From: Candidatus Bathyarchaeota archaeon
Lineage (GTDB): Archaea; Thermoproteota; Bathyarchaeia; 40CM-2-53-6
NCBI GenBank assembly: GCA_963780265.1
Contig: CAWABQ010000028.1
Span: 135,491-199,490 of the forward strand
DNA length: 64,000 bases
Direction of reading: 5' to 3'
This document shows, piece after piece, positions 1 to 64,000 of this stretch. Numbering within the stretch: position 1 is the first letter of the stretch; each line of letters starts with the position of its first letter. The translations under genes were made by a program, and so were the position numbers. Under the pieces are notes generated by a model. It had not been told where the DNA came from, searched no databases, and saw only the letters and a list, made by a program, of their open reading frames with translations.

Positions 1-750
1 GGCGAAGGGCTGATCGACCTTATCCCTACGTTCTTGGGCGCGCATGCGGTTCCACCCGAATTCCAAGGAAAAACCCGCGAGTACGTCGGCGTCATCTGTG
101 AAGAATGGATACCAGAAATTGCGAAAAACCAACTCGCCTCATTCTGCGACGTTTTCTGTGAGAAGGACGTTTTCGAGATAGAGGATTCGCGAAGAATTCT
201 ATTGGCGGGAAAACGAGCGGGACTATTACCGAGAATTCATGCAGACGAATTCTACCCTCTCGGCGGCGCAGAACTTGCAGCTGAAGTAGGTGCAGTCTCT
301 GCTGACCACTTACTCCACGCTTCCGCAGCCGGACTGGCGCAGATGAGAAAGTGTGGTGTCATTGCAACACTCTTGCCAGCTGCACCGCTAACGTTGATGT
401 TGGACAAGTATGCTGACGCCCGGCGAATGATCTCCGAAGGACTCGCTGTAGCCCTTGGGAGCGACCTCAGCCCGAGCTGTTGGCTTGAGAACCATCAATT
501 GGTTCTCGCACTCGCCTGCTACAAGCTGAAAATGACTCCGGCGGAGGCGCTTACCGCGGCCACAATAAACGCAGCTCATTCAATCCGAAAGGCGAATGAA
601 ATCGGGAGCATCGAAGCGGGAAAGAAGGCGGACATTTTGGTTCTGAGTGCGCCTGATTACCGATTTCTCGCCTACCGCCTAGGTTTGAACATGGTTGACA
701 CGGTTGTAAAGAATGGGAAAATCGCTGCAAGAAACGGCCGCCTGACTTGA
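1..750 (+). CDS. hutI: imidazolonepropionase (HutI), 5'-truncated by window edge
   Basis: Frame 1 is open from nt 1 (GEGLIDLIPTFLGAHAVPPEF). Amidohydrolase-type motifs (RIHADE, GSDLSP, EAGKKADILV) are typical of HutI. It lies directly upstream of hutU. Confidence 0.9.
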   Translation, partial: GEGLIDLIPTFLGAHAVPPEFQGKTREYVGVICEEWIPEIAKNQLASFCDVFCEKDVFEIEDSRRILLAGKRAGLLPRIHADEFYPLGGAELAAEVGAVSADHLLHASAAGLAQMRKCGVIATLLPAAPLTLMLDKYADARRMISEGLAVALGSDLSPSCWLENHQLVLALACYKLKMTPAEALTAATINAAHSIRKANEIGSIEAGKKADILVLSAPDYRFLAYRLGLNMVDTVVKNGKIAARNGRLT

Positions 751-788
751 TGTTGCTGAAAGTTAAAATCGGCTAACAAACGAGTACT

Positions 789-2458
789 ATGCGACGAGAT
801 TTGCTAAAATTGAAGCCGTCGGTTGCGGCCGTTGCGGGTACGAAGCTGCACTGCAAGAATTGGCAGATCGAAGGCGCCTACAGGATGATTCATAATGTTC
901 TCGACCCGGAAGTTGCCAAGGACCCTGACAACCTTATCGTCTACGGCGGAACTGGTAGGGCTGCACGCTCCTGGGAATGCTTTGAGAAGATCACTCAAAC
1001 ACTTCAGGGGCTGGAAACGAACGAAACGCTGTTGATTCAGAGCGGTAAGCCAGTTGCAGTGTTTGAAACCCATGAGTGGGCTCCGCGCGTTCTAATATCC
1101 AATGCGATGCTCGTGCCGAAGTGGGCTACTTGGGACTACTTCCACGAGTTGGAACAGAAAGGCCTGATAATGTATGGGCAGATGACTGCCGGATCCTGGG
1201 CGTACATAGGAACGCAAGGAATCCTGCAGGGCACTTATGAAACATTGGTCTCGGTGGCGAAGAAGCATTTCGACGGCTCTCTCAAAGGACGCTTTGTCCT
1301 CACTGCGGGGCTTGGGGAGATGGGGGGAGCGCAGCCCTTAGCTGTGACAATGAACGATGGCATCGCCCTGGTTGTCGAAGTCAGCAAAGCCGCGATTGAT
1401 CGGCGGCTCAAGCATGGGTTCCTGGAGAAATGGACTGATGACCTCGACGAAGCAATACAACTGGTGAAGGCTGCGAAGGAGTCCAAGAAAAGCTTGAGTG
1501 TTGGATTACTAGGTAATGCAGCTGACGTTCTTCCGGAGTTGGCGAAGCGTGGGATCATTCCCGATATTGTTACGGATCAGACTTCGGCCCATGACCCTCT
1601 GAACGGATACTACCCCGCCGGCTTGAGTAAGGAAGAGGCTGATGAACTTCGGAAAGCTGATCCTGAAGAGTACCTTCGGAAGGCTAAGGAGAGCATGAAG
1701 CTGCATGTGAAAGCAATGGTCGAGATGATGCGGCGGGGTGCTATTACTTTCGAGTATGGCAACAACATAAGGCAGCAAGCCTTCGATGCCGGTTTCGAGG
1801 AAGCGTTTGCTTTCTCAGGGTTCGTTCCCGAATACATTCGCCCTATGTTCTGTGAAGGGCGAGGCCCCTTCCGTTGGACTTCTCTAGTAGGTGAAGAGGA
1901 GGACATCTTCACAATTGATGAGATGCTCAAGAGAGAGTTCGGCTACAACACGGACCTTGTAAGATGGATCGATAAGGCACGTAGCCAAGTGAAGTTCCAA
2001 GGGCTACCCGCTAGAGTCTGCTGGTTGGGATATGGGGAACGAGCTAAGTTTGGTAAGATCGTTAACGATATGGTCGCCGCAGGGAAGCTATCTGGCCCAA
2101 TCTGGGTTGGGCGAGACCATTTGGATACTGGCAGTGTCGCATCCCGCGAAGGGAGACTGAGAACATGAAGGACGGGTCGGATGCGGTGGCTGACTGGCCC
2201 ATACTGAACGCGTTGCTTAACGCAGTTGCGGGCGCATCATGGGTTTCCGTCCACCACGGCGGCGGCGTCGGCATTGGCTACAGCATCCACGCAGGCATGT
2301 GCCTCGTCCTGGATGGAACGAAGGAAATTGAGAAGCGTGCTGAGCGTGTTCTCACAACCGACCCTGGTCTAGGCGTCGTGAGACATGCCGACGCGGGATA
2401 CGATGCGGCAATCAAGGTTGCAAGAGAGAAAAAAATCAAGATGCCAATGCTAAAGTGA
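789..2458 (+). CDS. hutU: urocanate hydratase (HutU), interrupted by a 1-nt frameshift
   Basis: ORFs 789..2168 and 2165..2458 together give a full-length urocanase ([42 protein letters not shown]). The frames join if one G is added to the GGG run at 2151..2153 ([17 protein letters not shown]). Confidence 0.9.
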
Positions 2459-2469
2459 AGCTGCCCCTG

Positions 2470-3090
2470 TCAAGCTGAATAACCGTAGCTGACACTGTAG
2501 CCTCCTGTCTCGCGCTCAGCTGAGAAGACTAAGCCGAGTACGAGGCCACCGATTAGGCCGAACAGGTGTGCGAAGATGTTCACACCTGGCAACAGGCTGC
2601 TTTGAAGAAATAGTATAACGGCGTAGATCAAGGCGAAACCCATGTGTTGCGCTTTCCTTGCTACAGCTACATACGAACCTACGAGACCGAAGATGGCGCC
2701 CGAAGCTCCTCCTGAAACGGTTGCAGCAGGTAGCAAGACCAATGACATGACGCTCCCGAGGAGCCCGGAAGCAAAATAAATTGTTAGAAATTTCGGAGTC
2801 GTGAATGCGTTTTCGTTAAGCCGCCCGAAATAATACAACGCAAACATATTGAAAATCAGGTGAGTGAATCCAAAGTGAACAAACATTGAAGTGAACAACT
2901 GCCAATAGGCGCCCGCTAACACCAAGTCGTTCTCTTGCGCCAAAAGCTGACAGGCGGAAGATGTACAGTCCCCCGCGTCCCCGCTGATCAACATCGCTAT
3001 GAAAACCAGAACGTTCATGATTATCAGGACAAATACCGGTGAGGAGAGGAAACTCCCCTGCCTCCCGTAACCGTAACGACCGAAATTCAA
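2470..3090 (-). CDS. rhomboid family intramembrane serine protease
   Basis: Multi-TM protein with rhomboid signatures: WQLFTSMFVHFGFTHLIFNM, GASGAIFG (catalytic Ser) and AHLFGLIGG (catalytic His). Confidence 0.85.
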   Translation of the reverse strand: MNFGRYGYGRQGSFLSSPVFVLIIMNVLVFIAMLISGDAGDCTSSACQLLAQENDLVLAGAYWQLFTSMFVHFGFTHLIFNMFALYYFGRLNENAFTTPKFLTIYFASGLLGSVMSLVLLPAATVSGGASGAIFGLVGSYVAVARKAQHMGFALIYAVILFLQSSLLPGVNIFAHLFGLIGGLVLGLVFSAERETGGYSVSYGYSA

Positions 3091-3186
3091 GGTCGGACTC
3101 GATTGATTTCACACCTTATTTAAGTGAATTTTCAGACGCAACTAAATGCGAAACATTTCTGTACTGCAAGCACCGTGAGAATCATT

Positions 3187-3492
3187 GGGTTGGTGAGTTG
3201 GCGAGCGACTCCGGGCCCTATGCGTGATGGGCTTGAGGAAACTCCATCCACATGGCGGTCGCGTGGCACTGTGAGGTGCCGGCCGAGAGGCTGGGTTAAG
3301 GCGCAGAAAAATACCTCCGCCATCCGCGACTGTGATGCGCTTGCGTTGAGGAGGTTGGCGGTAAGGGTGAAATGCCTACACACGCTGTGAAAGGGATAAT
3401 AGGCGCCCGTGAGAACCGCCCAAGGCGCGGGTATCCCGATTAGATGAATGTCGCCTAAAACAGAAGGTGGGTTACGGCCAACACACCAACCC
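3187..3492 (+). ncRNA. rnpB: RNase P RNA (archaeal type A-like)
   Basis: Conserved RNase P RNA blocks are present: GAGGAAACUCC (~3235), GGUAAGGGUGAAA (~3360), UUAGAUGAAUG and ACAGAAGGUGGGUUAC (~3440..3476), close to E. coli M1 CCUAGAUGAAUGACU...ACAGAACCCGGCUUA. The 5' GGGUUGGUG/GUUGGC can pair with the 3' GGCCAAC/CACCAACCC (P1/P2). The only ORF here is an antisense read-through. Confidence 0.85.
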
Positions 3493-3500
3493 GTTTCATT
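3440..3500 (+). repeat. attL: 61-bp direct repeat covering the last ~53 nt of the RNase P RNA gene
   Basis: TTAGATGAATGTCGCCTAAAACAGAAGGTGGGTTACGGCCAACACACCAACCCGTTTCATT is identical (61/61) to 19122..19182. Confidence 0.9.
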
Positions 3501-3701
3501 ATCTTCTCTATTTTCTAAATCTGGCTTGTTTCCAGTTGATTGCATTTCTATTTGAACAATGTCGTTCTGTACGTGCATGTACGTACGTTTTCCGATGGAG
3601 TCAGCAATTGATTGCTCTGTTAGCCTGCTCATATTAATTCCAAGAGACTTTGCTTGCTGAACCAAATCGCGGTCCACACGAAACGTAAGCTTCTGTCTCA
3701 T
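3440..3701 (-). CDS. integrase N-terminal fragment Int(N) of a partitioned SSV-type integrase
   Basis: ATG at 3701, then 66 codons (MRQKLTFRVDRDLVQQAKSLGINMSRLTEQ, RHH-like), then 21 codons encoded by att (NETGWCVGRNPPSVLGDIHL). The rest of the 189-aa ORF (3132..3439) is antisense to RNase P RNA and is not considered coding. Confidence 0.6.
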
Positions 3702-3895
3702 TGAACCTTGACCGCCTTGTATACGTGTCCTTTGCCGTTATGCTTCTGGACGACTGCCAAGAACTTCTTTGCCAATTCCTCATCTTCCGTAAAATAACAA
3801 CTGCGCGTAGAAAACTTCAAGTCTTTGCCAAACTGGTCGGAAAAGAGAAAAAAGGACGACAAAAGGGCGACGAAAAGAAGAGAAAAGGCTGACAA
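3698..3895 (-). CDS. hypothetical small protein upstream of Int(N)
   Basis: 65-aa ORF whose stop overlaps the Int(N) ATG (ATGA). No recognisable motif. Confidence 0.3.
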   Translation of the reverse strand: MSAFSLLFVALLSSFFLFSDQFGKDLKFSTRSCYFTEDEELAKKFLAVVQKHNGKGHVYKAVKVQ

Positions 3896-3952
3896 TTTGC
3901 CAGTAGCAATAAATGATAGGCGACGCCAATTTCCTCGTCAGGAAGAGAGAAC

Positions 3953-4255
3953 ATGCCTGACTTTGCTTTCGTCTATAACTTGAATTCTGTTTTGCTCTAT
4001 TTGCTATGTGGCGGCCTCTACTTGGTATTGCGGAAGCGCCGTCGCTTAGATGACTTCAACATACGAGATTTCACAACAATTGAAGGCTTGTTCTTTCTCA
4101 TTGTATTCGGGTTGATGCAGGCTTACGGTCTTTCGGAGGTTCAAAATTCGCTAGCAACCTACGGGTTGTCCCTTTTTAGGCTAAGAACATCTGCGGTATT
4201 CTTTTTGGGTATTCTTGGCTTAGGCCACTTGGGTAAAAGCTACAATCGTAGCTGA
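3953..4255 (+). CDS. hypothetical small membrane protein
   Basis: 100-aa ORF with about 3 hydrophobic helices (VLLYLLCGGLYLVL, FFLIVFGLMQAYGL, AVFFLGILGLGHLG). Confidence 0.5.
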   Translation: MPDFAFVYNLNSVLLYLLCGGLYLVLRKRRRLDDFNIRDFTTIEGLFFLIVFGLMQAYGLSEVQNSLATYGLSLFRLRTSAVFFLGILGLGHLGKSYNRS

Positions 4256-4280
4256 CTCGAAAGGCGCTTGGCGAATTTAG

Positions 4281-4465
4281 CGTAATCGAACCAAAAAACA
4301 CTAAACAAGAGCCTATCGGACAGAAGATACGCCTTTCAGGAGAGAGTTCCAATTCAGGAATCTTTGCTTAGAGAAACGAAGTAAGCTCTCTGGTGTTACC
4401 AGCATCTCACTGTACCAGTTACACCATCCGTTATTCTTGGTTGAGACACCAATATCAAGAGAGAA
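4281..4465 (+). repeat. decayed IS (transposase 3' half) fragment, copy A
   Basis: Starts CGTAATCGAACCAAAAAACA and is alignable with 16628..16800 (GAGCCTATCGGACAGAA, GAGAGAGTTCCAATTCAGGAATCTTTGCTTAGA, GAGACACCAATATCAAG). Confidence 0.5.
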
Positions 4466-4467
4466 AT

Positions 4468-6012
4468 GAGCTATCATTGTCCGCTCTGCGGCCAAATTGT
4501 TACCCTGTTCCAGTACAATAGGATAACTGGCATCTGGAAGGAACGAGAGAAGTTACTCAGCAAGATCAGAGAAGAACGGAAGAAACTAGCTAGAAAGTCC
4601 GCCGGATTTTAGAAAGCGAAGAGCACAACTTGTCCAACAGGCGGTTCGAAAGCAAACTAAACCTTTAGAATCAAAGATAAGATCTCTGAAGCTTTCGCAA
4701 AGACAGCTAGAATCCAGCGCACAACAAGAAATGCGGCAAGCGACACTCCAAGCAAAGAAACTGCAAGGCAAGCTTAGGGAAAAGCTACTCAGAAGAATTG
4801 ATGACCAGAAGACAGCCTACGACCGACGAATCGGAAAAGAGCAGGAGAAGCTCCGAAAAGAATCCCTTAAGCTAAGAAAGCAGAAAGCCCGCCTCGTCCA
4901 ACAAATATCTAAGACGCAAAAGAGAAAATTTGAGACGCAGCTAAATGCGCTTAGACTCAGAGAGGCTCGAATAGAACAACGAACGCATCGAGAAAATACG
5001 CAGAGCTACAGCTTCAGCTCGTGAGAGAGCAAAGAGAATCGCAGCAATTCGCCTAAATTCGCTCAAAAGGGAATTTCGGAATCAAATAAGAAATGAAAGA
5101 GAACGCAACGCACGGGAAGTTGGAATAAAGTACAAGCGTCTGAACAACACGTTCCGATCTACCCTAATCCAAATGAAAGCAAAGACGACTCAGATTAAGG
5201 AACAAACAAGGCAGATAAGAGAACTGGAAAAGCAACTTAGACGACAGACTACCCCTCAGATAGAAGGACTTCTTTCTGAAGACATTCTGCTGAAGGAACT
5301 CAAGAAACGCTTCCCACAAGACAAGTTCCTGCATACGGGAAAGGGTGGAGACATACTGCATGAACTAATGCAAAATGGTCAGCCGGCAGGCTTGATTGTG
5401 TATGAGTGCAAACGAGTGAAACACTACTCAGCGAGTCATGTACAACAAACGTTAGATGCAAAAAAGAAAAGAAAAGCGGATTTTGCTCTCCTGGTAACCA
5501 ACGCGATGAAGAAAGGGACGCAAGGTTTCTTCACGGAGAGAGGAGTAGTGATTGTTCATCCAGCCGGGCTACTTCCGTTTGTAAGTATTCTAAGAGGACA
5601 AATGATGCACATTGCCGAAATGAAACTCGGACAGCGCGAAAGAGACAAGGCGATAAAAATGACATTAGAGTATCTTGAAGGACCACAGTTCGCTAATTCT
5701 ATGGATGCAATAGTTGAAGAGAGTATCAAACTATACCGCGACCTGCTTGATGAAGTTGAGAAACACATCGCCACATGGAAGCGGAGATACAGCTCTTACA
5801 ACAAAGTACACGAAGAAGCGTTATCCGTGAAAGGCACTAGCAAGGCGCTACTGAGCGGAGAACCCGAATACAAACAACAGATTCAAACGGACGCTTTCCC
5901 TGCGCTACCTGACATGCCCGAAGTAGAGAAGACGACCGCAAATCTTGTGGCTGAAAATTTCACCGGACACGCCGATAGAGAAGGTTCTGCGAAGGCGAGG
6001 GCGGTAGGCTAG
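4468..6012 (+). pseudogene. DUF2130-like coiled-coil / PD-(D/E)xK nuclease gene, fragmented by at least 3 frame disruptions
   Basis: Three pieces: N-terminal Zn-ribbon MSYHCPLCGQ (4468..4612, frame 1), K/R/E/Q coiled-coil pieces (frame 3 to 5024), then frame 1 from 4975 to 6012. The last piece carries the DUF2130 core (FPQDKF..GKGGDILHEL..GLIVYECKRVKHYS..ADFALLVTNAMKKG). Confidence 0.6.
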
Positions 6013-6029
6013 AAGGAGTTCTCCCACGC

Positions 6030-6509
6030 TTGGTGACAAGTCATTCCAGCCAACTAACAGGAATCGCTGGAACGTACTATGTTGCTGCAGAGCTGAGTCG
6101 CAGGGGATATTTGGCATATCCCACTTCGAGAAATGTCGGAGAGGTTGACATTCTCACAGCGAATCCCCGCACTGGCAAGTCAGTAAGCATTCAAGTCAAG
6201 TCAACATTGCGAGCTGAGGACAAAACTGGACGCTTGTACTGGATTTTGAACGAGAGAGCGGAAGGACTGAAAGACAGAAACTTATTTTATGTTTTCTTGA
6301 GTCTACAACAACCATCCAATTTCTACGTCGTTCCAAGCCAATCAGTGGCTAATTTCGTCGCAAAATATCACCGCAAATGGTTGAGACGTAAAGGACGACA
6401 TGGTCAAAGACACAAGAACACTAACATGCGGATGTGGTGGGCAGATAAGAGATACATCAACAAATGGGAATTACTCGGACTCGAATCCACTCCTAGTATG
6501 CCACGCTAA
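6030..6509 (+). CDS. hypothetical protein, PD-(D/E)xK nuclease-like N-terminal fold
   Basis: GIAGTYYVAAELSRRGYLAY..GEVDILT..SIQVKS matches the G-x-x-G-E..D-x-D..Q-V-K pattern of restriction-endonuclease-like small proteins. It starts 18 nt after the DUF2130-like gene. Confidence 0.5.
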   Translation: MVTSHSSQLTGIAGTYYVAAELSRRGYLAYPTSRNVGEVDILTANPRTGKSVSIQVKSTLRAEDKTGRLYWILNERAEGLKDRNLFYVFLSLQQPSNFYVVPSQSVANFVAKYHRKWLRRKGRHGQRHKNTNMRMWWADKRYINKWELLGLESTPSMPR

Positions 6510-6597
6510 TGCAACAGGCAACATTGTAACAGAACTTCTGAAGCGCTGCAAATAAGGGAAAGTTGACCGAGCTGCAACCAAATCGAGCAGATAGACA

Positions 6598-7035
6598 CTA
6601 TGGTCGCAAAAGAGGAATCACCCATTGTAACATTAGAAAGAAGACTACAAGAATAATCAGGAATGCAACAAACAAGGCAATCTTAGAGTCTGCGTATCGT
6701 ATCAAGTTCCCCCACTTCTTATCGTAAGTATGCTTTTTGATGTGTTTTTCGAGACTGCGCATGGTAGGAGCGGGGGGTTTAGGCGCATTTATCGCCGATG
6801 TGACAATCTGCCCGCACCAGAAAAAACGCACGATGCAAATTACGATAGCACTTACGATTGCGCTAAGAATGAACGAAAAGCCAAAGCTCGTGTTTGGAGT
6901 ACTAGGCAGTCTGGACCATATATCAACAACAGTCAGAATCGAGAGGACTAAGGTCACGAAATAGATCTTATAGTCCTGCATCAGAGATTTGTAGTATTCC
7001 AGAAGGGCTATTCTCGCCTGAAGCTGATCAGACAT
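6598..7035 (-). CDS. hypothetical membrane protein (3-4 TM)
   Basis: 145-aa ORF with clear TM helices (IYFVTLVLSILTVV, FSFILSAIVSAIVICIV, ALFVAFLIILVVFFLML). Confidence 0.6.
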   Translation of the reverse strand: MSDQLQARIALLEYYKSLMQDYKIYFVTLVLSILTVVDIWSRLPSTPNTSFGFSFILSAIVSAIVICIVRFFWCGQIVTSAINAPKPPAPTMRSLEKHIKKHTYDKKWGNLIRYADSKIALFVAFLIILVVFFLMLQWVIPLLRP

Positions 7036-7195
7036 GGATATTTGCCCTCGCCTACAGGCTAGTGCGAATGAATTAAGATTTGGGCAGATGTGAATGACAA
7101 TCTGTCCACGCCTTCATTTAATGATCCGACCAACTTCATAACTATGACATAGGAATAGAAACCACCGACAGAACAAGAAAACAAAGAAAGGCAAA

Positions 7196-7308
7196 GCGTA
7201 ATCGAACCAAAAAACACTGAGCATAAGGCAAGACAACAGAAAATCCAGAACTCACACAGTAACCAAAAATCATCGAACAAGAGAGCCTATCGGATACAAA
7301 ATAGAGAG
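7196..7308 (+). repeat. two short tandem IS-derived fragments (copies B1, B2)
   Basis: GCGTAATCGAACCAAAAAACAC at 7196 and GTAACCAAAAATCATCGAACAAGAGAGCCTATCGGATACAAAATAG at 7258. Both have the same 5' boundary as copies A and E. Confidence 0.5.
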
Positions 7309-7310
7309 TA

Positions 7311-7472
7311 ATGCATGAGAGATTTGCGGTGCCAAACACAGTAGAATGCCCAAACTGTAAGCAATGGTATCAGTCAAATCAGTCGAACGTCTGTCCATTT
7401 TGCGGCTACAAGGCCGAAGCATATCAGCACGTGAAGGCTGAAGGTTACGGCAATATGGGCGCGAAAGTATAA
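7311..7472 (+). CDS. hypothetical zinc-ribbon mini-protein (53 aa)
   Basis: MHERFAVPNTVECPNCKQWYQSNQSNVCPFCGYKAEAYQHV with CxxC..CxxC. It is below the ORF-track size cut-off and was read directly from the sequence. Confidence 0.35.
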   Translation: MHERFAVPNTVECPNCKQWYQSNQSNVCPFCGYKAEAYQHVKAEGYGNMGAKV

Positions 7473-7516
7473 CCCATCGGTAACTCAGGTAATTTCCCAC
7501 ATCAACCGTAGATTCT

Positions 7517-7999
7517 CTATCCGAGCAATGACGCTAAAGTGAGCATTATTAGCCCTAGACCCAACGGCATCATTGCAATTAGTCTAAAAACATGAGAGTT
7601 CTTGAGCTTGGTATTGGTGAACGGACCTAGAACTGACAAATAGAGTGAATAGACGATCTCAACGGAAAGAACGAGCAAAGTGACTACTCCCAGAATAATG
7701 GTGAAATCGGGGAGGTTCTCCTTTGTGAAAAGCAAGATTACGCCCGCGACAATAATGGAGGAAACAATTGAACAAATCGTCACGCACTTTTCGATAACCT
7801 TCTCCAAGAGTGGAGGACCTTGATTCACCTCGATGCCTCGCCTCGCAAGTCCCAATAGCGATAGAAATGAAATGAACAAGCTTTTGCCTCCGCTGCTCCC
7901 ACCTTGATTGTGATGGAGCCATAACGGAAAACAAAGTGACAGCGCTATGAAGACAATACCAATAAAATAAAGGAGAAATTTAGCAAAAATCAGGTACAA
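7517..7999 (-). CDS. hypothetical membrane protein (4-5 TM)
   Basis: 160-aa ORF that is strongly hydrophobic throughout. Confidence 0.6.
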   Translation of the reverse strand: MYLIFAKFLLYFIGIVFIALSLCFPLWLHHNQGGSSGGKSLFISFLSLLGLARRGIEVNQGPPLLEKVIEKCVTICSIVSSIIVAGVILLFTKENLPDFTIILGVVTLLVLSVEIVYSLYLSVLGPFTNTKLKNSHVFRLIAMMPLGLGLIMLTLASLLG

Positions 8000-8114
8000 G
8001 CGTGTGTCATTCCCTATTTCTCGTAGTGTTTGCCTTCCAGATTATAAGACAATCATAATCAACGTAAACTGATTAGAACGCAAAGGTGATGCGATTTAAA
8101 CATCCGATAAGCAC

Positions 8115-8205
8115 ATAACCAAAAATCATTGGGCAAAGGCCTGAGCAATAGAAAATATGTCCTTGGCGAGAGATTTCAATTCCGGAGTATTTTGCTTAAA
8201 CGGCA
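8115..8205 (+). repeat. IS-derived fragment, copy C
   Basis: ATAACCAAAAATCATTGGGCAAAGG...GAGAGATTTCAATTCCGGAGTATTTTGCTTAAACGG matches 16628..16720. Confidence 0.5.
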
Positions 8206-8382
8206 TATCCGACACATCAGGTTACAGGGCGACTCAACAAAATTAGAAATTAGCGTTTCGATTCAACCAATACGTATGCTATGAACAAGTTAGTCGCGGC
8301 AAAACCAGCCGTGGAATCAGGGTTCGACTTCATTCTTCAGAAAGACGGTTTAGCGTATTTCAGAAAACGAAAATAGCTAAGG

Positions 8383-9075
8383 CTATTTTGTTCCGCGATG
8401 ACGCTTCCAAATCACGAAGATAACGACTCCGCTCACTACAACCAAGAACACAAAGAAGACAACGTAGTTGTTGAAGGTGAACGAGTTCGATGGCAGCAGT
8501 TGACTGGACGCATTAGGTAAGGACGCCAGAGATGAGGTATAGGAAGTAGGTTGGTATGTGGCGGAGGTGAACGTACGAAATACCTGGGACCAACAAGTAA
8601 ATGAAATATTCGTATCCGTTATTCGAGGATTCCAGAAAACAAAGTAGTAGTTGTCAGAATCTGGAACCGTCCAGTCCATTGAGTAAGAAGTAATCCCATT
8701 AGCTGCCACATGTGCACTGGGAGGTACAACTTTGCCGCAGACGCCGCCGCCCTTACTAGTCAACTCTACAGCTTGCAAGCGTTGGAGCTGGCTGCTACTC
8801 AACACCCAGAAGTTTATCGGTTGACTGGCTTGTACCGTACCGAATAATTCTGTTCCAACGTATCCCTCCTCTAGTTGAATATCCGAATAGTAACAGCCGC
8901 TCGAAGTGTAACCGGGCACGTCAAATTGCTGATTCTGGATGGTATTCGTTATCACGTAAGTTGTGACGTAAGATTGCCTAACGCTGGAACCTTGAGAGAT
9001 TGCTGGAATTGTAACTAAAGATAACAACAGGAGAAAACCAACTATGACTTTGCTGGGAATGCGCAAGCTAGACAT
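8383..9075 (-). CDS. secreted, C-terminally membrane-anchored protein
   Basis: N-terminal signal peptide (VIVGFLLLLSLVTIPAISQG), a beta-rich S/T/Y ectodomain, and a C-terminal TM plus basic tail (VVFFVFLVVVSGVVIFVIWKRHRGTK). Confidence 0.65.
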   Translation of the reverse strand: MSSLRIPSKVIVGFLLLLSLVTIPAISQGSSVRQSYVTTYVITNTIQNQQFDVPGYTSSGCYYSDIQLEEGYVGTELFGTVQASQPINFWVLSSSQLQRLQAVELTSKGGGVCGKVVPPSAHVAANGITSYSMDWTVPDSDNYYFVFWNPRITDTNISFTCWSQVFRTFTSATYQPTSYTSSLASLPNASSQLLPSNSFTFNNYVVFFVFLVVVSGVVIFVIWKRHRGTK

Positions 9076-9127
9076 GGACCGTCCCCAAGGGACGAGTTTA
9101 TCCGCTTGTTAGTAGAAAACACTTGTC

Positions 9128-9335
9128 ATGCCATAAGGACTACAATAACTGGCTGACTGTAATCCAAGAAGCGAGCCGGTTGAAAGTCAGAAGAAGTAGA
9201 TCACGGGCAAGTAATGAGAACGCTAGAGAAAGGAGACACGCCAATCTTAACGGGTATGGAGATTTTTCACAACTACGTACGACCACGCATGACACTAGGC
9301 GGACGAACCCCAGCCGAGGCGGCAGGCATCAAGGT
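9128..9335 (+). mobile_element. two abutting remnants of a DDE (rve, IS6-like) transposase C-terminus
   Basis: NNWLTVIQEASR (the end of one copy) is followed by MRTLEKGDTPILTGMEIFHNYVRPRMTLGGRTPAEAAGIKVEG. The x-HNY-x-RPH..L-x-G-x-TPAE signature marks rve-domain transposases. There is no intact catalytic domain. Confidence 0.55.
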
Positions 9336-9352
9336 TGAAGGGTCGAAAGAAT

Positions 9353-9784
9353 TCAAAGCAGTTTCAGAAAGAGATACCCGGAATACACGATTCGTAGAAA
9401 TAGTAATGCTATCGGAATACTCATTATGACCTCGGCGAGAGGGCCAAGAAATGAAAGACTGGATACGAAAAGGGCGAAAGCAACAAACAAAGTGGCACTC
9501 GCAACATAGTATGTTGTCTCAGAAAGCAAATATTCCACTAGGAGAGTTCCTTCTCGCGCAATTTCGGAACTAACGAAGAATAGAACCGTTGAGAACGTCA
9601 ATGCAAAAATGATTGAAGAAACACTTGGCAAGTTGCTTTGGAAGAACCCTATAATAAACGCAAGACTAGCAAAGGCAAAACCAGAAAGAGCCAGTGAATT
9701 ACTACATAAGGTGCTCAGATATTTCTCCGACATCTTTTCCTTCATTTTGCGCTGAAAGAAAGGTTTCATAACCAAATAGGCCAA
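9353..9784 (-). CDS. hypothetical membrane protein (4 TM)
   Basis: 143-aa hydrophobic ORF (LALSGFAFASLAFIIGFF, IIFALTFSTVLFFV, ATLFVAFALFVSSL, IMSIPIALLFL). Confidence 0.55.
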   Translation of the reverse strand: MAYLVMKPFFQRKMKEKMSEKYLSTLCSNSLALSGFAFASLAFIIGFFQSNLPSVSSIIFALTFSTVLFFVSSEIAREGTLLVEYLLSETTYYVASATLFVAFALFVSSLSFLGPLAEVIMSIPIALLFLRIVYSGYLFLKLL

Positions 9785-9905
9785 GCTTTTTGTCGCCCTT
9801 GTCAGATTTAAGACCTGTTAGGAAGGCGAAGGGATACACTTGCCCCAAGTGCAGGGTCCGAGTCTATGCGGGTGAGCAGCATGTTTGTGCTTGAGGTGAT
9901 GCTCA

Positions 9906-10028
9906 ATGTCTGAGAATAAGGAAGAGAAAAAGGAAACGAAGCGAATAAAAATACAAGAATCCAAACAGGATCGCTGTGAAAAATGTGGGGAACTGATGTT
10001 CAGTGGCGAGGAACACGCATGTGGTTAA
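9906..10028 (+). CDS. hypothetical mini zinc-ribbon protein (40 aa)
   Basis: MSENKEEKKETKRIKIQESKQDRCEKCGELMFSGEEHACG. It is the only one of three tandem C-x-K-C..GE-x-H/S-x-C units with an ATG. Confidence 0.3.
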   Translation: MSENKEEKKETKRIKIQESKQDRCEKCGELMFSGEEHACG

Positions 10029-10342
10029 GACTTGAAGGAAATAGCTATTGACCGACTACACACGTTTCGATGGTGCAAAGCAACGGTACTGCGCCAAATG
10101 CAAAGCCTATCACTACAGCGGCGAAAGTTGCCCTAACTCGTAAATACCAACCGGTCACCATTCGGTTGATTAGTAGGTTTCTGCTCATTCTCAACCTGAG
10201 CGGTGCAATTGACTGAAGCAAAGCGTGAGGTTAAGATCGGCAATCTGACCTTCCACGACTTTAGGCATCCGAAACCAAGCGCAACTTTTGCGACTGTAGA
10301 GAGAATGGTTCTGTGCACCGTAAAGGGGTTTGAGGGTCAAAA

Positions 10343-10675
10343 ATGACCAACGCCAACCGCGAAGAAGCGCTAAATATTCTTAAGAGCATGGGGGAATGGG
10401 AACATGTCGTCCGATTGTTGACCGACTTGCGAGTAGGCGGTACACAACCAAAGATTGACTATGAGTTCGGTCATGATCTGTATGATATTGGAAGCGAAAT
10501 CGATAGTTATGGCATTCTTACAGTGCGCTTTTTCGTGAAATCGGAAGTGGCATTGCTGAGAGTGAATGATCAGTTTGTTGATCTAGATGTTGAGGAGATC
10601 TGGAATCAAATCACGAATATCCCAAAGTGGTTAAATTTAGTCCATATTGTGGGAGAAATTAGTTCTGTTTCTTAG
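10343..10675 (+). CDS. hypothetical protein
   Basis: 110-aa acidic ORF with an ATG start and no recognisable motif. It lies upstream of hsdR. Confidence 0.45.
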   Translation: MTNANREEALNILKSMGEWEHVVRLLTDLRVGGTQPKIDYEFGHDLYDIGSEIDSYGILTVRFFVKSEVALLRVNDQFVDLDVEEIWNQITNIPKWLNLVHIVGEISSVS

Positions 10676-10752
10676 ATGCGTTCTGTATTGGCGTTAACCA
10701 CCTGTTCTCGCCCTCACTGTGATAGCTTCAACTTCGAACGAATTCTAGGAAA

Positions 10753-10785
10753 GAGAACCAAAAAACATCGGACAAAAACCGATGG
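10753..10785 (+). repeat. short IS-derived fragment, copy F
   Basis: GAGAACCAAAAAACATCGGACAAAAACCGATGG shares the AACCAAAAAACATCGGA 5' block with copy E. Confidence 0.4.
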
Positions 10786-10899
10786 CTCTTCTTGATGAGG
10801 AAGAACATCGACATTACTGCCTCAAAGACGATCAAGCCTGGCTTGGCAAAGACCTATCTTGAATACACGCCCGTACTGTAATCTCAAGCTGGAAGCTGT

Positions 10900-13713
10900 A
10901 TGGCCAGACGCTCGTCCGAATGGCGTACACGCAGAGAAAAAATCGATGTCTTGCTAAAGCGGTCTGGCTGGGACGTGGATGACAGAACTAAAGTTTACCA
11001 AGAAGTAGACACCAAGCAATCTGATTTCAAAGCTGGAAAATACAAGACAGTAACAGAAACGCTCAAGACACCAGAGGAGAAAGCATACGCTGATTATCTT
11101 CTCCTTGACGCTCATGGACTTCCATTGGCAGTAATAGAAGCTAAACGAACCGACAAGGAATACTTGTCAGGTGAGAAGCAGGCTGAAGGTTACGCCGATG
11201 ACATAAAGAAGCAGACTGGAAAAGACATTTTCATTTTTCTCACAAACGGCTATGAGATATGGTTCTGGAACAGACCGTTCGAGGCGCCGCGAGCAGCCAG
11301 CGGTTTCCATGACAGAAATTCCCTTGAACGTTTGCGTTTCCAAAATGAGAACAAGAAGGATTTCGCTGAGGTTCCCATAAAGCGAGAGATCATTGATAGG
11401 CCGTACCAGATTGAATCGGTTAAACGAATTCTTGAAGGAATCGATAAGGGAAAACGAAAGTTTCTTATCGTGCAGGCTACCGGCAGCGGAAAAACTCGCG
11501 TCGCTATGGCTTTGATTGATGTGTTGCTACAAGCGAATAGGGCTCAAAGAATTCTGTTTCTCGCTGACAGAAAGGAACTCAGAGACCAAGCGTACGGAGA
11601 CAACGGTTTCAAAGCTTTCTTCCCTCAGGAATCTAAAGTCAAAGTGTTCTCGGGGCAAGTTGACAAAACACCACGTCTTTACGCTTCAACCATCCAGACG
11701 TTCATGGAGTGTTATCAGGAGTTTTCTCCTGGTGACTTCGACGTAATCATCTCAGATGAGGCTCATCGCTCTATCTACAACAAATGGAAGGAAGTATTCA
11801 CTTACTTTGATGCAATCGAGATTGGGCTAACTGCCACGCCTTCCGATCTCATAGAACGTGATACTTTCCGATTTTTCAATTGCGAGCAGAACACTCCGAC
11901 CTATCTCTACGGCTACGAAGAAGCAGTCAAAGACCACGTCCTGTGCGATTATAAAGTGTTCAAAGCACAAACTCATTTTCAGATAGAGGGCATTCAACCA
12001 TCCGATGTTCCAGACTCAATCAAGAAGAAACTGCTTGAAGAACAAGGAGTCGTGGAGGAAGAAATTAATTTCGAAGGGACCGACATAGAGAAGAAGGTTG
12101 TCGTAATAGGAACTAACGAAGCAATCGCAAAGGAATTTATGGACGACTGCTTAACCGACGCAGCTGGACTACCTGCCAAGACAATTATCTTCGCCGTCTC
12201 GCAGAAACATGCGACCCGACTCTGGGAGGCATTTGAAAAGCTCTATCCGCAATACAAAGGACAACTCGCGAGGAGAATTGTGTCAGAGGACATGAGGGCA
12301 GATGAACTTCTGAAACAATTCAAGACTGACAGTTTTCCCAGAGTTGCCATCTCAGTTGGAATGCTCGATACTGGAGTGGACATACCTGAAGTATGCAACC
12401 TCGTTTTCGCAAAACCCGTATTTTCTAAGATACGATTTTGGCAGATGATTGGCAGAGGAACCCGCCATGAGAGCGTATGCAGGCATAAGGATTGGCTCCC
12501 TGAAGAGGGCAAAGAATACTTCCTGATTTTCGACTTCTGGAACAATTTTGAATGGCACAACATGCATCCAAAAGGCAAAGAATCGACTCCCAGCGACGCC
12601 ATTCCAACAAGGATTTTTCTTACTCGACTCCAACAGCTGAACTATTTGCTCGAAACTAAAGACACTCGCGCAGAACTCATCAAAGAAGAGATTACTCAAG
12701 ACATCAATTCACTGCCTCAAGATTCAATCTCCATAAGAGAACACTCACGCGATGTTGAGAAAGCACTCTCACCCAGCTTCTGGGAAAATGTGGGCCTCGA
12801 CCAAAACAAACTCCTAAAGACCAAGATTGCGCCATTAATGAGGTATCAAAAAGATGTCAACCTTAACGAGGCAGCATGGACACTAAAAATCGAACGATTG
12901 AACCTCGCGATTCTAAAGAACAATCAGGCTGAGAAAGAGAGAGTTAGAGACGAAATTGGCGAATGGCTCAACGCACTTCCCACAACGATTCAAGAAGTCA
13001 AGGCAAAACAAGAATTACTAGACAGAGTAGTGCGGCCCAACTTCTGGGCAACGGTGACCTTTGAGGATGCTCAAATGCTGCTTAAGGAATTCACTCCACT
13101 AATGAAATACAAAGAGTCAGAACCAAGACCCACAATAATCCTCGACATTGACGATATGCTTCAGAAAAGAGAGTTTATTGAATATGGACCCATCCCCACG
13201 GAAGAATATGTGAGCACTTACGTGGAGAAAGTCGAGAAGAGAATCAAGGAACTCGCTGAACAGCATCCCACTATCGAGAAGATCAAGCGCGACCAAGTCC
13301 TAAATGAAGAGGACCTTAGAAATTTGGAGAAGACACTGAACAGTCCGGAACTTTACATCACAGAGGAAACACTCCAGAAAGCGTACAGACAACACAAGGG
13401 CACAATGGTCCAATTCATCAAGAAGGTTCTAGGACTCTACGAGTTTCCTGACGCAAACAAGAGAATTGCTGATTCATTCAAAACCTTCGTCATTGAAAAG
13501 AACTATCTGAACTCAGACCAAGTTAATTTTCTGCGCACAATACAAACTGTATTCAGCAAGAAACATCACATAGAATATGACGATCTTTTCGATGCACCCT
13601 TTACAAACTTTGGAGTGAACTTTCCAGTCCCAGCTTTTGGGGAAGACGATTTGCGAGACGTAATTAACCTGTGTAACAGTCTAGAGGTGGAAGTATTCCA
13701 TGCTATCGCCTGA
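10900..13713 (+). CDS. hsdR: type I restriction enzyme, R subunit (HsdR, EcoEI-like C-terminus)
   Basis: N-terminal PD-(D/E)xK (YADYLLLDAHGLPLAVIEAKR), SF2 helicase motifs (IVQATGSGKT, ISDEAHRS, QMIGRGTR) and an EcoEI_R_C-like tail (NYLNSDQVNFLRTI). Its stop overlaps the hsdM start. Confidence 0.95.
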   Translation: MARRSSEWRTRREKIDVLLKRSGWDVDDRTKVYQEVDTKQSDFKAGKYKTVTETLKTPEEKAYADYLLLDAHGLPLAVIEAKRTDKEYLSGEKQAEGYADDIKKQTGKDIFIFLTNGYEIWFWNRPFEAPRAASGFHDRNSLERLRFQNENKKDFAEVPIKREIIDRPYQIESVKRILEGIDKGKRKFLIVQATGSGKTRVAMALIDVLLQANRAQRILFLADRKELRDQAYGDNGFKAFFPQESKVKVFSGQVDKTPRLYASTIQTFMECYQEFSPGDFDVIISDEAHRSIYNKWKEVFTYFDAIEIGLTATPSDLIERDTFRFFNCEQNTPTYLYGYEEAVKDHVLCDYKVFKAQTHFQIEGIQPSDVPDSIKKKLLEEQGVVEEEINFEGTDIEKKVVVIGTNEAIAKEFMDDCLTDAAGLPAKTIIFAVSQKHATRLWEAFEKLYPQYKGQLARRIVSEDMRADELLKQFKTDSFPRVAISVGMLDTGVDIPEVCNLVFAKPVFSKIRFWQMIGRGTRHESVCRHKDWLPEEGKEYFLIFDFWNNFEWHNMHPKGKESTPSDAIPTRIFLTRLQQLNYLLETKDTRAELIKEEITQDINSLPQDSISIREHSRDVEKALSPSFWENVGLDQNKLLKTKIAPLMRYQKDVNLNEAAWTLKIERLNLAILKNNQAEKERVRDEIGEWLNALPTTIQEVKAKQELLDRVVRPNFWATVTFEDAQMLLKEFTPLMKYKESEPRPTIILDIDDMLQKREFIEYGPIPTEEYVSTYVEKVEKRIKELAEQHPTIEKIKRDQVLNEEDLRNLEKTLNSPELYITEETLQKAYRQHKGTMVQFIKKVLGLYEFPDANKRIADSFKTFVIEKNYLNSDQVNFLRTIQTVFSKKHHIEYDDLFDAPFTNFGVNFPVPAFGEDDLRDVINLCNSLEVEVFHAIA

Positions 13714-15181
13714 ACTGAAATCGCAGGTCAACAAACTCTGGGACAGGTTCTGGTCAGGAGGGATAGCCAACCCGCTTACTGCGATCGAACAGATGTCGTA
13801 CCTAATTTTCATGAAGCGCTTGGAAGACCTTGACAGTATTCACGCCAAGAGAGCTGCCATTAGAAAAGAGAAATTCAAGTCGATTTTTCAGGGACATGAG
13901 GACTGCCGTTGGTCACAGTGGAAGAACCTGAGTGCAGAGGCGATGCTAAAACACGTCTTGGGAGTCGTTTTTCCATTCATAAAGAATTTGACGAATGGCG
14001 ATGATGTCCTCTATTCGCAATATATGAAGGACGCAATGTTCGTCATCCCTAAGGCCTCTCTGTTGCAGGAGGCGGTCGCGATTATCGATGAGATGAACAT
14101 CACCGAAAGGAATCAAGACACACAAGGCGACATCTATGAGCACCTCTTGGCCGAACTCAAGACCTCGGGAAAGAATGGGCAATTCAGGACGCCACGTCAT
14201 ATCATCCGTATGATGGTCGAGCTTGTTGACCCTGACATAGGCCAGACGGTCTGTGACCCAGCGTGCGGCACGGCGGGGTTCCTTATTGCAGCATACGAGC
14301 ACATCTTGAGACGGTATACGAGCGATGAGATTGTCAGTGTGGACGAGGACGGTTCCGTGCATAACCTTTACGGAGACAAGATCATCGAGAAAGCTCACTG
14401 GGATCTTCTGAAACGCGAAACGTTCTTCGGATTCGATTTCGACACCACGATGATCCGCATTGGCCTTATGAACATGATATTGCACGGAATCGAGAGGCCC
14501 AACATTCGCTACTCGGACACGCTCTCGAAACGATTTGAACAGAAACCAATCTATGACATGGTATTTGCGAATCCTCCGTTTGCGGGTTCAATCGATAAGA
14601 GCGACATCAATGACACATTCAAACTGGACACGGCGAAGACAGAGCTTCTCTTTCTCGAACTGTTCTACAACCTCCTCAGAATGGGAGGTCGGGCTGCGGT
14701 TATTGTTCCCAATGGAGTTCTCTTCGGCTCCTCAAATGCTCACATTAAGGCGAGGCAATTACTTCTTGAGCAGTCAGAGCTTCAAGCCGTTGTTTCGATG
14801 CCCTCCGGAATCTTCCAACCCTATGCAGGCGTGAGCACAGCAGTCCTCGTTTTCGTAAAAGGAGGCAAGACGGAGAATGTCTGGTTCTATGAAATGAAAG
14901 CGGATGGCTATAGTTTGGACCAGAAACGTGATTTCATTGACGGCAAAGGCGACATACCTGACATCATCAAAGAGTTCAAAAGGCGTGCCAAATCGGCTCA
15001 GAGTATTCTTGTGCCCTTTTCAGAGATAAAGAAGAGTGACTACAATCTCTCCATATCACGCTACAAGAAGGTTGAGCATGAGGAAGTAGCGTACGAGGAC
15101 CCGGAAGTTTTGATTGAGAAAGTTTCGCAATTAGAGGAAGAGATTGCGAAGGATTTGCAGGAATTGAAAGCGATGATTTAG
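13700..15181 (+). CDS. hsdM: type I restriction-modification N6-adenine DNA methyltransferase (HsdM)
   Basis: HsdM N-terminal domain (LWDRFWSGGI), SAM motif (VCDPACGTAGFL) and catalytic FANPPFAGS. Confidence 0.95.
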   Translation: MLSPELKSQVNKLWDRFWSGGIANPLTAIEQMSYLIFMKRLEDLDSIHAKRAAIRKEKFKSIFQGHEDCRWSQWKNLSAEAMLKHVLGVVFPFIKNLTNGDDVLYSQYMKDAMFVIPKASLLQEAVAIIDEMNITERNQDTQGDIYEHLLAELKTSGKNGQFRTPRHIIRMMVELVDPDIGQTVCDPACGTAGFLIAAYEHILRRYTSDEIVSVDEDGSVHNLYGDKIIEKAHWDLLKRETFFGFDFDTTMIRIGLMNMILHGIERPNIRYSDTLSKRFEQKPIYDMVFANPPFAGSIDKSDINDTFKLDTAKTELLFLELFYNLLRMGGRAAVIVPNGVLFGSSNAHIKARQLLLEQSELQAVVSMPSGIFQPYAGVSTAVLVFVKGGKTENVWFYEMKADGYSLDQKRDFIDGKGDIPDIIKEFKRRAKSAQSILVPFSEIKKSDYNLSISRYKKVEHEEVAYEDPEVLIEKVSQLEEEIAKDLQELKAMI

Positions 15182-15182
15182 C

Positions 15183-16385
15183 ATGGATCTTCCGAACGGA
15201 TGGAGTGCAGTCAGACTGGGCGAAGTCTGCAGGGTCATGGATGTTGACCACAAGATGCCGAAGTCGCAGCCGAATGGAATACCGTTCATATCTGCTAAGG
15301 ACTTGGTGGGGAGCTCGTCCATTGACTTTAGCGAAACGAAATTCATTTCCGAAGAGGATTATCGTCGGCAGGCGAAAAAATGCGCTCCGAAAAAGAACGA
15401 TGTATTGTTCACTCGAATCGGAACGATAGGTGTCGCACGGTTAGTCAAGGACGACCGAAGATTCGGGATTTCCTATAGTCTATGTGTTGTCAGACCCTCA
15501 GAAAAAGTCGTGCCAGAGTATTTGGAGGCGCTGATGAACTCGGAAGTCGTCAAGAAGCAGGCGACAATGGGAACTCAAAGTATAGCCGTGCCCGATTTGG
15601 GCCTAAAACAGATAAGAGATTTCTTGATACAGCTTCCGCCTCTGAACGCTCAGAAAAGAATAACCAGCATTTATGAAAGAGCAACACGACTGAAGGACTT
15701 ACGCAGACAAGCAAACCAGCTTACCAGCAGAATCATCCAGTCAGTCTTTCTGAAGATGTTTGGAGATCCTGCAACGAATCCGAAGGACTGGCCAACTACA
15801 ACAATAGGAAATCATGCAAACATACGGTACGGAACTGGCAGCCCTCCTCGCTACGAAGAGAATGGAATACCGTTCGTTCGAGCTACAAATATCAAGATGG
15901 GCAGAATCGTCAGCCGTGAAATGAAATTCATTTCGGAAGAATCCACGAAGAGGATAGCGAAATGCAGGTTACAGAGCGGTAACCTCATTCTGGTGAGGAG
16001 CGGCGTAAATACGGGCGACTGTGCGTATGTGACAGACGATTACGACGGAGCGTATGCGGCTTACGATCTCATTCTAGATTTTGACAAGGACCTAAACAGC
16101 CGTTTTGTCTGGGCGATTCTGAACATGCCCCATGCAAGGAAAATCATGAAGTCGAGGAGCATCAGAGCGGCTCAACCTCATCTTAATGCTGGTCAGGTGT
16201 CCTCCATAGAAGTCCCGAAACCTCCAATTGAATTGCAAAGGAAGTTTGTGTCTTGGATAGAGAGAATCGATGGACTTGAGGCCAAACAAATGCGATCATC
16301 TCAAGAAATCAATCAACTCTTCAACTCTCTCATGCACAAAGCCTTCAGAGGAGAACTCAAGCGTGCGGAGACGAGAATTGCTTGA
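15183..16385 (+). CDS. hsdS: type I R-M specificity subunit (HsdS), two target-recognition domains
   Basis: Duplicated architecture with conserved spacers (LPPLNAQKRITSIYE..., VPKPPIELQRKFVSWIE...LMHKAFRGEL). It starts 2 nt after the hsdM stop. Confidence 0.9.
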   Translation: MDLPNGWSAVRLGEVCRVMDVDHKMPKSQPNGIPFISAKDLVGSSSIDFSETKFISEEDYRRQAKKCAPKKNDVLFTRIGTIGVARLVKDDRRFGISYSLCVVRPSEKVVPEYLEALMNSEVVKKQATMGTQSIAVPDLGLKQIRDFLIQLPPLNAQKRITSIYERATRLKDLRRQANQLTSRIIQSVFLKMFGDPATNPKDWPTTTIGNHANIRYGTGSPPRYEENGIPFVRATNIKMGRIVSREMKFISEESTKRIAKCRLQSGNLILVRSGVNTGDCAYVTDDYDGAYAAYDLILDFDKDLNSRFVWAILNMPHARKIMKSRSIRAAQPHLNAGQVSSIEVPKPPIELQRKFVSWIERIDGLEAKQMRSSQEINQLFNSLMHKAFRGELKRAETRIA

Positions 16386-16500
16386 TGTCGGTAGACGTGT
16401 GCTCGTTCAATTAGCCGAGCTAATCTAAATCACTTCGTTTTCTTGCGGCTTCATATCAACTTCTTTCGAAGTCTTGCTGCACTTAACAACCATAGGTACA

Positions 16501-16545
16501 GACGAACCAAAAAACACCTAACAAGAACCTATCAAACATAGAGCT
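16501..16545 (+). repeat. short IS-derived fragment, copy D
   Basis: GACGAACCAAAAAACACCTAACAAGAACCTATCAAACATAGAG. Confidence 0.4.
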
Positions 16546-16627
16546 ACTTGAATACTTGAATGGATAATGCAAACAAACAATCCACTCAGAACCGCAAGGT
16601 GTGCGACAACAATAGAACAAGACCTAA

Positions 16628-16936
16628 CGTAACCAAAAAACATCGGAAAAGAGAGCCTATGAGACAGAAAAATACGACTTTCGAGAGAGATTTCAATTCC
16701 AGAGTATTTTGCCTAGACGGTCTAACTGACATGTAAATCGCGAGCGACTAATGAGAACGCTAGAGAAGGGAGACACACCAATCTTAACGGGTATGCAAAT
16801 CTTCCACAACTACATTCGACCACACCAAGCATTGAACGGAAAGACACCCGCCGAACTAGCGGGAATAGAAATCCAAGGCGACAACAAGTGGCTTACCTTG
16901 ATTCAAAATGCGAGCCGTAAAACTGCAAAGTCTTAA
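16628..16936 (+). mobile_element. longest remnant of the IS (rve/IS6-like) transposase 3' half, copy E
   Basis: CGTAACCAAAAAACATCGG...ERDFNSRVF (decayed), then the intact-looking tail MRTLEKGDTPILTGMQIFHNYIRPHQALNGKTPAELAGIEIQGDNKWLTLIQNASR. No N-terminal or catalytic part is present. Confidence 0.6.
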
Positions 16937-16965
16937 GAACCTTTGCGACTGTACGGGGAGTCCCA

Positions 16966-17736
16966 TTGCGACAGCGAACCCGAACTTTAGTCATCATTCT
17001 CCTAGTTTCCTCAGCCTTGACGATAGAGCTAATTCCAAACGCAAGTAGCCAGCAATTTACCACATCTACCTCATTTCTTACAAGTTCGTTGACCCAAACT
17101 GTGACTCAGTATGTTCCAACCTCCACGATTGTAACCCAAGCCAGCATGACTAGCGCAACGACCAGCTTCCCACTTCAATCTGCACAAGGCGCATGCCTCT
17201 ACAATATCGCTTACTTCACGCTTACATTCAACACTACGGAGCCGTTGCAGATCAGTTACGACTTGCATCCTCTTAGCCTTCCATATTCTTCATACATAGA
17301 CATGTATATCGGGGGGTCCTACTTCCCAGGAAGTGGACCATTTACCCCATTTACCTTAAACGGGTCGCATTGTGTTCTAAATGGTTATTACCCTGCATTA
17401 TTCGGAAATTATTTCGGCCTTGTAGGGACTGGAACCGTGAATACGACCTCGGCGCTATCAAGTGGAACTTATGCAATACTTGTGGTAGCCTATGCGCCCT
17501 ATGCACCCTCAACGGTTACGTTGGCAATAACATTTCCAGCAGCAACCTACGCTACTACATCGTTCTTTTCCATGTCCATGATACTAACGACCAGTGGAAT
17601 GACAACTCTTACAACCTCAACCATCTTAGAAGTACCATTCATCCAAACCTATGGCTATTTGATAGTTGCTGCTGTAATTGCGGTGTTACTCGTTGGTCTA
17701 CTGTTGTTCACTCGACGAATGAGGCAGCTAAAGTGA
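16966..17736 (+). CDS. secreted S/T-rich protein with C-terminal membrane anchor
   Basis: Signal peptide (LVIILLVSSALTIELIPNASS), a T/S-rich ectodomain, and a C-terminal TM plus basic tail (LIVAAVIAVLLVGLLLFTRRMRQLK). Confidence 0.6.
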   Translation: MRQRTRTLVIILLVSSALTIELIPNASSQQFTTSTSFLTSSLTQTVTQYVPTSTIVTQASMTSATTSFPLQSAQGACLYNIAYFTLTFNTTEPLQISYDLHPLSLPYSSYIDMYIGGSYFPGSGPFTPFTLNGSHCVLNGYYPALFGNYFGLVGTGTVNTTSALSSGTYAILVVAYAPYAPSTVTLAITFPAATYATTSFFSMSMILTTSGMTTLTTSTILEVPFIQTYGYLIVAAVIAVLLVGLLLFTRRMRQLK

Positions 17737-17884
17737 AAGAATCCAAGCTTACCTAGGTGACGGTTTTTTACAGCCCCTTTCAAGACAGGGGAAAACGGTT
17801 AGGTGACGACATCTTGACGTTACCTCACTAAATCCGCTTTATTACGATCAGTTACGCAGAGTAACAATAGCCCATCCATTGAAC

Positions 17885-18235
17885 TCACACACCGTAAGTC
17901 GGATAGACTTGCTTGACTTCACCTTTCGAATCTACCCCTAGTAATACTAAGCCTAGTTTGTCGAAGACTTTAGAGTCAATGTGTTTTGCAGCGCGTAAGG
18001 TCGTAACCATCGCTACTTGGTCGTACCCGTAGGCTAATGCTTCGGATAGCTGTCCTATCCCGCGTGTAATATCGTCCCGAGGTGTTTTCAACTCCAAAGC
18101 CATCCTCCAGCCTTTCCCTAGAACCTCACCATCTATCGCCACATTACCCAATCGTATCGAACGCATCTGAACCTGCAATCCTTTGCTTCGGAAATGCTTT
18201 GAAACAGCCCACTTGAGCCAGCGGAGATTTGTCAA
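17885..18235 (-). CDS. small PD-(D/E)xK-like protein translationally coupled to the integrase
   Basis: The 116-aa ORF start overlaps the integrase stop by 4 nt. NVAIDGEV..WRMALELKT resembles the D..E-x-K core of Hjc/YraN-like nucleases. Confidence 0.45.
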   Translation of the reverse strand: MTNLRWLKWAVSKHFRSKGLQVQMRSIRLGNVAIDGEVLGKGWRMALELKTPRDDITRGIGQLSEALAYGYDQVAMVTTLRAAKHIDSKVFDKLGLVLLGVDSKGEVKQVYPTYGV

Positions 18236-19182
18236 TTGCGTTCTCCTTCCAGCAGGCGTAGGTTGACTGATTCATAGACGATTTTCATCTTGTCAACTCT
18301 GAAGTCAGAGTAGTGTCTAGCTAGAATTGACTTGGGAGCTCTGCCTTGAAATGCGTCAACATACCTATCTTGAACGCCAAGACTGCCCATCCTATCTGCG
18401 AACCAATCTCGCAAATCTTTAGGCTTAATCTTGAATCCACACTGTTTGCTAGCCTTCTCGAAGACATGACGCAAACCTTGAGGTAGCAGATTGAAGAGTT
18501 GCTCATTCCCTTGCCAAGTCTCTTTGGATGCTAAATGATTTTGTAGCAGTTGATCGCATTCGGGAGAGTAGAACGAGCACCAAGACTTCTTGGTTGAGCC
18601 TTCATGATTCTTGGGAATGATCGCTCTTCTGGATATGTCCAAGTCTTCGTAGCGTAACGATAGAATCTCCATCTCACGGAGACCGCTAGTTGCAAGCAAG
18701 AGGAACATGAGCTGGTGTACCGGTTTTGTAAGAGCATTATAAAAGAGCCTCATTTTCTCAGTGCTTGGAGCTTCTTTGGGAACGAAGGGCGCTCGTGGAT
18801 AACGAAAACTGTCGGTTATTGGTGAACCAAGAAAGCTTCTGTAGAAGCATCGAAATCCACGAATTATGTTAGCTCTACTGTTGGGTGGAGAATCGGAGTA
18901 GTTTTCAAGCATATAGTTTCGAAGATCATCTCTTGTAGCTTGTCTTAGATCCTTTGGAAACGATTTCGAGAAGCATCTCATTATTCCTTTGTAGCGCTCA
19001 ATGGTCTCTTTTGCAAGTTGCAGGTCCACTCTACAGAATTTGCTGAATTCGTCAAGAAGCTCAAGTGCGTTGACAGACTCGCCATAATTTGTAGTGTTTG
19101 CGAGAGGATTATTCGGGCTGTTTAGATGAATGTCGCCTAAAACAGAAGGTGGGTTACGGCCAACACACCAACCCGTTTCATT
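18232..19182 (-). CDS. tyrosine recombinase, C-terminal fragment Int(C) of the partitioned integrase
   Basis: Catalytic-domain motifs are present (LLATSGLREMEILSL, KDLRDWFADRM, ILARHYSDF). The frame stays open upstream of the GTG at 19029, through att and on to 19287, with no ATG/GTG/TTG. The gene therefore lacks its own N-terminus. Confidence 0.8.
   Translation of the reverse strand, partial: NETGWCVGRNPPSVLGDIHLNSPNNPLANTTNYGESVNALELLDEFSKFCRVDLQLAKETIERYKGIMRCFSKSFPKDLRQATRDDLRNYMLENYSDSPPNSRANIIRGFRCFYRSFLGSPITDSFRYPRAPFVPKEAPSTEKMRLFYNALTKPVHQLMFLLLATSGLREMEILSLRYEDLDISRRAIIPKNHEGSTKKSWCSFYSPECDQLLQNHLASKETWQGNEQLFNLLPQGLRHVFEKASKQCGFKIKPKDLRDWFADRMGSLGVQDRYVDAFQGRAPKSILARHYSDFRVDKMKIVYESVNLRLLEGERN
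19122..19182 (+). repeat. attR: second copy of the 61-bp repeat (displaced 3' end of RNase P RNA)
   Basis: 61/61 identity with 3440..3500. Confidence 0.9.
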
Positions 19183-19485
19183 TCTTGGAGAATTGGCTGA
19201 ATTAGAATTATTTTGCAGTGATTGTATTTCTGGTTGAGAACTTCTATTAACGGCGTTGACCGCGCCGGCTATGGGGCTTTCTTCACTTTATGAATCATAC
19301 ACCTTCTACGTGGAGGTAACCGGGTCAACCATCGCTAGCCCGGTTTTGTCGTTATTTTTTTTTCTAGCCGTTGGCCGCCAGGCGCTTATGTGCCCTTGTT
19401 ATGCGTGGCGGTAGGGAAATTTCTACTTTCATACCTTCCATTGGAATCTTTCCACATTTCGCTATATGCACCAGGGAAATATCTG

Positions 19486-19854
19486 ATGGCGTGGTTAGCC
19501 ATGCAACACCGAACAGATCCTACGAAGGATTACACGAAGACCGCCTTGCCTTCTGTGGGCAGGGACCTGCTTCTGATGGAGTCCATTGATGATAGCTTCA
19601 CAGCCTTGCTTGGGCAGGGCGCCAAGAATGCATTGTACGCGTACTTGGTGAAGAGGCGAGCGCTCGATAGGGAAGATATACCTGAAAGGTTGGATGATTT
19701 TGACGAATGCATGCAAGAAACCTTTGGACAGGCCGCCGTGGTAATAGAGAGAAACATACTAGCACGATTCTATCATAAACTCGGCTTGAACTTTTCCGGT
19801 AGAACGGATTACGCGTTCTCTGACTTCGTAGACGCAACCAAGAAGAGCATTTAA
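19486..19854 (+). CDS. hypothetical protein
   Basis: The ORF has internal ATGs at 19486 and 19576. The helical C-terminal part (MESIDDSFTALLGQGAKNALYAYLVKRRALDREDIPERLDDF) looks protein-like. The start is uncertain. Confidence 0.4.
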   Translation: MAWLAMQHRTDPTKDYTKTALPSVGRDLLLMESIDDSFTALLGQGAKNALYAYLVKRRALDREDIPERLDDFDECMQETFGQAAVVIERNILARFYHKLGLNFSGRTDYAFSDFVDATKKSI

Positions 19855-20372
19855 GACCTGTAGGTTTAATCCCGATACGCCCCCAACCCCAATGTAAAAC
19901 ATGTTACTCGTCCCTAATCGGGGTGGAGAAATGTTTTGATTTGGGTGGTTCCAGTGATTAGGTGGCACCAAACGGCACCACCCTATGAAGGGTGGCACCA
20001 CCCGGGGCTTGGAACGGCAAACGGAGCCTTCCACTTTGCGATCGGGCGTGTGTGTGTTTGAATATGTAGTGTAGTTTTATGGGAAACATGTTACCCATCA
20101 CGAAGGCCGCCGGAACTCGAGTGTCTGTAAATGTTGTTGTATTGATTCCGACAACCTGCTCGCATCCAAAGCGGTTGAAACGAACGACAGGTAGTTCTCG
20201 TGGGCCTCCAGCCTGTGGCTGGTTCGGCGTCGGGCGACTATCCCTTCAATGACCAGACTGCGGGAAACTCTCTCGGTTGCTTCTCGCCATGAGTTTTGGC
20301 AATTCACATTTGGCCGCTCGGAACCGAGACGTTTGGAAAGTTCTATAGATGACGTGAGGAACTATTATCGCT

Positions 20373-21027
20373 ATGTGCTATCCACCTTATCCGCGCCCCC
20401 AGTTCGTACCTGTCATGTACGTTCCCCCTCCGCCTAACTACTGGTACCCGCCCCCCCAGCCACAATACTTTGTTCAAGATTACCGTGCGCTCAGCCTTCC
20501 GAGAGTTGCCCCAAGTACGGTGGAGCCCCGAGTCGAACATACCGAAGCTGCCAAAGAGCGCCCTTCTAGCGTGAACAGTGAAATCCAGTTAATACACCAA
20601 CAAATCTCTCGCATCAAGGAAGACTTGGATAATATGGAAAAACGAGTACCGAAGCCGACGGAAGAAGGCGGAGGATTAGGTGAGGCAATTCTTAGGTTGA
20701 ATGGCGCTATTCGATATGTTGCCATCCTAGACAGCGGCAACAATCTGCTTGAGTTCAAGTCACGGGAGGAAGGCTCAAACCTGACCCTTAGAGATGCGAC
20801 GAAGGACTTCATCTCAATTAACCCACTCATAATGCTTGGAGCATTAGAGCGCCTGCGGCCATTCTATGGCAATGTAAATTACATCGCGGCTCGATTGAAA
20901 GAATGCCTCCTGATCGTGTTTGAGGACCACCAATCGCCACTTCGTCCTAATCCTAGAGTCTGCAGTGAATACGCAGCTCGCTGACCAAATTGCTGCCGCC
21001 CTCCAAGAGCTCATACTTCAGATCTAA
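20373..21027 (+). CDS. hypothetical protein with a P/Y-rich N-terminus and an alpha/beta C-terminal domain; probable frameshift near 20930
   Basis: Starts MCYPPYPRPQFVPVMYVPPPPNYWYPPPQPQYF. The C-terminal part AIRYVAILDSGNNLLEF...LLIVFED continues in another frame as TNRHFVLILESAVNTQLADQIAAALQELILQI, with a stop at 21025..21027. Confidence 0.5.
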
Positions 21028-21096
21028 GGCGGACGTGAGGCTCTAGAAAGTGATGGAAGCCTGAACTAATTTCGGGCACCCACTAAGTCACCCATA

Positions 21097-21112
21097 GCCA
21101 ACACACCAACCC
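21097..21112 (+). repeat. third, partial att copy (16 nt)
   Basis: GCCAACACACCAACCC is identical to 3477..3492 and 19159..19174, the P2/P1 3' strand of RNase P RNA. Confidence 0.5.
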
Positions 21113-21557
21113 AATCCCTTCACTAATCTTTCACAATGAAATGGCTCACAAAGGTTCCCAGGCCACGTAATGAAATACGAGATAGAGGGATTAGGAATCG
21201 CTCAGATAACCATCGCTCAGGCTTCGCCGCTGAGCCTCCCTGGAAGAAAATTCTGCCGGTGCTCACAGGCTACCCGACTAGCCTGACGAAACTTCAATCA
21301 ACCTTCTACCTATACCCGCTAGAGGAAGTTCTTGAGGATTCGACTGGGCCTAGGCGATCCTTCCGATTGTTTGAGAAGGCCGAGGTGGACCGCGACTGAC
21401 TAGTCAGGAAACTTTCTGACTCGTACTCGAGAGTCGGATTTCCAGGTCTGGGTCACGCCTGGACTTCCAATGATTCCATTCTTCCTCGCCGCGTTCATTC
21501 TAATACTAATTCTTGGGGACCCCATTATTGCCTGATAATTCGCCACTGAAACAAGAA

Positions 21558-22124
21558 TTAGAAGAACTCGGCTTCTGTTTTTACCATTTCCTCCTCGCTA
21601 ATGACCGACGAGTAAGCCTCGAACGGTTCCGCGTTCAGAGTCAGAAAAGTTTGACCCCACTTGAAAAGGGAGAGCAATTGACTTGCTTTCTCGCTGAAAC
21701 CCATTATGCGGAGACCGGCCGCAAGCGCCTCCACCGAGGATAACTTGTGAGGTTTTGCGTAGTTCACCGGGTTCGATGCTAGCAATGTTGGGAGTCGCCT
21801 GCCAAAACCGGGCAATCGGGCCGAGAAAGCAACCCGAACTTTTTCCCACGAGCAATCAATCGCAACCAAACCGTGCTGCACAGCTTCGGCTCGGTCTCTT
21901 GGGAGAAGGCATTGGCTCGCAAAAGGACTCAGGACAAGAGACTTGCGTGGAATCTGCCGGACGCGGTGCAAGGGTATTGAATAGCCGAATCTTGCTAGCT
22001 TCGCTGCCGTACATTTGCGCGGATCATCCTGCCTCAGGAGGAGTACGTATGTCCTTGGGATTGAAGAGTCCGAATTGTCGTGCAAATTCCGCCCAGGCTG
22101 TTTGCTACAGTAATCTCCTTTCAT
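21558..22124 (-). CDS. tsr3: 16S rRNA aminocarboxypropyltransferase Tsr3 (DUF367)
   Basis: LLLRQDDPRKCTAAKL, LVAIDCSW and SSVEALAAGL match the Tsr3 family. Confidence 0.8.
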   Translation of the reverse strand: MKGDYCSKQPGRNLHDNSDSSIPRTYVLLLRQDDPRKCTAAKLARFGYSIPLHRVRQIPRKSLVLSPFASQCLLPRDRAEAVQHGLVAIDCSWEKVRVAFSARLPGFGRRLPTLLASNPVNYAKPHKLSSVEALAAGLRIMGFSEKASQLLSLFKWGQTFLTLNAEPFEAYSSVISEEEMVKTEAEFF

Positions 22125-23643
22125 GAATTGATTTGTGGCACATCGGATTGTCTAGGATCTTGGGTATGTGATCAAGCAGATCGGTTGGCGTAAGATGATA
22201 GCCGTATTCTTCTTCCGCGAGGTCGCCGGCCGCACCGTTTACGAAGGCTCCGGCAACTGCAGCTCTGAATCCGTCGACGCCCTGCGCCATCAAACCAGCA
22301 ATTATTCCCGAGAGGACGTCCCCAGTTCCACCCACGGTCATGCCAGGGTTACCTGTATCATTCAACTTCACATTCATTCCATCCGAAATTATGTCGGTGT
22401 GGCCTTTGAGAAGCACAACGCCTCCACTTCTTGTAGCGAAAGCTTTCACCTCGCTGGAACGCACCTTCAAATCTCGAGACGGAGGCCTTCCGAAAACTGC
22501 TTGAAACTCACCCGCGTGTGGAGTCATAACTGTCGAGTTATCGAAAATCTTCTTTTTCACCACACCGAGGGCCCTCAAACCATCAGCGTCCAACAGAAGC
22601 GGTTTCTTGAGCTGTTGAGCGAGCTGGATGATTTTGCGAGCCGCGGAGATCGTTTGCCTATTCAAACCTAACCCTGGACCGATTGCTACTGCATTCGCTT
22701 TCTCCAATTGGTCTCGAAGGATGCGTACGTGCGCGGGCATGAGGTTTGCGCCGGGAAGTTTGATGGTGATCAGGTTTGGGGAGATTGATGAAATTACTTG
22801 CGCCGTTCTTTCGGGCGCCGCCACGAACACTAAATCGGTGCCTGTCCTGTAAGCTGCCAGCCCGACGAGTGTTGGGGCCCCAGTGAACATTTCACTACCA
22901 CCTATTACCAGTAACCTTCCGAACTGACCCTTGTGTGCGTCAGGGGACCTTCGAACTACTGCGGCGTCTACATCTCCTGGTCCGGCAAAGACAGCGGCCT
23001 CTGGCGGTATTCCGATATCCGCAACTTTGATTTCGCCACAGAACTCTTTTGCTTTCGAGAAACCCATCTTCATGGCGTGGAGGGTTACTGTAAGATTGGC
23101 GCGAACAGCCTCGCCCAACACCTCACCCGTATCGGAATCTATCCCGGTTGGGACATCTACGGCCACTTTGTAACCACGAGACCCATTGATTACCCCTACC
23201 GCTTTGAGGATAGGTTGACGCAGTTTCCCTTTGACACCAGTCCCTAGAAGTGCATCAACAACTATCTCCGAGTCCGATCCAGATATTGATGAGGAGTCAC
23301 GATACAGTTCTATCTTGATGGTTGTGGACATCGATTTCAGGGCACGCCAGTTTTGAAGTACTGTGGGATCTGAGATTGAATTCTCGCTACCCACGAGCTT
23401 GTATGATACATTGAGGCCTCTTGCCGCGAGATGCCGCGCGGCGACCATTCCATCCCCTCCATTTCTGCCGGCCCCACCGTAAATCACAACGGAACTGCCC
23501 GCTCCAAACCGGGCGATGATTTCATCAGCTACAGAACGCCCCGCATTCTCCATTAGTTGCAGCGTAGACACGCCTAGGTACTCTGAATTTCTGTCGAGAA
23601 TAGTCATTTCGAGGGATGTTAATGCGGAGTTTGTAGTGGTCAA
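22105..23643 (-). CDS. nnr: bifunctional NAD(P)H-hydrate repair enzyme (epimerase / ADP-dependent dehydratase)
   Basis: YjeF N-terminal domain (YGGAGRNGGDGMVAARHL) plus a carbohydrate-kinase domain (LVIGGSEMFTGAP, GGTGDVLSGIIAG). Confidence 0.9.
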   Translation of the reverse strand: MTTTNSALTSLEMTILDRNSEYLGVSTLQLMENAGRSVADEIIARFGAGSSVVIYGGAGRNGGDGMVAARHLAARGLNVSYKLVGSENSISDPTVLQNWRALKSMSTTIKIELYRDSSSISGSDSEIVVDALLGTGVKGKLRQPILKAVGVINGSRGYKVAVDVPTGIDSDTGEVLGEAVRANLTVTLHAMKMGFSKAKEFCGEIKVADIGIPPEAAVFAGPGDVDAAVVRRSPDAHKGQFGRLLVIGGSEMFTGAPTLVGLAAYRTGTDLVFVAAPERTAQVISSISPNLITIKLPGANLMPAHVRILRDQLEKANAVAIGPGLGLNRQTISAARKIIQLAQQLKKPLLLDADGLRALGVVKKKIFDNSTVMTPHAGEFQAVFGRPPSRDLKVRSSEVKAFATRSGGVVLLKGHTDIISDGMNVKLNDTGNPGMTVGGTGDVLSGIIAGLMAQGVDGFRAAVAGAFVNGAAGDLAEEEYGYHLTPTDLLDHIPKILDNPMCHKSIHERRLL

Positions 23644-23915
23644 AACCTGTCAAAGGTGGTCACTCCTAGCGGTCTGGTAAACGTTGTGGGAGCCAATGCC
23701 GGATCGTTGAATTCAACACGGCAACTTGTTTTTTGATCGTGACCTTGCCCTTGAAACGATTGTGATTGCTAGTTTTCGATGAAACCGTATCAACCAACAA
23801 CATCATAATCAAATCATAAGCGGAACGAAGTCTCCGCCCTAGGATTTGTGTCAGCAACGAGCTAGGCAAACCTTTTAGCGGTACCTTGAACATCAAACTG
23901 TCACGAGGTTCTGTA

Positions 23916-24152
23916 ATGCCACTTGCCTTCGTCCTAATTAATGCGGAAATAGGCTCGGAAGACGAAGTAGCCGGAGAAATGCGCAAGATAGCGAACGTGA
24001 AGGAATCATACGTCGTCTACGGTGTCTATGATATTGTTGCGAAGGTCGAAGCCGATTCGATGGACAAGTTGAAAGAAATTGTCACCTGGAAGATACGCAG
24101 ACTCGACAAGGTCCGCTCGACACTTACAATGATCGTCGTAGAAGGAACCTGA
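23916..24152 (+). CDS. stand-alone Lrp/AsnC ligand-binding (RAM) domain protein
   Basis: MPLAFVLINAEIGSEDEVAGEMRKIANVKESYVVYGVYDIVAKVEADSMDKL matches the AsnC_trans_reg pattern. Confidence 0.7.
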   Translation: MPLAFVLINAEIGSEDEVAGEMRKIANVKESYVVYGVYDIVAKVEADSMDKLKEIVTWKIRRLDKVRSTLTMIVVEGT

Positions 24153-24208
24153 CCCATTCAACCTTGCCGGAGAGTCGGTGCTAGCATTATACCGACTGGG
24201 TTCAACTT

Positions 24209-25537
24209 GTGGAACTGCACATAGGAATAGACGATACGGATTCGACGAAAGGGGGCTGCACTACCTACATTGCAGCTCGACTAGTCGAAACATTATCGAA
24301 GATGGGTGCGCAGTTCATTGACTACCCCAACATCATACGCTTAAACCCAAACATTCCGTACAAGACACGAGGAAACGCAGCAGTAGCCTTACGCCTCAAG
24401 ATTCCGGCCGACCTTTACAGCACCGTTCGGGAGGAGGCTATAGAGGAGGTGGAGGCAAACAGCCGGATTGGCAGCGCAGGGACAGATCCGGCAATTGTCT
24501 TTCTGAATGGGAAGCCACCCATCAAGATTAGGAATTTGTCTAGGAAAGCTTTGAGAGATATCGTCAGCGAGCATGAGGCCCAGAGAATCCTCACCCGCTG
24601 CCACATGACCGCAGTCGCATATGGGTCTCGATTGGGTTTAGTAGGCGCTTTATCCGCCATTGGCGAAAGGCTAGACGGCGATCACACATTTGAGCTGGTC
24701 GCTTATAGAGAAAAAAAGAACTGTGGAACACCAAGACGAGTCGATGAAAGATCTGTAATGAAGATGGATCGGCTTACCGCACCCCGCACTTTCAACAATT
24801 ACGATTTCGACAATAAGCGAATGCTCATTACGCCGCACGGCCCGGACCCTGTGCTCCTGGGCATTCGAGGAGAAAATCCGAACGCCGTTGTAAATGCCTT
24901 CCGCATGTTGAGGATTCGAGAACCAATCGAGCGATGGGTGATATTTCGGACAAATCATGGAACCGACGCTCACCTCAACGCTACACGTTCAAACGGCCAA
25001 GTTAGGTCCTATAGGCCTGCCGTTCTGAGAGGAATCGTAGCTGACAAACCGAAACGTATCGCGGGCGGCCACGTATTCTTCACTCTCCGTCACCGACTTG
25101 GCGCGGTAGACTGCGCTGCGTTCGAACCAACAGGAGCCTTCAGAGAGGTCGTGGCGAATCTCGTCGAAGGAGATGAAGTCTCCGTCTTTGGCGCGGCCAA
25201 GAGAAATCCAGCAAGTCAATACCTAACTATTAATCTGGAAAAGATTCAAGTTCAACACTTAATTGAGAAAGTCGAAATGGAAAATCCAGTATGCCCGATA
25301 TGTCACAAGCATATGAAGTCAGCTGGAAGAGACCAGGGGTTCAGGTGTGAGAGATGCTCCATCGTGTCCACGAAGCTTAGAAAGAGGAGCGTCAGGAAAC
25401 CGAGATACGTGCTTCCTGGGATTTATCTCCCAGCCTTGAAGGCACACAGACATCTCACAAAGCCGCTTTCTCGATACGGACAGGAGAAGAAAAAGTGGGA
25501 CCACAAAGCGCCTTCAGGCAAGTGGCACGACCCCTAA
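24209..25537 (+). CDS. tiaS: tRNA(Ile2) 2-agmatinylcytidine synthetase
   Basis: N-terminus LHIGIDDTDSTKGGCTTY, an OB-like middle region and a C-terminal Zn ribbon (CPICHKHMKSAGRDQGFRCERC). Confidence 0.85.
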   Translation: MELHIGIDDTDSTKGGCTTYIAARLVETLSKMGAQFIDYPNIIRLNPNIPYKTRGNAAVALRLKIPADLYSTVREEAIEEVEANSRIGSAGTDPAIVFLNGKPPIKIRNLSRKALRDIVSEHEAQRILTRCHMTAVAYGSRLGLVGALSAIGERLDGDHTFELVAYREKKNCGTPRRVDERSVMKMDRLTAPRTFNNYDFDNKRMLITPHGPDPVLLGIRGENPNAVVNAFRMLRIREPIERWVIFRTNHGTDAHLNATRSNGQVRSYRPAVLRGIVADKPKRIAGGHVFFTLRHRLGAVDCAAFEPTGAFREVVANLVEGDEVSVFGAAKRNPASQYLTINLEKIQVQHLIEKVEMENPVCPICHKHMKSAGRDQGFRCERCSIVSTKLRKRSVRKPRYVLPGIYLPALKAHRHLTKPLSRYGQEKKKWDHKAPSGKWHDP

Positions 25538-25785
25538 ATCTTAGTGAAACGAGTAACCTAGGTGCTTTGTCGTCGCCCCAAAGAGCACAGAGCCTTGGCT
25601 AAGGTCCGCTACCACATTCCGTTAAGGACACCCCAAAAACAGGGCTATTACTCAACATGCCGGCATGTACAGTCTTCTGCGAAATCCACACCGTCCTAGG
25701 GACGGGTTTGTCACAGTCAGTGGAATATGACAGCGCAAGGTTTATTCGCGATGTCGCTAGGTGTCGTTGCATAAGTGAATCAGAA

Positions 25786-26232
25786 ATGTCGTACTATTAT
25801 GTTCCGAGACCGGCGGTTCCATACACAGTCTACGTACCGCAGCAATGCTACTCGGCTGAGCAACGTCTAGCCCCCCAGCCTCCAGAGGTATTCTACCAAC
25901 CCCCGCCTCAGTACTACTGCTATCAGCCTCCTGCTACGATGTCCACCTATCAACCCCCGGCCCAGGTCTACCAGCCTCCGCCCGAGCACTACTTCCAGCA
26001 GGCTCCGGCCCAAGCATACGCCTATCAGCCTCCGGCCGTTCAGGTGGGTGAATCTGGCGGATATGGCGCGTATGGCGGATTAGGTGGATTCGGCGGATTC
26101 GGCGGCTATGGCGGATACGGCGGCTATGGCGGATACGGCGGCTATGGCGGATACGGCGGCTATGGCGGATACGGCGGCTATGGCGGATACGGCGGCTATG
26201 GCGGATTAGGCCGACGTGGCGGATTCTGGTGA
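25786..26232 (+). CDS. low-complexity protein: P/Q/Y-rich N-terminal part plus (GGY)n tail
   Basis: Starts at the internal ATG 25786 (MSYYYVPRPAVPY). It has repeated YQPP units and a C-terminal GGYGGYGGY tract encoded by the tandem repeat. Confidence 0.55.
   Translation: MSYYYVPRPAVPYTVYVPQQCYSAEQRLAPQPPEVFYQPPPQYYCYQPPATMSTYQPPAQVYQPPPEHYFQQAPAQAYAYQPPAVQVGESGGYGAYGGLGGFGGFGGYGGYGGYGGYGGYGGYGGYGGYGGYGGYGGYGGLGRRGGFW
26101..26208 (+). repeat. 18-bp tandem repeat GGCGGCTATGGCGGATAC x5 perfect plus 1 imperfect (in-frame, encodes GGYGGY)
   Basis: Read directly. Degenerate units also lie upstream (26056..26100). Confidence 0.9.
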
Positions 26233-26890
26233 ACGTTCTATCTCTAGGCCTCTTTGCGCACGGCTTTCACGACCGCTAGGACATTTTCCCATTTTACTTT
26301 GGGTTCCAGATCATAAGCTGGAGCTCTAACGAGGCCCCCCTCCCTACCGACTGTTTCGATGCGTTCTTTAGCATCTGCTTCGATCCGGTGGAATTACTCA
26401 TCGCTTTCGCAATAATCCAGTCAATACTTCTCGTGCCAACAGCATTGACTATGAAGTTGCAGCACATCTAACTCGGCTATTCTAAGCGTCCGCAGACATG
26501 AAAAACCAAAACGCCGCACCGACTTGATTTTTCGATATGTCTTCGCCAAGCTACGAAAACCCCCTCGCACAAGCAGGAAGGAAACTGACGAGAGAAGCGC
26601 TTCACCGCCGTAACATTGGTGTGAACGGTTTTTGGGGCCCACCCGTTCCTTATCGGTCACCCAGCGAATCGATCAAGCAGCTTGTACGGGTCCTAGCTGC
26701 CAGCTTTCACTTACGCAATCAAACCATCCAAGCTCGGCGCGGCAAAGCAACGCGAGAAAGCTTCACAACCTTCGCAAGTCAGCATCGTCGCATCCGAACG
26801 CCGCGCGTTCTCCAAATACTCCGCAACAGTCAAAGCGAACAAACAACCGCAACCCACAAAAACCACCCCACAGTCCTTTAATTTCGTACT

Positions 26891-27038
26891 AGCGGGGTGG
26901 GGTAGCCAGGTTTAACCCGCAGAACCTTCCCGTGCGGAGGGCTCATATCCTGGCGAGAAACCCTGAGATTGAGTCCAAAAACTCCTCAACCGGTGGTTCG
27001 AAAGGCAAACAAGCCCGAATATCCACCCCCCGCTACCA
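26891..27038 (+). tRNA. initiator tRNA-Met (CAU) gene with four predicted introns, CCA encoded
   Basis: A1:U72 acceptor (AGCGGGG/CCCCGCU), GGG:CCC anticodon stem and CUCAUAA loop. Proposed exons are 26891..26922, 26940..26947, 26960..26969, 26991..27002 and 27022..27038. The splice product AGCGGGGUGGGGUAGCCAGGUUUAACCCGCAGGGCUCAUAACCCUGAGAUCGGUGGUUCGAAUCCACCCCCCGCUACCA (79 nt) is a canonical archaeal initiator. Confidence 0.8.
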
Positions 27039-27108
27039 AACGAAATAATGGTGGGAAGCCCAATTCCGGAGGTTTCTTAATGCTCCTACACCCAAATGAT
27101 CTGGTCAG

Positions 27109-27786
27109 ATGAGTTCTTTGAACACGCCATACATGACTCGCCCAGGACGGCCGGTCGGGGTAACTATTCTTACGATATTGCAAATCTTTAGCGGCATCGG
27201 AGACCTCTTTTTCGGGGCCCTGCTACTTATCCTGGCCGTGCTTGCTGGCGTACTAGTAGGTGGGGCGCTCGCAACCGCGCTGTTTTTGTTAGATTTTGTC
27301 GTGATTGGTCTAGGAATATTCTCGTTCGCCCTTGCTTACGGCCTTTGGACTGGCAAGAGATGGGCTTGGACCCTTAGCGTAATTGGAGCAATCATTGGAA
27401 TTGTCTTAGGAGCGCTGATTGTAGCGTTGAGCCTAGTAGCGGGAAGCGGGATACTGGAAAGCCTCGCAATTCTCGTTCCAATCGCCCTGTATGTCCTCAT
27501 ACTCGCTTACTTGAGCACGAGGAATGTTCGAGCCTTCTTCGGCCGTTTAGGTGGAGTTGCTTTGGTGCGTCCAACGGTCCCGGCGCCAGTAGGCCAGCCA
27601 TACATGCCTCCAACCCCACCAACCCAACCACCTTATCCACAGCCCAGCGCTCAGCAACCCTACTACCCACAGCCGGAAACCTTTCCCCAACCAGCGACTT
27701 GGGGACCAATTGCCTGCGCTAACTGCGGTGCCCCCAACCAACCTGGCACAAACTTCTGCGACCGGTGCGGAACGCGGCTGAGATAA
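27109..27786 (+). CDS. membrane protein (4 TM) with a P-rich linker and C-terminal zinc ribbon
   Basis: TM helices, then PPTPPTQPPYPQPSAQQPYYPQP, then CANCGAPNQPGTNFCDRCG. Confidence 0.7.
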   Translation: MSSLNTPYMTRPGRPVGVTILTILQIFSGIGDLFFGALLLILAVLAGVLVGGALATALFLLDFVVIGLGIFSFALAYGLWTGKRWAWTLSVIGAIIGIVLGALIVALSLVAGSGILESLAILVPIALYVLILAYLSTRNVRAFFGRLGGVALVRPTVPAPVGQPYMPPTPPTQPPYPQPSAQQPYYPQPETFPQPATWGPIACANCGAPNQPGTNFCDRCGTRLR

Positions 27787-27858
27787 GCGAAAGGAAGCAT
27801 CCAATCTTCCCAGCGGCCAGCCTGAGCCTTCAACTATCTATTCGGTAAGATATGCCGT

Positions 27859-28644
27859 TTAATTGATCTTCTTCAGGACAGCATAGTTCCGCTTGTACTT
27901 GTTCCTCGGTAAAACGAAATTAGCAACAACCCTGAACCCGGACTGGCGTGCGAAGTCTCTTATCTCTGACATCGAAAAGAAACGCACACAAGAACTATCG
28001 ACATAGACCTGAACTTGGCTACTTCTCCGAGCGGCCTCGTACCTTGACCTTTCATTCGGCAGCATCGGTTTGAGAAACTTCGGGTAGATAATGTAGACAT
28101 CCCTTGAATATAGCACATCTGAGGCTATCTGTCCAAGAGAAACTCTTACAATCCGTTTGTTTCTCTGATCCCACGACTGCGCGATCGTGTTTCCAACGTC
28201 AGTCCATACAATCTGCGATACTCTCTCAAAGTCAAAGATTAACAACCCTCCAGGTCGGAGTAAGGAGTACGTGTTATCAAGAAACCGTTTCACCTCGTCA
28301 CCCCTAACAGGAATAGACCAGTTTAGACAAAGAGCCGCGTCAAAGCTCTCATCGTGACGATATTCATAGTAGCTGCCGACAACAAAACGCGGGTGAATTC
28401 TTTCCTCCCAGGCTTTTTTTCTGGCGAATCGAATATTCTCTCTCGAGATATCAATCCCAGTCGCACCGAATCCTAGCTTCGTAAGCGCTCTCACGTGATA
28501 TCCGGTTCCGCACCCTAAATCCACCAGGGATTGCGAGCCGTGACCTCGCAAAATAGAGGTAATGAGACCGACTTCACTCTTCCAGTCCCTGCCCTCGATG
28601 AGCTCATAGTAAGAAACGAGTTGACGGTAAAGCGGGCGGCGCAT
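27859..28644 (-). CDS. class I SAM-dependent methyltransferase
   Basis: Motif I LVDLGCGTGYH and post-I GIDIS. Confidence 0.8.
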   Translation of the reverse strand: MRRPLYRQLVSYYELIEGRDWKSEVGLITSILRGHGSQSLVDLGCGTGYHVRALTKLGFGATGIDISRENIRFARKKAWEERIHPRFVVGSYYEYRHDESFDAALCLNWSIPVRGDEVKRFLDNTYSLLRPGGLLIFDFERVSQIVWTDVGNTIAQSWDQRNKRIVRVSLGQIASDVLYSRDVYIIYPKFLKPMLPNERSRYEAARRSSQVQVYVDSSCVRFFSMSEIRDFARQSGFRVVANFVLPRNKYKRNYAVLKKIN

Positions 28645-28705
28645 TAGTTCAAATGCGATACGGAGGCCTATTATAGATTATTCTCGTGCTACCTCATCGA
28701 AGCAT

Positions 28706-29452
28706 ATGGCAATTAGTGGCCGTAAGGTGTGCTTTGAGAAATCCGAATACATTGTCTACGAACCCTACCTCGGTTTGCATTTGGCGTATCATGCCAAGAA
28801 ATTCTGTTTTTCAGGACGGTCGAATTATCAAAAAATCGACATAATCGACAACGATGCCTACGGTAGGATGTTGTTTCTCGACGATAATCTTCAGCATACT
28901 ACCTATGATTCACGGATCTTCAATGAAGCCCTCTGTGGTACTGCTAAGAGAAATGGGGCCGCCAAAGTAGTTGTGCTTGGGGGCGGCAGTGGGCAGACTG
29001 CGCTGGCATTGCTCGATTCTCCCTCAATTGAGCTAGTCACTGTCGTTGAGATTGACCCTTTGCTTGTCGAATGTTGCAGGAAGTACATCAAAGGGGTAGG
29101 CCGGGCGTTCAGAGACCCGAGAGTTAGAATCTTGATCGGTGATGCTTTCAAGTTTCTTCATTCTACGAACGAAGCGTTCGATGCAAGCATTATCGATCTT
29201 ACCGAGAGGCCGTTTGGGATTAAGGGCAATTTGAATACGCTAAACCAACTATATGCTGATATCAAGGAAAAATGCAGAGGCCGCTGTAGTCAATACATCG
29301 GGTCATCGGTAGGGCTTGCTCATAATCGGAGGTTGAGAGACTCTGCAATTAGCAGAAGCAAGCAGTACCTCTTGAACGTTAGATATGAGGACGTTTTTAT
29401 CCCGTCCTTTGGCGCACCGCATACATTCATGCATGCAGGATACGAGAAATGA
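28706..29452 (+). CDS. spermidine synthase-like aminopropyltransferase
   Basis: YQKIDIIDNDAYGRMLFLDDNLQHTTYDSRIFNEAL, VVVLGGGSGQTA and VVEIDP match the spermidine synthase family layout. Confidence 0.7.
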   Translation: MAISGRKVCFEKSEYIVYEPYLGLHLAYHAKKFCFSGRSNYQKIDIIDNDAYGRMLFLDDNLQHTTYDSRIFNEALCGTAKRNGAAKVVVLGGGSGQTALALLDSPSIELVTVVEIDPLLVECCRKYIKGVGRAFRDPRVRILIGDAFKFLHSTNEAFDASIIDLTERPFGIKGNLNTLNQLYADIKEKCRGRCSQYIGSSVGLAHNRRLRDSAISRSKQYLLNVRYEDVFIPSFGAPHTFMHAGYEK

Positions 29453-29529
29453 CCAGAGCCCGGCTCTAGCATTAAGTCACCGAATGAGCCCGGCTTCGTT
29501 AGAAATTGTCTACTTGCGATACCAATCGT

Positions 29530-30324
29530 TCAGGGTAGCCTGGGGATCCGTTGCTGAGGAGCTGAGTGAATTGCAGAAGATATCGCTACGGTACCGTCGC
29601 CGATGTACCAGAAGATTGGTGCATATGTTGAATCGAGAGGGTCATTCATTTGGTCATTCTGAGTGAACGGTGAAACGGTGTCGTACACGGCGTTGTGGAC
29701 ATTCTCTCCTTGAGTTAGGTAGATAACGAGTTCGGCAGTTAAGTCATCCAAAAACCCGAATTGGAGTGTGATGACCCCGCTACAGAAAACTACTGATGTC
29801 ACGCCTGCTGCAAGAAAGACCGGTGCAATCGTATTGCCATTACTCGACTCGAAAATTAGTAGTTTGAGCCCCGGCAGTGAATTAGGCCCGAAGTGATTTT
29901 TCAAGAAGTTTGTACTTACAGCGACCATGCCTGAGCCAATGGTAATCCTGCCTGCAGCAAAATCGGCGGCGTATTTCTGTTTAATTCCAATATTGGCCTT
30001 CTCGCCCACGTACCAATAGGTGATGCGATTCCAAGTGAAACTGTCAGTGCGCCAGATAACGACACTGTAATTCTTCATCTTGGTTAAGAGAAAGTTAATT
30101 GTAACGGCGCCGTCCGTGAGGTACGTAACGTTGTGCCCTGTACGTTTCAAGGAAGACATGATCGAACTTGCATAGTAGCTCATGGGGTGCGTTGCGTTCA
30201 GGGATGAGAGGAACAGAGCTTGGGTCTGAACCTGAGCATGTGGCGGGATAAGAGCGTTGACACCCGTTGGCATTGAGAGCGTCGACAATATCAGCACGAC
30301 AATCAGTACTTTCATCAATCCCAA
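29530..30324 (-). CDS. secreted hypothetical protein
   Basis: Signal peptide MGLMKVLIVVLILSTLSMPTGVNA. No TM anchor. Confidence 0.6.
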   Translation of the reverse strand: MGLMKVLIVVLILSTLSMPTGVNALIPPHAQVQTQALFLSSLNATHPMSYYASSIMSSLKRTGHNVTYLTDGAVTINFLLTKMKNYSVVIWRTDSFTWNRITYWYVGEKANIGIKQKYAADFAAGRITIGSGMVAVSTNFLKNHFGPNSLPGLKLLIFESSNGNTIAPVFLAAGVTSVVFCSGVITLQFGFLDDLTAELVIYLTQGENVHNAVYDTVSPFTQNDQMNDPLDSTYAPIFWYIGDGTVAISSAIHSAPQQRIPRLP

Positions 30325-30561
30325 TCCCGTCTAATGATTGCGAACATTCCGAGAACAAAACCATTATTCACCGAGATTGCGAAATTGAGATTGACTTCCG
30401 CAGAGAGATTGCTGAGTTTGTCGCAAGGTGACAGGGTTACATCTTGGCGATATGGTGGGGCGGGAGGAACCCACCGCATTAGTGCGGTGGGGTGACACAT
30501 GGTTTGGTATTGGCTTAAGGCTTGAGCTCTGTGGAAGGTTGACCGCGGCTTGAACTGACGG

Positions 30562-31644
30562 TTAAAGTATGTTCGTGGTTGGCGTTCCGCAGTGTCCGCA
30601 GAAAACGGCATCGGCCGGGAGCTTGTTTCCGCACTTGCTGCACAACCTGTCCGGGCCGGTTTTCGGAGGGCCCTCGTGTCCTGCGCCCAGTCCACTTACA
30701 CGCCCACATTCGCCGCAGAACGCCGCGTCGGCTGGAAGTTGTGCATTACAGTTAGTGCAAAGGCGGAGGCTGAAACTTGGGCTTGTTTCTTTGCGGGATG
30801 ATCTGCGTTTCTTGGCTTTTGGTTCTTCCACCTCAACCACCGTTTCCATTGCAGCGGCGGCTGCCAGCGGAACCATTTCTGAGGCGGTAGCTGCCGCTGT
30901 TGGCGGCGCGGTTGCGGATTTCACGGTTGACTTTTTCAATCCTCTCTGTCTCTTCGCGAGAAAGATTGCCAAGGCGAGCACGACCAAGATCCCGCCAATT
31001 ACTATCGGCTGCAAGATGGAGTTTATTGAAACCGCGCTAGTCGGCGTAGAGTTTGACTGCAGAACCGTGGACAGTATCGTCGATGCCAGCCATGTGGTTG
31101 CTGCATATGATATTGTTGCATCCACATAGACTGTGGCGGCGGTTTTATCGCTGTAGTTGAAGAACATGAACCAGTACTTTCCGTCAGACGGTATGACAAA
31201 TTTGCCTGTCCATGAGAGTACCTCGGCGGTTAGCACGAGGGGTGAAAACGTGCTGAAGGGGGGAAACGTGCTAAAGGGAGGAGGACTGGGATATTTGGCC
31301 CGCACCCATTTTGAGTGGTTCGTGTCGTTGAGAACTGTAAAGGTGACAACTATGTTTGACGTGAGTTTTACATACACGGTGTCGCCTTTGTTAGCCCGGA
31401 AGTAGAGTTCCTCCTCCCAGCCGCTCACAGCCTTCACGAACACTTGCTCACTTGCATAGATAGTGTCGTTTCGAGTTACTGTGGAAGTGGCGTAGGACGT
31501 GCTGACAGTTACAATGCTGGTTATCGTGGAATCGTTGATTCCAATGCTTGGACTCAAGCCTTTCGCTGACATTGCCGCCAACGCCGGGAACGCGACAAAT
31601 AGCAGCAGAAATGAAAATAGCGCTTGGCGAATGGTTCTCCGCAA
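30562..31644 (-). CDS. single-pass surface protein with a cytoplasmic double zinc ribbon
   Basis: Signal peptide, ectodomain, TM (IVIGGILVVLALAIFLAKRQRG), then CTNCNAQLPADAAFCGECG and CSKCGNKLPADAVFCGHCG. Confidence 0.7.
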   Translation of the reverse strand: MRRTIRQALFSFLLLFVAFPALAAMSAKGLSPSIGINDSTITSIVTVSTSYATSTVTRNDTIYASEQVFVKAVSGWEEELYFRANKGDTVYVKLTSNIVVTFTVLNDTNHSKWVRAKYPSPPPFSTFPPFSTFSPLVLTAEVLSWTGKFVIPSDGKYWFMFFNYSDKTAATVYVDATISYAATTWLASTILSTVLQSNSTPTSAVSINSILQPIVIGGILVVLALAIFLAKRQRGLKKSTVKSATAPPTAAATASEMVPLAAAAAMETVVEVEEPKAKKRRSSRKETSPSFSLRLCTNCNAQLPADAAFCGECGRVSGLGAGHEGPPKTGPDRLCSKCGNKLPADAVFCGHCGTPTTNIL

Positions 31645-31653
31645 GCCTCAAGC

Positions 31654-34275
31654 TCACCGCCTGGTTCCGCAGTAGATGCAGAACTTTAGTCCGGCCGCTA
31701 TCTCGCGTCCGCAATTACGGCACGTTTCAGCGCGAGCGGTGGAGGGCTTTGCTTTCTTTTGTGTAGTCTCTTTGGCCACGCTCGGACCGAGGTTTGCCCC
31801 GCAATAGGTGCAGAACTTGAGTTTCGTCGAGATTTCCCGCCCGCAATTGGGGCAAGGCCCGGAAAGCTCTGGGCCTGGCGGCTCGTGCTTTTCGGGCGGC
31901 TGTTTCTTGGGCCGCTCCATATTAGTGCCGCAGTAGACGCAGAACTTGCGGCTAGTTTCGTTTACTCGCCCACAGACCGGGCAGCCGTTGCCGACAAATT
32001 CCTTCATTGGGGGCGTTGTTAGAGCGGCCAGGGACTCTGGGCTCGCTGGGGCGAGTCTGCCCCATTTCTGTAGAATTCCGAATGGGTCCACTTCGATCTT
32101 CGGGTTTATGCTGACTTTAACAGGTGGGTTGGCCTTTCCGGCTCTTACGACTAACTGTTCTCCACCATGAACCGTCAGCCTCTCGTTCGGATTTTTGAGA
32201 TTCCAGACTTCTACTGCGCTCTCTCGTCCAAAGTCTTCCATGACGGTTATGGCTGCCGTGCTGCCATCTTTCGTGGACTCAATGAACAGCCTCGTTCCCT
32301 GGACGCGGGCGGCCCAGCTGTAGTCGTCTTCGGCTGGAGAACGCGCAAATAGTATTGTCTGGGTCCTGCTTACGCCGTGCTCCTGCCAGTTCATAAAACT
32401 TTTTCCGGCCGCATGAAGGACGACCAGTCCCGTCATCTTGGCAATCTGTTCGGCGGTCGGCCAACGCAGCCACGGAACTGGAATCCTTGAGAGAGGGTCA
32501 AGCCAGTCAACGTTGGTGTTTGAGCCTACGAACATGCCGGTTCCTGTGCTTCCTGTTCCTGTCGGGGAAGCGACGCCCTGGTTTTTAGCTAGCTGATCAA
32601 GGGTCCAGTTCAAGTTCAGGCCGGTTCTCAGGCTTCCATTATCGCCCGTGCTAATATGGTCGCCCGGCTCTATTGGAACATCCACGGGTTTTACGTTCCC
32701 GTTCTCGTCAGTTATCCCCACGTCTCCTTCCGCGTCCTGGTCGAGGAAGAATGGTTCGTGGGAGCAGACATCGTCCTCGCAGATGTGAACCCCGACCAGC
32801 GTCTGGCTGGTGCAGATCTTCCCGGACTTAGCAGTCCCGGTGGCCTTTACTAGGAATTTGTGGAGGTTGCCTGAGGAACTGACGTAGCCGCCGCCCACTG
32901 TCATCTTTCTTACCCACCCTTCCAGGACTGCCTTGGAGCGGCCGCTCACCAGCTGCGTCCTCTGTGGAAAGTGCGCAGTCCAGGGGGTCGTTGTATGCCA
33001 CATAGTCGAAAGTGACCGGCCTGTTTTCCGACCCGGGCCAGTCTAGGCGAAGTGGAATCGAGAACATGCTCTGATCTGGTCTAACCTTCACGACACCGTA
33101 TGGAACGGTGAACAGAGTAGGCCTGGAAGGGTCATATGGCGACGGGTCGTAGGTGAGCTTGAAGCCCCGGCACTCGTCACACTCCTCTTCTTTCCTCTTC
33201 TTGTTCCAATACCAGCCACCAGCCGTGATTGCTGTTATTGCCGGGATCAGTATGACCGCTGGTATCGTGTAATCCGCACTGCAAGTGGCCGTGTAGGTTT
33301 GGGGCTGGTGGATAACCACCTGCGCCGAAGGGCTATCTATCGGTGGGCTTCCGGCCACCTGTTGAATACGCCCTTTCCTCCTAACTGTCCGAGCAATCCC
33401 TCCATCGGTGCCTGCTGCTCGACCTTGATTGTGGCAGTGTCACCATCGTTATACCAGCCGCCCCCCGTGGGCTGGAGGATTGGACATTGAGAGTTTAGGT
33501 CTAGGAGGTATTGAGTATTGTAGGTGGCGGTGGCTTTGTGAGCGGAACACATAGTGACCTGCGTGCTTGTTGTACTCGAGTCATCTATCGCCCAACCATT
33601 GAAGGCGTCTCTAATCCCTGGGGACCCTGCAATAGTGTCGGGATGGCCAAGACCCGGGAGCTGGACAGATGCACAGGAATCATACCATCCATAAACGTAG
33701 GTACCTGCGGCGCTATGCTTGTCTTCGATTACCAATCGATACTGGGAGTTATAGCTGAACGTGAATTGGCAAGGTTTGCAGGGAGGCGTGAAGGTTGCTT
33801 GGGTGTACGTTTGGGTGTATGGGACCGTTACATAATATCCAGAGGTGCAACCGTGGACGTCGTAAGACGTGCACACATATTCATAGTCGTAGTAGGTTTC
33901 TGTGTAGGTTCTTGTTTCTATTGTGCCTGCTGGCACCGTCCAAGTCCATTGGTTGGTGGAAAGTCTCATGCCTTTTCTCCAGTCGGTGACCTGGTCTCCA
34001 CATTCTGATCCACTCTGGCAAATTACCTGAGGGACTTGAAAATGATGCGGCTTTGATCCGTCCAATGTTACAGTCTTTGTCTTAGAGAACCCGACCCCGG
34101 TTCCGCCGTCAATCGAAAGGGTGGTCTTGTCGGCGCCCTTGAGTGTAATCGTGTAGGTCACTTGAGTGTTTGCGTATTGGCTAGGCGAGAAGGCGCCTCC
34201 CTTCGATATGGCTAGTGATTGAACTGAAGCTGAAGCCACAACTAGAACGAGAAGAGTAACGAGGCTAGCTCGCAA
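31654..34275 (-). CDS. large single-pass surface protein with three C-terminal zinc ribbons; interrupted by two 1-nt frameshifts
   Basis: ORFs 33337..34275, 32828..33358 and 31654..33003 join if one base is restored at 33353..33356 (FNRW/AGSPP) and in the G5/C5 run at 32983..32987 (AYNDP/PWTAHF). Layout is a signal peptide, a beta-rich ectodomain, a TM (AVILIPAITAITAGGWYW), a large cytoplasmic part and 3 copies of C-x2-C..F-C-x-Y-C-G. Confidence 0.6.
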
Positions 34276-34411
34276 AGCTCAAGCAAGCAAATAGAGTAGA
34301 GAGGTTAGATAGACTTAGACTTATCCTTATTCCCTACGTAATGTTTGGCGTCTGGCATTCTTCAGGAGCGAAAGCGACTTGGAGAAACGCAGGCTAAATT
34401 CCCAGCCTAAC

Positions 34412-34651
34412 CTAGCAACAAGTGAGACCTAATCTTCTTCGCACGTTTGCCGTTAATGGGAGAAGCAAAGCGGGAACCCATTTTGTGTAATAGCTTCCGG
34501 AAGAGCGTGTGAAATTGGTTCCCAACTCATCTGACAAGGACACCGTCACTAAGTGATTTTTTGCGGCGCTTGTACCCGTGTTGTTAGTGGTTTGAGCGAA
34601 AGTTACGAAGAAGAAGATCACGACTATTGCTCTGGGTCTTGTCAAGGACAA
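34412..34651 (-). CDS. hypothetical small secreted protein
   Basis: 79-aa ORF with an N-terminal hydrophobic segment (AIVVIFFFVTFAQT). Weak support. Confidence 0.3.
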   Translation of the reverse strand: MSLTRPRAIVVIFFFVTFAQTTNNTGTSAAKNHLVTVSLSDELGTNFTRSSGSYYTKWVPALLLPLTANVRRRLGLTCC

Positions 34652-34869
34652 TTTTCTTCGTCACGTTTAGTTCCTAAGGTTAGCGAAACATGTTAGAGGA
34701 GCCGTTCTGGAAACAGTCTGTTCGAGTTGCTGGCACGCGACAACGCAATCGCATGAATGAACCAGTTGGCGCGCCGCTTTGCTGGCGAGTGCTCCAACTG
34801 GAACGTTTCCTGCCACATCGCAACATTGATGGCGTCCATGAAGCCAAGTTAGCGGCGAGCGTTCATCAA

Positions 34870-35253
34870 TCAATCCCAAAAACCTTCGTGAACGAAACGC
34901 ATATCCCTCTTCCGGCATTTCGGACAGAAATATTTCTTGTTGGGCAGGGCGTATGTACCGGTTTCCCCACCTATGTTCCAGGTGAATACTGGTCGAGTTA
35001 CTAGGGACCTGAACAGGGTCACAAAAACATCTACATGTTGACCCTTTTCCCACAGCTGGCCGTAGAAGCGAACTGCCCCGCCACAACCCTCGCATCTAGC
35101 GCCCTTATCAAGGTAGTTTAATACGGAAAATGAGCCACACGACTCGCAGAACGCGGGCGCGCCGCAGCGTGTCCTAAAGTTCCTCTTCCCGCCGCCCAGG
35201 GCCAGTTCTCTTTCGAAGCCGCATCGGCAGGTAGCCCTAAGTAAACTTCCCAT
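34870..35253 (-). CDS. hypothetical multi-CxxC zinc-finger protein
   Basis: CRCG, CESCG, CEGCGG and CPKCRK are spaced as two zinc ribbons. Confidence 0.5.
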   Translation of the reverse strand: MGSLLRATCRCGFERELALGGGKRNFRTRCGAPAFCESCGSFSVLNYLDKGARCEGCGGAVRFYGQLWEKGQHVDVFVTLFRSLVTRPVFTWNIGGETGTYALPNKKYFCPKCRKRDMRFVHEGFWD

Positions 35254-35319
35254 AGAATTTAGCTTGAGTCTGTCCTACTGTTAATGGCTTTTTCGTAGCG
35301 TGTATACCAATGTGAGAAA

Positions 35320-35724
35320 CTAAAGGAGAAGATTTTGAGAACTCTGCAGTCGACTGGCTTTCTCTTTCAACTTCCAATGCCCGTCATTCAACTTCGAAGG
35401 ATGGGAAATGAACTCTAACTGAGGATAATCTCTCCCCCAACTATACCAGGCCTGAGTCTGAGTGGTCGGTGAGATCCCCGTCATCTGAAATATTCGTTCC
35501 GCCGAGCTTTCACCCTTCCTCTTTACATACATAGAGATTTGCTCGATGGCCGGCAGAAGACTCATGCAGTATCCGCATCGGTCTAGCGTTGCAAGTCCTT
35601 GAGAAATCTGGCTTGACTTTATCGGGCTCCCATCGTCCCTGCAGAAACGAACTACTGGATCGTCAAGTTCTCCTGGGGGAGAGCCCCTAACGAGGTGTCT
35701 GATGTATTTTGTAATGCCCCGCAT
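35320..35724 (-). CDS. hypothetical protein
   Basis: 134-aa ORF at the head of the minus-strand gene string 35724..29530. No motif recognised. Confidence 0.45.
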   Translation of the reverse strand: MRGITKYIRHLVRGSPPGELDDPVVRFCRDDGSPIKSSQISQGLATLDRCGYCMSLLPAIEQISMYVKRKGESSAERIFQMTGISPTTQTQAWYSWGRDYPQLEFISHPSKLNDGHWKLKEKASRLQSSQNLLL

Positions 35725-36325
35725 TTCGGTTCATCTCATTCTAGTCTGAGTTCATATTTCTGGAGCGAGTGAATTAACAAAGATTTCGTCTTGCAGGACC
35801 TAAAGCTCATGAGGAGGCATTGAGGATCTGCAATCCGCGACGGCGGACTGGAGCTCGCGTCGCCGTCATAACGCATATTCTTTGATCAAGACCTCCGGGA
35901 CTCCCAGCTTTCAACCCATTCGCATAATTCTCCTGAGAGGACCATCTTCACTCGTATTTTTCGCACAGAACCAACATCACCCATTAATTTCCCTCCTCCC
36001 GACGCAATAGACCGAATCCGTATAACAATGAATCTCACCCGCATTCGATGGATCTCCGTCGCTCGGTGTTCGACAGAGCATTAACCATGTGATGGATTCA
36101 CCGCATTGATGTGGTGGGGCGGGAGGGAATATCATGACCCTGACAGGTCATTTTGAACCCTCGCTCACCGGTGTACTCGCTGTTCGGTATTTTCTGGTCC
36201 CGAGACCGGTTTCAAGGCAAGCGCATGCTCGCTATCTTAGACCAAGTTGTCCCCACGAAGGGTGAACTCGTGGCCTGGACCACCGCCCCTAAACCCAGTA
36301 GGGACCGGCCACTCGCTTAAATGCT

Positions 36326-36847
36326 TCACAGCCTAATCTTCGGCTTCACTGCAAACTTATCGGCAACATTTTCTCTCTTCCGGCGTAAGTAACCCAAATA
36401 TTCGAAAGCAATTAGTGCTGAATTACGTACGTCCTCATCCTTATCCTCGATCGCTTTCTTCAGATCAGGAACCACCTCATCGTCGCCTATGGAACTCAGC
36501 GCTACCGCCGACTCATGTCGAACAATCGGACTCTCGTCATGGAGCATTGCATCAACCAGTGCGGGCACGGCTGAGTGGTAACCTAACTGGCCTAGCGTGA
36601 ATGCGGCCTCATGCCTTGTGAGCGGACTGGGGTCTTCGGCCAGAACCATGCACAATGGACCTACCAGTTCCTCGTTTCCAATATGCTCAAGCATGCAAAC
36701 TGAGTGAACACGTAGCAAAAGAGGGAGCCCCTTTGAAGTTTCCAGGAAGGATTTGAAGAATGAGAGGTCTTTCTTTTCGAAGGCTTCTTCGAGTTTTGCT
36801 AGGATTTTGTAATCGTCGTCCCGCATTCGCATTTCATCCATCTGCAT
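36326..36847 (-). CDS. HEAT (PBS-lyase type) repeat protein
   Basis: Repeats EDPSPLTRHEAAFTLGQLG, HDESPIVRHESAVALSSIG and DKDEDVRNSALIAF. The ORF is open to 36997, but that would overlap the divergent gene, so the ATG at 36847 (MQMDEM) is preferred. Confidence 0.7.
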   Translation of the reverse strand: MQMDEMRMRDDDYKILAKLEEAFEKKDLSFFKSFLETSKGLPLLLRVHSVCMLEHIGNEELVGPLCMVLAEDPSPLTRHEAAFTLGQLGYHSAVPALVDAMLHDESPIVRHESAVALSSIGDDEVVPDLKKAIEDKDEDVRNSALIAFEYLGYLRRKRENVADKFAVKPKIRL

Positions 36848-36979
36848 GGCACCTGAATTGGATGGCTCCTCGCAGGTTGAACAAAGATAAAGATTCTCAA
36901 TACCGGTAACTACACAAAACCATGGTTCCTCAACGACGGGAGGGCAGCAACTACAATTTTTTAAACGTCTTCGTATGTT

Positions 36980-39290
36980 ATGGTGGTTGCGAGCCATCTT
37001 CTAGGCGGTAATTGCTTGTTTCGTTCATCGGAGAGAGTAGGTGCTGGCATCTTCGATGCCGCGTCTGCCCCGGTGAGACTACAGATTTTACGACTTCTCT
37101 CAACCAAAGGCCCACTCCAGTACACGGAAATAATGTTCCAAGTCAAACTCGACCCCGTGCGGGACGCAGGAAAATTTGTCTACCATCTCCGGAGCCTAAC
37201 CGACATAGGCCTAGTGACGCTTGAGAAGAAGACGAAGCGGTACGAGGTCACTGAACTCGGCCGAATGATCGTTTCCTTCGCTAGAGACTTGGACGAGTAC
37301 GTTAATGTCAAGCGCGGAAAACTCTATGTGCGATCTTCAAGGCTCGCGATAGAGGAATTTCACAGGAATAAGATCGCAAGATCGCTGGTTGTTGAAGCAG
37401 GTGTCCCCCAAGAGATGGCGGACGAGATAGCGGCTGAGGCTGAGGATAGGCTTGTCAGATTGAAGACGACTTACCTTACTGCGCCGTTGATCCGAGAGTT
37501 CGTTAATGCGATCTTGATTGAGAAGAAGCTTGAGGAATACCGCCACAAGCTCACAAGGCTGGGAATGCCAGTTTACGACGTGACCCAACTCATCAAAACT
37601 GCGGGCGAGAAACAACTTAGCGCTGGTTACGTCCAACAATCGTCGGCTAGGTCAGTCCTCTCGGAATACGTCCTGCTCAACTGCCTTCCTCACAAACTCG
37701 CGGACGACGCACCTGTCAGGTGAAATCCACATAGCCAACTTGGAAAACTGGATTCTCTCACCGAACGAAATAATTCACGACGTACGCTACTTCCTAAAGA
37801 ACAGTCTCCCGGGAATGTCACCACCCGACACTTTCGAGGCGGCCCTTGCACTGGTCCGCCAAGTATTGGAGCTTGGCGCCGGGGAGATCTCGGGAGAGCA
37901 GACGGTTGAGTTCTTCAACATCTTCCTCTCCCCGTACGTTCGAGGAAGAACTGCGGAGGACATTTCCAACGGGCTTTACTACTTCTTCACGTCAATGCGG
38001 AGAGATATCCCCTCAAGCAGTCCTCTAGCGGGCATATCAATCTCGGTTGACTTGGCGACGCCAGAGTTCCTTTCGCAGGAGGATGCGATTGGGCCGAGCG
38101 GCAAATCCGTCGGCAAATACTCAGGTTTCATAGAGGAGAGCAACCGGTTGGCAGGCGCGACAATCGAAGCCTTTCAAAAGATGTCGCACTCACGACCGCC
38201 GATTCTGCCCCATCTCCTAGTGAGAGTTAGGCGTAAGGCTCTGAATGACGAACAGGCCAGAGGAATTCTTGAAAAAACACACGAACTTGCCTTACAACGC
38301 AGCATACCATTCTTCGAACTAAGTGGCGACGAAGAGAAGAGCAGTTACTCGGCTACGGGGCTTAGGTTGGGCGATGAGTGGACGAAGCACTGGGACGCTG
38401 ACTGTATCAGGACAGGCAGCATGGACACCATTTTCCTAAACCTTCCCCGAATATCCTACGAGGCCAAGAAGAATGACGAAAAATTCCTAGCACTACTTAG
38501 GGAAACTGTCGCGTTAACCGTGGAAGGTTTCAAATTCAAGAAAAAGTTCGTGAGCGAACGTTTGAAGCAGCCACTGCTCCCTCTCTTGGCCGGTGAGAGT
38601 GGCGCCGCGCCTTACTTCTACGAAAAGAACTCTTCCTACAATCTCTCATTTATTGGCCTGAACGAAGCCGTTGACGCGCATACCGGACTGAGGATGGAAC
38701 GGGACAAAGGAGCGGCCGATTTCGGCCTAAAAATACTGCAAGAAGCTTCGAAGCTGCTGAAGTCCGCCTCAGAGGAAGCAGAGATGCGAATCTTGGTTTC
38801 ACAACGGCCCGGGGACGAAGCTGCGGGGAGGCTTGCAGAATTGGATATGGGGCAATATGGAAGGGCAGCTATCGTGGCAGACGGATTTAGGGGGCTCTTC
38901 CACTACACCGACTTGCCGACCATTCCTCTGACAACCAAAATGGCTATCGACAGCAGGTTGGAATTGGAATCAAGGTTCCAATCAGCCACGCCCGGCGGCC
39001 ATCTCAGTTTGGTCTGCATCTCCCCTGATTCCACTGCGCCCGCCCTTCTGAAGCTAACGGAGAGAGCATTTGAATCTGGTTGCAAGTTCTTGGCTTACAC
39101 ATCAAACTACTCGGCCTGCAGCGTCTGCAACCACACCGACCTTGGGGTTACTCCGAAGTGCAGTAGTTGCGGTTCAGACAAGATCACACACCTAGGCCGG
39201 GCATCATACGGCCTGCTACCCTTCACCCTTTGGCCTGAGGCAAAGAAGAGAAGTGTGGAAAGGCGGATATCTTACACGGTAGCTAGCTGA
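36980..39290 (+). CDS. wHTH (ArsR-like) + ATP-cone + class III ribonucleotide reductase (NrdD)-like protein; frame break near 37710
   Basis: wHTH is VRLQILRLLSTKGPLQYTEI...RYEVTELG. ATP-cone is LYVRSSRLAIEEFHRNKIARSLV...IREFVNAIL. The frame switch is at LADD/HLSGEIHIANL, the NrdD AH-x-x-G-x-IHI motif. The NrdD-like core includes NLPRISY, with a C-terminal Zn site CSVCNH..CSSCGS. Confidence 0.7.
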
Positions 39291-39780
39291 TGTATCGTCG
39301 GCTACTTCTCTCCAGGTCTGGAATCACTTCAACATCAGGTGTCTCCGTTGGCACTTCATGGAGTGAAATTTCGGGGAACATGGCGCTCGGACCTTTCGAG
39401 GCTATTTGAGTAGCCGGGTGGTCTGGACCAAATGATTGCAGCGATACATCGTACACCAGCCTCCGCACGTCCCGTTCTTCCACGTAGCCAAGTGCATGCA
39501 AATACTCGTGTAGCAGAATCGAATACACGTATGAGTTTATTTCGCGGAGAGACCGTGCACCATGTGTCACCATGTCAAGAGTCGTTCGGTTCATGACGAT
39601 GCCGTTCGTCCCCATTGTGTGGTACGCACCAATTTGCGTGGGCAGCTTAGCGAGATAGAGCATTAGGCCTGCTCTACGACGGCCTAAGGCATGTTCTGCA
39701 GATTTCTTGACAAGCTCGAATACGTCGCTAAAGTCACGGGATGCATCTAGACGCTCAGCCATTGTACTCATGTTTCTCAA
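39283..39780 (-). CDS. hypothetical HExxH metallopeptidase-like protein
   Basis: LLHEYLHALGY is the only recognisable motif. Confidence 0.5.
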   Translation of the reverse strand: MRNMSTMAERLDASRDFSDVFELVKKSAEHALGRRRAGLMLYLAKLPTQIGAYHTMGTNGIVMNRTTLDMVTHGARSLREINSYVYSILLHEYLHALGYVEERDVRRLVYDVSLQSFGPDHPATQIASKGPSAMFPEISLHEVPTETPDVEVIPDLERSSRRYIS

Positions 39781-39787
39781 CTCGAGT

Positions 39788-40390
39788 TTATTCTTCTTTG
39801 TCTGCTTTTTCGAGCAGATCCCTTACTTTCTCAACGAAAGCCAAGTACTCGCCGAGGATCGTCTTGCCAATTGGAGTAAGGTCGTACAGGTCATCTGATA
39901 GCTCGGCAATGAGTTTGTGTGCTCTCAGCAAGGGGACATTTTCGTAGATGAGCTTGGGGTTTATTCCTTCCCTGAAATTCTTCTTTCCCTGCGGACGCTC
40001 CAACAGCGGGAGTAGCATCTTCACACGCGTTTCGTTACAGAGCAGGTCCATGAGTTCCAGTGCTTCCCGAAAAGCCCTCTCCAGCCCTCGGTCCCGCCAA
40101 TTCAGATGCTCAATTACGAACTTGCCTGAGTCAACGGCGTCGGGGAACTGGGAATCTATTGAGTTAGAGTTCACTTTCGACGGGTAAACGACAACGGCTT
40201 TCGAGTTCTCCGCCTCATCTACCACTCCCAGATCCCTTAGTAGCGACTCGTTCGGTGGCTCTGTTTCACAGAATACTGCCGTCAAGCTGCCGCCTTCAAC
40301 TCCGGCCAGGTCCGCGGTGAACCGGTGCGAATGTTTCTCTGAGTCGTATACAACTGGTTCGATAAAAGTGTCCACGTCCCCATTCCGCAA
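39788..40390 (-). CDS. hypothetical protein with a C-terminal winged-helix domain
   Basis: The C-terminal part (ETRVKMLLPLLERPQGKKNFREGI...LYDLTPIGKTILGEYL) looks ArsR/PadR-like. Confidence 0.45.
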   Translation of the reverse strand: MRNGDVDTFIEPVVYDSEKHSHRFTADLAGVEGGSLTAVFCETEPPNESLLRDLGVVDEAENSKAVVVYPSKVNSNSIDSQFPDAVDSGKFVIEHLNWRDRGLERAFREALELMDLLCNETRVKMLLPLLERPQGKKNFREGINPKLIYENVPLLRAHKLIAELSDDLYDLTPIGKTILGEYLAFVEKVRDLLEKADKEE

Positions 40391-40602
40391 AGAACTCTAG
40401 CGGCATGGAATTTCTCTAGGAGGTGAAGTTCGCTCTCGTCCTCTTGGGTGCGAAAATCTTCACGAAACGCCGTATAGTTCACTACGTGCATTGGTAGGAC
40501 TCGGCGTTTTCGCGAGGATGGGAGGACTTCTAAGCGCATCTTTGTTCCGGTAATATGTTGGGGAAAATCATCATATAAGCGTTACCTTAGGTAACACTAT
40601 GC

Positions 40603-41532
40603 CTACTTCAACACGCCGAGAACCAGCCCAATCAAGCTCATACGAACGAGGAGCCCATACCAGACCTGCTTGAAGTATTTCGAGTGCGGAGTATTATCGA
40701 CGCTGTACTCGATTTCGTCGACCCTTGGCAAGGGATGCATTATAATCGCCTTCGGCTTAGCTTGAGAGAGATCGGCCGCGGTGAGTCTGTAGGAGCCACG
40801 CACCTTCTCGTAATCTTCCAAGGAACCGAACCTTTCCTTCTGAATTCGGGTCATGTAGACTACGTCAACATGCGGCAATACCTTAGAAAGTTCCTCGACC
40901 TCCTGCACCTTCACCCGCCCGCTCACCTCCTCAAGGACTTCTTTGCGCATCCTCAACAGAGGCGGTGAGACTAGGTAGAGGTTGATGTTGTACAGGGAGA
41001 GGGCATAAGCGAGGGAATGTACGGTACGGCCATATCTCAAGTCACCGGCTAGTGCAATATTCAGCCCGTCAATCTTCCCAAGTTCCCTACGCATCGTGTA
41101 CAGGTCAAGCATAGCTTGAGTCGGATGCTCTTCGGCACCGGTCCCGGCGTTGATGACTGGGACAGAAGCGAATTCGGCCGCGAGACGTGCCGCCCCTTCC
41201 AACGGATGACGTATTACTAGAACATCCGCGTAACTCTCCACAACGCGGACGGTGTCGGCGAGGTTCTCTCCTTTTTCAACTGAGGCAGCTTTCGGTTCGG
41301 CGAAACCAATGCAGTTACCGCCGTACCGGTACATGGCTGATTCGAAGCTCAGCCGTGTTCGAGTGGAGGGCTCAAAGAACAAGGTAGCCATAATCTTGCC
41401 GTCGAGCGCATGCGAGCTCTTCCTCGCCATCGGCTCTAAGGAATCAGTTATTTGGAGAACGTAGTCAATCTCTTCACGAGAGAAATCCTTGATTGATACA
41501 ATGTCTCTTCCCGCGAACTCCATTATCAACAC
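40603..41532 (-). CDS. pyrB: aspartate carbamoyltransferase catalytic subunit
   Basis: STRTRLSFE, HPTQA, HPLPRVDEI. Confidence 0.95.
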   Translation of the reverse strand: MLIMEFAGRDIVSIKDFSREEIDYVLQITDSLEPMARKSSHALDGKIMATLFFEPSTRTRLSFESAMYRYGGNCIGFAEPKAASVEKGENLADTVRVVESYADVLVIRHPLEGAARLAAEFASVPVINAGTGAEEHPTQAMLDLYTMRRELGKIDGLNIALAGDLRYGRTVHSLAYALSLYNINLYLVSPPLLRMRKEVLEEVSGRVKVQEVEELSKVLPHVDVVYMTRIQKERFGSLEDYEKVRGSYRLTAADLSQAKPKAIIMHPLPRVDEIEYSVDNTPHSKYFKQVWYGLLVRMSLIGLVLGVLK

Positions 41533-41695
41533 GCCAGAGACTCAATGTTCTCACGATTAATAAGCACCTATGCGTTGGTTTTTTGGTTCGAATTCCATTG
41601 CGTTGCATCGTCGTAGGGTGTCGTAAGCAATTACTTTCTGTTCCCACTTCTCAGGGTTAAATAACGGTTGTCAAGGATTGGGCAGTTGAATAGGT

Positions 41696-42163
41696 TTGCA
41701 GGCGCGCCAAGAACTCTACGTTAGGAAGATCAAAGACGGAACCGTCATTGATCACATAACACCTGGCTTCGCCCTAGACGTGCTGAAAATCCTTGGAATA
41801 AATGGAAAGGAAGGGGAGGTTGTAAGTGTTGCCTTGAACGTCGAGAGTAAACAGCTTCACCATAAGGATATTGTCAAGATTCAGAACAGGGAGCTGAAGC
41901 CAGGCGAAGTCGATAAGATCGCGCTAATCGCCCCCAACGCCACCATCAACATAATTCGCAACTACGATGTAGCGTCGAAGAAAGTCGTAGAACTTCCGCC
42001 CAGCATTCGAGGAATCATAAAATGCGATAACCCGTCCTGCATATCCAATTCTAGGGAACCTGTTGAACCTCGGTTTGGTGTGGACCGTAGGGAGCCAATC
42101 CGCGTACGCTGCTACTTCTGCGGGCATGTAATGGAACGGGAAGATGTTCTAGAACAATTTTGA
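41696..42163 (+). CDS. pyrI: aspartate carbamoyltransferase regulatory subunit
   Basis: KIKDGTVIDHI plus the C-terminal Zn domain CDNPSCISN..CYFCGH. Confidence 0.9.
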   Translation: MQARQELYVRKIKDGTVIDHITPGFALDVLKILGINGKEGEVVSVALNVESKQLHHKDIVKIQNRELKPGEVDKIALIAPNATINIIRNYDVASKKVVELPPSIRGIIKCDNPSCISNSREPVEPRFGVDRREPIRVRCYFCGHVMEREDVLEQF

Positions 42164-42188
42164 GCCTAATTGGACAGTGTCATGAACT

Positions 42189-42500
42189 TTGGGACAGATA
42201 GCACTACTCTCGGACCGACCAACGTCCGCTTATTTCAAAGTTACCGGAATAAAGAACAGCTATGCCGTCAAGGATAGGGATGATGCTGAGAAGGTATTCA
42301 GGAAGGTTTACGCCGACGAAACAATCTCACTTATCATGGTCACAGAACCCGTGATGCAATGGATCCAACCGATCCTCGAAAGAACGAAGAAGGAATTCCC
42401 GTTAGTTGTCTCGATACCGGCTAAGGGTGGTTCGAAGGCTCAGGCGGATGTGCTTGCGCAATTAATCAAGCGAACCGTCGGAATCGAATTGAAGATGTAG
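42189..42500 (+). CDS. atpF: V/A-type ATP synthase subunit F
   Basis: ~100-aa protein (IALLSDRPTSAYFKVTGI...ISLIMVTEPV...PLVVSIP) matching the AtpF layout. Confidence 0.75.
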   Translation: MGQIALLSDRPTSAYFKVTGIKNSYAVKDRDDAEKVFRKVYADETISLIMVTEPVMQWIQPILERTKKEFPLVVSIPAKGGSKAQADVLAQLIKRTVGIELKM

Positions 42501-42514
42501 GAACCTAAGTGGTA

Positions 42515-42629
42515 TGGTAGCCCGGGGGAGAGACTCGGGCATTTTGGTAATGCCTTTCGAACTCCCGTCGGAGGGTCCAAAGCCCTCTATGCTTCTGCGG
42601 GTTTGAACTGTCCACTACACCACCGGGCT
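42515..42629 (-). tRNA. tRNA-Gln (UUG) with two predicted non-canonical introns, CCA encoded
   Basis: A1:U72 acceptor AGCCCGG/CCGGGCU and anticodon arm GAGGG-CUUUGGA-CCCUC. Proposed introns are 42593..42608 (D-loop/stem junction, 16 nt) and 42532..42555 (T-loop 59/60, 24 nt). The spliced length is 75 nt. Confidence 0.8.
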
Positions 42630-42733
42630 ACTGGTTCGTGAAAAATCTAGGAGAGCTATCTAACCTTTTGTCCGGCTGGGGATGAGCACATAACCCAGAT
42701 GACATCTCATGTTGGCGGATAAGTAGGTCGCCC

Positions 42734-43584
42734 TTGAACGCTCTCAAACCAATCGGGTCTGAACCCGCACTTTTGTTGCGGCGACGCGGCGAGAGGGTTG
42801 TCGTTGTCGGCGATCTTCACATAGGCTGGGAAGTCACTTTATCCCAGCAAGGCATCCACATTCCATCGCAAACCGGGAAAATGCTGCAGAGGCTGAGGGT
42901 GATCATTGAGAAGGAACATCCCTCACGCATTATCATACTAGGCGACGTGAAGCATAGCGTAACTCGCGCGGAGCTGGAAGAATGGCGGGACGTCCCAGAT
43001 TTCTTTGAGGCGTTGCTGAAACTGGTTCCTTCTGTTCAGGTCATTTTGGGGAACCATGACGGCAACCTGGAACCACTAACGCCTTCGAAGGTCGAGATTC
43101 TTCCGTCCACTGGCCTAGCGCTGTGGGGCCGGTTTGGGTTGCTGCACGGCCATGCCTGGCCATCCCCGGAAATACTTGGATGCGAAACCTTGATCCTCGG
43201 CCACCTTCATCCTGCGGTTACCTTACGCGATGCTTTGGGTTACAGGTTGACGAAACCCGCGTGGGTAACGGCCTCTTGCGATCCGAAGAAACTGGTTCGC
43301 GGAACTTTGAAGGCCGCAGGAATTCAACCTGGAAGCGATCTTGAAAAAACCCTGAAGGAAAGATTTCGAGTGAAACTTGCAGCGAAGCGATGTGTTTTCG
43401 TTCCGCCGTTCAACGACTTCCTGGGCGGGCGGCCAGTGAATTCTCGGAAAATTGAGGAAACACAGCGGGCGAACGGCTTGGGCCGATTCTGAGGTCGGGA
43501 GCAGTGGACATGGAAGATGCAGAGGTACACCTACTCGATGGTACGTACTTGGGACGAGTAAGGCAACTGAAGGAGTTCGGATAG
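42734..43584 (+). CDS. metallophosphoesterase (calcineurin-like), 1-nt frameshift near 43483
   Basis: VVVGDLHIG, ILGDVKH, GNHD, GHLH. The tail continues in another frame (GLGPILRSGAVDMEDAEVHLLDGTYLG) if a C is added to CC at 43483..43484. Confidence 0.75.
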
Positions 43585-43585
43585 G

Positions 43586-44497
43586 TCAGTGGCTAGATGG
43601 GTTGTCGCAGGTTTGGCAGTACCATCGTCGGTGGTTCGCTGAGTAGTATAGGTCCCTACCGCACGTGGGGCACAAAGGTGTCTTTGGCGCTGGCGCGGGA
43701 GCTGAAGGAGCTGGCATGCCCATCTGTCCCGGCGGAAATTGACCCATCGGTCCACCAGGCATTGGCCCACCCATCGGAGACCCGCCCATCATTGGTCCGC
43801 CCATCGGAGGCATGGGTGCGCCAGGAGGACCCGCGAATGCCATGGGGGGAGGTGGCGGCGGCGGACCGGCCATTGCTGCACCTGGAACTGCTTCACCCAG
43901 GACTGCGACGGGGCCATATTTTGCTATGACTTCGCCAAGCCGGCCGTAAGTCATGTAGAAGAAGAAAGCCGGAAGAAGCAGTAGAACCGTTGGGAAGAAT
44001 GACAAGGGCGCGACCAACACCAAAAATACTGGAATAGTAAACAGCACTGCAAAGAATAGTGCAGCACCTCGCGCCCTCTCGTAGCGTCCTCTGCTAATGT
44101 TACGTACCGTCGAGAAGTAGAGGATTGCGAGGAAGATGATAGCCGCAAGGAGACCTATGACGCCAAACCCCAAGTAAGCGAACCAAACTGGTGGCAGCCC
44201 TACGCCTGGGAATGTTAAGATTAACAGAAGTGTTCCTATCAGCGGTATGCCGGCTAACCATGCGGGCAAGACGGGCGGCAGAATAACAGAGGATGGAATA
44301 TACGGGGAAGCCAACAACCCGAGCGCACCTATCGTAAGGACAATTATGAACCAAGGAAGGACGTAAAGAAACACGAGTACGAATCCTATGATGGCGTAAT
44401 CATGAGCCCCGTTAACCTCAGGAGGGCGAATAACAACCGGCTTGCTTCTGTCTTCTACAATCGCGGGAGCCGGCATTAGGACAGGTGCGGGTTCCAT
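43586..44497 (-). CDS. polytopic membrane protein with a P/G/M-rich linker and C-terminal zinc ribbon
   Basis: About 6 TM helices, then GPPPPPPPMAFAGPPGAPMPPMGGPMMGG, then CPTCGRDLYYSANHRRWYCQTC. Confidence 0.65.
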   Translation of the reverse strand: MEPAPVLMPAPAIVEDRSKPVVIRPPEVNGAHDYAIIGFVLVFLYVLPWFIIVLTIGALGLLASPYIPSSVILPPVLPAWLAGIPLIGTLLLILTFPGVGLPPVWFAYLGFGVIGLLAAIIFLAILYFSTVRNISRGRYERARGAALFFAVLFTIPVFLVLVAPLSFFPTVLLLLPAFFFYMTYGRLGEVIAKYGPVAVLGEAVPGAAMAGPPPPPPPMAFAGPPGAPMPPMGGPMMGGSPMGGPMPGGPMGQFPPGQMGMPAPSAPAPAPKTPLCPTCGRDLYYSANHRRWYCQTCDNPSSH

Positions 44498-44757
44498 CTT
44501 GAAACCTCAATGAACACTAAGCGTCGGCTAACGAATCACATAACAATTGCCACTTTCTCAGTAGGCATAAACATGCTTCAATTGGGGCCTGCGGTAGTCT
44601 GAGCCTAGGTTAAGCAAGCACCGGTTAGTCAAAACTCGTTGACACCAAGTTGTTGATTTATAGAGGGAAGGTAAAGATGAACACCTACGAAATCTTATGG
44701 TGAACGGGAAACGTTTATGACACCTCTGGCCGGCTTATAAGCGAAAGGTAAGAAACA

Positions 44758-44904
44758 ATGAGTTACGTCTACTACGCCGCACCGATAATGGTCCCGATAG
44801 AGTGTCAGCCCCAACCGCCTGTAGTGTTCTATCCGGTAAATTACGTCAGATTCAGGTTCCCAATCCCCGTCCAGTATTCACCTCCCCCTGTAGCAATACT
44901 ATAG
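44758..44904 (+). CDS. hypothetical P/Y-rich mini-protein (48 aa)
   Basis: MSYVYYAAPIMVPIECQPQPPVVFYPVNY shares its N-terminal pattern with the ORF at 25786 (MSYYYVPRPAVPY...APQPPEVFYQPP). It is below the ORF-track cut-off. Confidence 0.4.
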   Translation: MSYVYYAAPIMVPIECQPQPPVVFYPVNYVRFRFPIPVQYSPPPVAIL

Positions 44905-44964
44905 AAAAAATCACTCCCACCAACTAGGGGCTGCCATAATCCAGCCCTTACTACCGACGTTATT

Positions 44965-45080
44965 TGGTGGACCGGGCGGGATTCGGACCCGCGACCTTCC
45001 GGAAGCTTGGTGAAGAACTTGCAAACCGGACGTTCTTCGGCCCAGCAAACGCTTGGTATACCAGGCTGAACTACCGGCCC
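44965..45080 (-). tRNA. tRNA-Ala (UGC) with two predicted introns, CCA encoded
   Basis: GGGCCGG/CCGGUCC acceptor with G3:U70, and anticodon arm UCCGG-UUUGCA(A/U)-CCGGA. Proposed introns are 45036..45058 (D-loop, 23 nt) and 45004..45019 (canonical 37/38, 16 nt). The spliced length is 77 nt. Confidence 0.85.
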
Positions 45081-45209
45081 ACTTTCCCTACAACCTCTGA
45101 CTCGAAACCTTTAACCCTTCCCCGCTCTCCGCGCAGGCCACATCGATAAGAATAAGAAGTATTCCACCTCAATTTTCGAACGCGCCATCGAAAGTTGAAC
45201 TAAGCCTGC

Positions 45210-45455
45210 TCACAACCGCTCAAAGGTAAGGTTAGCTACGTTCTTCGCATTCTGCAAAGAAGCTAGACATTCTTCGCATACCCTTTTCTCAAATTCGCCG
45301 GCAACAAGCGACTCCTCATCAAACAACGGCATGGAAGAGGATTGAAGGTACTGCGCAGTGAACTTCGCCTTCCTTGTCGCAGGTTTCCTCTCGCAAACCT
45401 GACACATACCAGGCCCACTTCGCCTAAGCATCCGATCGATAATTGCACCCACCAT
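45210..45455 (-). CDS. hypothetical small CxxC protein
   Basis: 81-aa ORF with CQVCE and CEEC. Confidence 0.4.
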   Translation of the reverse strand: MVGAIIDRMLRRSGPGMCQVCERKPATRKAKFTAQYLQSSSMPLFDEESLVAGEFEKRVCEECLASLQNAKNVANLTFERL

Positions 45456-45513
45456 CCTTCAATCTAATTGGCGTAGGAATTTACATCTGCCACTTGAAAA
45501 ACGAATTGTTGAG

Positions 45514-45651
45514 GGCCGCCGGTGGGAGTTTCACGTCGTTTCTGGCGACGCTTTGAACCCACCCCGTAGGGTCCACAGCCTTGTACCCTAAGTTGGGTCT
45601 ATACGCTACCAAGTTTCGCGGAGTTTCGGACTCCTCTACGCTACGGCGGCC
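45514..45651 (-). tRNA. tRNA-His (GUG) with three predicted introns; encoded G-1, no CCA
   Basis: G-1 plus GCCGCCG/CGGCGGC acceptor, C73 discriminator, and anticodon arm UAG|GG-CUGUGGA-CCCUA. Proposed introns are 45613..45635 (D-loop, 23 nt), 45581..45598 (anticodon stem 29/30, 18 nt) and 45528..45551 (T-loop 59/60, 24 nt). Confidence 0.8.
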
Positions 45652-45792
45652 ATCGCGGGACGGTGCAGGTCTGTTCTCATATCAACCTTTCCAAGCCGCG
45701 CTCTGCTATTGTTCGCTGTTCGAAAGGGGCCGCTTCGAATCGAACACCTTTTCTTTCCAAGCCTGTTTGATTGCTCGTTGTGGAGATTCTTC

Positions 45793-46635
45793 GTGATCAG
45801 GCTTGGGATGCATGTGTCAATTTCGGGCACAATAGACCAAGCAGCCGACCGCGCACGGGAATTTGGCTGTGACACGTTCCAAATCTTCACGAGGAACCCG
45901 AGAGGTTGGAAGTACAAGAAGCTCGACCGGCAGGAAGTTGAAGAGTTCAAGCGGAAGATCGGATCGTACAACCTAACTCCCGTGGTCGCCCACATGCCGT
46001 ACCTGCCAAACCTATCGTCGCCCATGAAGTTGATCTATAACAAATCCGTTAAGTCACTTAGTGCTGAGCTTAACAGATGCGGCACGCTTGGAATCCCCTA
46101 CATTGTGACTCACCTCGGTAGCCACCTCGGTAAAGGCTCCGACATCGGCTTGGAAAGAATCGTAGGCGCAGTAAATCAGGCACTTTCAGAGAATCAAAGC
46201 GATGTCATGCTCCTCCTTGAGAACACTGCAGGCACCAAGAACAGCATGGGCTCTTCTTTCGAAGATATCAAGAGAATCTTGGATCACGTCGAGAACAAGA
46301 AACGCGTAGGTATCTGTTTCGATACTGCGCACGCGTACGCAGCCGGCTACGACTTACACTCGCCCCAAGGGGTTAACGACACTCTCAAGAAATTCGATTC
46401 CGTGCTAGGTTTCAGCCTCTTGAAGGTGTTTCACCTGAATGATTCGCAGGTCGGTTTGGGTTCAGGTCGGGATAGGCATGAGCACATAGGGTTGGGTTAC
46501 ATCGGGGAAGAGGGTTTCAAGGCGCTCTTCAAGCATGAGGCAGCCCGAGAGCGCCCATTCATTATGGAAACACCCATCGATGACCGTGGGAACGAAAAGG
46601 ACAACATGCGCAAAGTAAGAGAACTCTCAGCTTGA
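45793..46635 (+). CDS. nfo: deoxyribonuclease IV (endonuclease IV)
   Basis: LGMHVSISG, THLGSH, LLENTAG, FDTAHAYAAGYD, HLNDS..GSGRDRHEHIG. The start is taken at GTG 45793 (the ATG at 45808 is also possible). The long upstream extension of the ORF is rejected. Confidence 0.9.
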   Translation: MIRLGMHVSISGTIDQAADRAREFGCDTFQIFTRNPRGWKYKKLDRQEVEEFKRKIGSYNLTPVVAHMPYLPNLSSPMKLIYNKSVKSLSAELNRCGTLGIPYIVTHLGSHLGKGSDIGLERIVGAVNQALSENQSDVMLLLENTAGTKNSMGSSFEDIKRILDHVENKKRVGICFDTAHAYAAGYDLHSPQGVNDTLKKFDSVLGFSLLKVFHLNDSQVGLGSGRDRHEHIGLGYIGEEGFKALFKHEAARERPFIMETPIDDRGNEKDNMRKVRELSA

Positions 46636-46890
46636 GCAGAACTCTCTCAAAATCCCTTCAAGTTTGTTCGCAAATGCTCCGCGAGAGAGCACAACGCTAA
46701 TTCCAATGCGCCGCGCCTCCTCCGCTAACCCTCTGTTCACGTGCGAATAGTAACCCACAAACTTACAGGACGCGTTCTTGGCGACTCCTTCCAGGGTTGC
46801 AAGCTTTCCCTCCGTTGCGTCAAGATTCACGAGAACAACTCGTGGCGTGGTTTGCCTTGTTTCTTCGAGAAACTCCTCAAGATTACTCAT
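46627..46890 (-). CDS. hypothetical protein
   Basis: The ORF is trimmed to the internal ATG (MSNLEEFLEE). No motif recognised. Confidence 0.45.
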   Translation of the reverse strand: MSNLEEFLEETRQTTPRVVLVNLDATEGKLATLEGVAKNASCKFVGYYSHVNRGLAEEARRIGISVVLSRGAFANKLEGILREFCSS

Positions 46891-47088
46891 GACCTTAACC
46901 CGGATCCCAACTCTCGCGCCTGCGCTTTCGATTCTTGAGGAGAACAAAAGGTCGGGCTCATAGGCGATTAGTTCGGTCGTGAAAACTACACCTTCCTATG
47001 AAGTGGCTCACTGGGCTCCAATCCTCCCTCGGTAACTAAAGAAAACGAAATTGATTAAAGTTCGCCGAGCTTTCTACCTGACGCAGCC

Positions 47089-47704
47089 ATGATATTCAGA
47101 CAGGTTCCGGTAGGCACGTTCCAGAACTTCTCATACATTATCGGAGACGAAAAGACGAAGTCGGCTGCGCTAGTAGACCCTGCTTGGGAAGTTGATAATC
47201 TACTGGCGCAATGCGAAGAATTGGGTTTGAAGGTTACACGGGTCATCAATACGCATTCCCACCATGACCATATCGAAGGAAACGAAGCCGTCGCTAAACG
47301 TACAGGGCGCAAAGGTCGTCATGCACGAGAAATCCCCCGTCCGAAAGGATATTGCGGTGAAGGATGGCGACACCATTGAAGTTGGATCGGTGAAGTTGAA
47401 GGTGTTCCACACGCCGGGACATTGCCCAGACCACATCTGCCTGCTCGTAGACGGAAAACTACTCGACCGGGGACACCTTGTTCGTTGGCGAATGCGGCAG
47501 AACAGACTTGGCGGGCGGAAACTCGGCAGACATGTATGATAGCCTCGTAAAGAAGATCCTTCCCCTAGATGATTCGATAGAAGTCTACCCGGGTCACGAC
47601 TACGGAAAAAACCATCATCAACCATCGGAAATGAACGCAAGAACAATTACACGCTGAAACCCCGCACCCGGGAAGAATTCATTAAGTTCATGGCTGAGCC
47701 GTGA
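47089..47704 (+). CDS. MBL-fold hydrolase (glyoxalase II-like), interrupted by about 3 frameshifts
   Basis: NTHSHHDHIEGN, then HTPGHCPDHICLLVDG in a second frame, then GDTLFVGECGRTDL..YPGHDYG in a third. The last shift sits in the A6 run 47606..47611 (GKKPSSTIGNERKNNYTL after correction). Confidence 0.75.
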
Positions 47705-48348
47705 CGCCCAACTCTAGAAGAACAGAGAACAGAATTTTGCAAAAGGCCGAGAACGCAGAAGTTCTGAGGAAGATTCTTCGAGCCATCGGAGATACGCCAA
47801 AGAGCATCTACTCTCCAAGCGAAGACAGCTTCCTAATGGTGGACGCCATTGCGACATTGCCAGTCGAAGGTAGGAGAGTGCTAGATGTCGGGACGGGCTC
47901 GGGGATCTTAGGTTTGTTCTGTGCATTGCGGCGGGCCCAGGTGACGGTTACAGACGTTGACGAGCACGCATTGCAACAAACCATGAAAGTAGCCGGCGTG
48001 CTGGGGCTGAGCGTGGAAACAACTCTCTCCGACATGTTCTCCAAGGTGCAGGGCCTGTTTGATCTGATCCTATTCAATCCGCCCTACCTGCCCAGTTCAG
48101 TTGTTGAAGATAGAACCGTTGACGGTGGCCGGGGCGGCACGACCTTGCTGAAGCGATTCTTAGAGGGACTGGCGGCTCACCTCAAGAGCGGCGGGACGGC
48201 CCTGCTTCTGGCAAGCAGCCTAAATGAGCCAGCACCCCTGCTCGAAGAGCACCCAGAGTTCCAATATTCCGTAGTGGCGAAGCGCGCTTTGTTCTTTGAG
48301 GAACTGCAGGTTTTAGGCGTGAGGTTTCGAGAGAACCTCGCTAGTTAG
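47701..48348 (+). CDS. HemK/Mtq2-like protein (glutamine) N5-methyltransferase
   Basis: VLDVGTGSGILG and catalytic FNPPYLPS. Confidence 0.8.
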   Translation: MTPNSRRTENRILQKAENAEVLRKILRAIGDTPKSIYSPSEDSFLMVDAIATLPVEGRRVLDVGTGSGILGLFCALRRAQVTVTDVDEHALQQTMKVAGVLGLSVETTLSDMFSKVQGLFDLILFNPPYLPSSVVEDRTVDGGRGGTTLLKRFLEGLAAHLKSGGTALLLASSLNEPAPLLEEHPEFQYSVVAKRALFFEELQVLGVRFRENLAS

Positions 48349-48708
48349 CGATTTAATCGCCACATCGTCCTCGTAGAAATCCTTCTCCACGACCGATTTC
48401 CTGCCGGCAAAACCCTCATGCAATTCATGCCAGAAGGACACGTTCGCTTCATCCAACTTCCAGCACAGCCAAACACGTGTCCCGAGCCTAACGGCGGGGA
48501 AATCGATTAACCCGATGTTCATATCCTTAAGCACACAACCGAGTTCCTCGAGTTTCTGAATCTCTTTTTCAAGCCGCTCCATCGCGTCGGTCATCTCCTC
48601 CTCCTTCAAGCCATCAGCTTCCTTCTTGATGGAGATGATGCGCTGAACCGTCGCTTTCACTTCCGGTAGGAACTCGTTGGCCTGCTTGGGCGTGAAGAAG
48701 ATAGGCAA
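48313..48708 (-). CDS. DUF2203 family protein
   Basis: FTPKQANEFLPEV...GCVLKDMNIGLIDFP...VWLCWKLDE..FWHELHEGFAGRK matches my recollection of DUF2203. Confidence 0.65.
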   Translation of the reverse strand: MPIFFTPKQANEFLPEVKATVQRIISIKKEADGLKEEEMTDAMERLEKEIQKLEELGCVLKDMNIGLIDFPAVRLGTRVWLCWKLDEANVSFWHELHEGFAGRKSVVEKDFYEDDVAIKSLTSEVLSKPHA

Positions 48709-48820
48709 AGTTAACTCTCTTCCAACCTCTCCGTACCGAGAATAAGAGCTTTACATCAACGAGGCGGGACCGACCATCAGAATAAACGACTGGGCGCGCG
48801 AACTTCTTCTCGAATCCCGC

Positions 48821-49204
48821 TTGGCACACTTGGCTACGTCAACGAAACATGGCAAGCCACACGTTGTTCCGATCTGTTATGTGTACGATGGCGGCTCAAT
48901 CTATAGCTCAATCGACGAAAAACCAAAGCGAACGAACCCCACTCAATTGCGGCGGATCCTGAATATCGTTGAGAACCCCGACGTGTCCTTGCTTGTGGAT
49001 CAATACGATGAAGACTGGAGCAAGCTGAAGTACGTGATTGTGCACGGTCCCGCAGAAATTGTCCACGAAGGAGAGCAGCATGAACGAGCAGTTCTGCTCT
49101 TGCGGGAAAAATACCCGCAGTATCGGGTAATGAAACTTGAAGGAAGGCCCATAATCAGAATCAAACCGACTAGAGTGGTCGCCTGGAGCGCCGGGGGCAC
49201 ATAG
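48821..49204 (+). CDS. PPOX-class (F420/FMN-binding split-barrel) oxidoreductase
   Basis: LATSTKHGKPHVVPICYVYDG...YVIVHGPAE. The protein-like sequence (INDWARELLLESR) extends upstream to ~48776 without a canonical start, so the start is uncertain. Confidence 0.7.
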   Translation: MAHLATSTKHGKPHVVPICYVYDGGSIYSSIDEKPKRTNPTQLRRILNIVENPDVSLLVDQYDEDWSKLKYVIVHGPAEIVHEGEQHERAVLLLREKYPQYRVMKLEGRPIIRIKPTRVVAWSAGGT

Positions 49205-49334
49205 CGGCGATGTTCAGGTGCGTTTTTTACGTCAGCCGACCTCCATAGATTGACCCCTATTGCTGCAGCCCCCAACTAAACTCTCAATTTCGTCAGACAG
49301 ACGATGCAATTGCCCTGAGAACCATCTCAACTGT

Positions 49335-50151
49335 ATGTCGCCTAAGGAATGGATTAAGGCACAGATCGGGGTCTGGAAAGTCTTCTATGAGAAACGTGAC
49401 ATCAGAGACAAAGAAGTCCATCCCGCAGTGATGCCCATCGCCCTTGCCAAAAGGGCGGTGGAGTTATTCACGCACAAGGGTGAGCTAGTGCTCGACCCGT
49501 TCAACGGAATCGGCACAACACTCGTGACCTGTCAAGACCTTGAGCGAAATGCGGTGGGCTTCGACATCAACTCCCAATATTGCAATGTTGCCAGGCAGCG
49601 ACTCGGCAATACTGAACCGAAACTCGGGACTCAGCAAATCGTAGTCTGTGACGATGCCAGGAGAACACCTGCATATCTTCGCGAGGGCTCAGTCAGTTTG
49701 ATCTTCACATCCCCTCCCTACACGAACCTACTCAACAGGCCGAGGTTGAACAAGAGCAGAAGAGGCGAACTGAGGCGGAACAAGCAGTACCTCAAGGTAG
49801 AACAATACAGCCAAGACCAGAGAACTAGGAACACTAACCGTCGAAAAATATGCGGCACAAATTAGAGAGATTTTCAGCAGTCTTCTTCCCATCCTGAAAC
49901 CTAGGGGTCAGGCAATCATTAACGTACCCGACATGTGGCGGAAGAACGAGAGGCATGGGGAAAGAGTCCCGCTTCACATCCATGTATATCACGCCCTCGT
50001 TGAAGCGGGTTACGAGCTTCGGAACACAATCATCTGGGACAGAACCAACATCGTCAACAGAGTGGGAATCTTCGGCTGGCCGTCAAACTACATAACGATG
50101 GGCACAACGTTCGAATACCTTCTCAATTTTTGGAAACCCACTTCGCTCTAA
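49335..50151 (+). CDS. orphan N4/N6 DNA methyltransferase, frameshift near 49820
   Basis: Motif X-I HPAVMPIALAKRAV..LVLDPFNGIGTT and motif IV FTSPPY. The C-terminal part (RELGTLTVEKYAAQIREIF...IIWDR) is in another frame. Confidence 0.8.
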
Positions 50152-50529
50152 TTATTGGCTGGTTAAACCAAAAGCATATGTACGGTCCGACCCGTTCTCG
50201 TGGGAAATCTCACCGGATTTGAAGAGCCATGAGCCAGACCACGAAGAGTCCAAGCTTCGAGTCACGTGAGTTAGCCGTGGTTGGCAATTTCTTTTTCTGC
50301 GAGGTTTGCAATGCCGTCTGCGAGTATGGTGATCCTGTCTGGGAGGAGCATGAGAAGGAAATGAAGTTCCACAAGATGAAACGGATGCTCCTTCTTCGAT
50401 GCTGGAACTGCGGAACAGTTGTGGTTGACGCCTACCGGAGTATTCCCTGGAGCGCAATCAGTTCTGGTGTAGGAACTGCATCGAAAAAGTGGGCTACCTC
50501 AAATTTAGGTCCACAACCTAACGCGAGCT

Positions 50530-51585
50530 TCATTGCCACCGTTTCGTTGTTCCCTTCCAGTAAGCTTTCCAATATGGGTCAGAATTAGGATAGGTGAGGC
50601 GGACGCGCCCTCGCCTCGTTATAGCTTGCGCTGAACGTTTCTTCGACGTGAACCGGCCGACGATCTGCGATGGTATTCCGGCTCGGTTCAGTTGGCTCAA
50701 GACTTTTGATGTTTTGTTCGGCCGGGAGGCAATTATGAGAGTCCCCTCGCTTAGGGATGTCAAAGGGTCGATTCGAAAGAACTTGCAGATTTCCCGCGTC
50801 TCTTCAGAAATCGAAATTTCGTCGACATCGAGTTCTGTTCCGAGGCCTGATGCGTTTGCAAGTTCTAAGACCGCAGCAATGACCCCGCCCTCGGTTGCGT
50901 CATGCATGGCTGTTACGCCATCCCGATGAATTCCAACAGAGGCTGCTATGAGAGCGTCTTTGACGGTCGACACCTTGGACAGGTAACGCCAAGCCTTCTC
51001 GAACAGTCTGGCCCCTAACACTTTCTTAATCGTTCGCGGGAATGCTCGGGTGAGGATTGCGGTTGTCTCGACTGCAACGCCTTTGGTGAGGATGATATCG
51101 TCTCCGCTAGTAGCCATTTCAGATGTTAGGTACCGCCCTTCATCACAGACGGTGTACATCACGCCGCCCCCAATTATCGAATAGCCGCAACCTTGGTATT
51201 TTCCCGTGTGCCCCCCCACAATCGCGACCCCAAGCCTCTTGCACTCAGCATGGAACGCCTTCCAATACTCGGCAAATTGGTGATTGCTCATTTGGGGAGG
51301 AAGATTGAAGTCGAAGATACCGAACTGAGGAGCGGAACCACACGTGGTTAGATCGGATGCTAACAGGTTGACGGAGAGCCACGCAGATTCACGTGGCCGC
51401 AGGCTTGGTATGAAGGATAGTGGGTCAGTTGTGGCCACAAGTACTCTTCCCGTTCCAACTCTGACGACTGCGTTGTCAACGCCGAATTTTGGGCCAACGA
51501 TGATTTCTCGGCGTGCGGCGCCGAGCCTAGGATAGATAACTCTATCCAAGTAGTTTCGGTTGACTTTTCCAAGGTAACCCGTCAA
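50530..51585 (-). CDS. AIR synthase-related (PurM/HypE/ThiL superfamily) protein
   Basis: VATTDPLSF, VNLLASDL, GGHTG and MHDATEGGV are typical of the PurM-like two-domain fold. It lies downstream of thiT on the same strand. Confidence 0.8.
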   Translation of the reverse strand: MTGYLGKVNRNYLDRVIYPRLGAARREIIVGPKFGVDNAVVRVGTGRVLVATTDPLSFIPSLRPRESAWLSVNLLASDLTTCGSAPQFGIFDFNLPPQMSNHQFAEYWKAFHAECKRLGVAIVGGHTGKYQGCGYSIIGGGVMYTVCDEGRYLTSEMATSGDDIILTKGVAVETTAILTRAFPRTIKKVLGARLFEKAWRYLSKVSTVKDALIAASVGIHRDGVTAMHDATEGGVIAAVLELANASGLGTELDVDEISISEETREICKFFRIDPLTSLSEGTLIIASRPNKTSKVLSQLNRAGIPSQIVGRFTSKKRSAQAITRRGRVRLTYPNSDPYWKAYWKGTTKRWQ

Positions 51586-51675
51586 TCTTCTTCACCTCAA
51601 CATTCTAGGATTGTACACGCAAGAGGGAGAGCGAAAAGAGGAGGTTTGCGTTATTCCGCGTTTCTTTGTGGCGGC

Positions 51676-52194
51676 TCAGAGATAGAGTTGTAGGATATGC
51701 CTTTTTTGCAATATGACCATGAACACAGAGCTTATGATGAGTTCTGGAACAAGATACCATGCGTTGTATATTGCGGAGTAAAGCGCCGGATTCATTCCAA
51801 TTGGGGCATATGTAGCGAAGAAGACGAGCCCTGAGGTGAAATGGCAAAGAAACCTACCTGCTATTCCGACCGCGACGCCGAGTACTGGGGAATTTCGGAA
51901 GAAGCCAGCTAGCCCGAGTGCGCCGAAAGCTAATGGATAGTCGAGCAGTACCTGAACTGGGTGGTAGATGAAAGGCTCTTCCACGAGCACCACCAAGCCG
52001 AAAGCAATGCCCGCCAAGATTCCAATGCGCGGGCCTCTTCTTTGGGCAACGAAAAAGATCGGGACCATTGCGGCAAGGGTCACTCTACCACCTTCAGGCA
52101 TCTGTAAAGGGAGAAATCCGGAAACGTACTCAAGGACTCCCGCCAAAGCAACCATAGCGATTATTTCCGTCAATATCTTTGTTTGAATTTTCAC
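51676..52194 (-). CDS. thiT: ECF-type thiamine transporter S component (ThiT-like)
   Basis: 172-aa 6-TM protein (GGRVTLAAMVPIFFVAQRRGP, YPLAFGALGLAGFF) directly downstream of a TPP riboswitch. Confidence 0.75.
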   Translation of the reverse strand: MKIQTKILTEIIAMVALAGVLEYVSGFLPLQMPEGGRVTLAAMVPIFFVAQRRGPRIGILAGIAFGLVVLVEEPFIYHPVQVLLDYPLAFGALGLAGFFRNSPVLGVAVGIAGRFLCHFTSGLVFFATYAPIGMNPALYSAIYNAWYLVPELIISSVFMVILQKRHILQLYL

Positions 52195-52299
52195 CGTCCA
52201 ACTTCACCTCCATGTTTCGAGTGAAGGTTACCGAGGACAGCGACATGGAACACTCTGGGTGGATTGCAGAACACAGTTACGCGACTAGAGTTCACTTAG

Positions 52300-52390
52300 C
52301 ACACTCCCTACGCCGGCATTATCCGGTTCAGGTTCACGGGGTCGACGGCATCAACCGTCCTCTCAGCCGGGACACCCCAGCTCCCCCGGT
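52300..52390 (-). promoter_or_regulatory. TPP (THI-box) riboswitch
   Basis: The minus strand reads GGGGUGUCCCGGCUGAGAGGACGGUUGAUGCCGUCGACCCCGUGAACCUGAACCGGAUAAUGCCGGCGUAGGGAGUG. It carries the invariant CUGAGA, ACCC..GAACCUGA and GGAUAAUGCC.GCGUAGGGA blocks, ~100 nt upstream of the thiT GTG. Confidence 0.85.
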
Positions 52391-52476
52391 ACCCTCAGGC
52401 AAGCACAGAAGAAACGCAAATTTAGGGTTAACTCTCAGTTAGCGAAGTACGTTTCAAGTTTTGTGAACGAATGCCG

Positions 52477-53033
52477 CTAGCCACGTGCGTACTTTGTTTC
52501 AATCGGAACTCTGTGAACGTACACTCTTGATGGCGCGTACAGGGTGATGAATGGTTCCGGTTTTGAAGTTTCGCCAGCCAAGATTGAACCCGTTGAGCTG
52601 CCCAGGTCAGCGAATAGGACGCTGCCGTCTTCTAAGCCGAAGATTGCGGCATGAATTCGTGAAGGGATTATTCGCACGCGGCTGTCATACTGTTCAACTT
52701 CGCTCTCCTCCTTAGGTGACCAGACGATTAGTTTCGAATCGGGGGCTCGCGCCTACCCATGACATAAACGCTGCCCATCTCGATAGTGACCGAGCTGAGG
52801 CTGCCCGACAGGAGCCGATGTGAGTCTTTGTAGAATAGTGGTGTAGTTCGGCCGAGGACTATTATGACCGGGTCGATAGTGTCGTTGATCTTGAAGGGTT
52901 CATAGACTTTCACGGCGCCCGCTCCATATTGCCCTGTGTAGCTGCTAAAGGACTCATCGAACGAGGAATACTTTCTGCGGAACTCATCTACTACGGTTCC
53001 GAGTTTAGATTGGAGCGAGGAGAGAGCTAGCAT
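52477..53033 (-). CDS. hypothetical protein, probably one gene split by a frameshift near 52700
   Basis: ORFs 52728..53033 and 52477..52677 are collinear. The second frame is open upstream (IVWSPKEESEVEQYDSRVRIIPS) without a start. Confidence 0.35.
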
Positions 53034-53095
53034 CGGCCTCTAACCAAGATGGAAGCGCACGCGTAATTAAAGCCTAGGAAATGCGGAGTGATTTC

Positions 53096-53656
53096 TCAGA
53101 GCTGTACGCTGGCGAGCTTGTCGAAACCGTCACCTTGGATCTTCAGATTCGGGTTAGGTATCAGGGTGGATGCGTAGCGCCAGCCTGAAGATCCATATGG
53201 AGCGCGAAAGGGTGCGAAGATCATCACACCTAGAATTTTCTCTGAATCATGGTCGAAAATTCTACCCGTAAATGAACGAGCGAGGGCGATCTTACTCATT
53301 GCTTTCCTACGGTTCGAAGAGATTGATGTGGAGAGCACTACGAGTGAAGCTTCTTTTTTCGGTAACTGTTTGAGGGAGTGCGCTCTTAGTCGAAGTAATT
53401 CTCTCAAGAAATCTTGACGGTAGAAGAGGCGGCGCCGTCGGTCTGATATGCCGTTCGCCCTGGTTTTGACTTCAATGTAGGTCCAACGGTCACCCAAGGA
53501 GACCGCGAGGTCTGCGTGTTTGCCGCCTGGCAACGTGGGCTCGGATTTCACTGCAATACCACGCTGAGCACAGGTCCTGGCTATGCCGGATACCAATGCG
53601 CTGTGATCGAAACTGTTGGCGTACCCGAGTGCGGAAACGTATATTCCGTTCTTCAC
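53096..53656 (-). CDS. hypothetical protein with a PD-(D/E)xK-like N-terminal motif
   Basis: GKHADLAVSLGDRWTYIEVKTR is a D..E-x-K pattern. Confidence 0.45.
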   Translation of the reverse strand: MKNGIYVSALGYANSFDHSALVSGIARTCAQRGIAVKSEPTLPGGKHADLAVSLGDRWTYIEVKTRANGISDRRRRLFYRQDFLRELLRLRAHSLKQLPKKEASLVVLSTSISSNRRKAMSKIALARSFTGRIFDHDSEKILGVMIFAPFRAPYGSSGWRYASTLIPNPNLKIQGDGFDKLASVQL

Positions 53657-53855
53657 TCTTGCATCTCACGCCTCAAGGCTTTGCTTCGAATGGGTTAGCT
53701 TATTGAATTTTCCCTAAATGAACTATGCAATTCCTATTGACTAACGTCCAGTTGGTGCATATCCCAAAGAAGCTGCATTCAAATCTTCAAATAGCATGAT
53801 CGCCCTTAGCTAAACTAAGTTGCGCCATTAGTCGAGGATTTGGAAGTCAATAGCA

Positions 53856-54266
53856 TTGTTGCCTGATACAGTGAAGAAATTCATCCAAGACCGGTTCGAT
53901 AAGGAATACAATGGAGCCGTCGGGGTCCTATCCTCATTGAGGAGCGATGGAACACCCAACGCTTCACCAAAACATTTCCGCGCGAGGGATGACGAACACT
54001 TAGAGTTCACGGATGTATTTTCGACGACACTAAGCGAGGTACTCAAGAAAACTCCGGACGTTACTGTGGTTTTCTTCGATGCTCAGGCCATCATTGGGTT
54101 CAGGATGAGGGGAAAGGCGGTTATGGAGACTTTCGGGCCGCTCTTTCAGCAAGCGGCAAACCACTTGGAAAACTTGGGTTTCAAGCCTAAGGCCGTAGTA
54201 AGTATCAAACTGGAAGAGGTTCAGTCGTTAGCATTTGGTGCCAATACGGGCAAGAAAGTAGCCTGA
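53856..54266 (+). CDS. pyridoxamine 5'-phosphate oxidase-like FMN-binding protein
   Basis: Size and pattern (GVLSSLRSDGTPNASPKHF...LEFTDVF...GFRMRGKA) fit a PNPOx-like split barrel. Confidence 0.6.
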   Translation: MLPDTVKKFIQDRFDKEYNGAVGVLSSLRSDGTPNASPKHFRARDDEHLEFTDVFSTTLSEVLKKTPDVTVVFFDAQAIIGFRMRGKAVMETFGPLFQQAANHLENLGFKPKAVVSIKLEEVQSLAFGANTGKKVA

Positions 54267-54284
54267 CTACGTTTCATTCTGGGA

Positions 54285-54461
54285 TTAGGCATGCATGTCC
54301 AAGGGAACCGTGCTCAATTCTTCTTCCGAAAACGCTTCGACGTGTGCGGTCAGGTAGTGTTCGTTGAGCATACGCCTATCTTTGAACGGCCGCTCGCAGT
54401 ATAGGCACCGAATCGTCTGCTGCTGCGTTGACGCCGAGGCCCCGACGAAGTACACGCCCAT
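54285..54461 (-). CDS. hypothetical C2H2 zinc-finger mini-protein (58 aa)
   Basis: MGVYFVGASASTQQQTIRCLYCERPFKDRRMLNEHYLTAHVEAF has C-x2-C-x12-H-x4-H. It is below the ORF-track cut-off. Confidence 0.4.
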   Translation of the reverse strand: MGVYFVGASASTQQQTIRCLYCERPFKDRRMLNEHYLTAHVEAFSEEELSTVPLDMHA

Positions 54462-54596
54462 CTCGATAACCAGCAGACCACGCCTGATGGCTAAGCGTAT
54501 TTATCATAGCTTGGAAGAGCAGGCATGTTTGGAGAAAATTCCACTTTTCCACCCCAGCACTCCTGCGAATCGCGGCGTCGGATTCGAGACTAGTGG

Positions 54597-55474
54597 TTGG
54601 CAATGAAATTCATCGTCTGCATCAAACAGGTTCCGGCGGTTTCGGAACTTAGGTTCGACAACGTGAAGAAGACGCTCATTCGGGAAGGCGTACACAATGA
54701 GATTAACCCGTTTGACAGGCGGGCGATCACGTTCGCCACCACAACCAAGGAACAAAACGGGGGAGGAGTGGTTGTAATGACCATGGGGCCGCCCCAAGCC
54801 AAAGACGCCTTGACCGAAGCTATGGCGATGGGCGCCGATAGGGCCGTGCACCTCTTGGACAGAGCGTTCGCTGGTTCAGACACCCTCGCCACCTCACGTG
54901 CACTGTCCCTAGCGATCGAGAGAGAGAAGCCATTCGACATGATCCTCTGTGGGAAATATAGCGTGGACGGGAAACCGGGCATGTTGGCCCGGAGGTCGCT
55001 GAATTTCTCAGCATCCCCCACATCAGCGGCGCCACAAAAGTGGAATTATCCACATCCCGCAAGCAGGCCGTAGTTGAAACGGAAACGGATTATGGCTTCC
55101 AGCGAATAGAGGCTCCTTTGCCACTACTTCTAACGACGGCTGAGCGGTTAATCAAGCCCCACTTCCCGACTCAGGATGAATGGGAAGCTGTCAAATCAAA
55201 ACCGTACGCGGTGGTTTCCGCATCAGACCTCAGTCAAGACGCCACGCTGTTCGGGTCCAAAGGTTCGCCAACGTCTGTTTCAGAAATCTATTCGATAGAA
55301 ACTAAGCGGAAATGTGAGCTTATCGAAGGATCGACGGTGGAGGAGGGGGCCAAGAAGCTCGTGGAGAACCTGATGGCTCACGGCTTGTTTTCTGGATGGA
55401 AGGACGATGAGGAGAAACGGGTGAAGCCACCCCGTCCCGCCCGCGCGGTGAGAACAAGTCGTTCTGGGTTGTAG
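54597..55474 (+). CDS. etfB: electron transfer flavoprotein beta subunit, 1-nt frameshift
   Basis: MKFIVCIKQVP...NPFD...ILCGKYSVDG. The frames join (DGKTGHVGPEVAEFLSIPHISGATKVEL) if an A is added to the AAA run 54972..54974. Confidence 0.85.
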
Positions 55475-55494
55475 CTGAACTAGTCCAAGGGCGT

Positions 55495-56446
55495 GTGAGA
55501 AGCGTGACTTACGAACTGTTGGGACGGGCCTTGGAGCTAGCGACCAAACTGGAATGCGAACTATGCGCTGTCGTCCTAGGCGACGCTACGAAGGAACATT
55601 ACCAAGACCTCATAGCCCACGGGGCGGACAAAATCTACGTGACCAAACACGAGCAACTGTCGAATTATTCAAGTGACGCATACGCTGCCGCGTTGGCTCA
55701 GAGCATTCAGAAGTATGGGCCCTATGCGGTTGTTGCCGCCGCAACCTCGCTAGGGAGGGATTACATGCCGAGAGTCGCCGCCCGCCTCGGGTTAGGGATG
55801 ACTAGCGACTGCATTGGGTTAGAGCTGAACGAGAAGGAACAGTTGGTTCAATTGAAACCGGCCTTCGGCGGAAACATTGTCGCACCCATCCTCAGCAGAA
55901 CCCTCCCACAATTGGCGACGGTTCGGCCGGGAATGCTGGCTGCAGCTGAAGCAAACCCTTCGAGGCAGGGCGCAATTGTCGAACTGCACCCAACTGGTTT
56001 GAAGGCTATGGCCCATCTGATCGAGGAAAGGTTTGAGGCTGACCGCGACGTTGAGGTTGGACAATGCAGATGTTATCGTGGCCGCAGGATTCGGAGTCGG
56101 CGGCCCCGAGAAGATGAAGAGCATAGCCGATTTAGCTGAAGTCCTCGACGCGCCGATAGCAACAACGAGAAAAGTGGTGGATTCAGGTTGGCTTCCGAGA
56201 CAACTTCAGATTGGGCTAACGGGCAGGTCTGTGGCCCCTAAACTGTACGTGGCGATTGGTGTGAGGGGCGCCTTCAACCACATGGTGGGCATAGGCAGAG
56301 CGAGAATAATAGTGGCCATCAACAAAGACCCGAATGCGTTAATCTTCAAGAATTGTGACTACGGCATAGTGGGCGACTATGCAGAGGTTGTTCCAGTATT
56401 GACCCAGGTGCTTCGCGAGGGGAAAGCAACCTTGGGGAAGACTTAA
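55495..56446 (+). CDS. etfA: electron transfer flavoprotein alpha subunit, 1-nt frameshift; start unresolved
   Basis: N-domain (YELLGRALELA...) plus the FAD domain (ADVIVAAGFGVGGPE, TTRKVVDSGW, QIGLTGRSVAPKLYVAIGVRGAFNH). The frames join at the GG at 56059..56060. EtfA-like sequence (NKSFWVVAELVQG) extends upstream to ~55453 without a start codon. Confidence 0.85.
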
Positions 56447-56480
56447 AATCGTAAGAACCCGCAGAATTCTCGGTGGTCTA

Positions 56481-56807
56481 ATGCCAGCGGTTAAGGTTTG
56501 CAGCAAATCCGATGTCGCGCCGGGTAGCCTCAAACTCGTGAGTGTGGGCGGGAAGGACCTTGTTGTAGCTAATGTTGATGGTAACTTCTACGTGATGGAT
56601 AATTGGTGCACACATGAGCAGGGGAACCTATCGGAAGGAGAACTGAACAAGAAGGTCCTCACCTGCCCAGAACACGGAGCCCAATTCGACGTAACAACTG
56701 GGAAGGTCCTAGGTGGACCGGACGGCGGACCCGCTGACAGCATTCCGCCGGAAACAGCGTACAAAGTCAGAGTTCAAGGAAACGACATAATGGTCGACGT
56801 GCCCTAG
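56481..56807 (+). CDS. Rieske [2Fe-2S] ferredoxin
   Basis: CTHEQG...CPEHGAQF is the C-x-H...C-x-x-H Rieske motif. 108 aa. Confidence 0.85.
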   Translation: MPAVKVCSKSDVAPGSLKLVSVGGKDLVVANVDGNFYVMDNWCTHEQGNLSEGELNKKVLTCPEHGAQFDVTTGKVLGGPDGGPADSIPPETAYKVRVQGNDIMVDVP

Positions 56808-56837
56808 GAGCCGACCCCAGTCGCAGGCACTTCTGAG

Positions 56838-57374
56838 CTAATGATAGGTTAGTTGTCCGTCCACGATCTTTGCGCACTGAGTGTATTCATGCTCTTGAGC
56901 GTGCTCCCTGTCGAAAATGTGCGTAACCTCGACCCCATTCGAATTCAGGAAATCTGATATCATACACCTATGGCACCTCCAGTAAAGCGCTTCCGCACAC
57001 ATTATGGTCACCTTCCCTCCCCGGCCTAATTGGATAAGTTCCTCGACGCCCTCTCTGAAAACATAAGTCTCCATATAATCCGCATAATTCCTGAATGACT
57101 GGTTCTTCCAACAAACGTTCTTCGACTCCTTTCCCAAGCCTTTCCTTCTCCCGCCAAGCTTCTGCATCCAGGCGTAGCGGATGTTACGCCCCTCGAGTTC
57201 AACCCCAATCACTTCGGCGTTGAATTGAGGATTCTTGAAGGAACGAGGGAAGCTCCGAACGTCAGCTAGGATATTCACTTCGTAAGCTTGTAGAAGGTTA
57301 ACGAGCTCCTCGAAGGTTCTGGTAGAATGGCCTATTGTGAATATTCGCAATGCAACATCTTCCAAATACACCAC
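56838..57374 (-). CDS. DUF488 family protein
   Basis: IFTIGHSTRTFEELV...LADVRSFPRS...CAEALYWRCHR. Confidence 0.8.
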   Translation of the reverse strand: MVYLEDVALRIFTIGHSTRTFEELVNLLQAYEVNILADVRSFPRSFKNPQFNAEVIGVELEGRNIRYAWMQKLGGRRKGLGKESKNVCWKNQSFRNYADYMETYVFREGVEELIQLGRGGKVTIMCAEALYWRCHRCMISDFLNSNGVEVTHIFDREHAQEHEYTQCAKIVDGQLTYH

Positions 57375-57445
57375 GAAACGGCATCATCTCGTTCGCCAAT
57401 AGGCTACATTTCGACCGATTAGGTTGGGCGCCCCAGATTGCAGGG

Positions 57446-58896
57446 CTACATTACTTCTACGTCGTGGGGGTAGCTTTCCTTAAGGCCTGCCTGTGAGATT
57501 CTGATGAAGTTTCCTTTTCCGCGGAATTGTGAAATTTCTGTTGCGCCGCAGTAACTCATTCCAGACCGCAAACCGCCGACTAGTTGGCTGATTAATTCGG
57601 ACGCGTTCCCTTTGTATGCAACGAACGCTTCCACGCCCTCGGGAACATAGTCCAAAAGGTCGACTGCTGCGTCTTCGTCTGCTTGTTCGGACGCTCGCGC
57701 ACTCCGATCGTAGGAGGCGGCGACTGAGGCCATGCCGCGTACGAGTTTGAATTTTCTGCCCTCCCTCATCACGGTCATGCCTGGGCTTTCCTCGGTCCCG
57801 GCAAGGAGGCTTCCGACCATTACGGTTGAGGCGCCGGCGGCGATAGCTTTGGTGATATCTCCAGAGTTGCGTATCCCGCCGTCAGCAATTATTGGGACAC
57901 CCTTCTGATCGGCGACCTTTGTACATTCGACGATTGCCGTGAGTTGAGGTACGCCTGCTCCCGATACTATTCTGGTGATGCATATTGAACCGGAACCGAT
58001 TCCTACCTTCACGGCGTCCGCTCCTGCCGTGATGAGATCCTCCGTTCCCTCTTTGGTTGCGACGTTTCCTGCGACTAGTTCGGCTTTTGGTATCGTCTTC
58101 TTGATGTTGCGGATAGCGTCTAGGGTTATGTCGGAGTGGGCGTGGGCGACGTCGAGAACGAGTACGTCTGCGCCAGCCTGATGCAATTCTTTAGCCCTAT
58201 CCAAGTAACCTGTCTTTACACCAACAGCGGCGCCTACCATCAACTGGCCTTTCTCGTCTTTCGATGCATTGGGATATTGTTCGAGGCTGAGCATGTCGCG
58301 GCTTGTTATGAGTCCACGCAGTTTTCCGTCTTTGTCGACCAACGGGAGTTTTTCGAGCTTGTGTTTGTGCAAGATTCGCTCCGCCTCGTCTAGGGTTATC
58401 CCGGCCGGAGCTGTGACCATGTCTTTAATCCCGGTCATCATTTCAGCTACTTTCCTCTCTGGATCTCGTTCGAATTGGATGTCCCGAGTCGTTAGGATTC
58501 CTTGTAGGCGACCCCGCTCATCAAGAACCAGAAGGCCAGATACTCCCCGCTGGGACATCAGCCGCTTCGCGCCCTTGAGTTTCTGGTCAGCGGTCAGGCT
58601 GTAGGGTTGCTCTATGATGATGCTCTCAGACCGTTTCACTTTCAAAACTTCCCCAACCTGTTGATCTACGGTCATGAAACGGTGGATAATTCCAATTCCA
58701 CCCGCCCGGCGATCATGGCCGCCATGGAATGTTCAGTAACAGTGTCCATCGGCGCGCTGACAATCGGAACACGTAACTCGATATTTCGTGAGAGCCGCGT
58801 CGTAGTGTGAACGTCTCTTCGAGAGCGGACCGTCGACCTCTTCGGGACTAGTAGAACATCGTCGAAGGTTAATCCGTCCACAATCTTGTCTGACAA
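57446..58896 (-). CDS. guaB: IMP dehydrogenase, 1-nt frameshift
   Basis: [10 protein letters not shown] and SAPMDTVTE (N-terminal piece), CBS pair, [11 protein letters not shown]-like [11 protein letters not shown], and GGIRNSGD. The pieces join ([17 protein letters not shown]) if one base is added at 58708..58709. Confidence 0.9.
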
Positions 58897-59125
58897 TATT
58901 CAATCACCAATTATCGAACCAAGACAATACAGCGTCCTGGATGACCGAGTAAGCCTTGGAAAATTTCTGATTCACCGGGCGTCAATAATGTGCCCGTTAC
59001 TGTGCCGCAGCTTTTCCTTCGAATTTAAACTTTGACTGGGACGTGGCATGTTCATGCAAACCTCTGGGCGTTCTTGGGTGAAGTTAAATATGTCGTATGG
59101 CATGGTTTCCTAGCTGCGAAACAAA

Positions 59126-59980
59126 TTGTCGATCTCATACAAGCACCCTGAAGTTCTTGTCGATACTCAATGGGTCACCCAGCACCTGAAAGATAACGCT
59201 GTTCGCATCGCCGAAGTCGACTACGACCCCACCGCCAACTATAACCTCGGCCACATTCCAAGCGCAGTTCTGTTCGACTGGAAAATAGACATGAACGACC
59301 CCCTAACCCGAGACATACTAAGCAAAGAACAGCTCGAAGACATCCTCTCTCGCTTCGGCGTCAACAAAGACACGACTCTCGTTCTGTACGGCGACTTCAA
59401 CAACTGGTTTGCAGCATTCGCCTTCTGGATACTGAAGTATTACGGCGTGGAGAAGGTCGTCTTGATGAACGGCGGCCGAAAGAAATGGCTCGCCGAGGAT
59501 AGAGAAGTAACCAGGAAGGAAACACCGACGCCGACCAGAGCCTTGTACAAATCCAAGGGCCCGAACGAAGAAATCAGAACCTACTTAGACACCGTGAAGA
59601 AGTCGCTTGGCAGAGGAGACAAGGTGCTCGTCGATGTCCGCAGCCCAGCCGAATTCACCGGCGAAATAACAGCCCCACCTGAATACCCGAACGAGCATGC
59701 CCAACGCGGAGGACACATCCCTGGCGCCGTAAGCATACCTTGGTCTCAGGCTGTGAAGGAGGATGGTACCTTCAAAACCGCAGAAGACCTAGCCAACCTT
59801 TACCAAAGCAAAGGCGTTACACCAGATAAGGAAATCATAACCTACTGCAGAATCGGCGAGAGGTCGTCCTTCAGCTGGTTCGTTCTGAAATATCTACTTG
59901 GCTACCCGAAGGTTAGGAACTACGATGGGTCGTGGACTGAGTGGGGAAACATGGTCCGCAACCCCATCCAGAAACCGTGA
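59126..59980 (+). CDS. thiosulfate/3-mercaptopyruvate sulfurtransferase (tandem rhodanese)
   Basis: Two rhodanese domains with active-site loop YCRIGERSS. Confidence 0.9.
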   Translation: MSISYKHPEVLVDTQWVTQHLKDNAVRIAEVDYDPTANYNLGHIPSAVLFDWKIDMNDPLTRDILSKEQLEDILSRFGVNKDTTLVLYGDFNNWFAAFAFWILKYYGVEKVVLMNGGRKKWLAEDREVTRKETPTPTRALYKSKGPNEEIRTYLDTVKKSLGRGDKVLVDVRSPAEFTGEITAPPEYPNEHAQRGGHIPGAVSIPWSQAVKEDGTFKTAEDLANLYQSKGVTPDKEIITYCRIGERSSFSWFVLKYLLGYPKVRNYDGSWTEWGNMVRNPIQKP

Positions 59981-59998
59981 GACCTTCGATAACGCCTT

Positions 59999-60667
59999 TC
60001 ATTTTTTCACTTTCTTGACAATGAAGTGCGTCAGCTTACCTTCCTTCCTCGATTCGAGTACCACCTGGCCTGTTTCATCAGACCAACGCTCCATCTCAAT
60101 ATCAGCGGTGGGATCGTCGGAGATAACGTGAATTACATCATTCAATGAGCAGCGCTCGATGAGCTCATTCAACCTGACGAGGACGGCAGCGCATTCGACG
60201 CCGATCTCCCACATCTCATAATCTGGGAACGCCCTGAAACACCTAACCCTGAGTTGACTGATCTGTGACTTTATGATTTCTTGGGCGCTCGCTAAATCAC
60301 GGAGGGATTTCATTTCTTCTGGTGAAAGCTTGGTTTCAATCTTCACGAACCAACCGTTTTCGTAGGGCGAATCGTTCGCGAGTTTCGGTTGCGTCTTTAG
60401 GACAGCGTTGGTTTCGACCAATGTCCCGGTGAATGGAGTTCGGACAACGCCGAAGTATCTGACGCTTTCTATGGTTGCGACGCTCTGTCCCTTACTGAGG
60501 GCCGAACCGTCAGGCTTGAAGTTGATTTTGTTGAGCCTTCCGGCCAGAGCAGCGTGGAGGCTTGTGATGCCTAGGGTTGCAAGGTTTTTTGCCCCCAGCC
60601 TAACCCATACGTTGTTTTCGAGGTCGTAGAGGACGTCCTCTGGGAAATCGCAGTAGTCGATCTGCAA
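59999..60667 (-). CDS. GcvH-like domain (lipoyl Lys replaced by Arg) fused to a TusA-like domain
   Basis: The GcvH pattern LGITSLHAALAGRL..SVATIESVRYFGVVRTPFTG..SPYENGWFVKIE has ESVR in place of ESVK. The C-terminal part has a TusA/SirA-like pattern (IGVECAAVLVRLNELI..VIHVISDDPTADIEMERW). The start is taken at TTG 60667 (MQIDYCDFPED). Confidence 0.65.
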   Translation of the reverse strand: MQIDYCDFPEDVLYDLENNVWVRLGAKNLATLGITSLHAALAGRLNKINFKPDGSALSKGQSVATIESVRYFGVVRTPFTGTLVETNAVLKTQPKLANDSPYENGWFVKIETKLSPEEMKSLRDLASAQEIIKSQISQLRVRCFRAFPDYEMWEIGVECAAVLVRLNELIERCSLNDVIHVISDDPTADIEMERWSDETGQVVLESRKEGKLTHFIVKKVKK

Positions 60668-60749
60668 GTCACGCTTAGCCCTTAGTCCGCTCGCTGATCG
60701 CCGCGAAGAGTTGAGAGAAAGCGCTTCGGCTCGAACTTCACGCCGCCAA

Positions 60750-61718
60750 TTACGCGGGAGTTTCAAGCCGCTCCAAAAGAAGTTCGTTGATCTTCAGCCT
60801 ACAAGTCTTGTCTGTCTCAGGTTCGAAGCCGGCAATTCCGAGAATGGCCTTGGAGTTCACGGTTACGCTTCGTTGCTCGCCGTACGCTTTTTCGACCACA
60901 TTCACGATTGCGGAAACCTTTGCACCTAGTTTTTCGATTAGTTGTATGCAGGCGTTGCGGGTTCGGCCGGTGAAGCCGACATCGTCGAATATGATCACGC
61001 GGTCCTCGGCGGTTATGGAGCCTTCGGGTATGGCGAAGTAGTGTTCGGTCTTCTTCGTGGCGGACGGAACTTTCACATCCCCCACCACAGTCCCCCGCCA
61101 AGTCGCGGGAACCTGCGGCCTTGCTTTATCGTACACTTTCACGGCGCGTACGAAGCTGAGGCCAGCCATACTCGCGTACACGGCCGCCAAAGGCGGCCCG
61201 GAGGCTTCTGGGGATAGGACTTTGGTTGAAGTTCTGCCGAGCTTTGGCCTGAGCACGTATCGTACCAAGTCCCCGAAGAATTGCGCGTCAAAGTTCTGAT
61301 TGATGAATGGAACATCCAGCCCGCCGTCGCCTAGCACGGTGAATTGTTGGGGATCGGTTAGGTGTGCGATGAGCCTGTCTTCGAGTTTGTCGATTCTTTC
61401 CTGGAATTTCGAGAGTAGGGATATTTCGTTTGAAGCTACGAGGAGCGAGTCACCAATCTTGGGAAAGAAGACTTGAAGGGCGAAGCCAAGTATCTCAGTC
61501 TCGCGGGGCTGTTTAACAAGCTGCTGGTAACGGTCGACCGCAATAATGCCTTCAGAGAGTTGTGCTGGCTCACTCAGAAAACGGTTGATCTTCACAATCG
61601 TCCCGATTTCTCCGCGAACCGCTTCCGGTGCAAGGACAGCGTCGTCGTTTACTCTCACTTCATCGTTTTCCTTGAACGCCACAACCCCGGACTCACGCCC
61701 TCCGATCTCATACGCCAA
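60750..61718 (-). CDS. phosphoribosyltransferase-domain protein with an unknown N-terminal domain
   Basis: PRPP-binding loop VIIFDDVGFTGRT in the C-terminal half. No motif was recognised in the N-terminal ~150 aa. Confidence 0.65.
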   Translation of the reverse strand: MAYEIGGRESGVVAFKENDEVRVNDDAVLAPEAVRGEIGTIVKINRFLSEPAQLSEGIIAVDRYQQLVKQPRETEILGFALQVFFPKIGDSLLVASNEISLLSKFQERIDKLEDRLIAHLTDPQQFTVLGDGGLDVPFINQNFDAQFFGDLVRYVLRPKLGRTSTKVLSPEASGPPLAAVYASMAGLSFVRAVKVYDKARPQVPATWRGTVVGDVKVPSATKKTEHYFAIPEGSITAEDRVIIFDDVGFTGRTRNACIQLIEKLGAKVSAIVNVVEKAYGEQRSVTVNSKAILGIAGFEPETDKTCRLKINELLLERLETPA

Positions 61719-61845
61719 ATTTCTAACCTGTGCAGAACATTAGGTGATTTCGCTTAAGAAATGTTGCACAGCCCCACGTGGCCGCCGTCGGTTGACGTTG
61801 CAACCTATTTATTGCGCGCCCTCGGGCTACGGGGCGGATTCGGCG

Positions 61846-63036
61846 ATGAGTCTTGGAAGGTACCTTTCCAACGTTCCGAGGGGCAAGTATTTCTGGTTCC
61901 TCATGCTCAATGTCGCCGTTACCGGCCTAGCTTCCACGATGCTGGGCCCGTTCCTGCCCGTGTTTCTTTACAAGCAGCTCGGCATCTCTGTGGGCGCCGT
62001 CTCATTCATCTACTTCGTAAATGGCCTAGCCGGAACTTTGACAGTGCTGCTCATGGGTTGGCTTGTCGATAGGGTGGGGCGGAAGAAAGTTTACGCCTTC
62101 GGAACATCGAGCGCGGCGATAATTCCTGCGGCACTGGCCACTGCCACCACGTTCAGCCAAGCCTTGCCGATTTTCACCGTCTCAGGCGTTATGGATTCAG
62201 CCGGTCGGGCTTCGCAGACAACCATCATCGCAGACCAAGTGGAGGAGAGTAAGAGGAATACGGCCTACGGGGTGAGCCGAATAGTCGCCAATGTCGCATG
62301 GATCTTTGCCCCAATCATAGGGGGAGCCATATTGGCGGGGCAGGGAAACTTTCTGCCCCTCTTCATCGTTTCCGCCTTCATCGGCCTACTTGGCCTCCTA
62401 GCCTTCATCGGCCTGGTACCTGAATCACGGAAATCTGGCTTAGAGAGACCAAGGCTTCCGAAACTCGGAATGTTCCGTGATCGTGATTTGCTAGTCTTGT
62501 GTGTGGCTTCATTGTTCACGATGCTATTTTACTCGCAATTTTACTCGCTGTTGCCGATTTTCGCAACGCAAGTCAAAGGCCTGAACAGCGTCCAACTTGG
62601 CGTATTGTTTTCCATATCGGGGGCGACAGTCGTGGCGTTTCAGTTTCCCACTTCGAGTTGGCTGGAGAAAATCCCCAAGCAGACTGGGTACATTCTTGGT
62701 GTCGTGATTTTGGCAATAGGTATTACGGGTTTGGCTCTGGCTCCGAGCTTTTACTGGCTTCTCGTGGCGGTGGTCGTGATGACGCTTGGGGAGAACATGT
62801 TCTTCCCTATCGCGCAGACGCTGGTGACAGAAATCGCACCCGAAGCCGAGCGTGGGATGTATGTGGGCGCCTTCAGCCTCTTCCTGAACATAGGGGGAAA
62901 CGTTTCGCCACTACTCGGCGGGGCAATTTGGCAGCTTACCGGGAATCCATACTTACCCTGGCTCCTCAGCCCCGTCTATGCAGGGATTTCCGTGGGCCTT
63001 GCGATTCTGTTCAGGCTGAAACGTCCAAGCCAGTAG
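61846..63036 (+). CDS. MFS transporter
   Basis: 12 predicted TM helices and the MFS loop motif GWLVDRVGRKK. The start is trimmed to ATG 61846. Confidence 0.85.
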   Translation: MSLGRYLSNVPRGKYFWFLMLNVAVTGLASTMLGPFLPVFLYKQLGISVGAVSFIYFVNGLAGTLTVLLMGWLVDRVGRKKVYAFGTSSAAIIPAALATATTFSQALPIFTVSGVMDSAGRASQTTIIADQVEESKRNTAYGVSRIVANVAWIFAPIIGGAILAGQGNFLPLFIVSAFIGLLGLLAFIGLVPESRKSGLERPRLPKLGMFRDRDLLVLCVASLFTMLFYSQFYSLLPIFATQVKGLNSVQLGVLFSISGATVVAFQFPTSSWLEKIPKQTGYILGVVILAIGITGLALAPSFYWLLVAVVVMTLGENMFFPIAQTLVTEIAPEAERGMYVGAFSLFLNIGGNVSPLLGGAIWQLTGNPYLPWLLSPVYAGISVGLAILFRLKRPSQ

Positions 63037-63101
63037 GGTACGAACGGTTACGGGATTGGGTAATAAGTAAGATGAGCGTGGCAAGGGGCGAGATTTAACC
63101 T

Positions 63102-64000
63102 ATGACGATTGCCAAGACGGTTGCCAAGGGACTTGAAGGAGTCATTGTCGGCGATAGCAGCATTTGCCTGATTGATGGGAATGAGGGGCGGCTGATTTAC
63201 CGTGGGTATGATATTCACGACGTAGCCGCGAACCTAGCCTTCGAAGAAGTAGCCTACCTGCTCTGGTACGGCGACCTGCCTACACGAACTCAGCTTTCCG
63301 ACCTGAAGAAACGTTTGCGCGAAGAACGCCCAATCCCCGGGAACCTAAAGGCCCTGATACGAAGCCTGCCCCTATCCTCAAACACCCTGGATGTCCTACG
63401 AACCACCATCTCTGCGCTCGGGACCGGCACGCCTCTCAAGAAACCCGATATTTCAGACGCGATCTCAATCACCGCGAAGATTCCAACAATCAATGCAACA
63501 TTCGACAGACTTCGCCGGGGGAAGGAGCCTATGGATCCACGCCCGGAGCTGGGGCATGCTGCGAATTACATCTACATGCTTACAGGGAAAGAACCTGACA
63601 GCATCAAGACCGACGCTCTGAACAAGTACTTCATCCTCCTCGCGGACCATGGAATGAATTCCTCAACCTTCACGGCTAGAATTGTTGCGTCGACTTGGTC
63701 GGACATGCACTCGGCCGTAACGGCTGCCATCGGCGCGTTGAAGGGGCCACTTCACGGCGGCGCCCCAGCGCCTGTCCTGCAAATGTTGAAGGACATTGGA
63801 AGCCCAGACTGCGCTGAAGCTTGGATGAGGGATGAGTTGAAGGCGGGCAGAAGATTGATGGGGTTTGGGCATAGACTCTACAGGACAACGGACCCGCGGG
63901 CTGAAATTCTTAGAGAAATCGCGAGCACAACAACCGACAAGAAATTCTTCGAGCTGGCCCGCCAAGTCGAAGAAACGGGTATCCGCGTCTTGCAGGAGGA
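63102..64000 (+). CDS. gltA: citrate synthase, 3'-truncated by window edge
   Basis: The ATG at 63102 is open to the window end. Motifs: LEGVIVGDSSIC, YRGYDI, LLADHGMNSSTF, GALKGPLHGGA, GFGHRLY. Confidence 0.9.
   Translation, partial: MTIAKTVAKGLEGVIVGDSSICLIDGNEGRLIYRGYDIHDVAANLAFEEVAYLLWYGDLPTRTQLSDLKKRLREERPIPGNLKALIRSLPLSSNTLDVLRTTISALGTGTPLKKPDISDAISITAKIPTINATFDRLRRGKEPMDPRPELGHAANYIYMLTGKEPDSIKTDALNKYFILLADHGMNSSTFTARIVASTWSDMHSAVTAAIGALKGPLHGGAPAPVLQMLKDIGSPDCAEAWMRDELKAGRRLMGFGHRLYRTTDPRAEILREIASTTTDKKFFELARQVEETGIRVLQE

Follow-up and report, generated by a model that had tools for sequence, protein, structure and literature searches.

Five tRNA genes, for Gln, Ala, His, initiator Met (iMet) and Pro, were identified in the window (the entire 64-kb stretch of DNA analysed here), and sequence comparison indicates with high confidence that all of them are functional, that each carries two to four short protein-spliced introns, and that their host belongs to Bathyarchaeia. 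With 15 introns of 12–28 nt in these five genes, the window averages 3.0 introns per gene. This density is unusual, yet the type of interruption is already known, and the tRNA genes of the window represent an extra-dense example of it. Both the neighbouring proteins and GTDB representative genomes place the lineage in Candidatus Bathyarchaeia from peat, not in Thermoproteales.

Gene models and their annotation

Gene models were obtained by manual parsing, a scan for bulge-helix-bulge (BHB) motifs and in silico splicing, followed by ARAGORN on the spliced sequences; an independent BHB-plus-ARAGORN search was run over the whole window (Table 1). A preliminary description of this DNA had listed two introns in tRNA-Gln, two in tRNA-Ala, three in tRNA-His and four in tRNA-iMet, with nine of these 11 at non-canonical positions, and all of this was reproduced by parsing, BHB scan and splicing; the 29/30 introns of 17–18 nt that it quoted for His and iMet are also present. 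Its statement that every tRNA gene of the window has several introns holds in that no gene with zero or one intron was found there by ARAGORN, Rfam or the BHB-plus-ARAGORN search, but its list lacked tRNA-Pro(CGG), a four-intron gene that the latter search added while recovering iMet, Gln, Ala and His. The extreme tRNA fragmentation ascribed to the lineage is thus borne out and, given this overlooked fifth gene, exceeds what had been claimed.

Table 1. Coordinates of the five tRNA genes and their 15 introns in the window.
Feature	Coordinates	Strand	Exons or intron position	Length (nt)	Remarks
tRNA-iMet(CAU) gene	26891..27038	+	five exons (32, 8, 10, 12, 14 nt)		CCA encoded; ARAGORN, Met
iMet intron 1	26923..26939	+	29/30	17	AACCTTCCCGTGCGGAG
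iMet intron 2	26948..26959	+	canonical 37/38	12	TCCTGGCGAGAA; relaxed bulge-helix-loop motif
iMet intron 3	26970..26990	+	variable loop 47/48	21	strict hBHBh'
iMet intron 4	27003..27021	+	T-loop 59/60	19	strict hBHBh'
tRNA-Pro(CGG) gene	36112..36289	-	five exons (15, 13, 12, 22, 14 nt)		CCA encoded; BHB-plus-ARAGORN, direct reading
Pro intron 1	36247..36274	-	D-loop 15/16	28	same site as His D-loop intron
Pro intron 2	36211..36233	-	25/26	23	
Pro intron 3	36174..36198	-	canonical 37/38	25	
Pro intron 4	36129..36151	-	T-loop 59/60	23	
tRNA-Gln(UUG) gene	42515..42629	-	three exons		CCA encoded; ARAGORN call after splicing
Gln intron 1	42595..42609	-	D-loop, after seventh loop nucleotide	15	AGTTCAAACCCGCAG
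Gln intron 2	42532..42555	-	T-loop 59/60	24	strict hBHBh', BHB score 16
tRNA-Ala(UGC) gene	44965..45080	-	three exons		G3:U70; CCA encoded; ARAGORN call after splicing
Ala intron 1	45038..45060	-	D-loop 19/20	23	relaxed BHB
Ala intron 2	45004..45019	-	canonical 37/38	16	hBHBh', BHB score 14
tRNA-His(GUG) gene	45514..45651	-	four exons		G-1 encoded, CCA not encoded; ARAGORN call after splicing
His intron 1	45614..45635	-	D-loop 15/16	22	boundaries ±1–2 nt
His intron 2	45581..45598	-	29/30	18	BHB score 14
His intron 3	45528..45551	-	T-loop 59/60	24	strict hBHBh', BHB score 16

Default ARAGORN predicted no tRNA in the window, and its intron options returned either no match or a single mis-modelled Ala; the 23 genes called at a permissive threshold were plainly false, with kilobase-long "introns". 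The Rfam tRNA model recognised tRNA-Ala alone among the five genes (46.3 bits, with two large insertions), and relaxing it to E ≤ 10 yielded no additional tRNA in the window. The BHB-plus-ARAGORN pipeline is unspecific on its own, and a gene was accepted only with a tRNA-like mature sequence and orthologues. Its four-"intron" calls at 18088–18330, 51399–51649 and 33053–33271 were discarded as false genes, and in orthologous loci it often favoured wrong splice combinations (e.g., iMet called as Ala-GGC).

After splicing, the products of all five genes form perfect cloverleaves, to which ARAGORN assigns the isotypes Met, Gln, Ala, His and Pro. Identity elements could be read directly, including G3:U70 in Ala, G-1:C73 in His, A1:U72 together with three G-C pairs (GGG:CCC) at the base of the anticodon stem in iMet, and G37 beside the CGG of Pro.

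Splice motifs and conservation among orthologues

Intron boundaries were fixed by restoration of the cloverleaf and then scored with our own BHB score. All 15 introns score at least 11, compared with 0.69% of arbitrary 10–30 nt segments of the window, and ten score at least 13 (background 0.08%); within each precursor, the best-scoring candidates are the required splice sites. The motifs take strict hBHBh' or relaxed forms, the central helix being paired at four of four positions in 11 introns and at three of four in the other four. In 11 of the 15 introns, every allele retains the central helix; the loops are free to vary, and double compensatory changes occur in the inner helices. Pairing reaches only three of four in most or all alleles of the His D-loop, Pro 59/60 and iMet 37/38 introns. 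Nearest-neighbour folding of full precursors predicted only some of the BHBs, and MFE and partition-function calculations, applied to the precursors as well as to every partly spliced intermediate, gave inconsistent BHBs and splicing orders and were dropped as evidence either way.

Exact-protein look-ups with the Nfo of the window yielded no record, and the genome-collection scan gave three loci. Orthologues from independent assemblies contain the same introns, with exons 92–100% and introns 70–83% identical, and across lineages with such exons the neighbouring proteins are only 57–88% identical. Outside iMet the exons are 92–99% identical, changes in stems are compensated, and no breakage of stems or identity elements of the pseudogene type was found. 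The preliminary description had itself raised the alternative of pseudogenes alongside intron-free paralogues elsewhere; on this reading, the five loci would be remnants or pseudogenes in decay, and functional intron-free copies would lie in other parts of the genome. Such paralogues are formally conceivable since 64 kb of the genome is covered, and standard predictors do reject four of the five genes. This alternative is nevertheless contradicted by exons that are nearly invariant beside much more divergent proteins, and by diverging introns whose helices are kept through compensatory changes; moreover, the genes are syntenic, one per locus, in many independent assemblies, and related contigs (about 580 kb searched with ARAGORN, 145 kb with Rfam) yielded no tRNA, whatever its isotype, with zero or one intron. 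We consider decay highly improbable. Assembly or binning artefacts could be suspected because the source is metagenomic and a frameshift in a neighbouring NrdD gene might reflect a sequencing error. However, the insertions occur at identical nucleotide positions, with lineage-specific substitutions, in contigs of many samples and assemblers (JGI, ENA and NCBI), and an artefact is effectively refuted because independent assemblies carry the same insertions. For functional, spliced genes, the predicted junctions are in addition confirmed by intron-less alleles, namely iMet of group B and His of the orthologous loci L004 and L089.

For iMet, 13 distinct four-intron alleles (group A) were located downstream of TiaS, with exons 100% identical across all of them, and the orthologue series includes alleles with two, three or four introns. 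The central helix of the 29/30 intron (CCGC/GCGG) is paired at four of four positions in all eight distinct intron variants; this intron is missing from group B orthologues, which read ...CGCAGGGCTC there, with an uninterrupted CAGGG. Excision of the 37/38 intron is required for the CUCAUAA loop; its outer helix is the anticodon stem, three of its four central pairs form, and its sequence is invariant in 13 of 13 group A alleles. Its bulge-helix-loop form is the poorest motif fit among the introns, and the 18-nt group B counterpart fits poorly too. In the 47/48 intron, a UGAG/CUCA central helix is joined by an inner helix of 4–5 bp with a U-A to C-G compensatory change. The 59/60 intron combines a UUCG/CGAA central helix and a GGC/GCC inner helix with the T-stem as outer helix, and is absent in group B, where TTCGAAT is uninterrupted. 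In the 47/48 and 59/60 motifs together, 96.8% of cells are paired, compared with 37–53% when the partner is slid, and both sides have changed in three pairs.

Orthologues of tRNA-Gln were located in L002 and L089. The D-loop intron of this gene has a GUGG/CCGC central helix (BHB score 13), and in L089, where the exon reads GCGG, all four central pairs are Watson-Crick; in the 59/60 intron, both orthologues retain the stem and the loop is variable. The GCCU/GGGC central helix of the Ala D-loop intron is fully paired in four distinct orthologues. Its boundaries preserve G18G19, and alternatives in which G19 is lost were rejected because G18G19 is conserved. The Ala 37/38 intron keeps its position in L073, L088 and L089 and differs in sequence.

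Eight distinct orthologous alleles were found for tRNA-His. Its D-loop intron has a GGAGU/ACUCC inner helix with a U-A to A-U compensatory change, and the central helix, which involves the D-stem strand GCGU, has three of four pairs in the window and all four in L006 and L087; a 16/17 boundary was rejected, since the helix of these two orthologues is perfect at 15/16. In the 29/30 intron, the central helix GUAU/GUAC is fully paired, and orthologues have C-G, G-C or A-U as their third inner pair. In the 59/60 intron, one U-A pair is replaced by C-G among orthologues in a compensatory change. This intron is exactly missing in L004 and L089 (TTCAAAT there); it is present in L002 and absent in L004 despite 95% identical Nfo proteins, as well as absent in the outgroup L089. 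Orthologues of tRNA-Pro(CGG) in L002 and L018 retain all four introns, whose central helices are GUCC/GGAC in the D-loop (4/4; inner helix 6–7 bp), UAAG/CUUG at 25/26 (3/4 in L018; inner helix 3–6 bp, changed in a compensatory manner in both L002 and L018) and CUCG/CGAG at 37/38 (4/4; anticodon stem as outer helix). At 59/60 the central helix has three of four pairs (U54.U mismatch), and in the inner helix of 5–6 bp a C-G pair has become U-A in L018, again a compensatory change.

Origin and splicing of the introns

Comparison with relatives shows that intron gain and loss are real, since the iMet 29/30, iMet 59/60 and His 59/60 introns are found in some relatives and missing from others. The preliminary description went further, treating the T-loop introns as one family and the whole set as fitting the transposition model of Thermoproteales. 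The 59/60 introns of iMet and Gln do carry the AGGCA...GCCCGA.U that it quoted, and ACCAAGC does occur in each of the two Ala introns, but neither interpretation is demonstrated: most of the shared T-loop intron ends is forced by T-loop pairing, no pair is significant after correction, the neighbouring proteins identify the host as Candidatus Bathyarchaeia, and cross-gene intron families were not detected among the 15 introns.

It seems unlikely to us that the introns, notably those of the T-loop, stem from a small number of mobile families, or a single one, copied between tRNA genes by transposition. Insertion sites are indeed reused (59/60 in iMet, Gln, His and Pro; 15/16 in His and Pro; 29/30 in iMet and His), and polymorphism among relatives shows that introns come and go. 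The iMet and Gln 59/60 introns have A-GGC...GCC-CGA in common (p ~ 0.03 by shuffling), the ACCAAGC match of Ala gives p ~ 0.009, and the best of the 105 intron pairs joins iMet 47/48 to the His D-loop intron, whose hairpins both contain GAGTCC.AAACTCC (p ~ 9e-4 before correction). None of these values is significant once the 105 pairs are corrected for (~0.09 for the best), which with only 15 introns is a weak test and does not amount to a refutation. The common 3' ends of 59/60 introns are imposed by the T-loop, since CGA(A/G) near the 3' end must pair with its invariant UUCG. Beyond this constraint, iMet and Gln share only an A and a 3-bp GGC/GCC stem, the equivalent of which varies in iMet orthologues (GGCG, GGUC, GACGC), and the 59/60 introns of His and Pro have no sequence relation to those of iMet and Gln. 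Given the pairing constraint, the stem variation and an uncorrected p ~ 0.03, T-loop intron homology was rejected as an established fact. Orthologous introns resemble each other far more closely than do introns from separate genes of a single genome; they have therefore been inherited vertically, without recent spread, and the sequences give no sign of recent transposition or homogenisation. Two further resemblances, of the His D-loop hairpin to the tRNA-Gln T-arm (lost in orthologues) and of the Gln D-loop intron to the end of iMet exon 1, are probably due to chance (each p ~ 0.003 over 75 tests).

In the favoured explanation, introns were gained and lost within Bathyarchaeia and are otherwise passed on vertically with the gene, and the recurrent sites are those at which one strand of the central helix is easily provided by conserved exon sequence (T-loop UUCR, D-stem strand). 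As a separate observation, the archaeal RNase P RNA gene of the window, recognised by Rfam, contains an inserted 15.7-kb integrase-bearing element, a concrete case for studying whether, as has been suggested, introns protect tRNA genes against integrating elements.

Each tRNA gene would be transcribed as a single precursor. An AAGGTT-A/T-rich box is common to Gln, Ala and His about 25–38 nt upstream of the gene; at this same distance, Pro is preceded by the A/T-rich box CATTTAAGC. At each junction, the final exon nucleotides and the 3' part of the intron would fold into a 4-bp helix between two 3-nt bulges (strict or relaxed BHB), both of which would be cut by the archaeal splicing endonuclease; exons would then be joined by an RtcB-type ligase, with up to four rounds yielding a normal tRNA of 75–77 nt. 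The enzymes, cleavage chemistry and any order of removal are presumed from established knowledge of archaeal tRNA splicing, in which such introns need a broad-specificity endonuclease of the (alpha-beta)2 or epsilon2 type plus RtcB ligase (PMC5829648). A regular-expression search of the window and the fetched orthologue loci for the endonuclease catalytic motif gave no match, and neither an endonuclease nor an RtcB ligase gene is found there. Some order of removal seems likely because micro-exons of 8–13 nt, among them GGCUCAUA with the anticodon of iMet, have to be retained within the structure.

Significance and comparison with known systems

These genes extend extreme tRNA gene fragmentation to Bathyarchaeia, which are among the most abundant uncultured archaea of sediments and peat and for which our literature search on tRNA introns found no paper. 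We tentatively entertain the possibility that the peat clade has the most intron-dense tRNA set yet seen, with about three introns per gene, well above 100 per genome and essentially no uninterrupted gene. If this were true, even the initiator tRNA would be pieced together out of five exons, with the anticodon on a micro-exon of 8 nt, translation would depend wholly on iterated, probably ordered, endonuclease and ligase splicing, and ongoing gain and loss in close relatives would make the clade a natural series for the origin of archaeal tRNA introns. The iMet alleles with two, three or four introns and the His relatives with and without the T-loop intron are material for testing models of intron gain and loss. 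For these organisms, grading of MAGs by tRNA counts and inference of codon usage or decoding would be badly wrong without iterative BHB-aware prediction.

Multi-intron tRNA genes are known from Thermoproteales (Pyrobaculum, Thermofilum and Caldivirga; Sugahara, 2008; Fujishima, 2010), for which PMC4033280, PMC4090602 and PMC8450103 give 0.84 introns per gene for the order, 71 introns in 46 genes of P. calidifontis and a maximum of three per gene. As in that order, the bathyarchaeial introns are short BHB introns at canonical and many non-canonical sites, several per gene, with rapid gain within the lineage, poor detection by standard tools and presence or absence that differs between close relatives (His 59/60; iMet 29/30 and 59/60). 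Different from these hyperthermophilic crenarchaeotes, the host is a bathyarchaeon from a mesophilic peat setting, its genes reach four introns at 3.0 per gene, and the cross-gene intron families that define the transposition model of Thermoproteales were not detected among the 15 introns of the window.

Reviews likewise state a maximum of three introns per tRNA gene, which four-intron genes contradict. Four introns are no record, and we withdrew that claim, as such genes had already been tabulated in 2024 for wetland-soil Asgard archaea (e.g., Freyarchaeia Arg-TCT and Ile2-CAT; PMC11291895, Supplementary Data 4). In these Atabeyarchaeia and Freyarchaeia, introns interrupt 92–95% of the tRNA genes, with more than half being multi-intron (PMC11291895, Supplementary Data 4), with about 1.9 introns per gene (228 in ~121 genes) and under-calling of introns by tRNAscan-SE (PMC11291895). 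Both groups share a waterlogged-soil habitat and multi-intron genes with up to four introns, but the present host belongs to another phylum (Bathyarchaeota/Thermoproteati), and orthologue validation and a gain/loss series are provided here, none being given in PMC11291895. The occurrence of Bathyarchaeia and wetland Asgard alongside Thermoproteales indicates that heavy intron loads are not bound to a hyperthermophilic lifestyle. Thaumarchaeota/Nitrososphaeria are likewise non-thermophilic, belong to the same superphylum and have non-canonical BHB introns, but far fewer per gene (107 non-canonical introns across all genomes analysed with the tRNAscan-SE 2.0 clade model; PMC8450103).

Outside archaea, tRNA genes of Cyanidioschyzon merolae contain up to three BHB-type introns (D-loop, 37/38 and T-loop), and their ordered removal has been shown experimentally (PMC3728597), a precedent for the order proposed for the bathyarchaeial genes; unlike the latter, they are eukaryotic nuclear genes, and some are circularly permuted. 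The split and tri-split tRNA genes of Nanoarchaeum equitans and Caldivirga maquilingensis follow the same BHB junction logic, at split sites that overlap common intron sites, whereas the genes of the window involve no trans-splicing, their exons being contiguous and colinear within one transcription unit.

Interrupted tRNA genes and their predicted processing

Five tRNA genes with a total of 15 introns were identified in the window, and none contains fewer than two (see the table of features). ARAGORN detected no tRNA gene in the whole 64-kb window, with or without its intron option, and an Rfam search returned the archaeal RNase P RNA, a TPP riboswitch and one tRNA (44968-45080, minus strand) whose alignment carries two large insertions. 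The preliminary description had listed iMet, Gln, Ala and His genes; every possible segment at its coordinates was scored for the geometry of the bulge-helix-bulge (BHB) splicing motif, in which four 5'-exon nucleotides pair with intron nucleotides -6 to -3 and each splice site lies in a 3-nt bulge, and the sequence was also inspected directly. The four gene models were reproduced, as was the count of 11 introns, nine of them at non-canonical positions. After in-silico splicing all four were called perfect cloverleaves by ARAGORN, with identity elements including A1:U72 plus three G-C pairs in iMet, G3:U70 in Ala and an encoded G-1 opposite C73 in His.

BHB candidates were also enumerated, up to four were removed between a paired acceptor stem and T-arm, and the products were passed to ARAGORN. 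This pipeline, which by itself is unspecific and also output clearly false genes that were discarded, recovered the same four genes plus a four-intron tRNA-Pro(CGG). The Pro gene had been missed in the preliminary description. When all intergenic gaps of the window were searched again with relaxed settings, no further credible tRNA gene emerged. On our own scale all 15 introns have a BHB score of at least 11, reached by 0.69% of arbitrary 10-30 nt window segments, and 10 score at least 13 (background 0.08%); boundaries were set by cloverleaf restoration, not by this score.

Each gene would be transcribed as a single precursor. Gln, Ala and His share an AAGGTT-A/T-rich box 25-38 nt upstream, and an A/T-rich box (CATTTAAGC) lies at an equal distance from Pro. 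The precursor 5' end may be trimmed by RNase P, each BHB would be cut by the splicing endonuclease and the exons would be joined by RtcB, as in established archaeal tRNA splicing, from which we infer these enzymatic steps (PMC4090602, PMC5829648). A motif search of the window and related loci found no splicing enzymes of this lineage. Introns are likely to be removed in some order, because the smallest exons measure only 8-13 nt and strands of the D-stem and anticodon stem also take part in the BHBs; thermodynamic folding of the precursors gave no consistent order.

Features of the window discussed in this part
Feature	Position	Strand	Remarks
iMet	26891-27038	+	introns 29/30, 37/38, 47/48, 59/60; BHB scoring
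tRNA-Gln(UUG)	42515-42629	-	introns D-loop, 59/60; BHB scoring
tRNA-Ala(UGC)	44965-45080	-	introns D-loop, 37/38; BHB scoring
tRNA-His(GUG)	45514-45651	-	introns D-loop 15/16, 29/30, 59/60; BHB scoring
tRNA-Pro(CGG)	36112-36289	-	introns 15/16 (28 nt), 25/26 (23 nt), 37/38 (25 nt), 59/60 (23 nt); BHB + ARAGORN search
RNase P RNA gene	3193-3486		Rfam
Perfect 61-nt direct repeat	3440-3500 and 19122-19182		duplicates 3' end of RNase P RNA gene
HsdR (type I R-M system)	10900-13713
HsdM (type I R-M system)	13700-15181
HsdS (type I R-M system)	15183-16385
DUF2130 protein			inside 15.7-kb element
Tyrosine integrase	18232-19029	-	adjoins right repeat
Element-internal repeats	4279-4328, 7195-7301, 8116-8214, 10755-10783, 16495-16731
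Repeat-tailed ORF	25657-26232	+	between TiaS and iMet
NrdD	36980-39290	+	frameshift near 37720
TPP riboswitch	52287-52397	-	~70 bits

Orthologous genes in Bathyarchaeia

The host belongs to Bathyarchaeia, a class inside Thermoproteati. The nfo gene (deoxyribonuclease IV) adjoins tRNA-His, and Nfo has many homologues at 70-99% identity, the named ones from 'Candidatus Bathyarchaeia archaeon'; the locus occurs in three representative genomes, all of them Bathyarchaeia MAGs obtained in the SPRUCE peat experiment. Syntenic loci were collected via Nfo homologues and via TiaS (1.35 kb upstream of iMet), giving 13 distinct alleles of the four-intron iMet, eight of His, five of Ala, three of Gln and three of Pro. 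Exons are 92-100% identical among orthologues (100% across all iMet alleles) and introns 70-83%. The exon-intron central helix is preserved in every allele for 11 of the 15 introns; three of its four pairs form in most or all alleles for His D-loop, Pro 59/60 and iMet 37/38, and in L018 (L numbers denote related loci from independent assemblies) Pro 25/26 is also down to three.

Loop and bulge nucleotides are free to vary, and inner helices show compensatory changes: U-A to C-G (47/48) and C-G to U-A (59/60) double changes in iMet; U-A to A-U (D-loop), C-G, G-C or A-U (29/30) and U-A to C-G (59/60) in His; and a C-G to U-A double change at Pro 59/60. Pro orthologues in L002 and L018 retain all four introns, with compensatory changes. 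A formal count for the iMet 47/48 and 59/60 motifs found 96.8% of cells paired, against 37-53% with slid partners, and three pairs altered on both sides. Near-invariant exons together with drifting introns that keep their helices are, at the level of sequence, the signature of functional spliced genes. Such a combination is not a feature of pseudogenes.

Across the 13 distinct four-intron alleles (orthologues L007-L058), the 12-nt iMet 37/38 intron TCCTGGCGAGAA (26948-26959, plus strand) never changes, in contrast to the three other introns, which are variable. In the predicted minimum-energy fold its CCUGGC pairs with the D-loop GCCAGG, of which it is the perfect complement. The 18-nt counterpart in group B, a more distant clade whose TiaS is ~50% identical to that of the window lineage, is likewise invariant. 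Together these features suggest constraint beyond the BHB.

Group B iMet has the 37/38 and 47/48 introns only and reads ...CGCAGGGCUC... and GGUUCGAAUCC, exactly matching the predicted spliced window gene; these intron-less alleles confirm the predicted junctions. Among distant lineages, L079 iMet (5283-5410, plus strand) has three introns (D-arm, anticodon-loop and 47/48), and L073 has D-loop and variable-loop introns in His (7357-7481, minus strand) and D-loop and 37/38 introns in Ala (7191-7304, minus strand). High intron load is thus widespread across the class. The T-loop of the window Ala gene is UCCGAAU (44979-44985, minus strand; also in L002, L004, L088 and L089), in which C takes the place of U55, a normally invariant position; Ala of L073, a more distant lineage, has the usual UUCAAAU.

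The His 59/60 intron is missing in L089 and L004, both of which read UUCAAAU. The Nfo tree has L089 as the outgroup and joins L004 to the intron-bearing L002 as its sister (Nfo 95% identical); the simplest history would be a single gain and then a recent, precise loss. Because the T-stem also differs, being GCGAG/CUCGC in intron-less L004 (4739-4850, minus strand) versus GUGGG/CCCAC in L002 (9730-9864, minus strand), the data suggest that the 3' part of the L004 gene was replaced by recombination, and not that the intron alone was deleted.

Similarity among introns of different genes

The T-loop introns had been described as looking like one family, and the density and relatedness of the introns as fitting an intron-transposition model proposed for Thermoproteales, an order to which this bathyarchaeial host does not belong. 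All four 59/60 introns do share a plan (one nucleotide, stem-loop, four nucleotides, two nucleotides). The likeness at the 3' end is forced, since the invariant T-loop UUCG or UUCA needs its pairing partner in the four-nucleotide segment (CGAA, CGAG, UGAA or UGAU). Beyond this part, the iMet and Gln introns (p~0.03 for the pair, uncorrected, by shuffling) have in common only A plus a GGC/GCC stem, which reads GGCG, GGUC or GACGC in iMet orthologues. The ACCAAGC reported for both Ala introns is present (p~0.009 by shuffling, lost on correction), with only CCAAG shared in L002. The best of the 105 pairs formed by the 15 window introns, the hairpin of iMet 47/48 with that of the His D-loop, reached p~9e-4 uncorrected, and none of the 105 was significant after correction.

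Two likenesses between introns and exons are possibly due to chance. The Gln D-loop intron AGTTCAAACCCGCAG (42595-42609, minus strand) matches the 3'-terminal 15 nt of iMet exon 1 (26908-26922, plus strand) at 12 of 15 positions, both ending at a splice site, and the His D-loop hairpin GGAGTCCGAAACTCC (45614-45635, minus strand) resembles the tRNA-Gln T-arm at 13 of 15 positions (p~0.003 over 75 tests in each case); the latter likeness is lost in orthologues.

Orthologous introns are far more similar than introns of different genes within one genome, so the introns have been passed on together with their genes since the lineages split. A better explanation for the recurrence of sites is that half of the central helix comes from conserved exon sequence. 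Transposition may still have occurred in the deeper past, as the comparison covers only 15 introns.

Genomic surroundings and published comparison

Perfect 61-nt repeats bracket 15.7 kb (3440-19182) containing an integrase and a restriction-modification system. In the relatives L090 and L091 the 61-nt site is present once, and ~2 kb of PIN/MazE toxin-antitoxin genes stand in place of this segment, which by its sequence is an integrated mobile element with the RNase P RNA gene as putative attachment site. The element contains dispersed 30-60 nt repeats (core GAACCAAAAAACA) as well as repeat pairs of 63 nt and 122 nt. According to an old proposal, introns shield tRNA genes from integration (PMC4090602); an element in RNase P RNA, with every tRNA gene nearby interrupted, bears on this idea and does not prove it. 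The urocanase-rhomboid-RNase P RNA block of L090 and L091 has a 16S rRNA gene a few kb upstream (1-576 in L090 and 1-1477 in L091, both on the minus strand), and one may also lie just beyond the left end of the window.

Elsewhere, the frameshift that splits NrdD (anaerobic ribonucleotide reductase) gives KLADDAPVR* versus KLADAHLSGE in the single 757-aa ORF of L002, and either stems from a sequencing error or marks a true pseudogene. The TPP riboswitch is conserved in L002 (16467-16581) and L089 (11616-11729), where a gene for a Thia_YuaJ thiamine transporter follows it directly. The ORF between TiaS and iMet has proline/glutamine-rich repeats and a long GGY repeat tail, and no Pfam match.

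No publication on tRNA introns of Bathyarchaeia turned up in our literature search. An archaeal tRNA gene has at most three introns according to reviews and the tRNAscan-SE 2.0 paper, which give 0.84 introns per gene for Thermoproteales and a record of 71 introns in 46 genes (PMC4033280, PMC8450103). For Asgard archaea from wetlands, a study published in 2024 reported 92-95% of tRNA genes interrupted and 228 introns in three genomes, with several four-intron genes in its supplementary table (PMC11291895). Since multi-intron and even four-intron archaeal tRNA genes have already been published, we claim no new mechanism, and the Bathyarchaeia genes described here are a very dense case of a known phenomenon.
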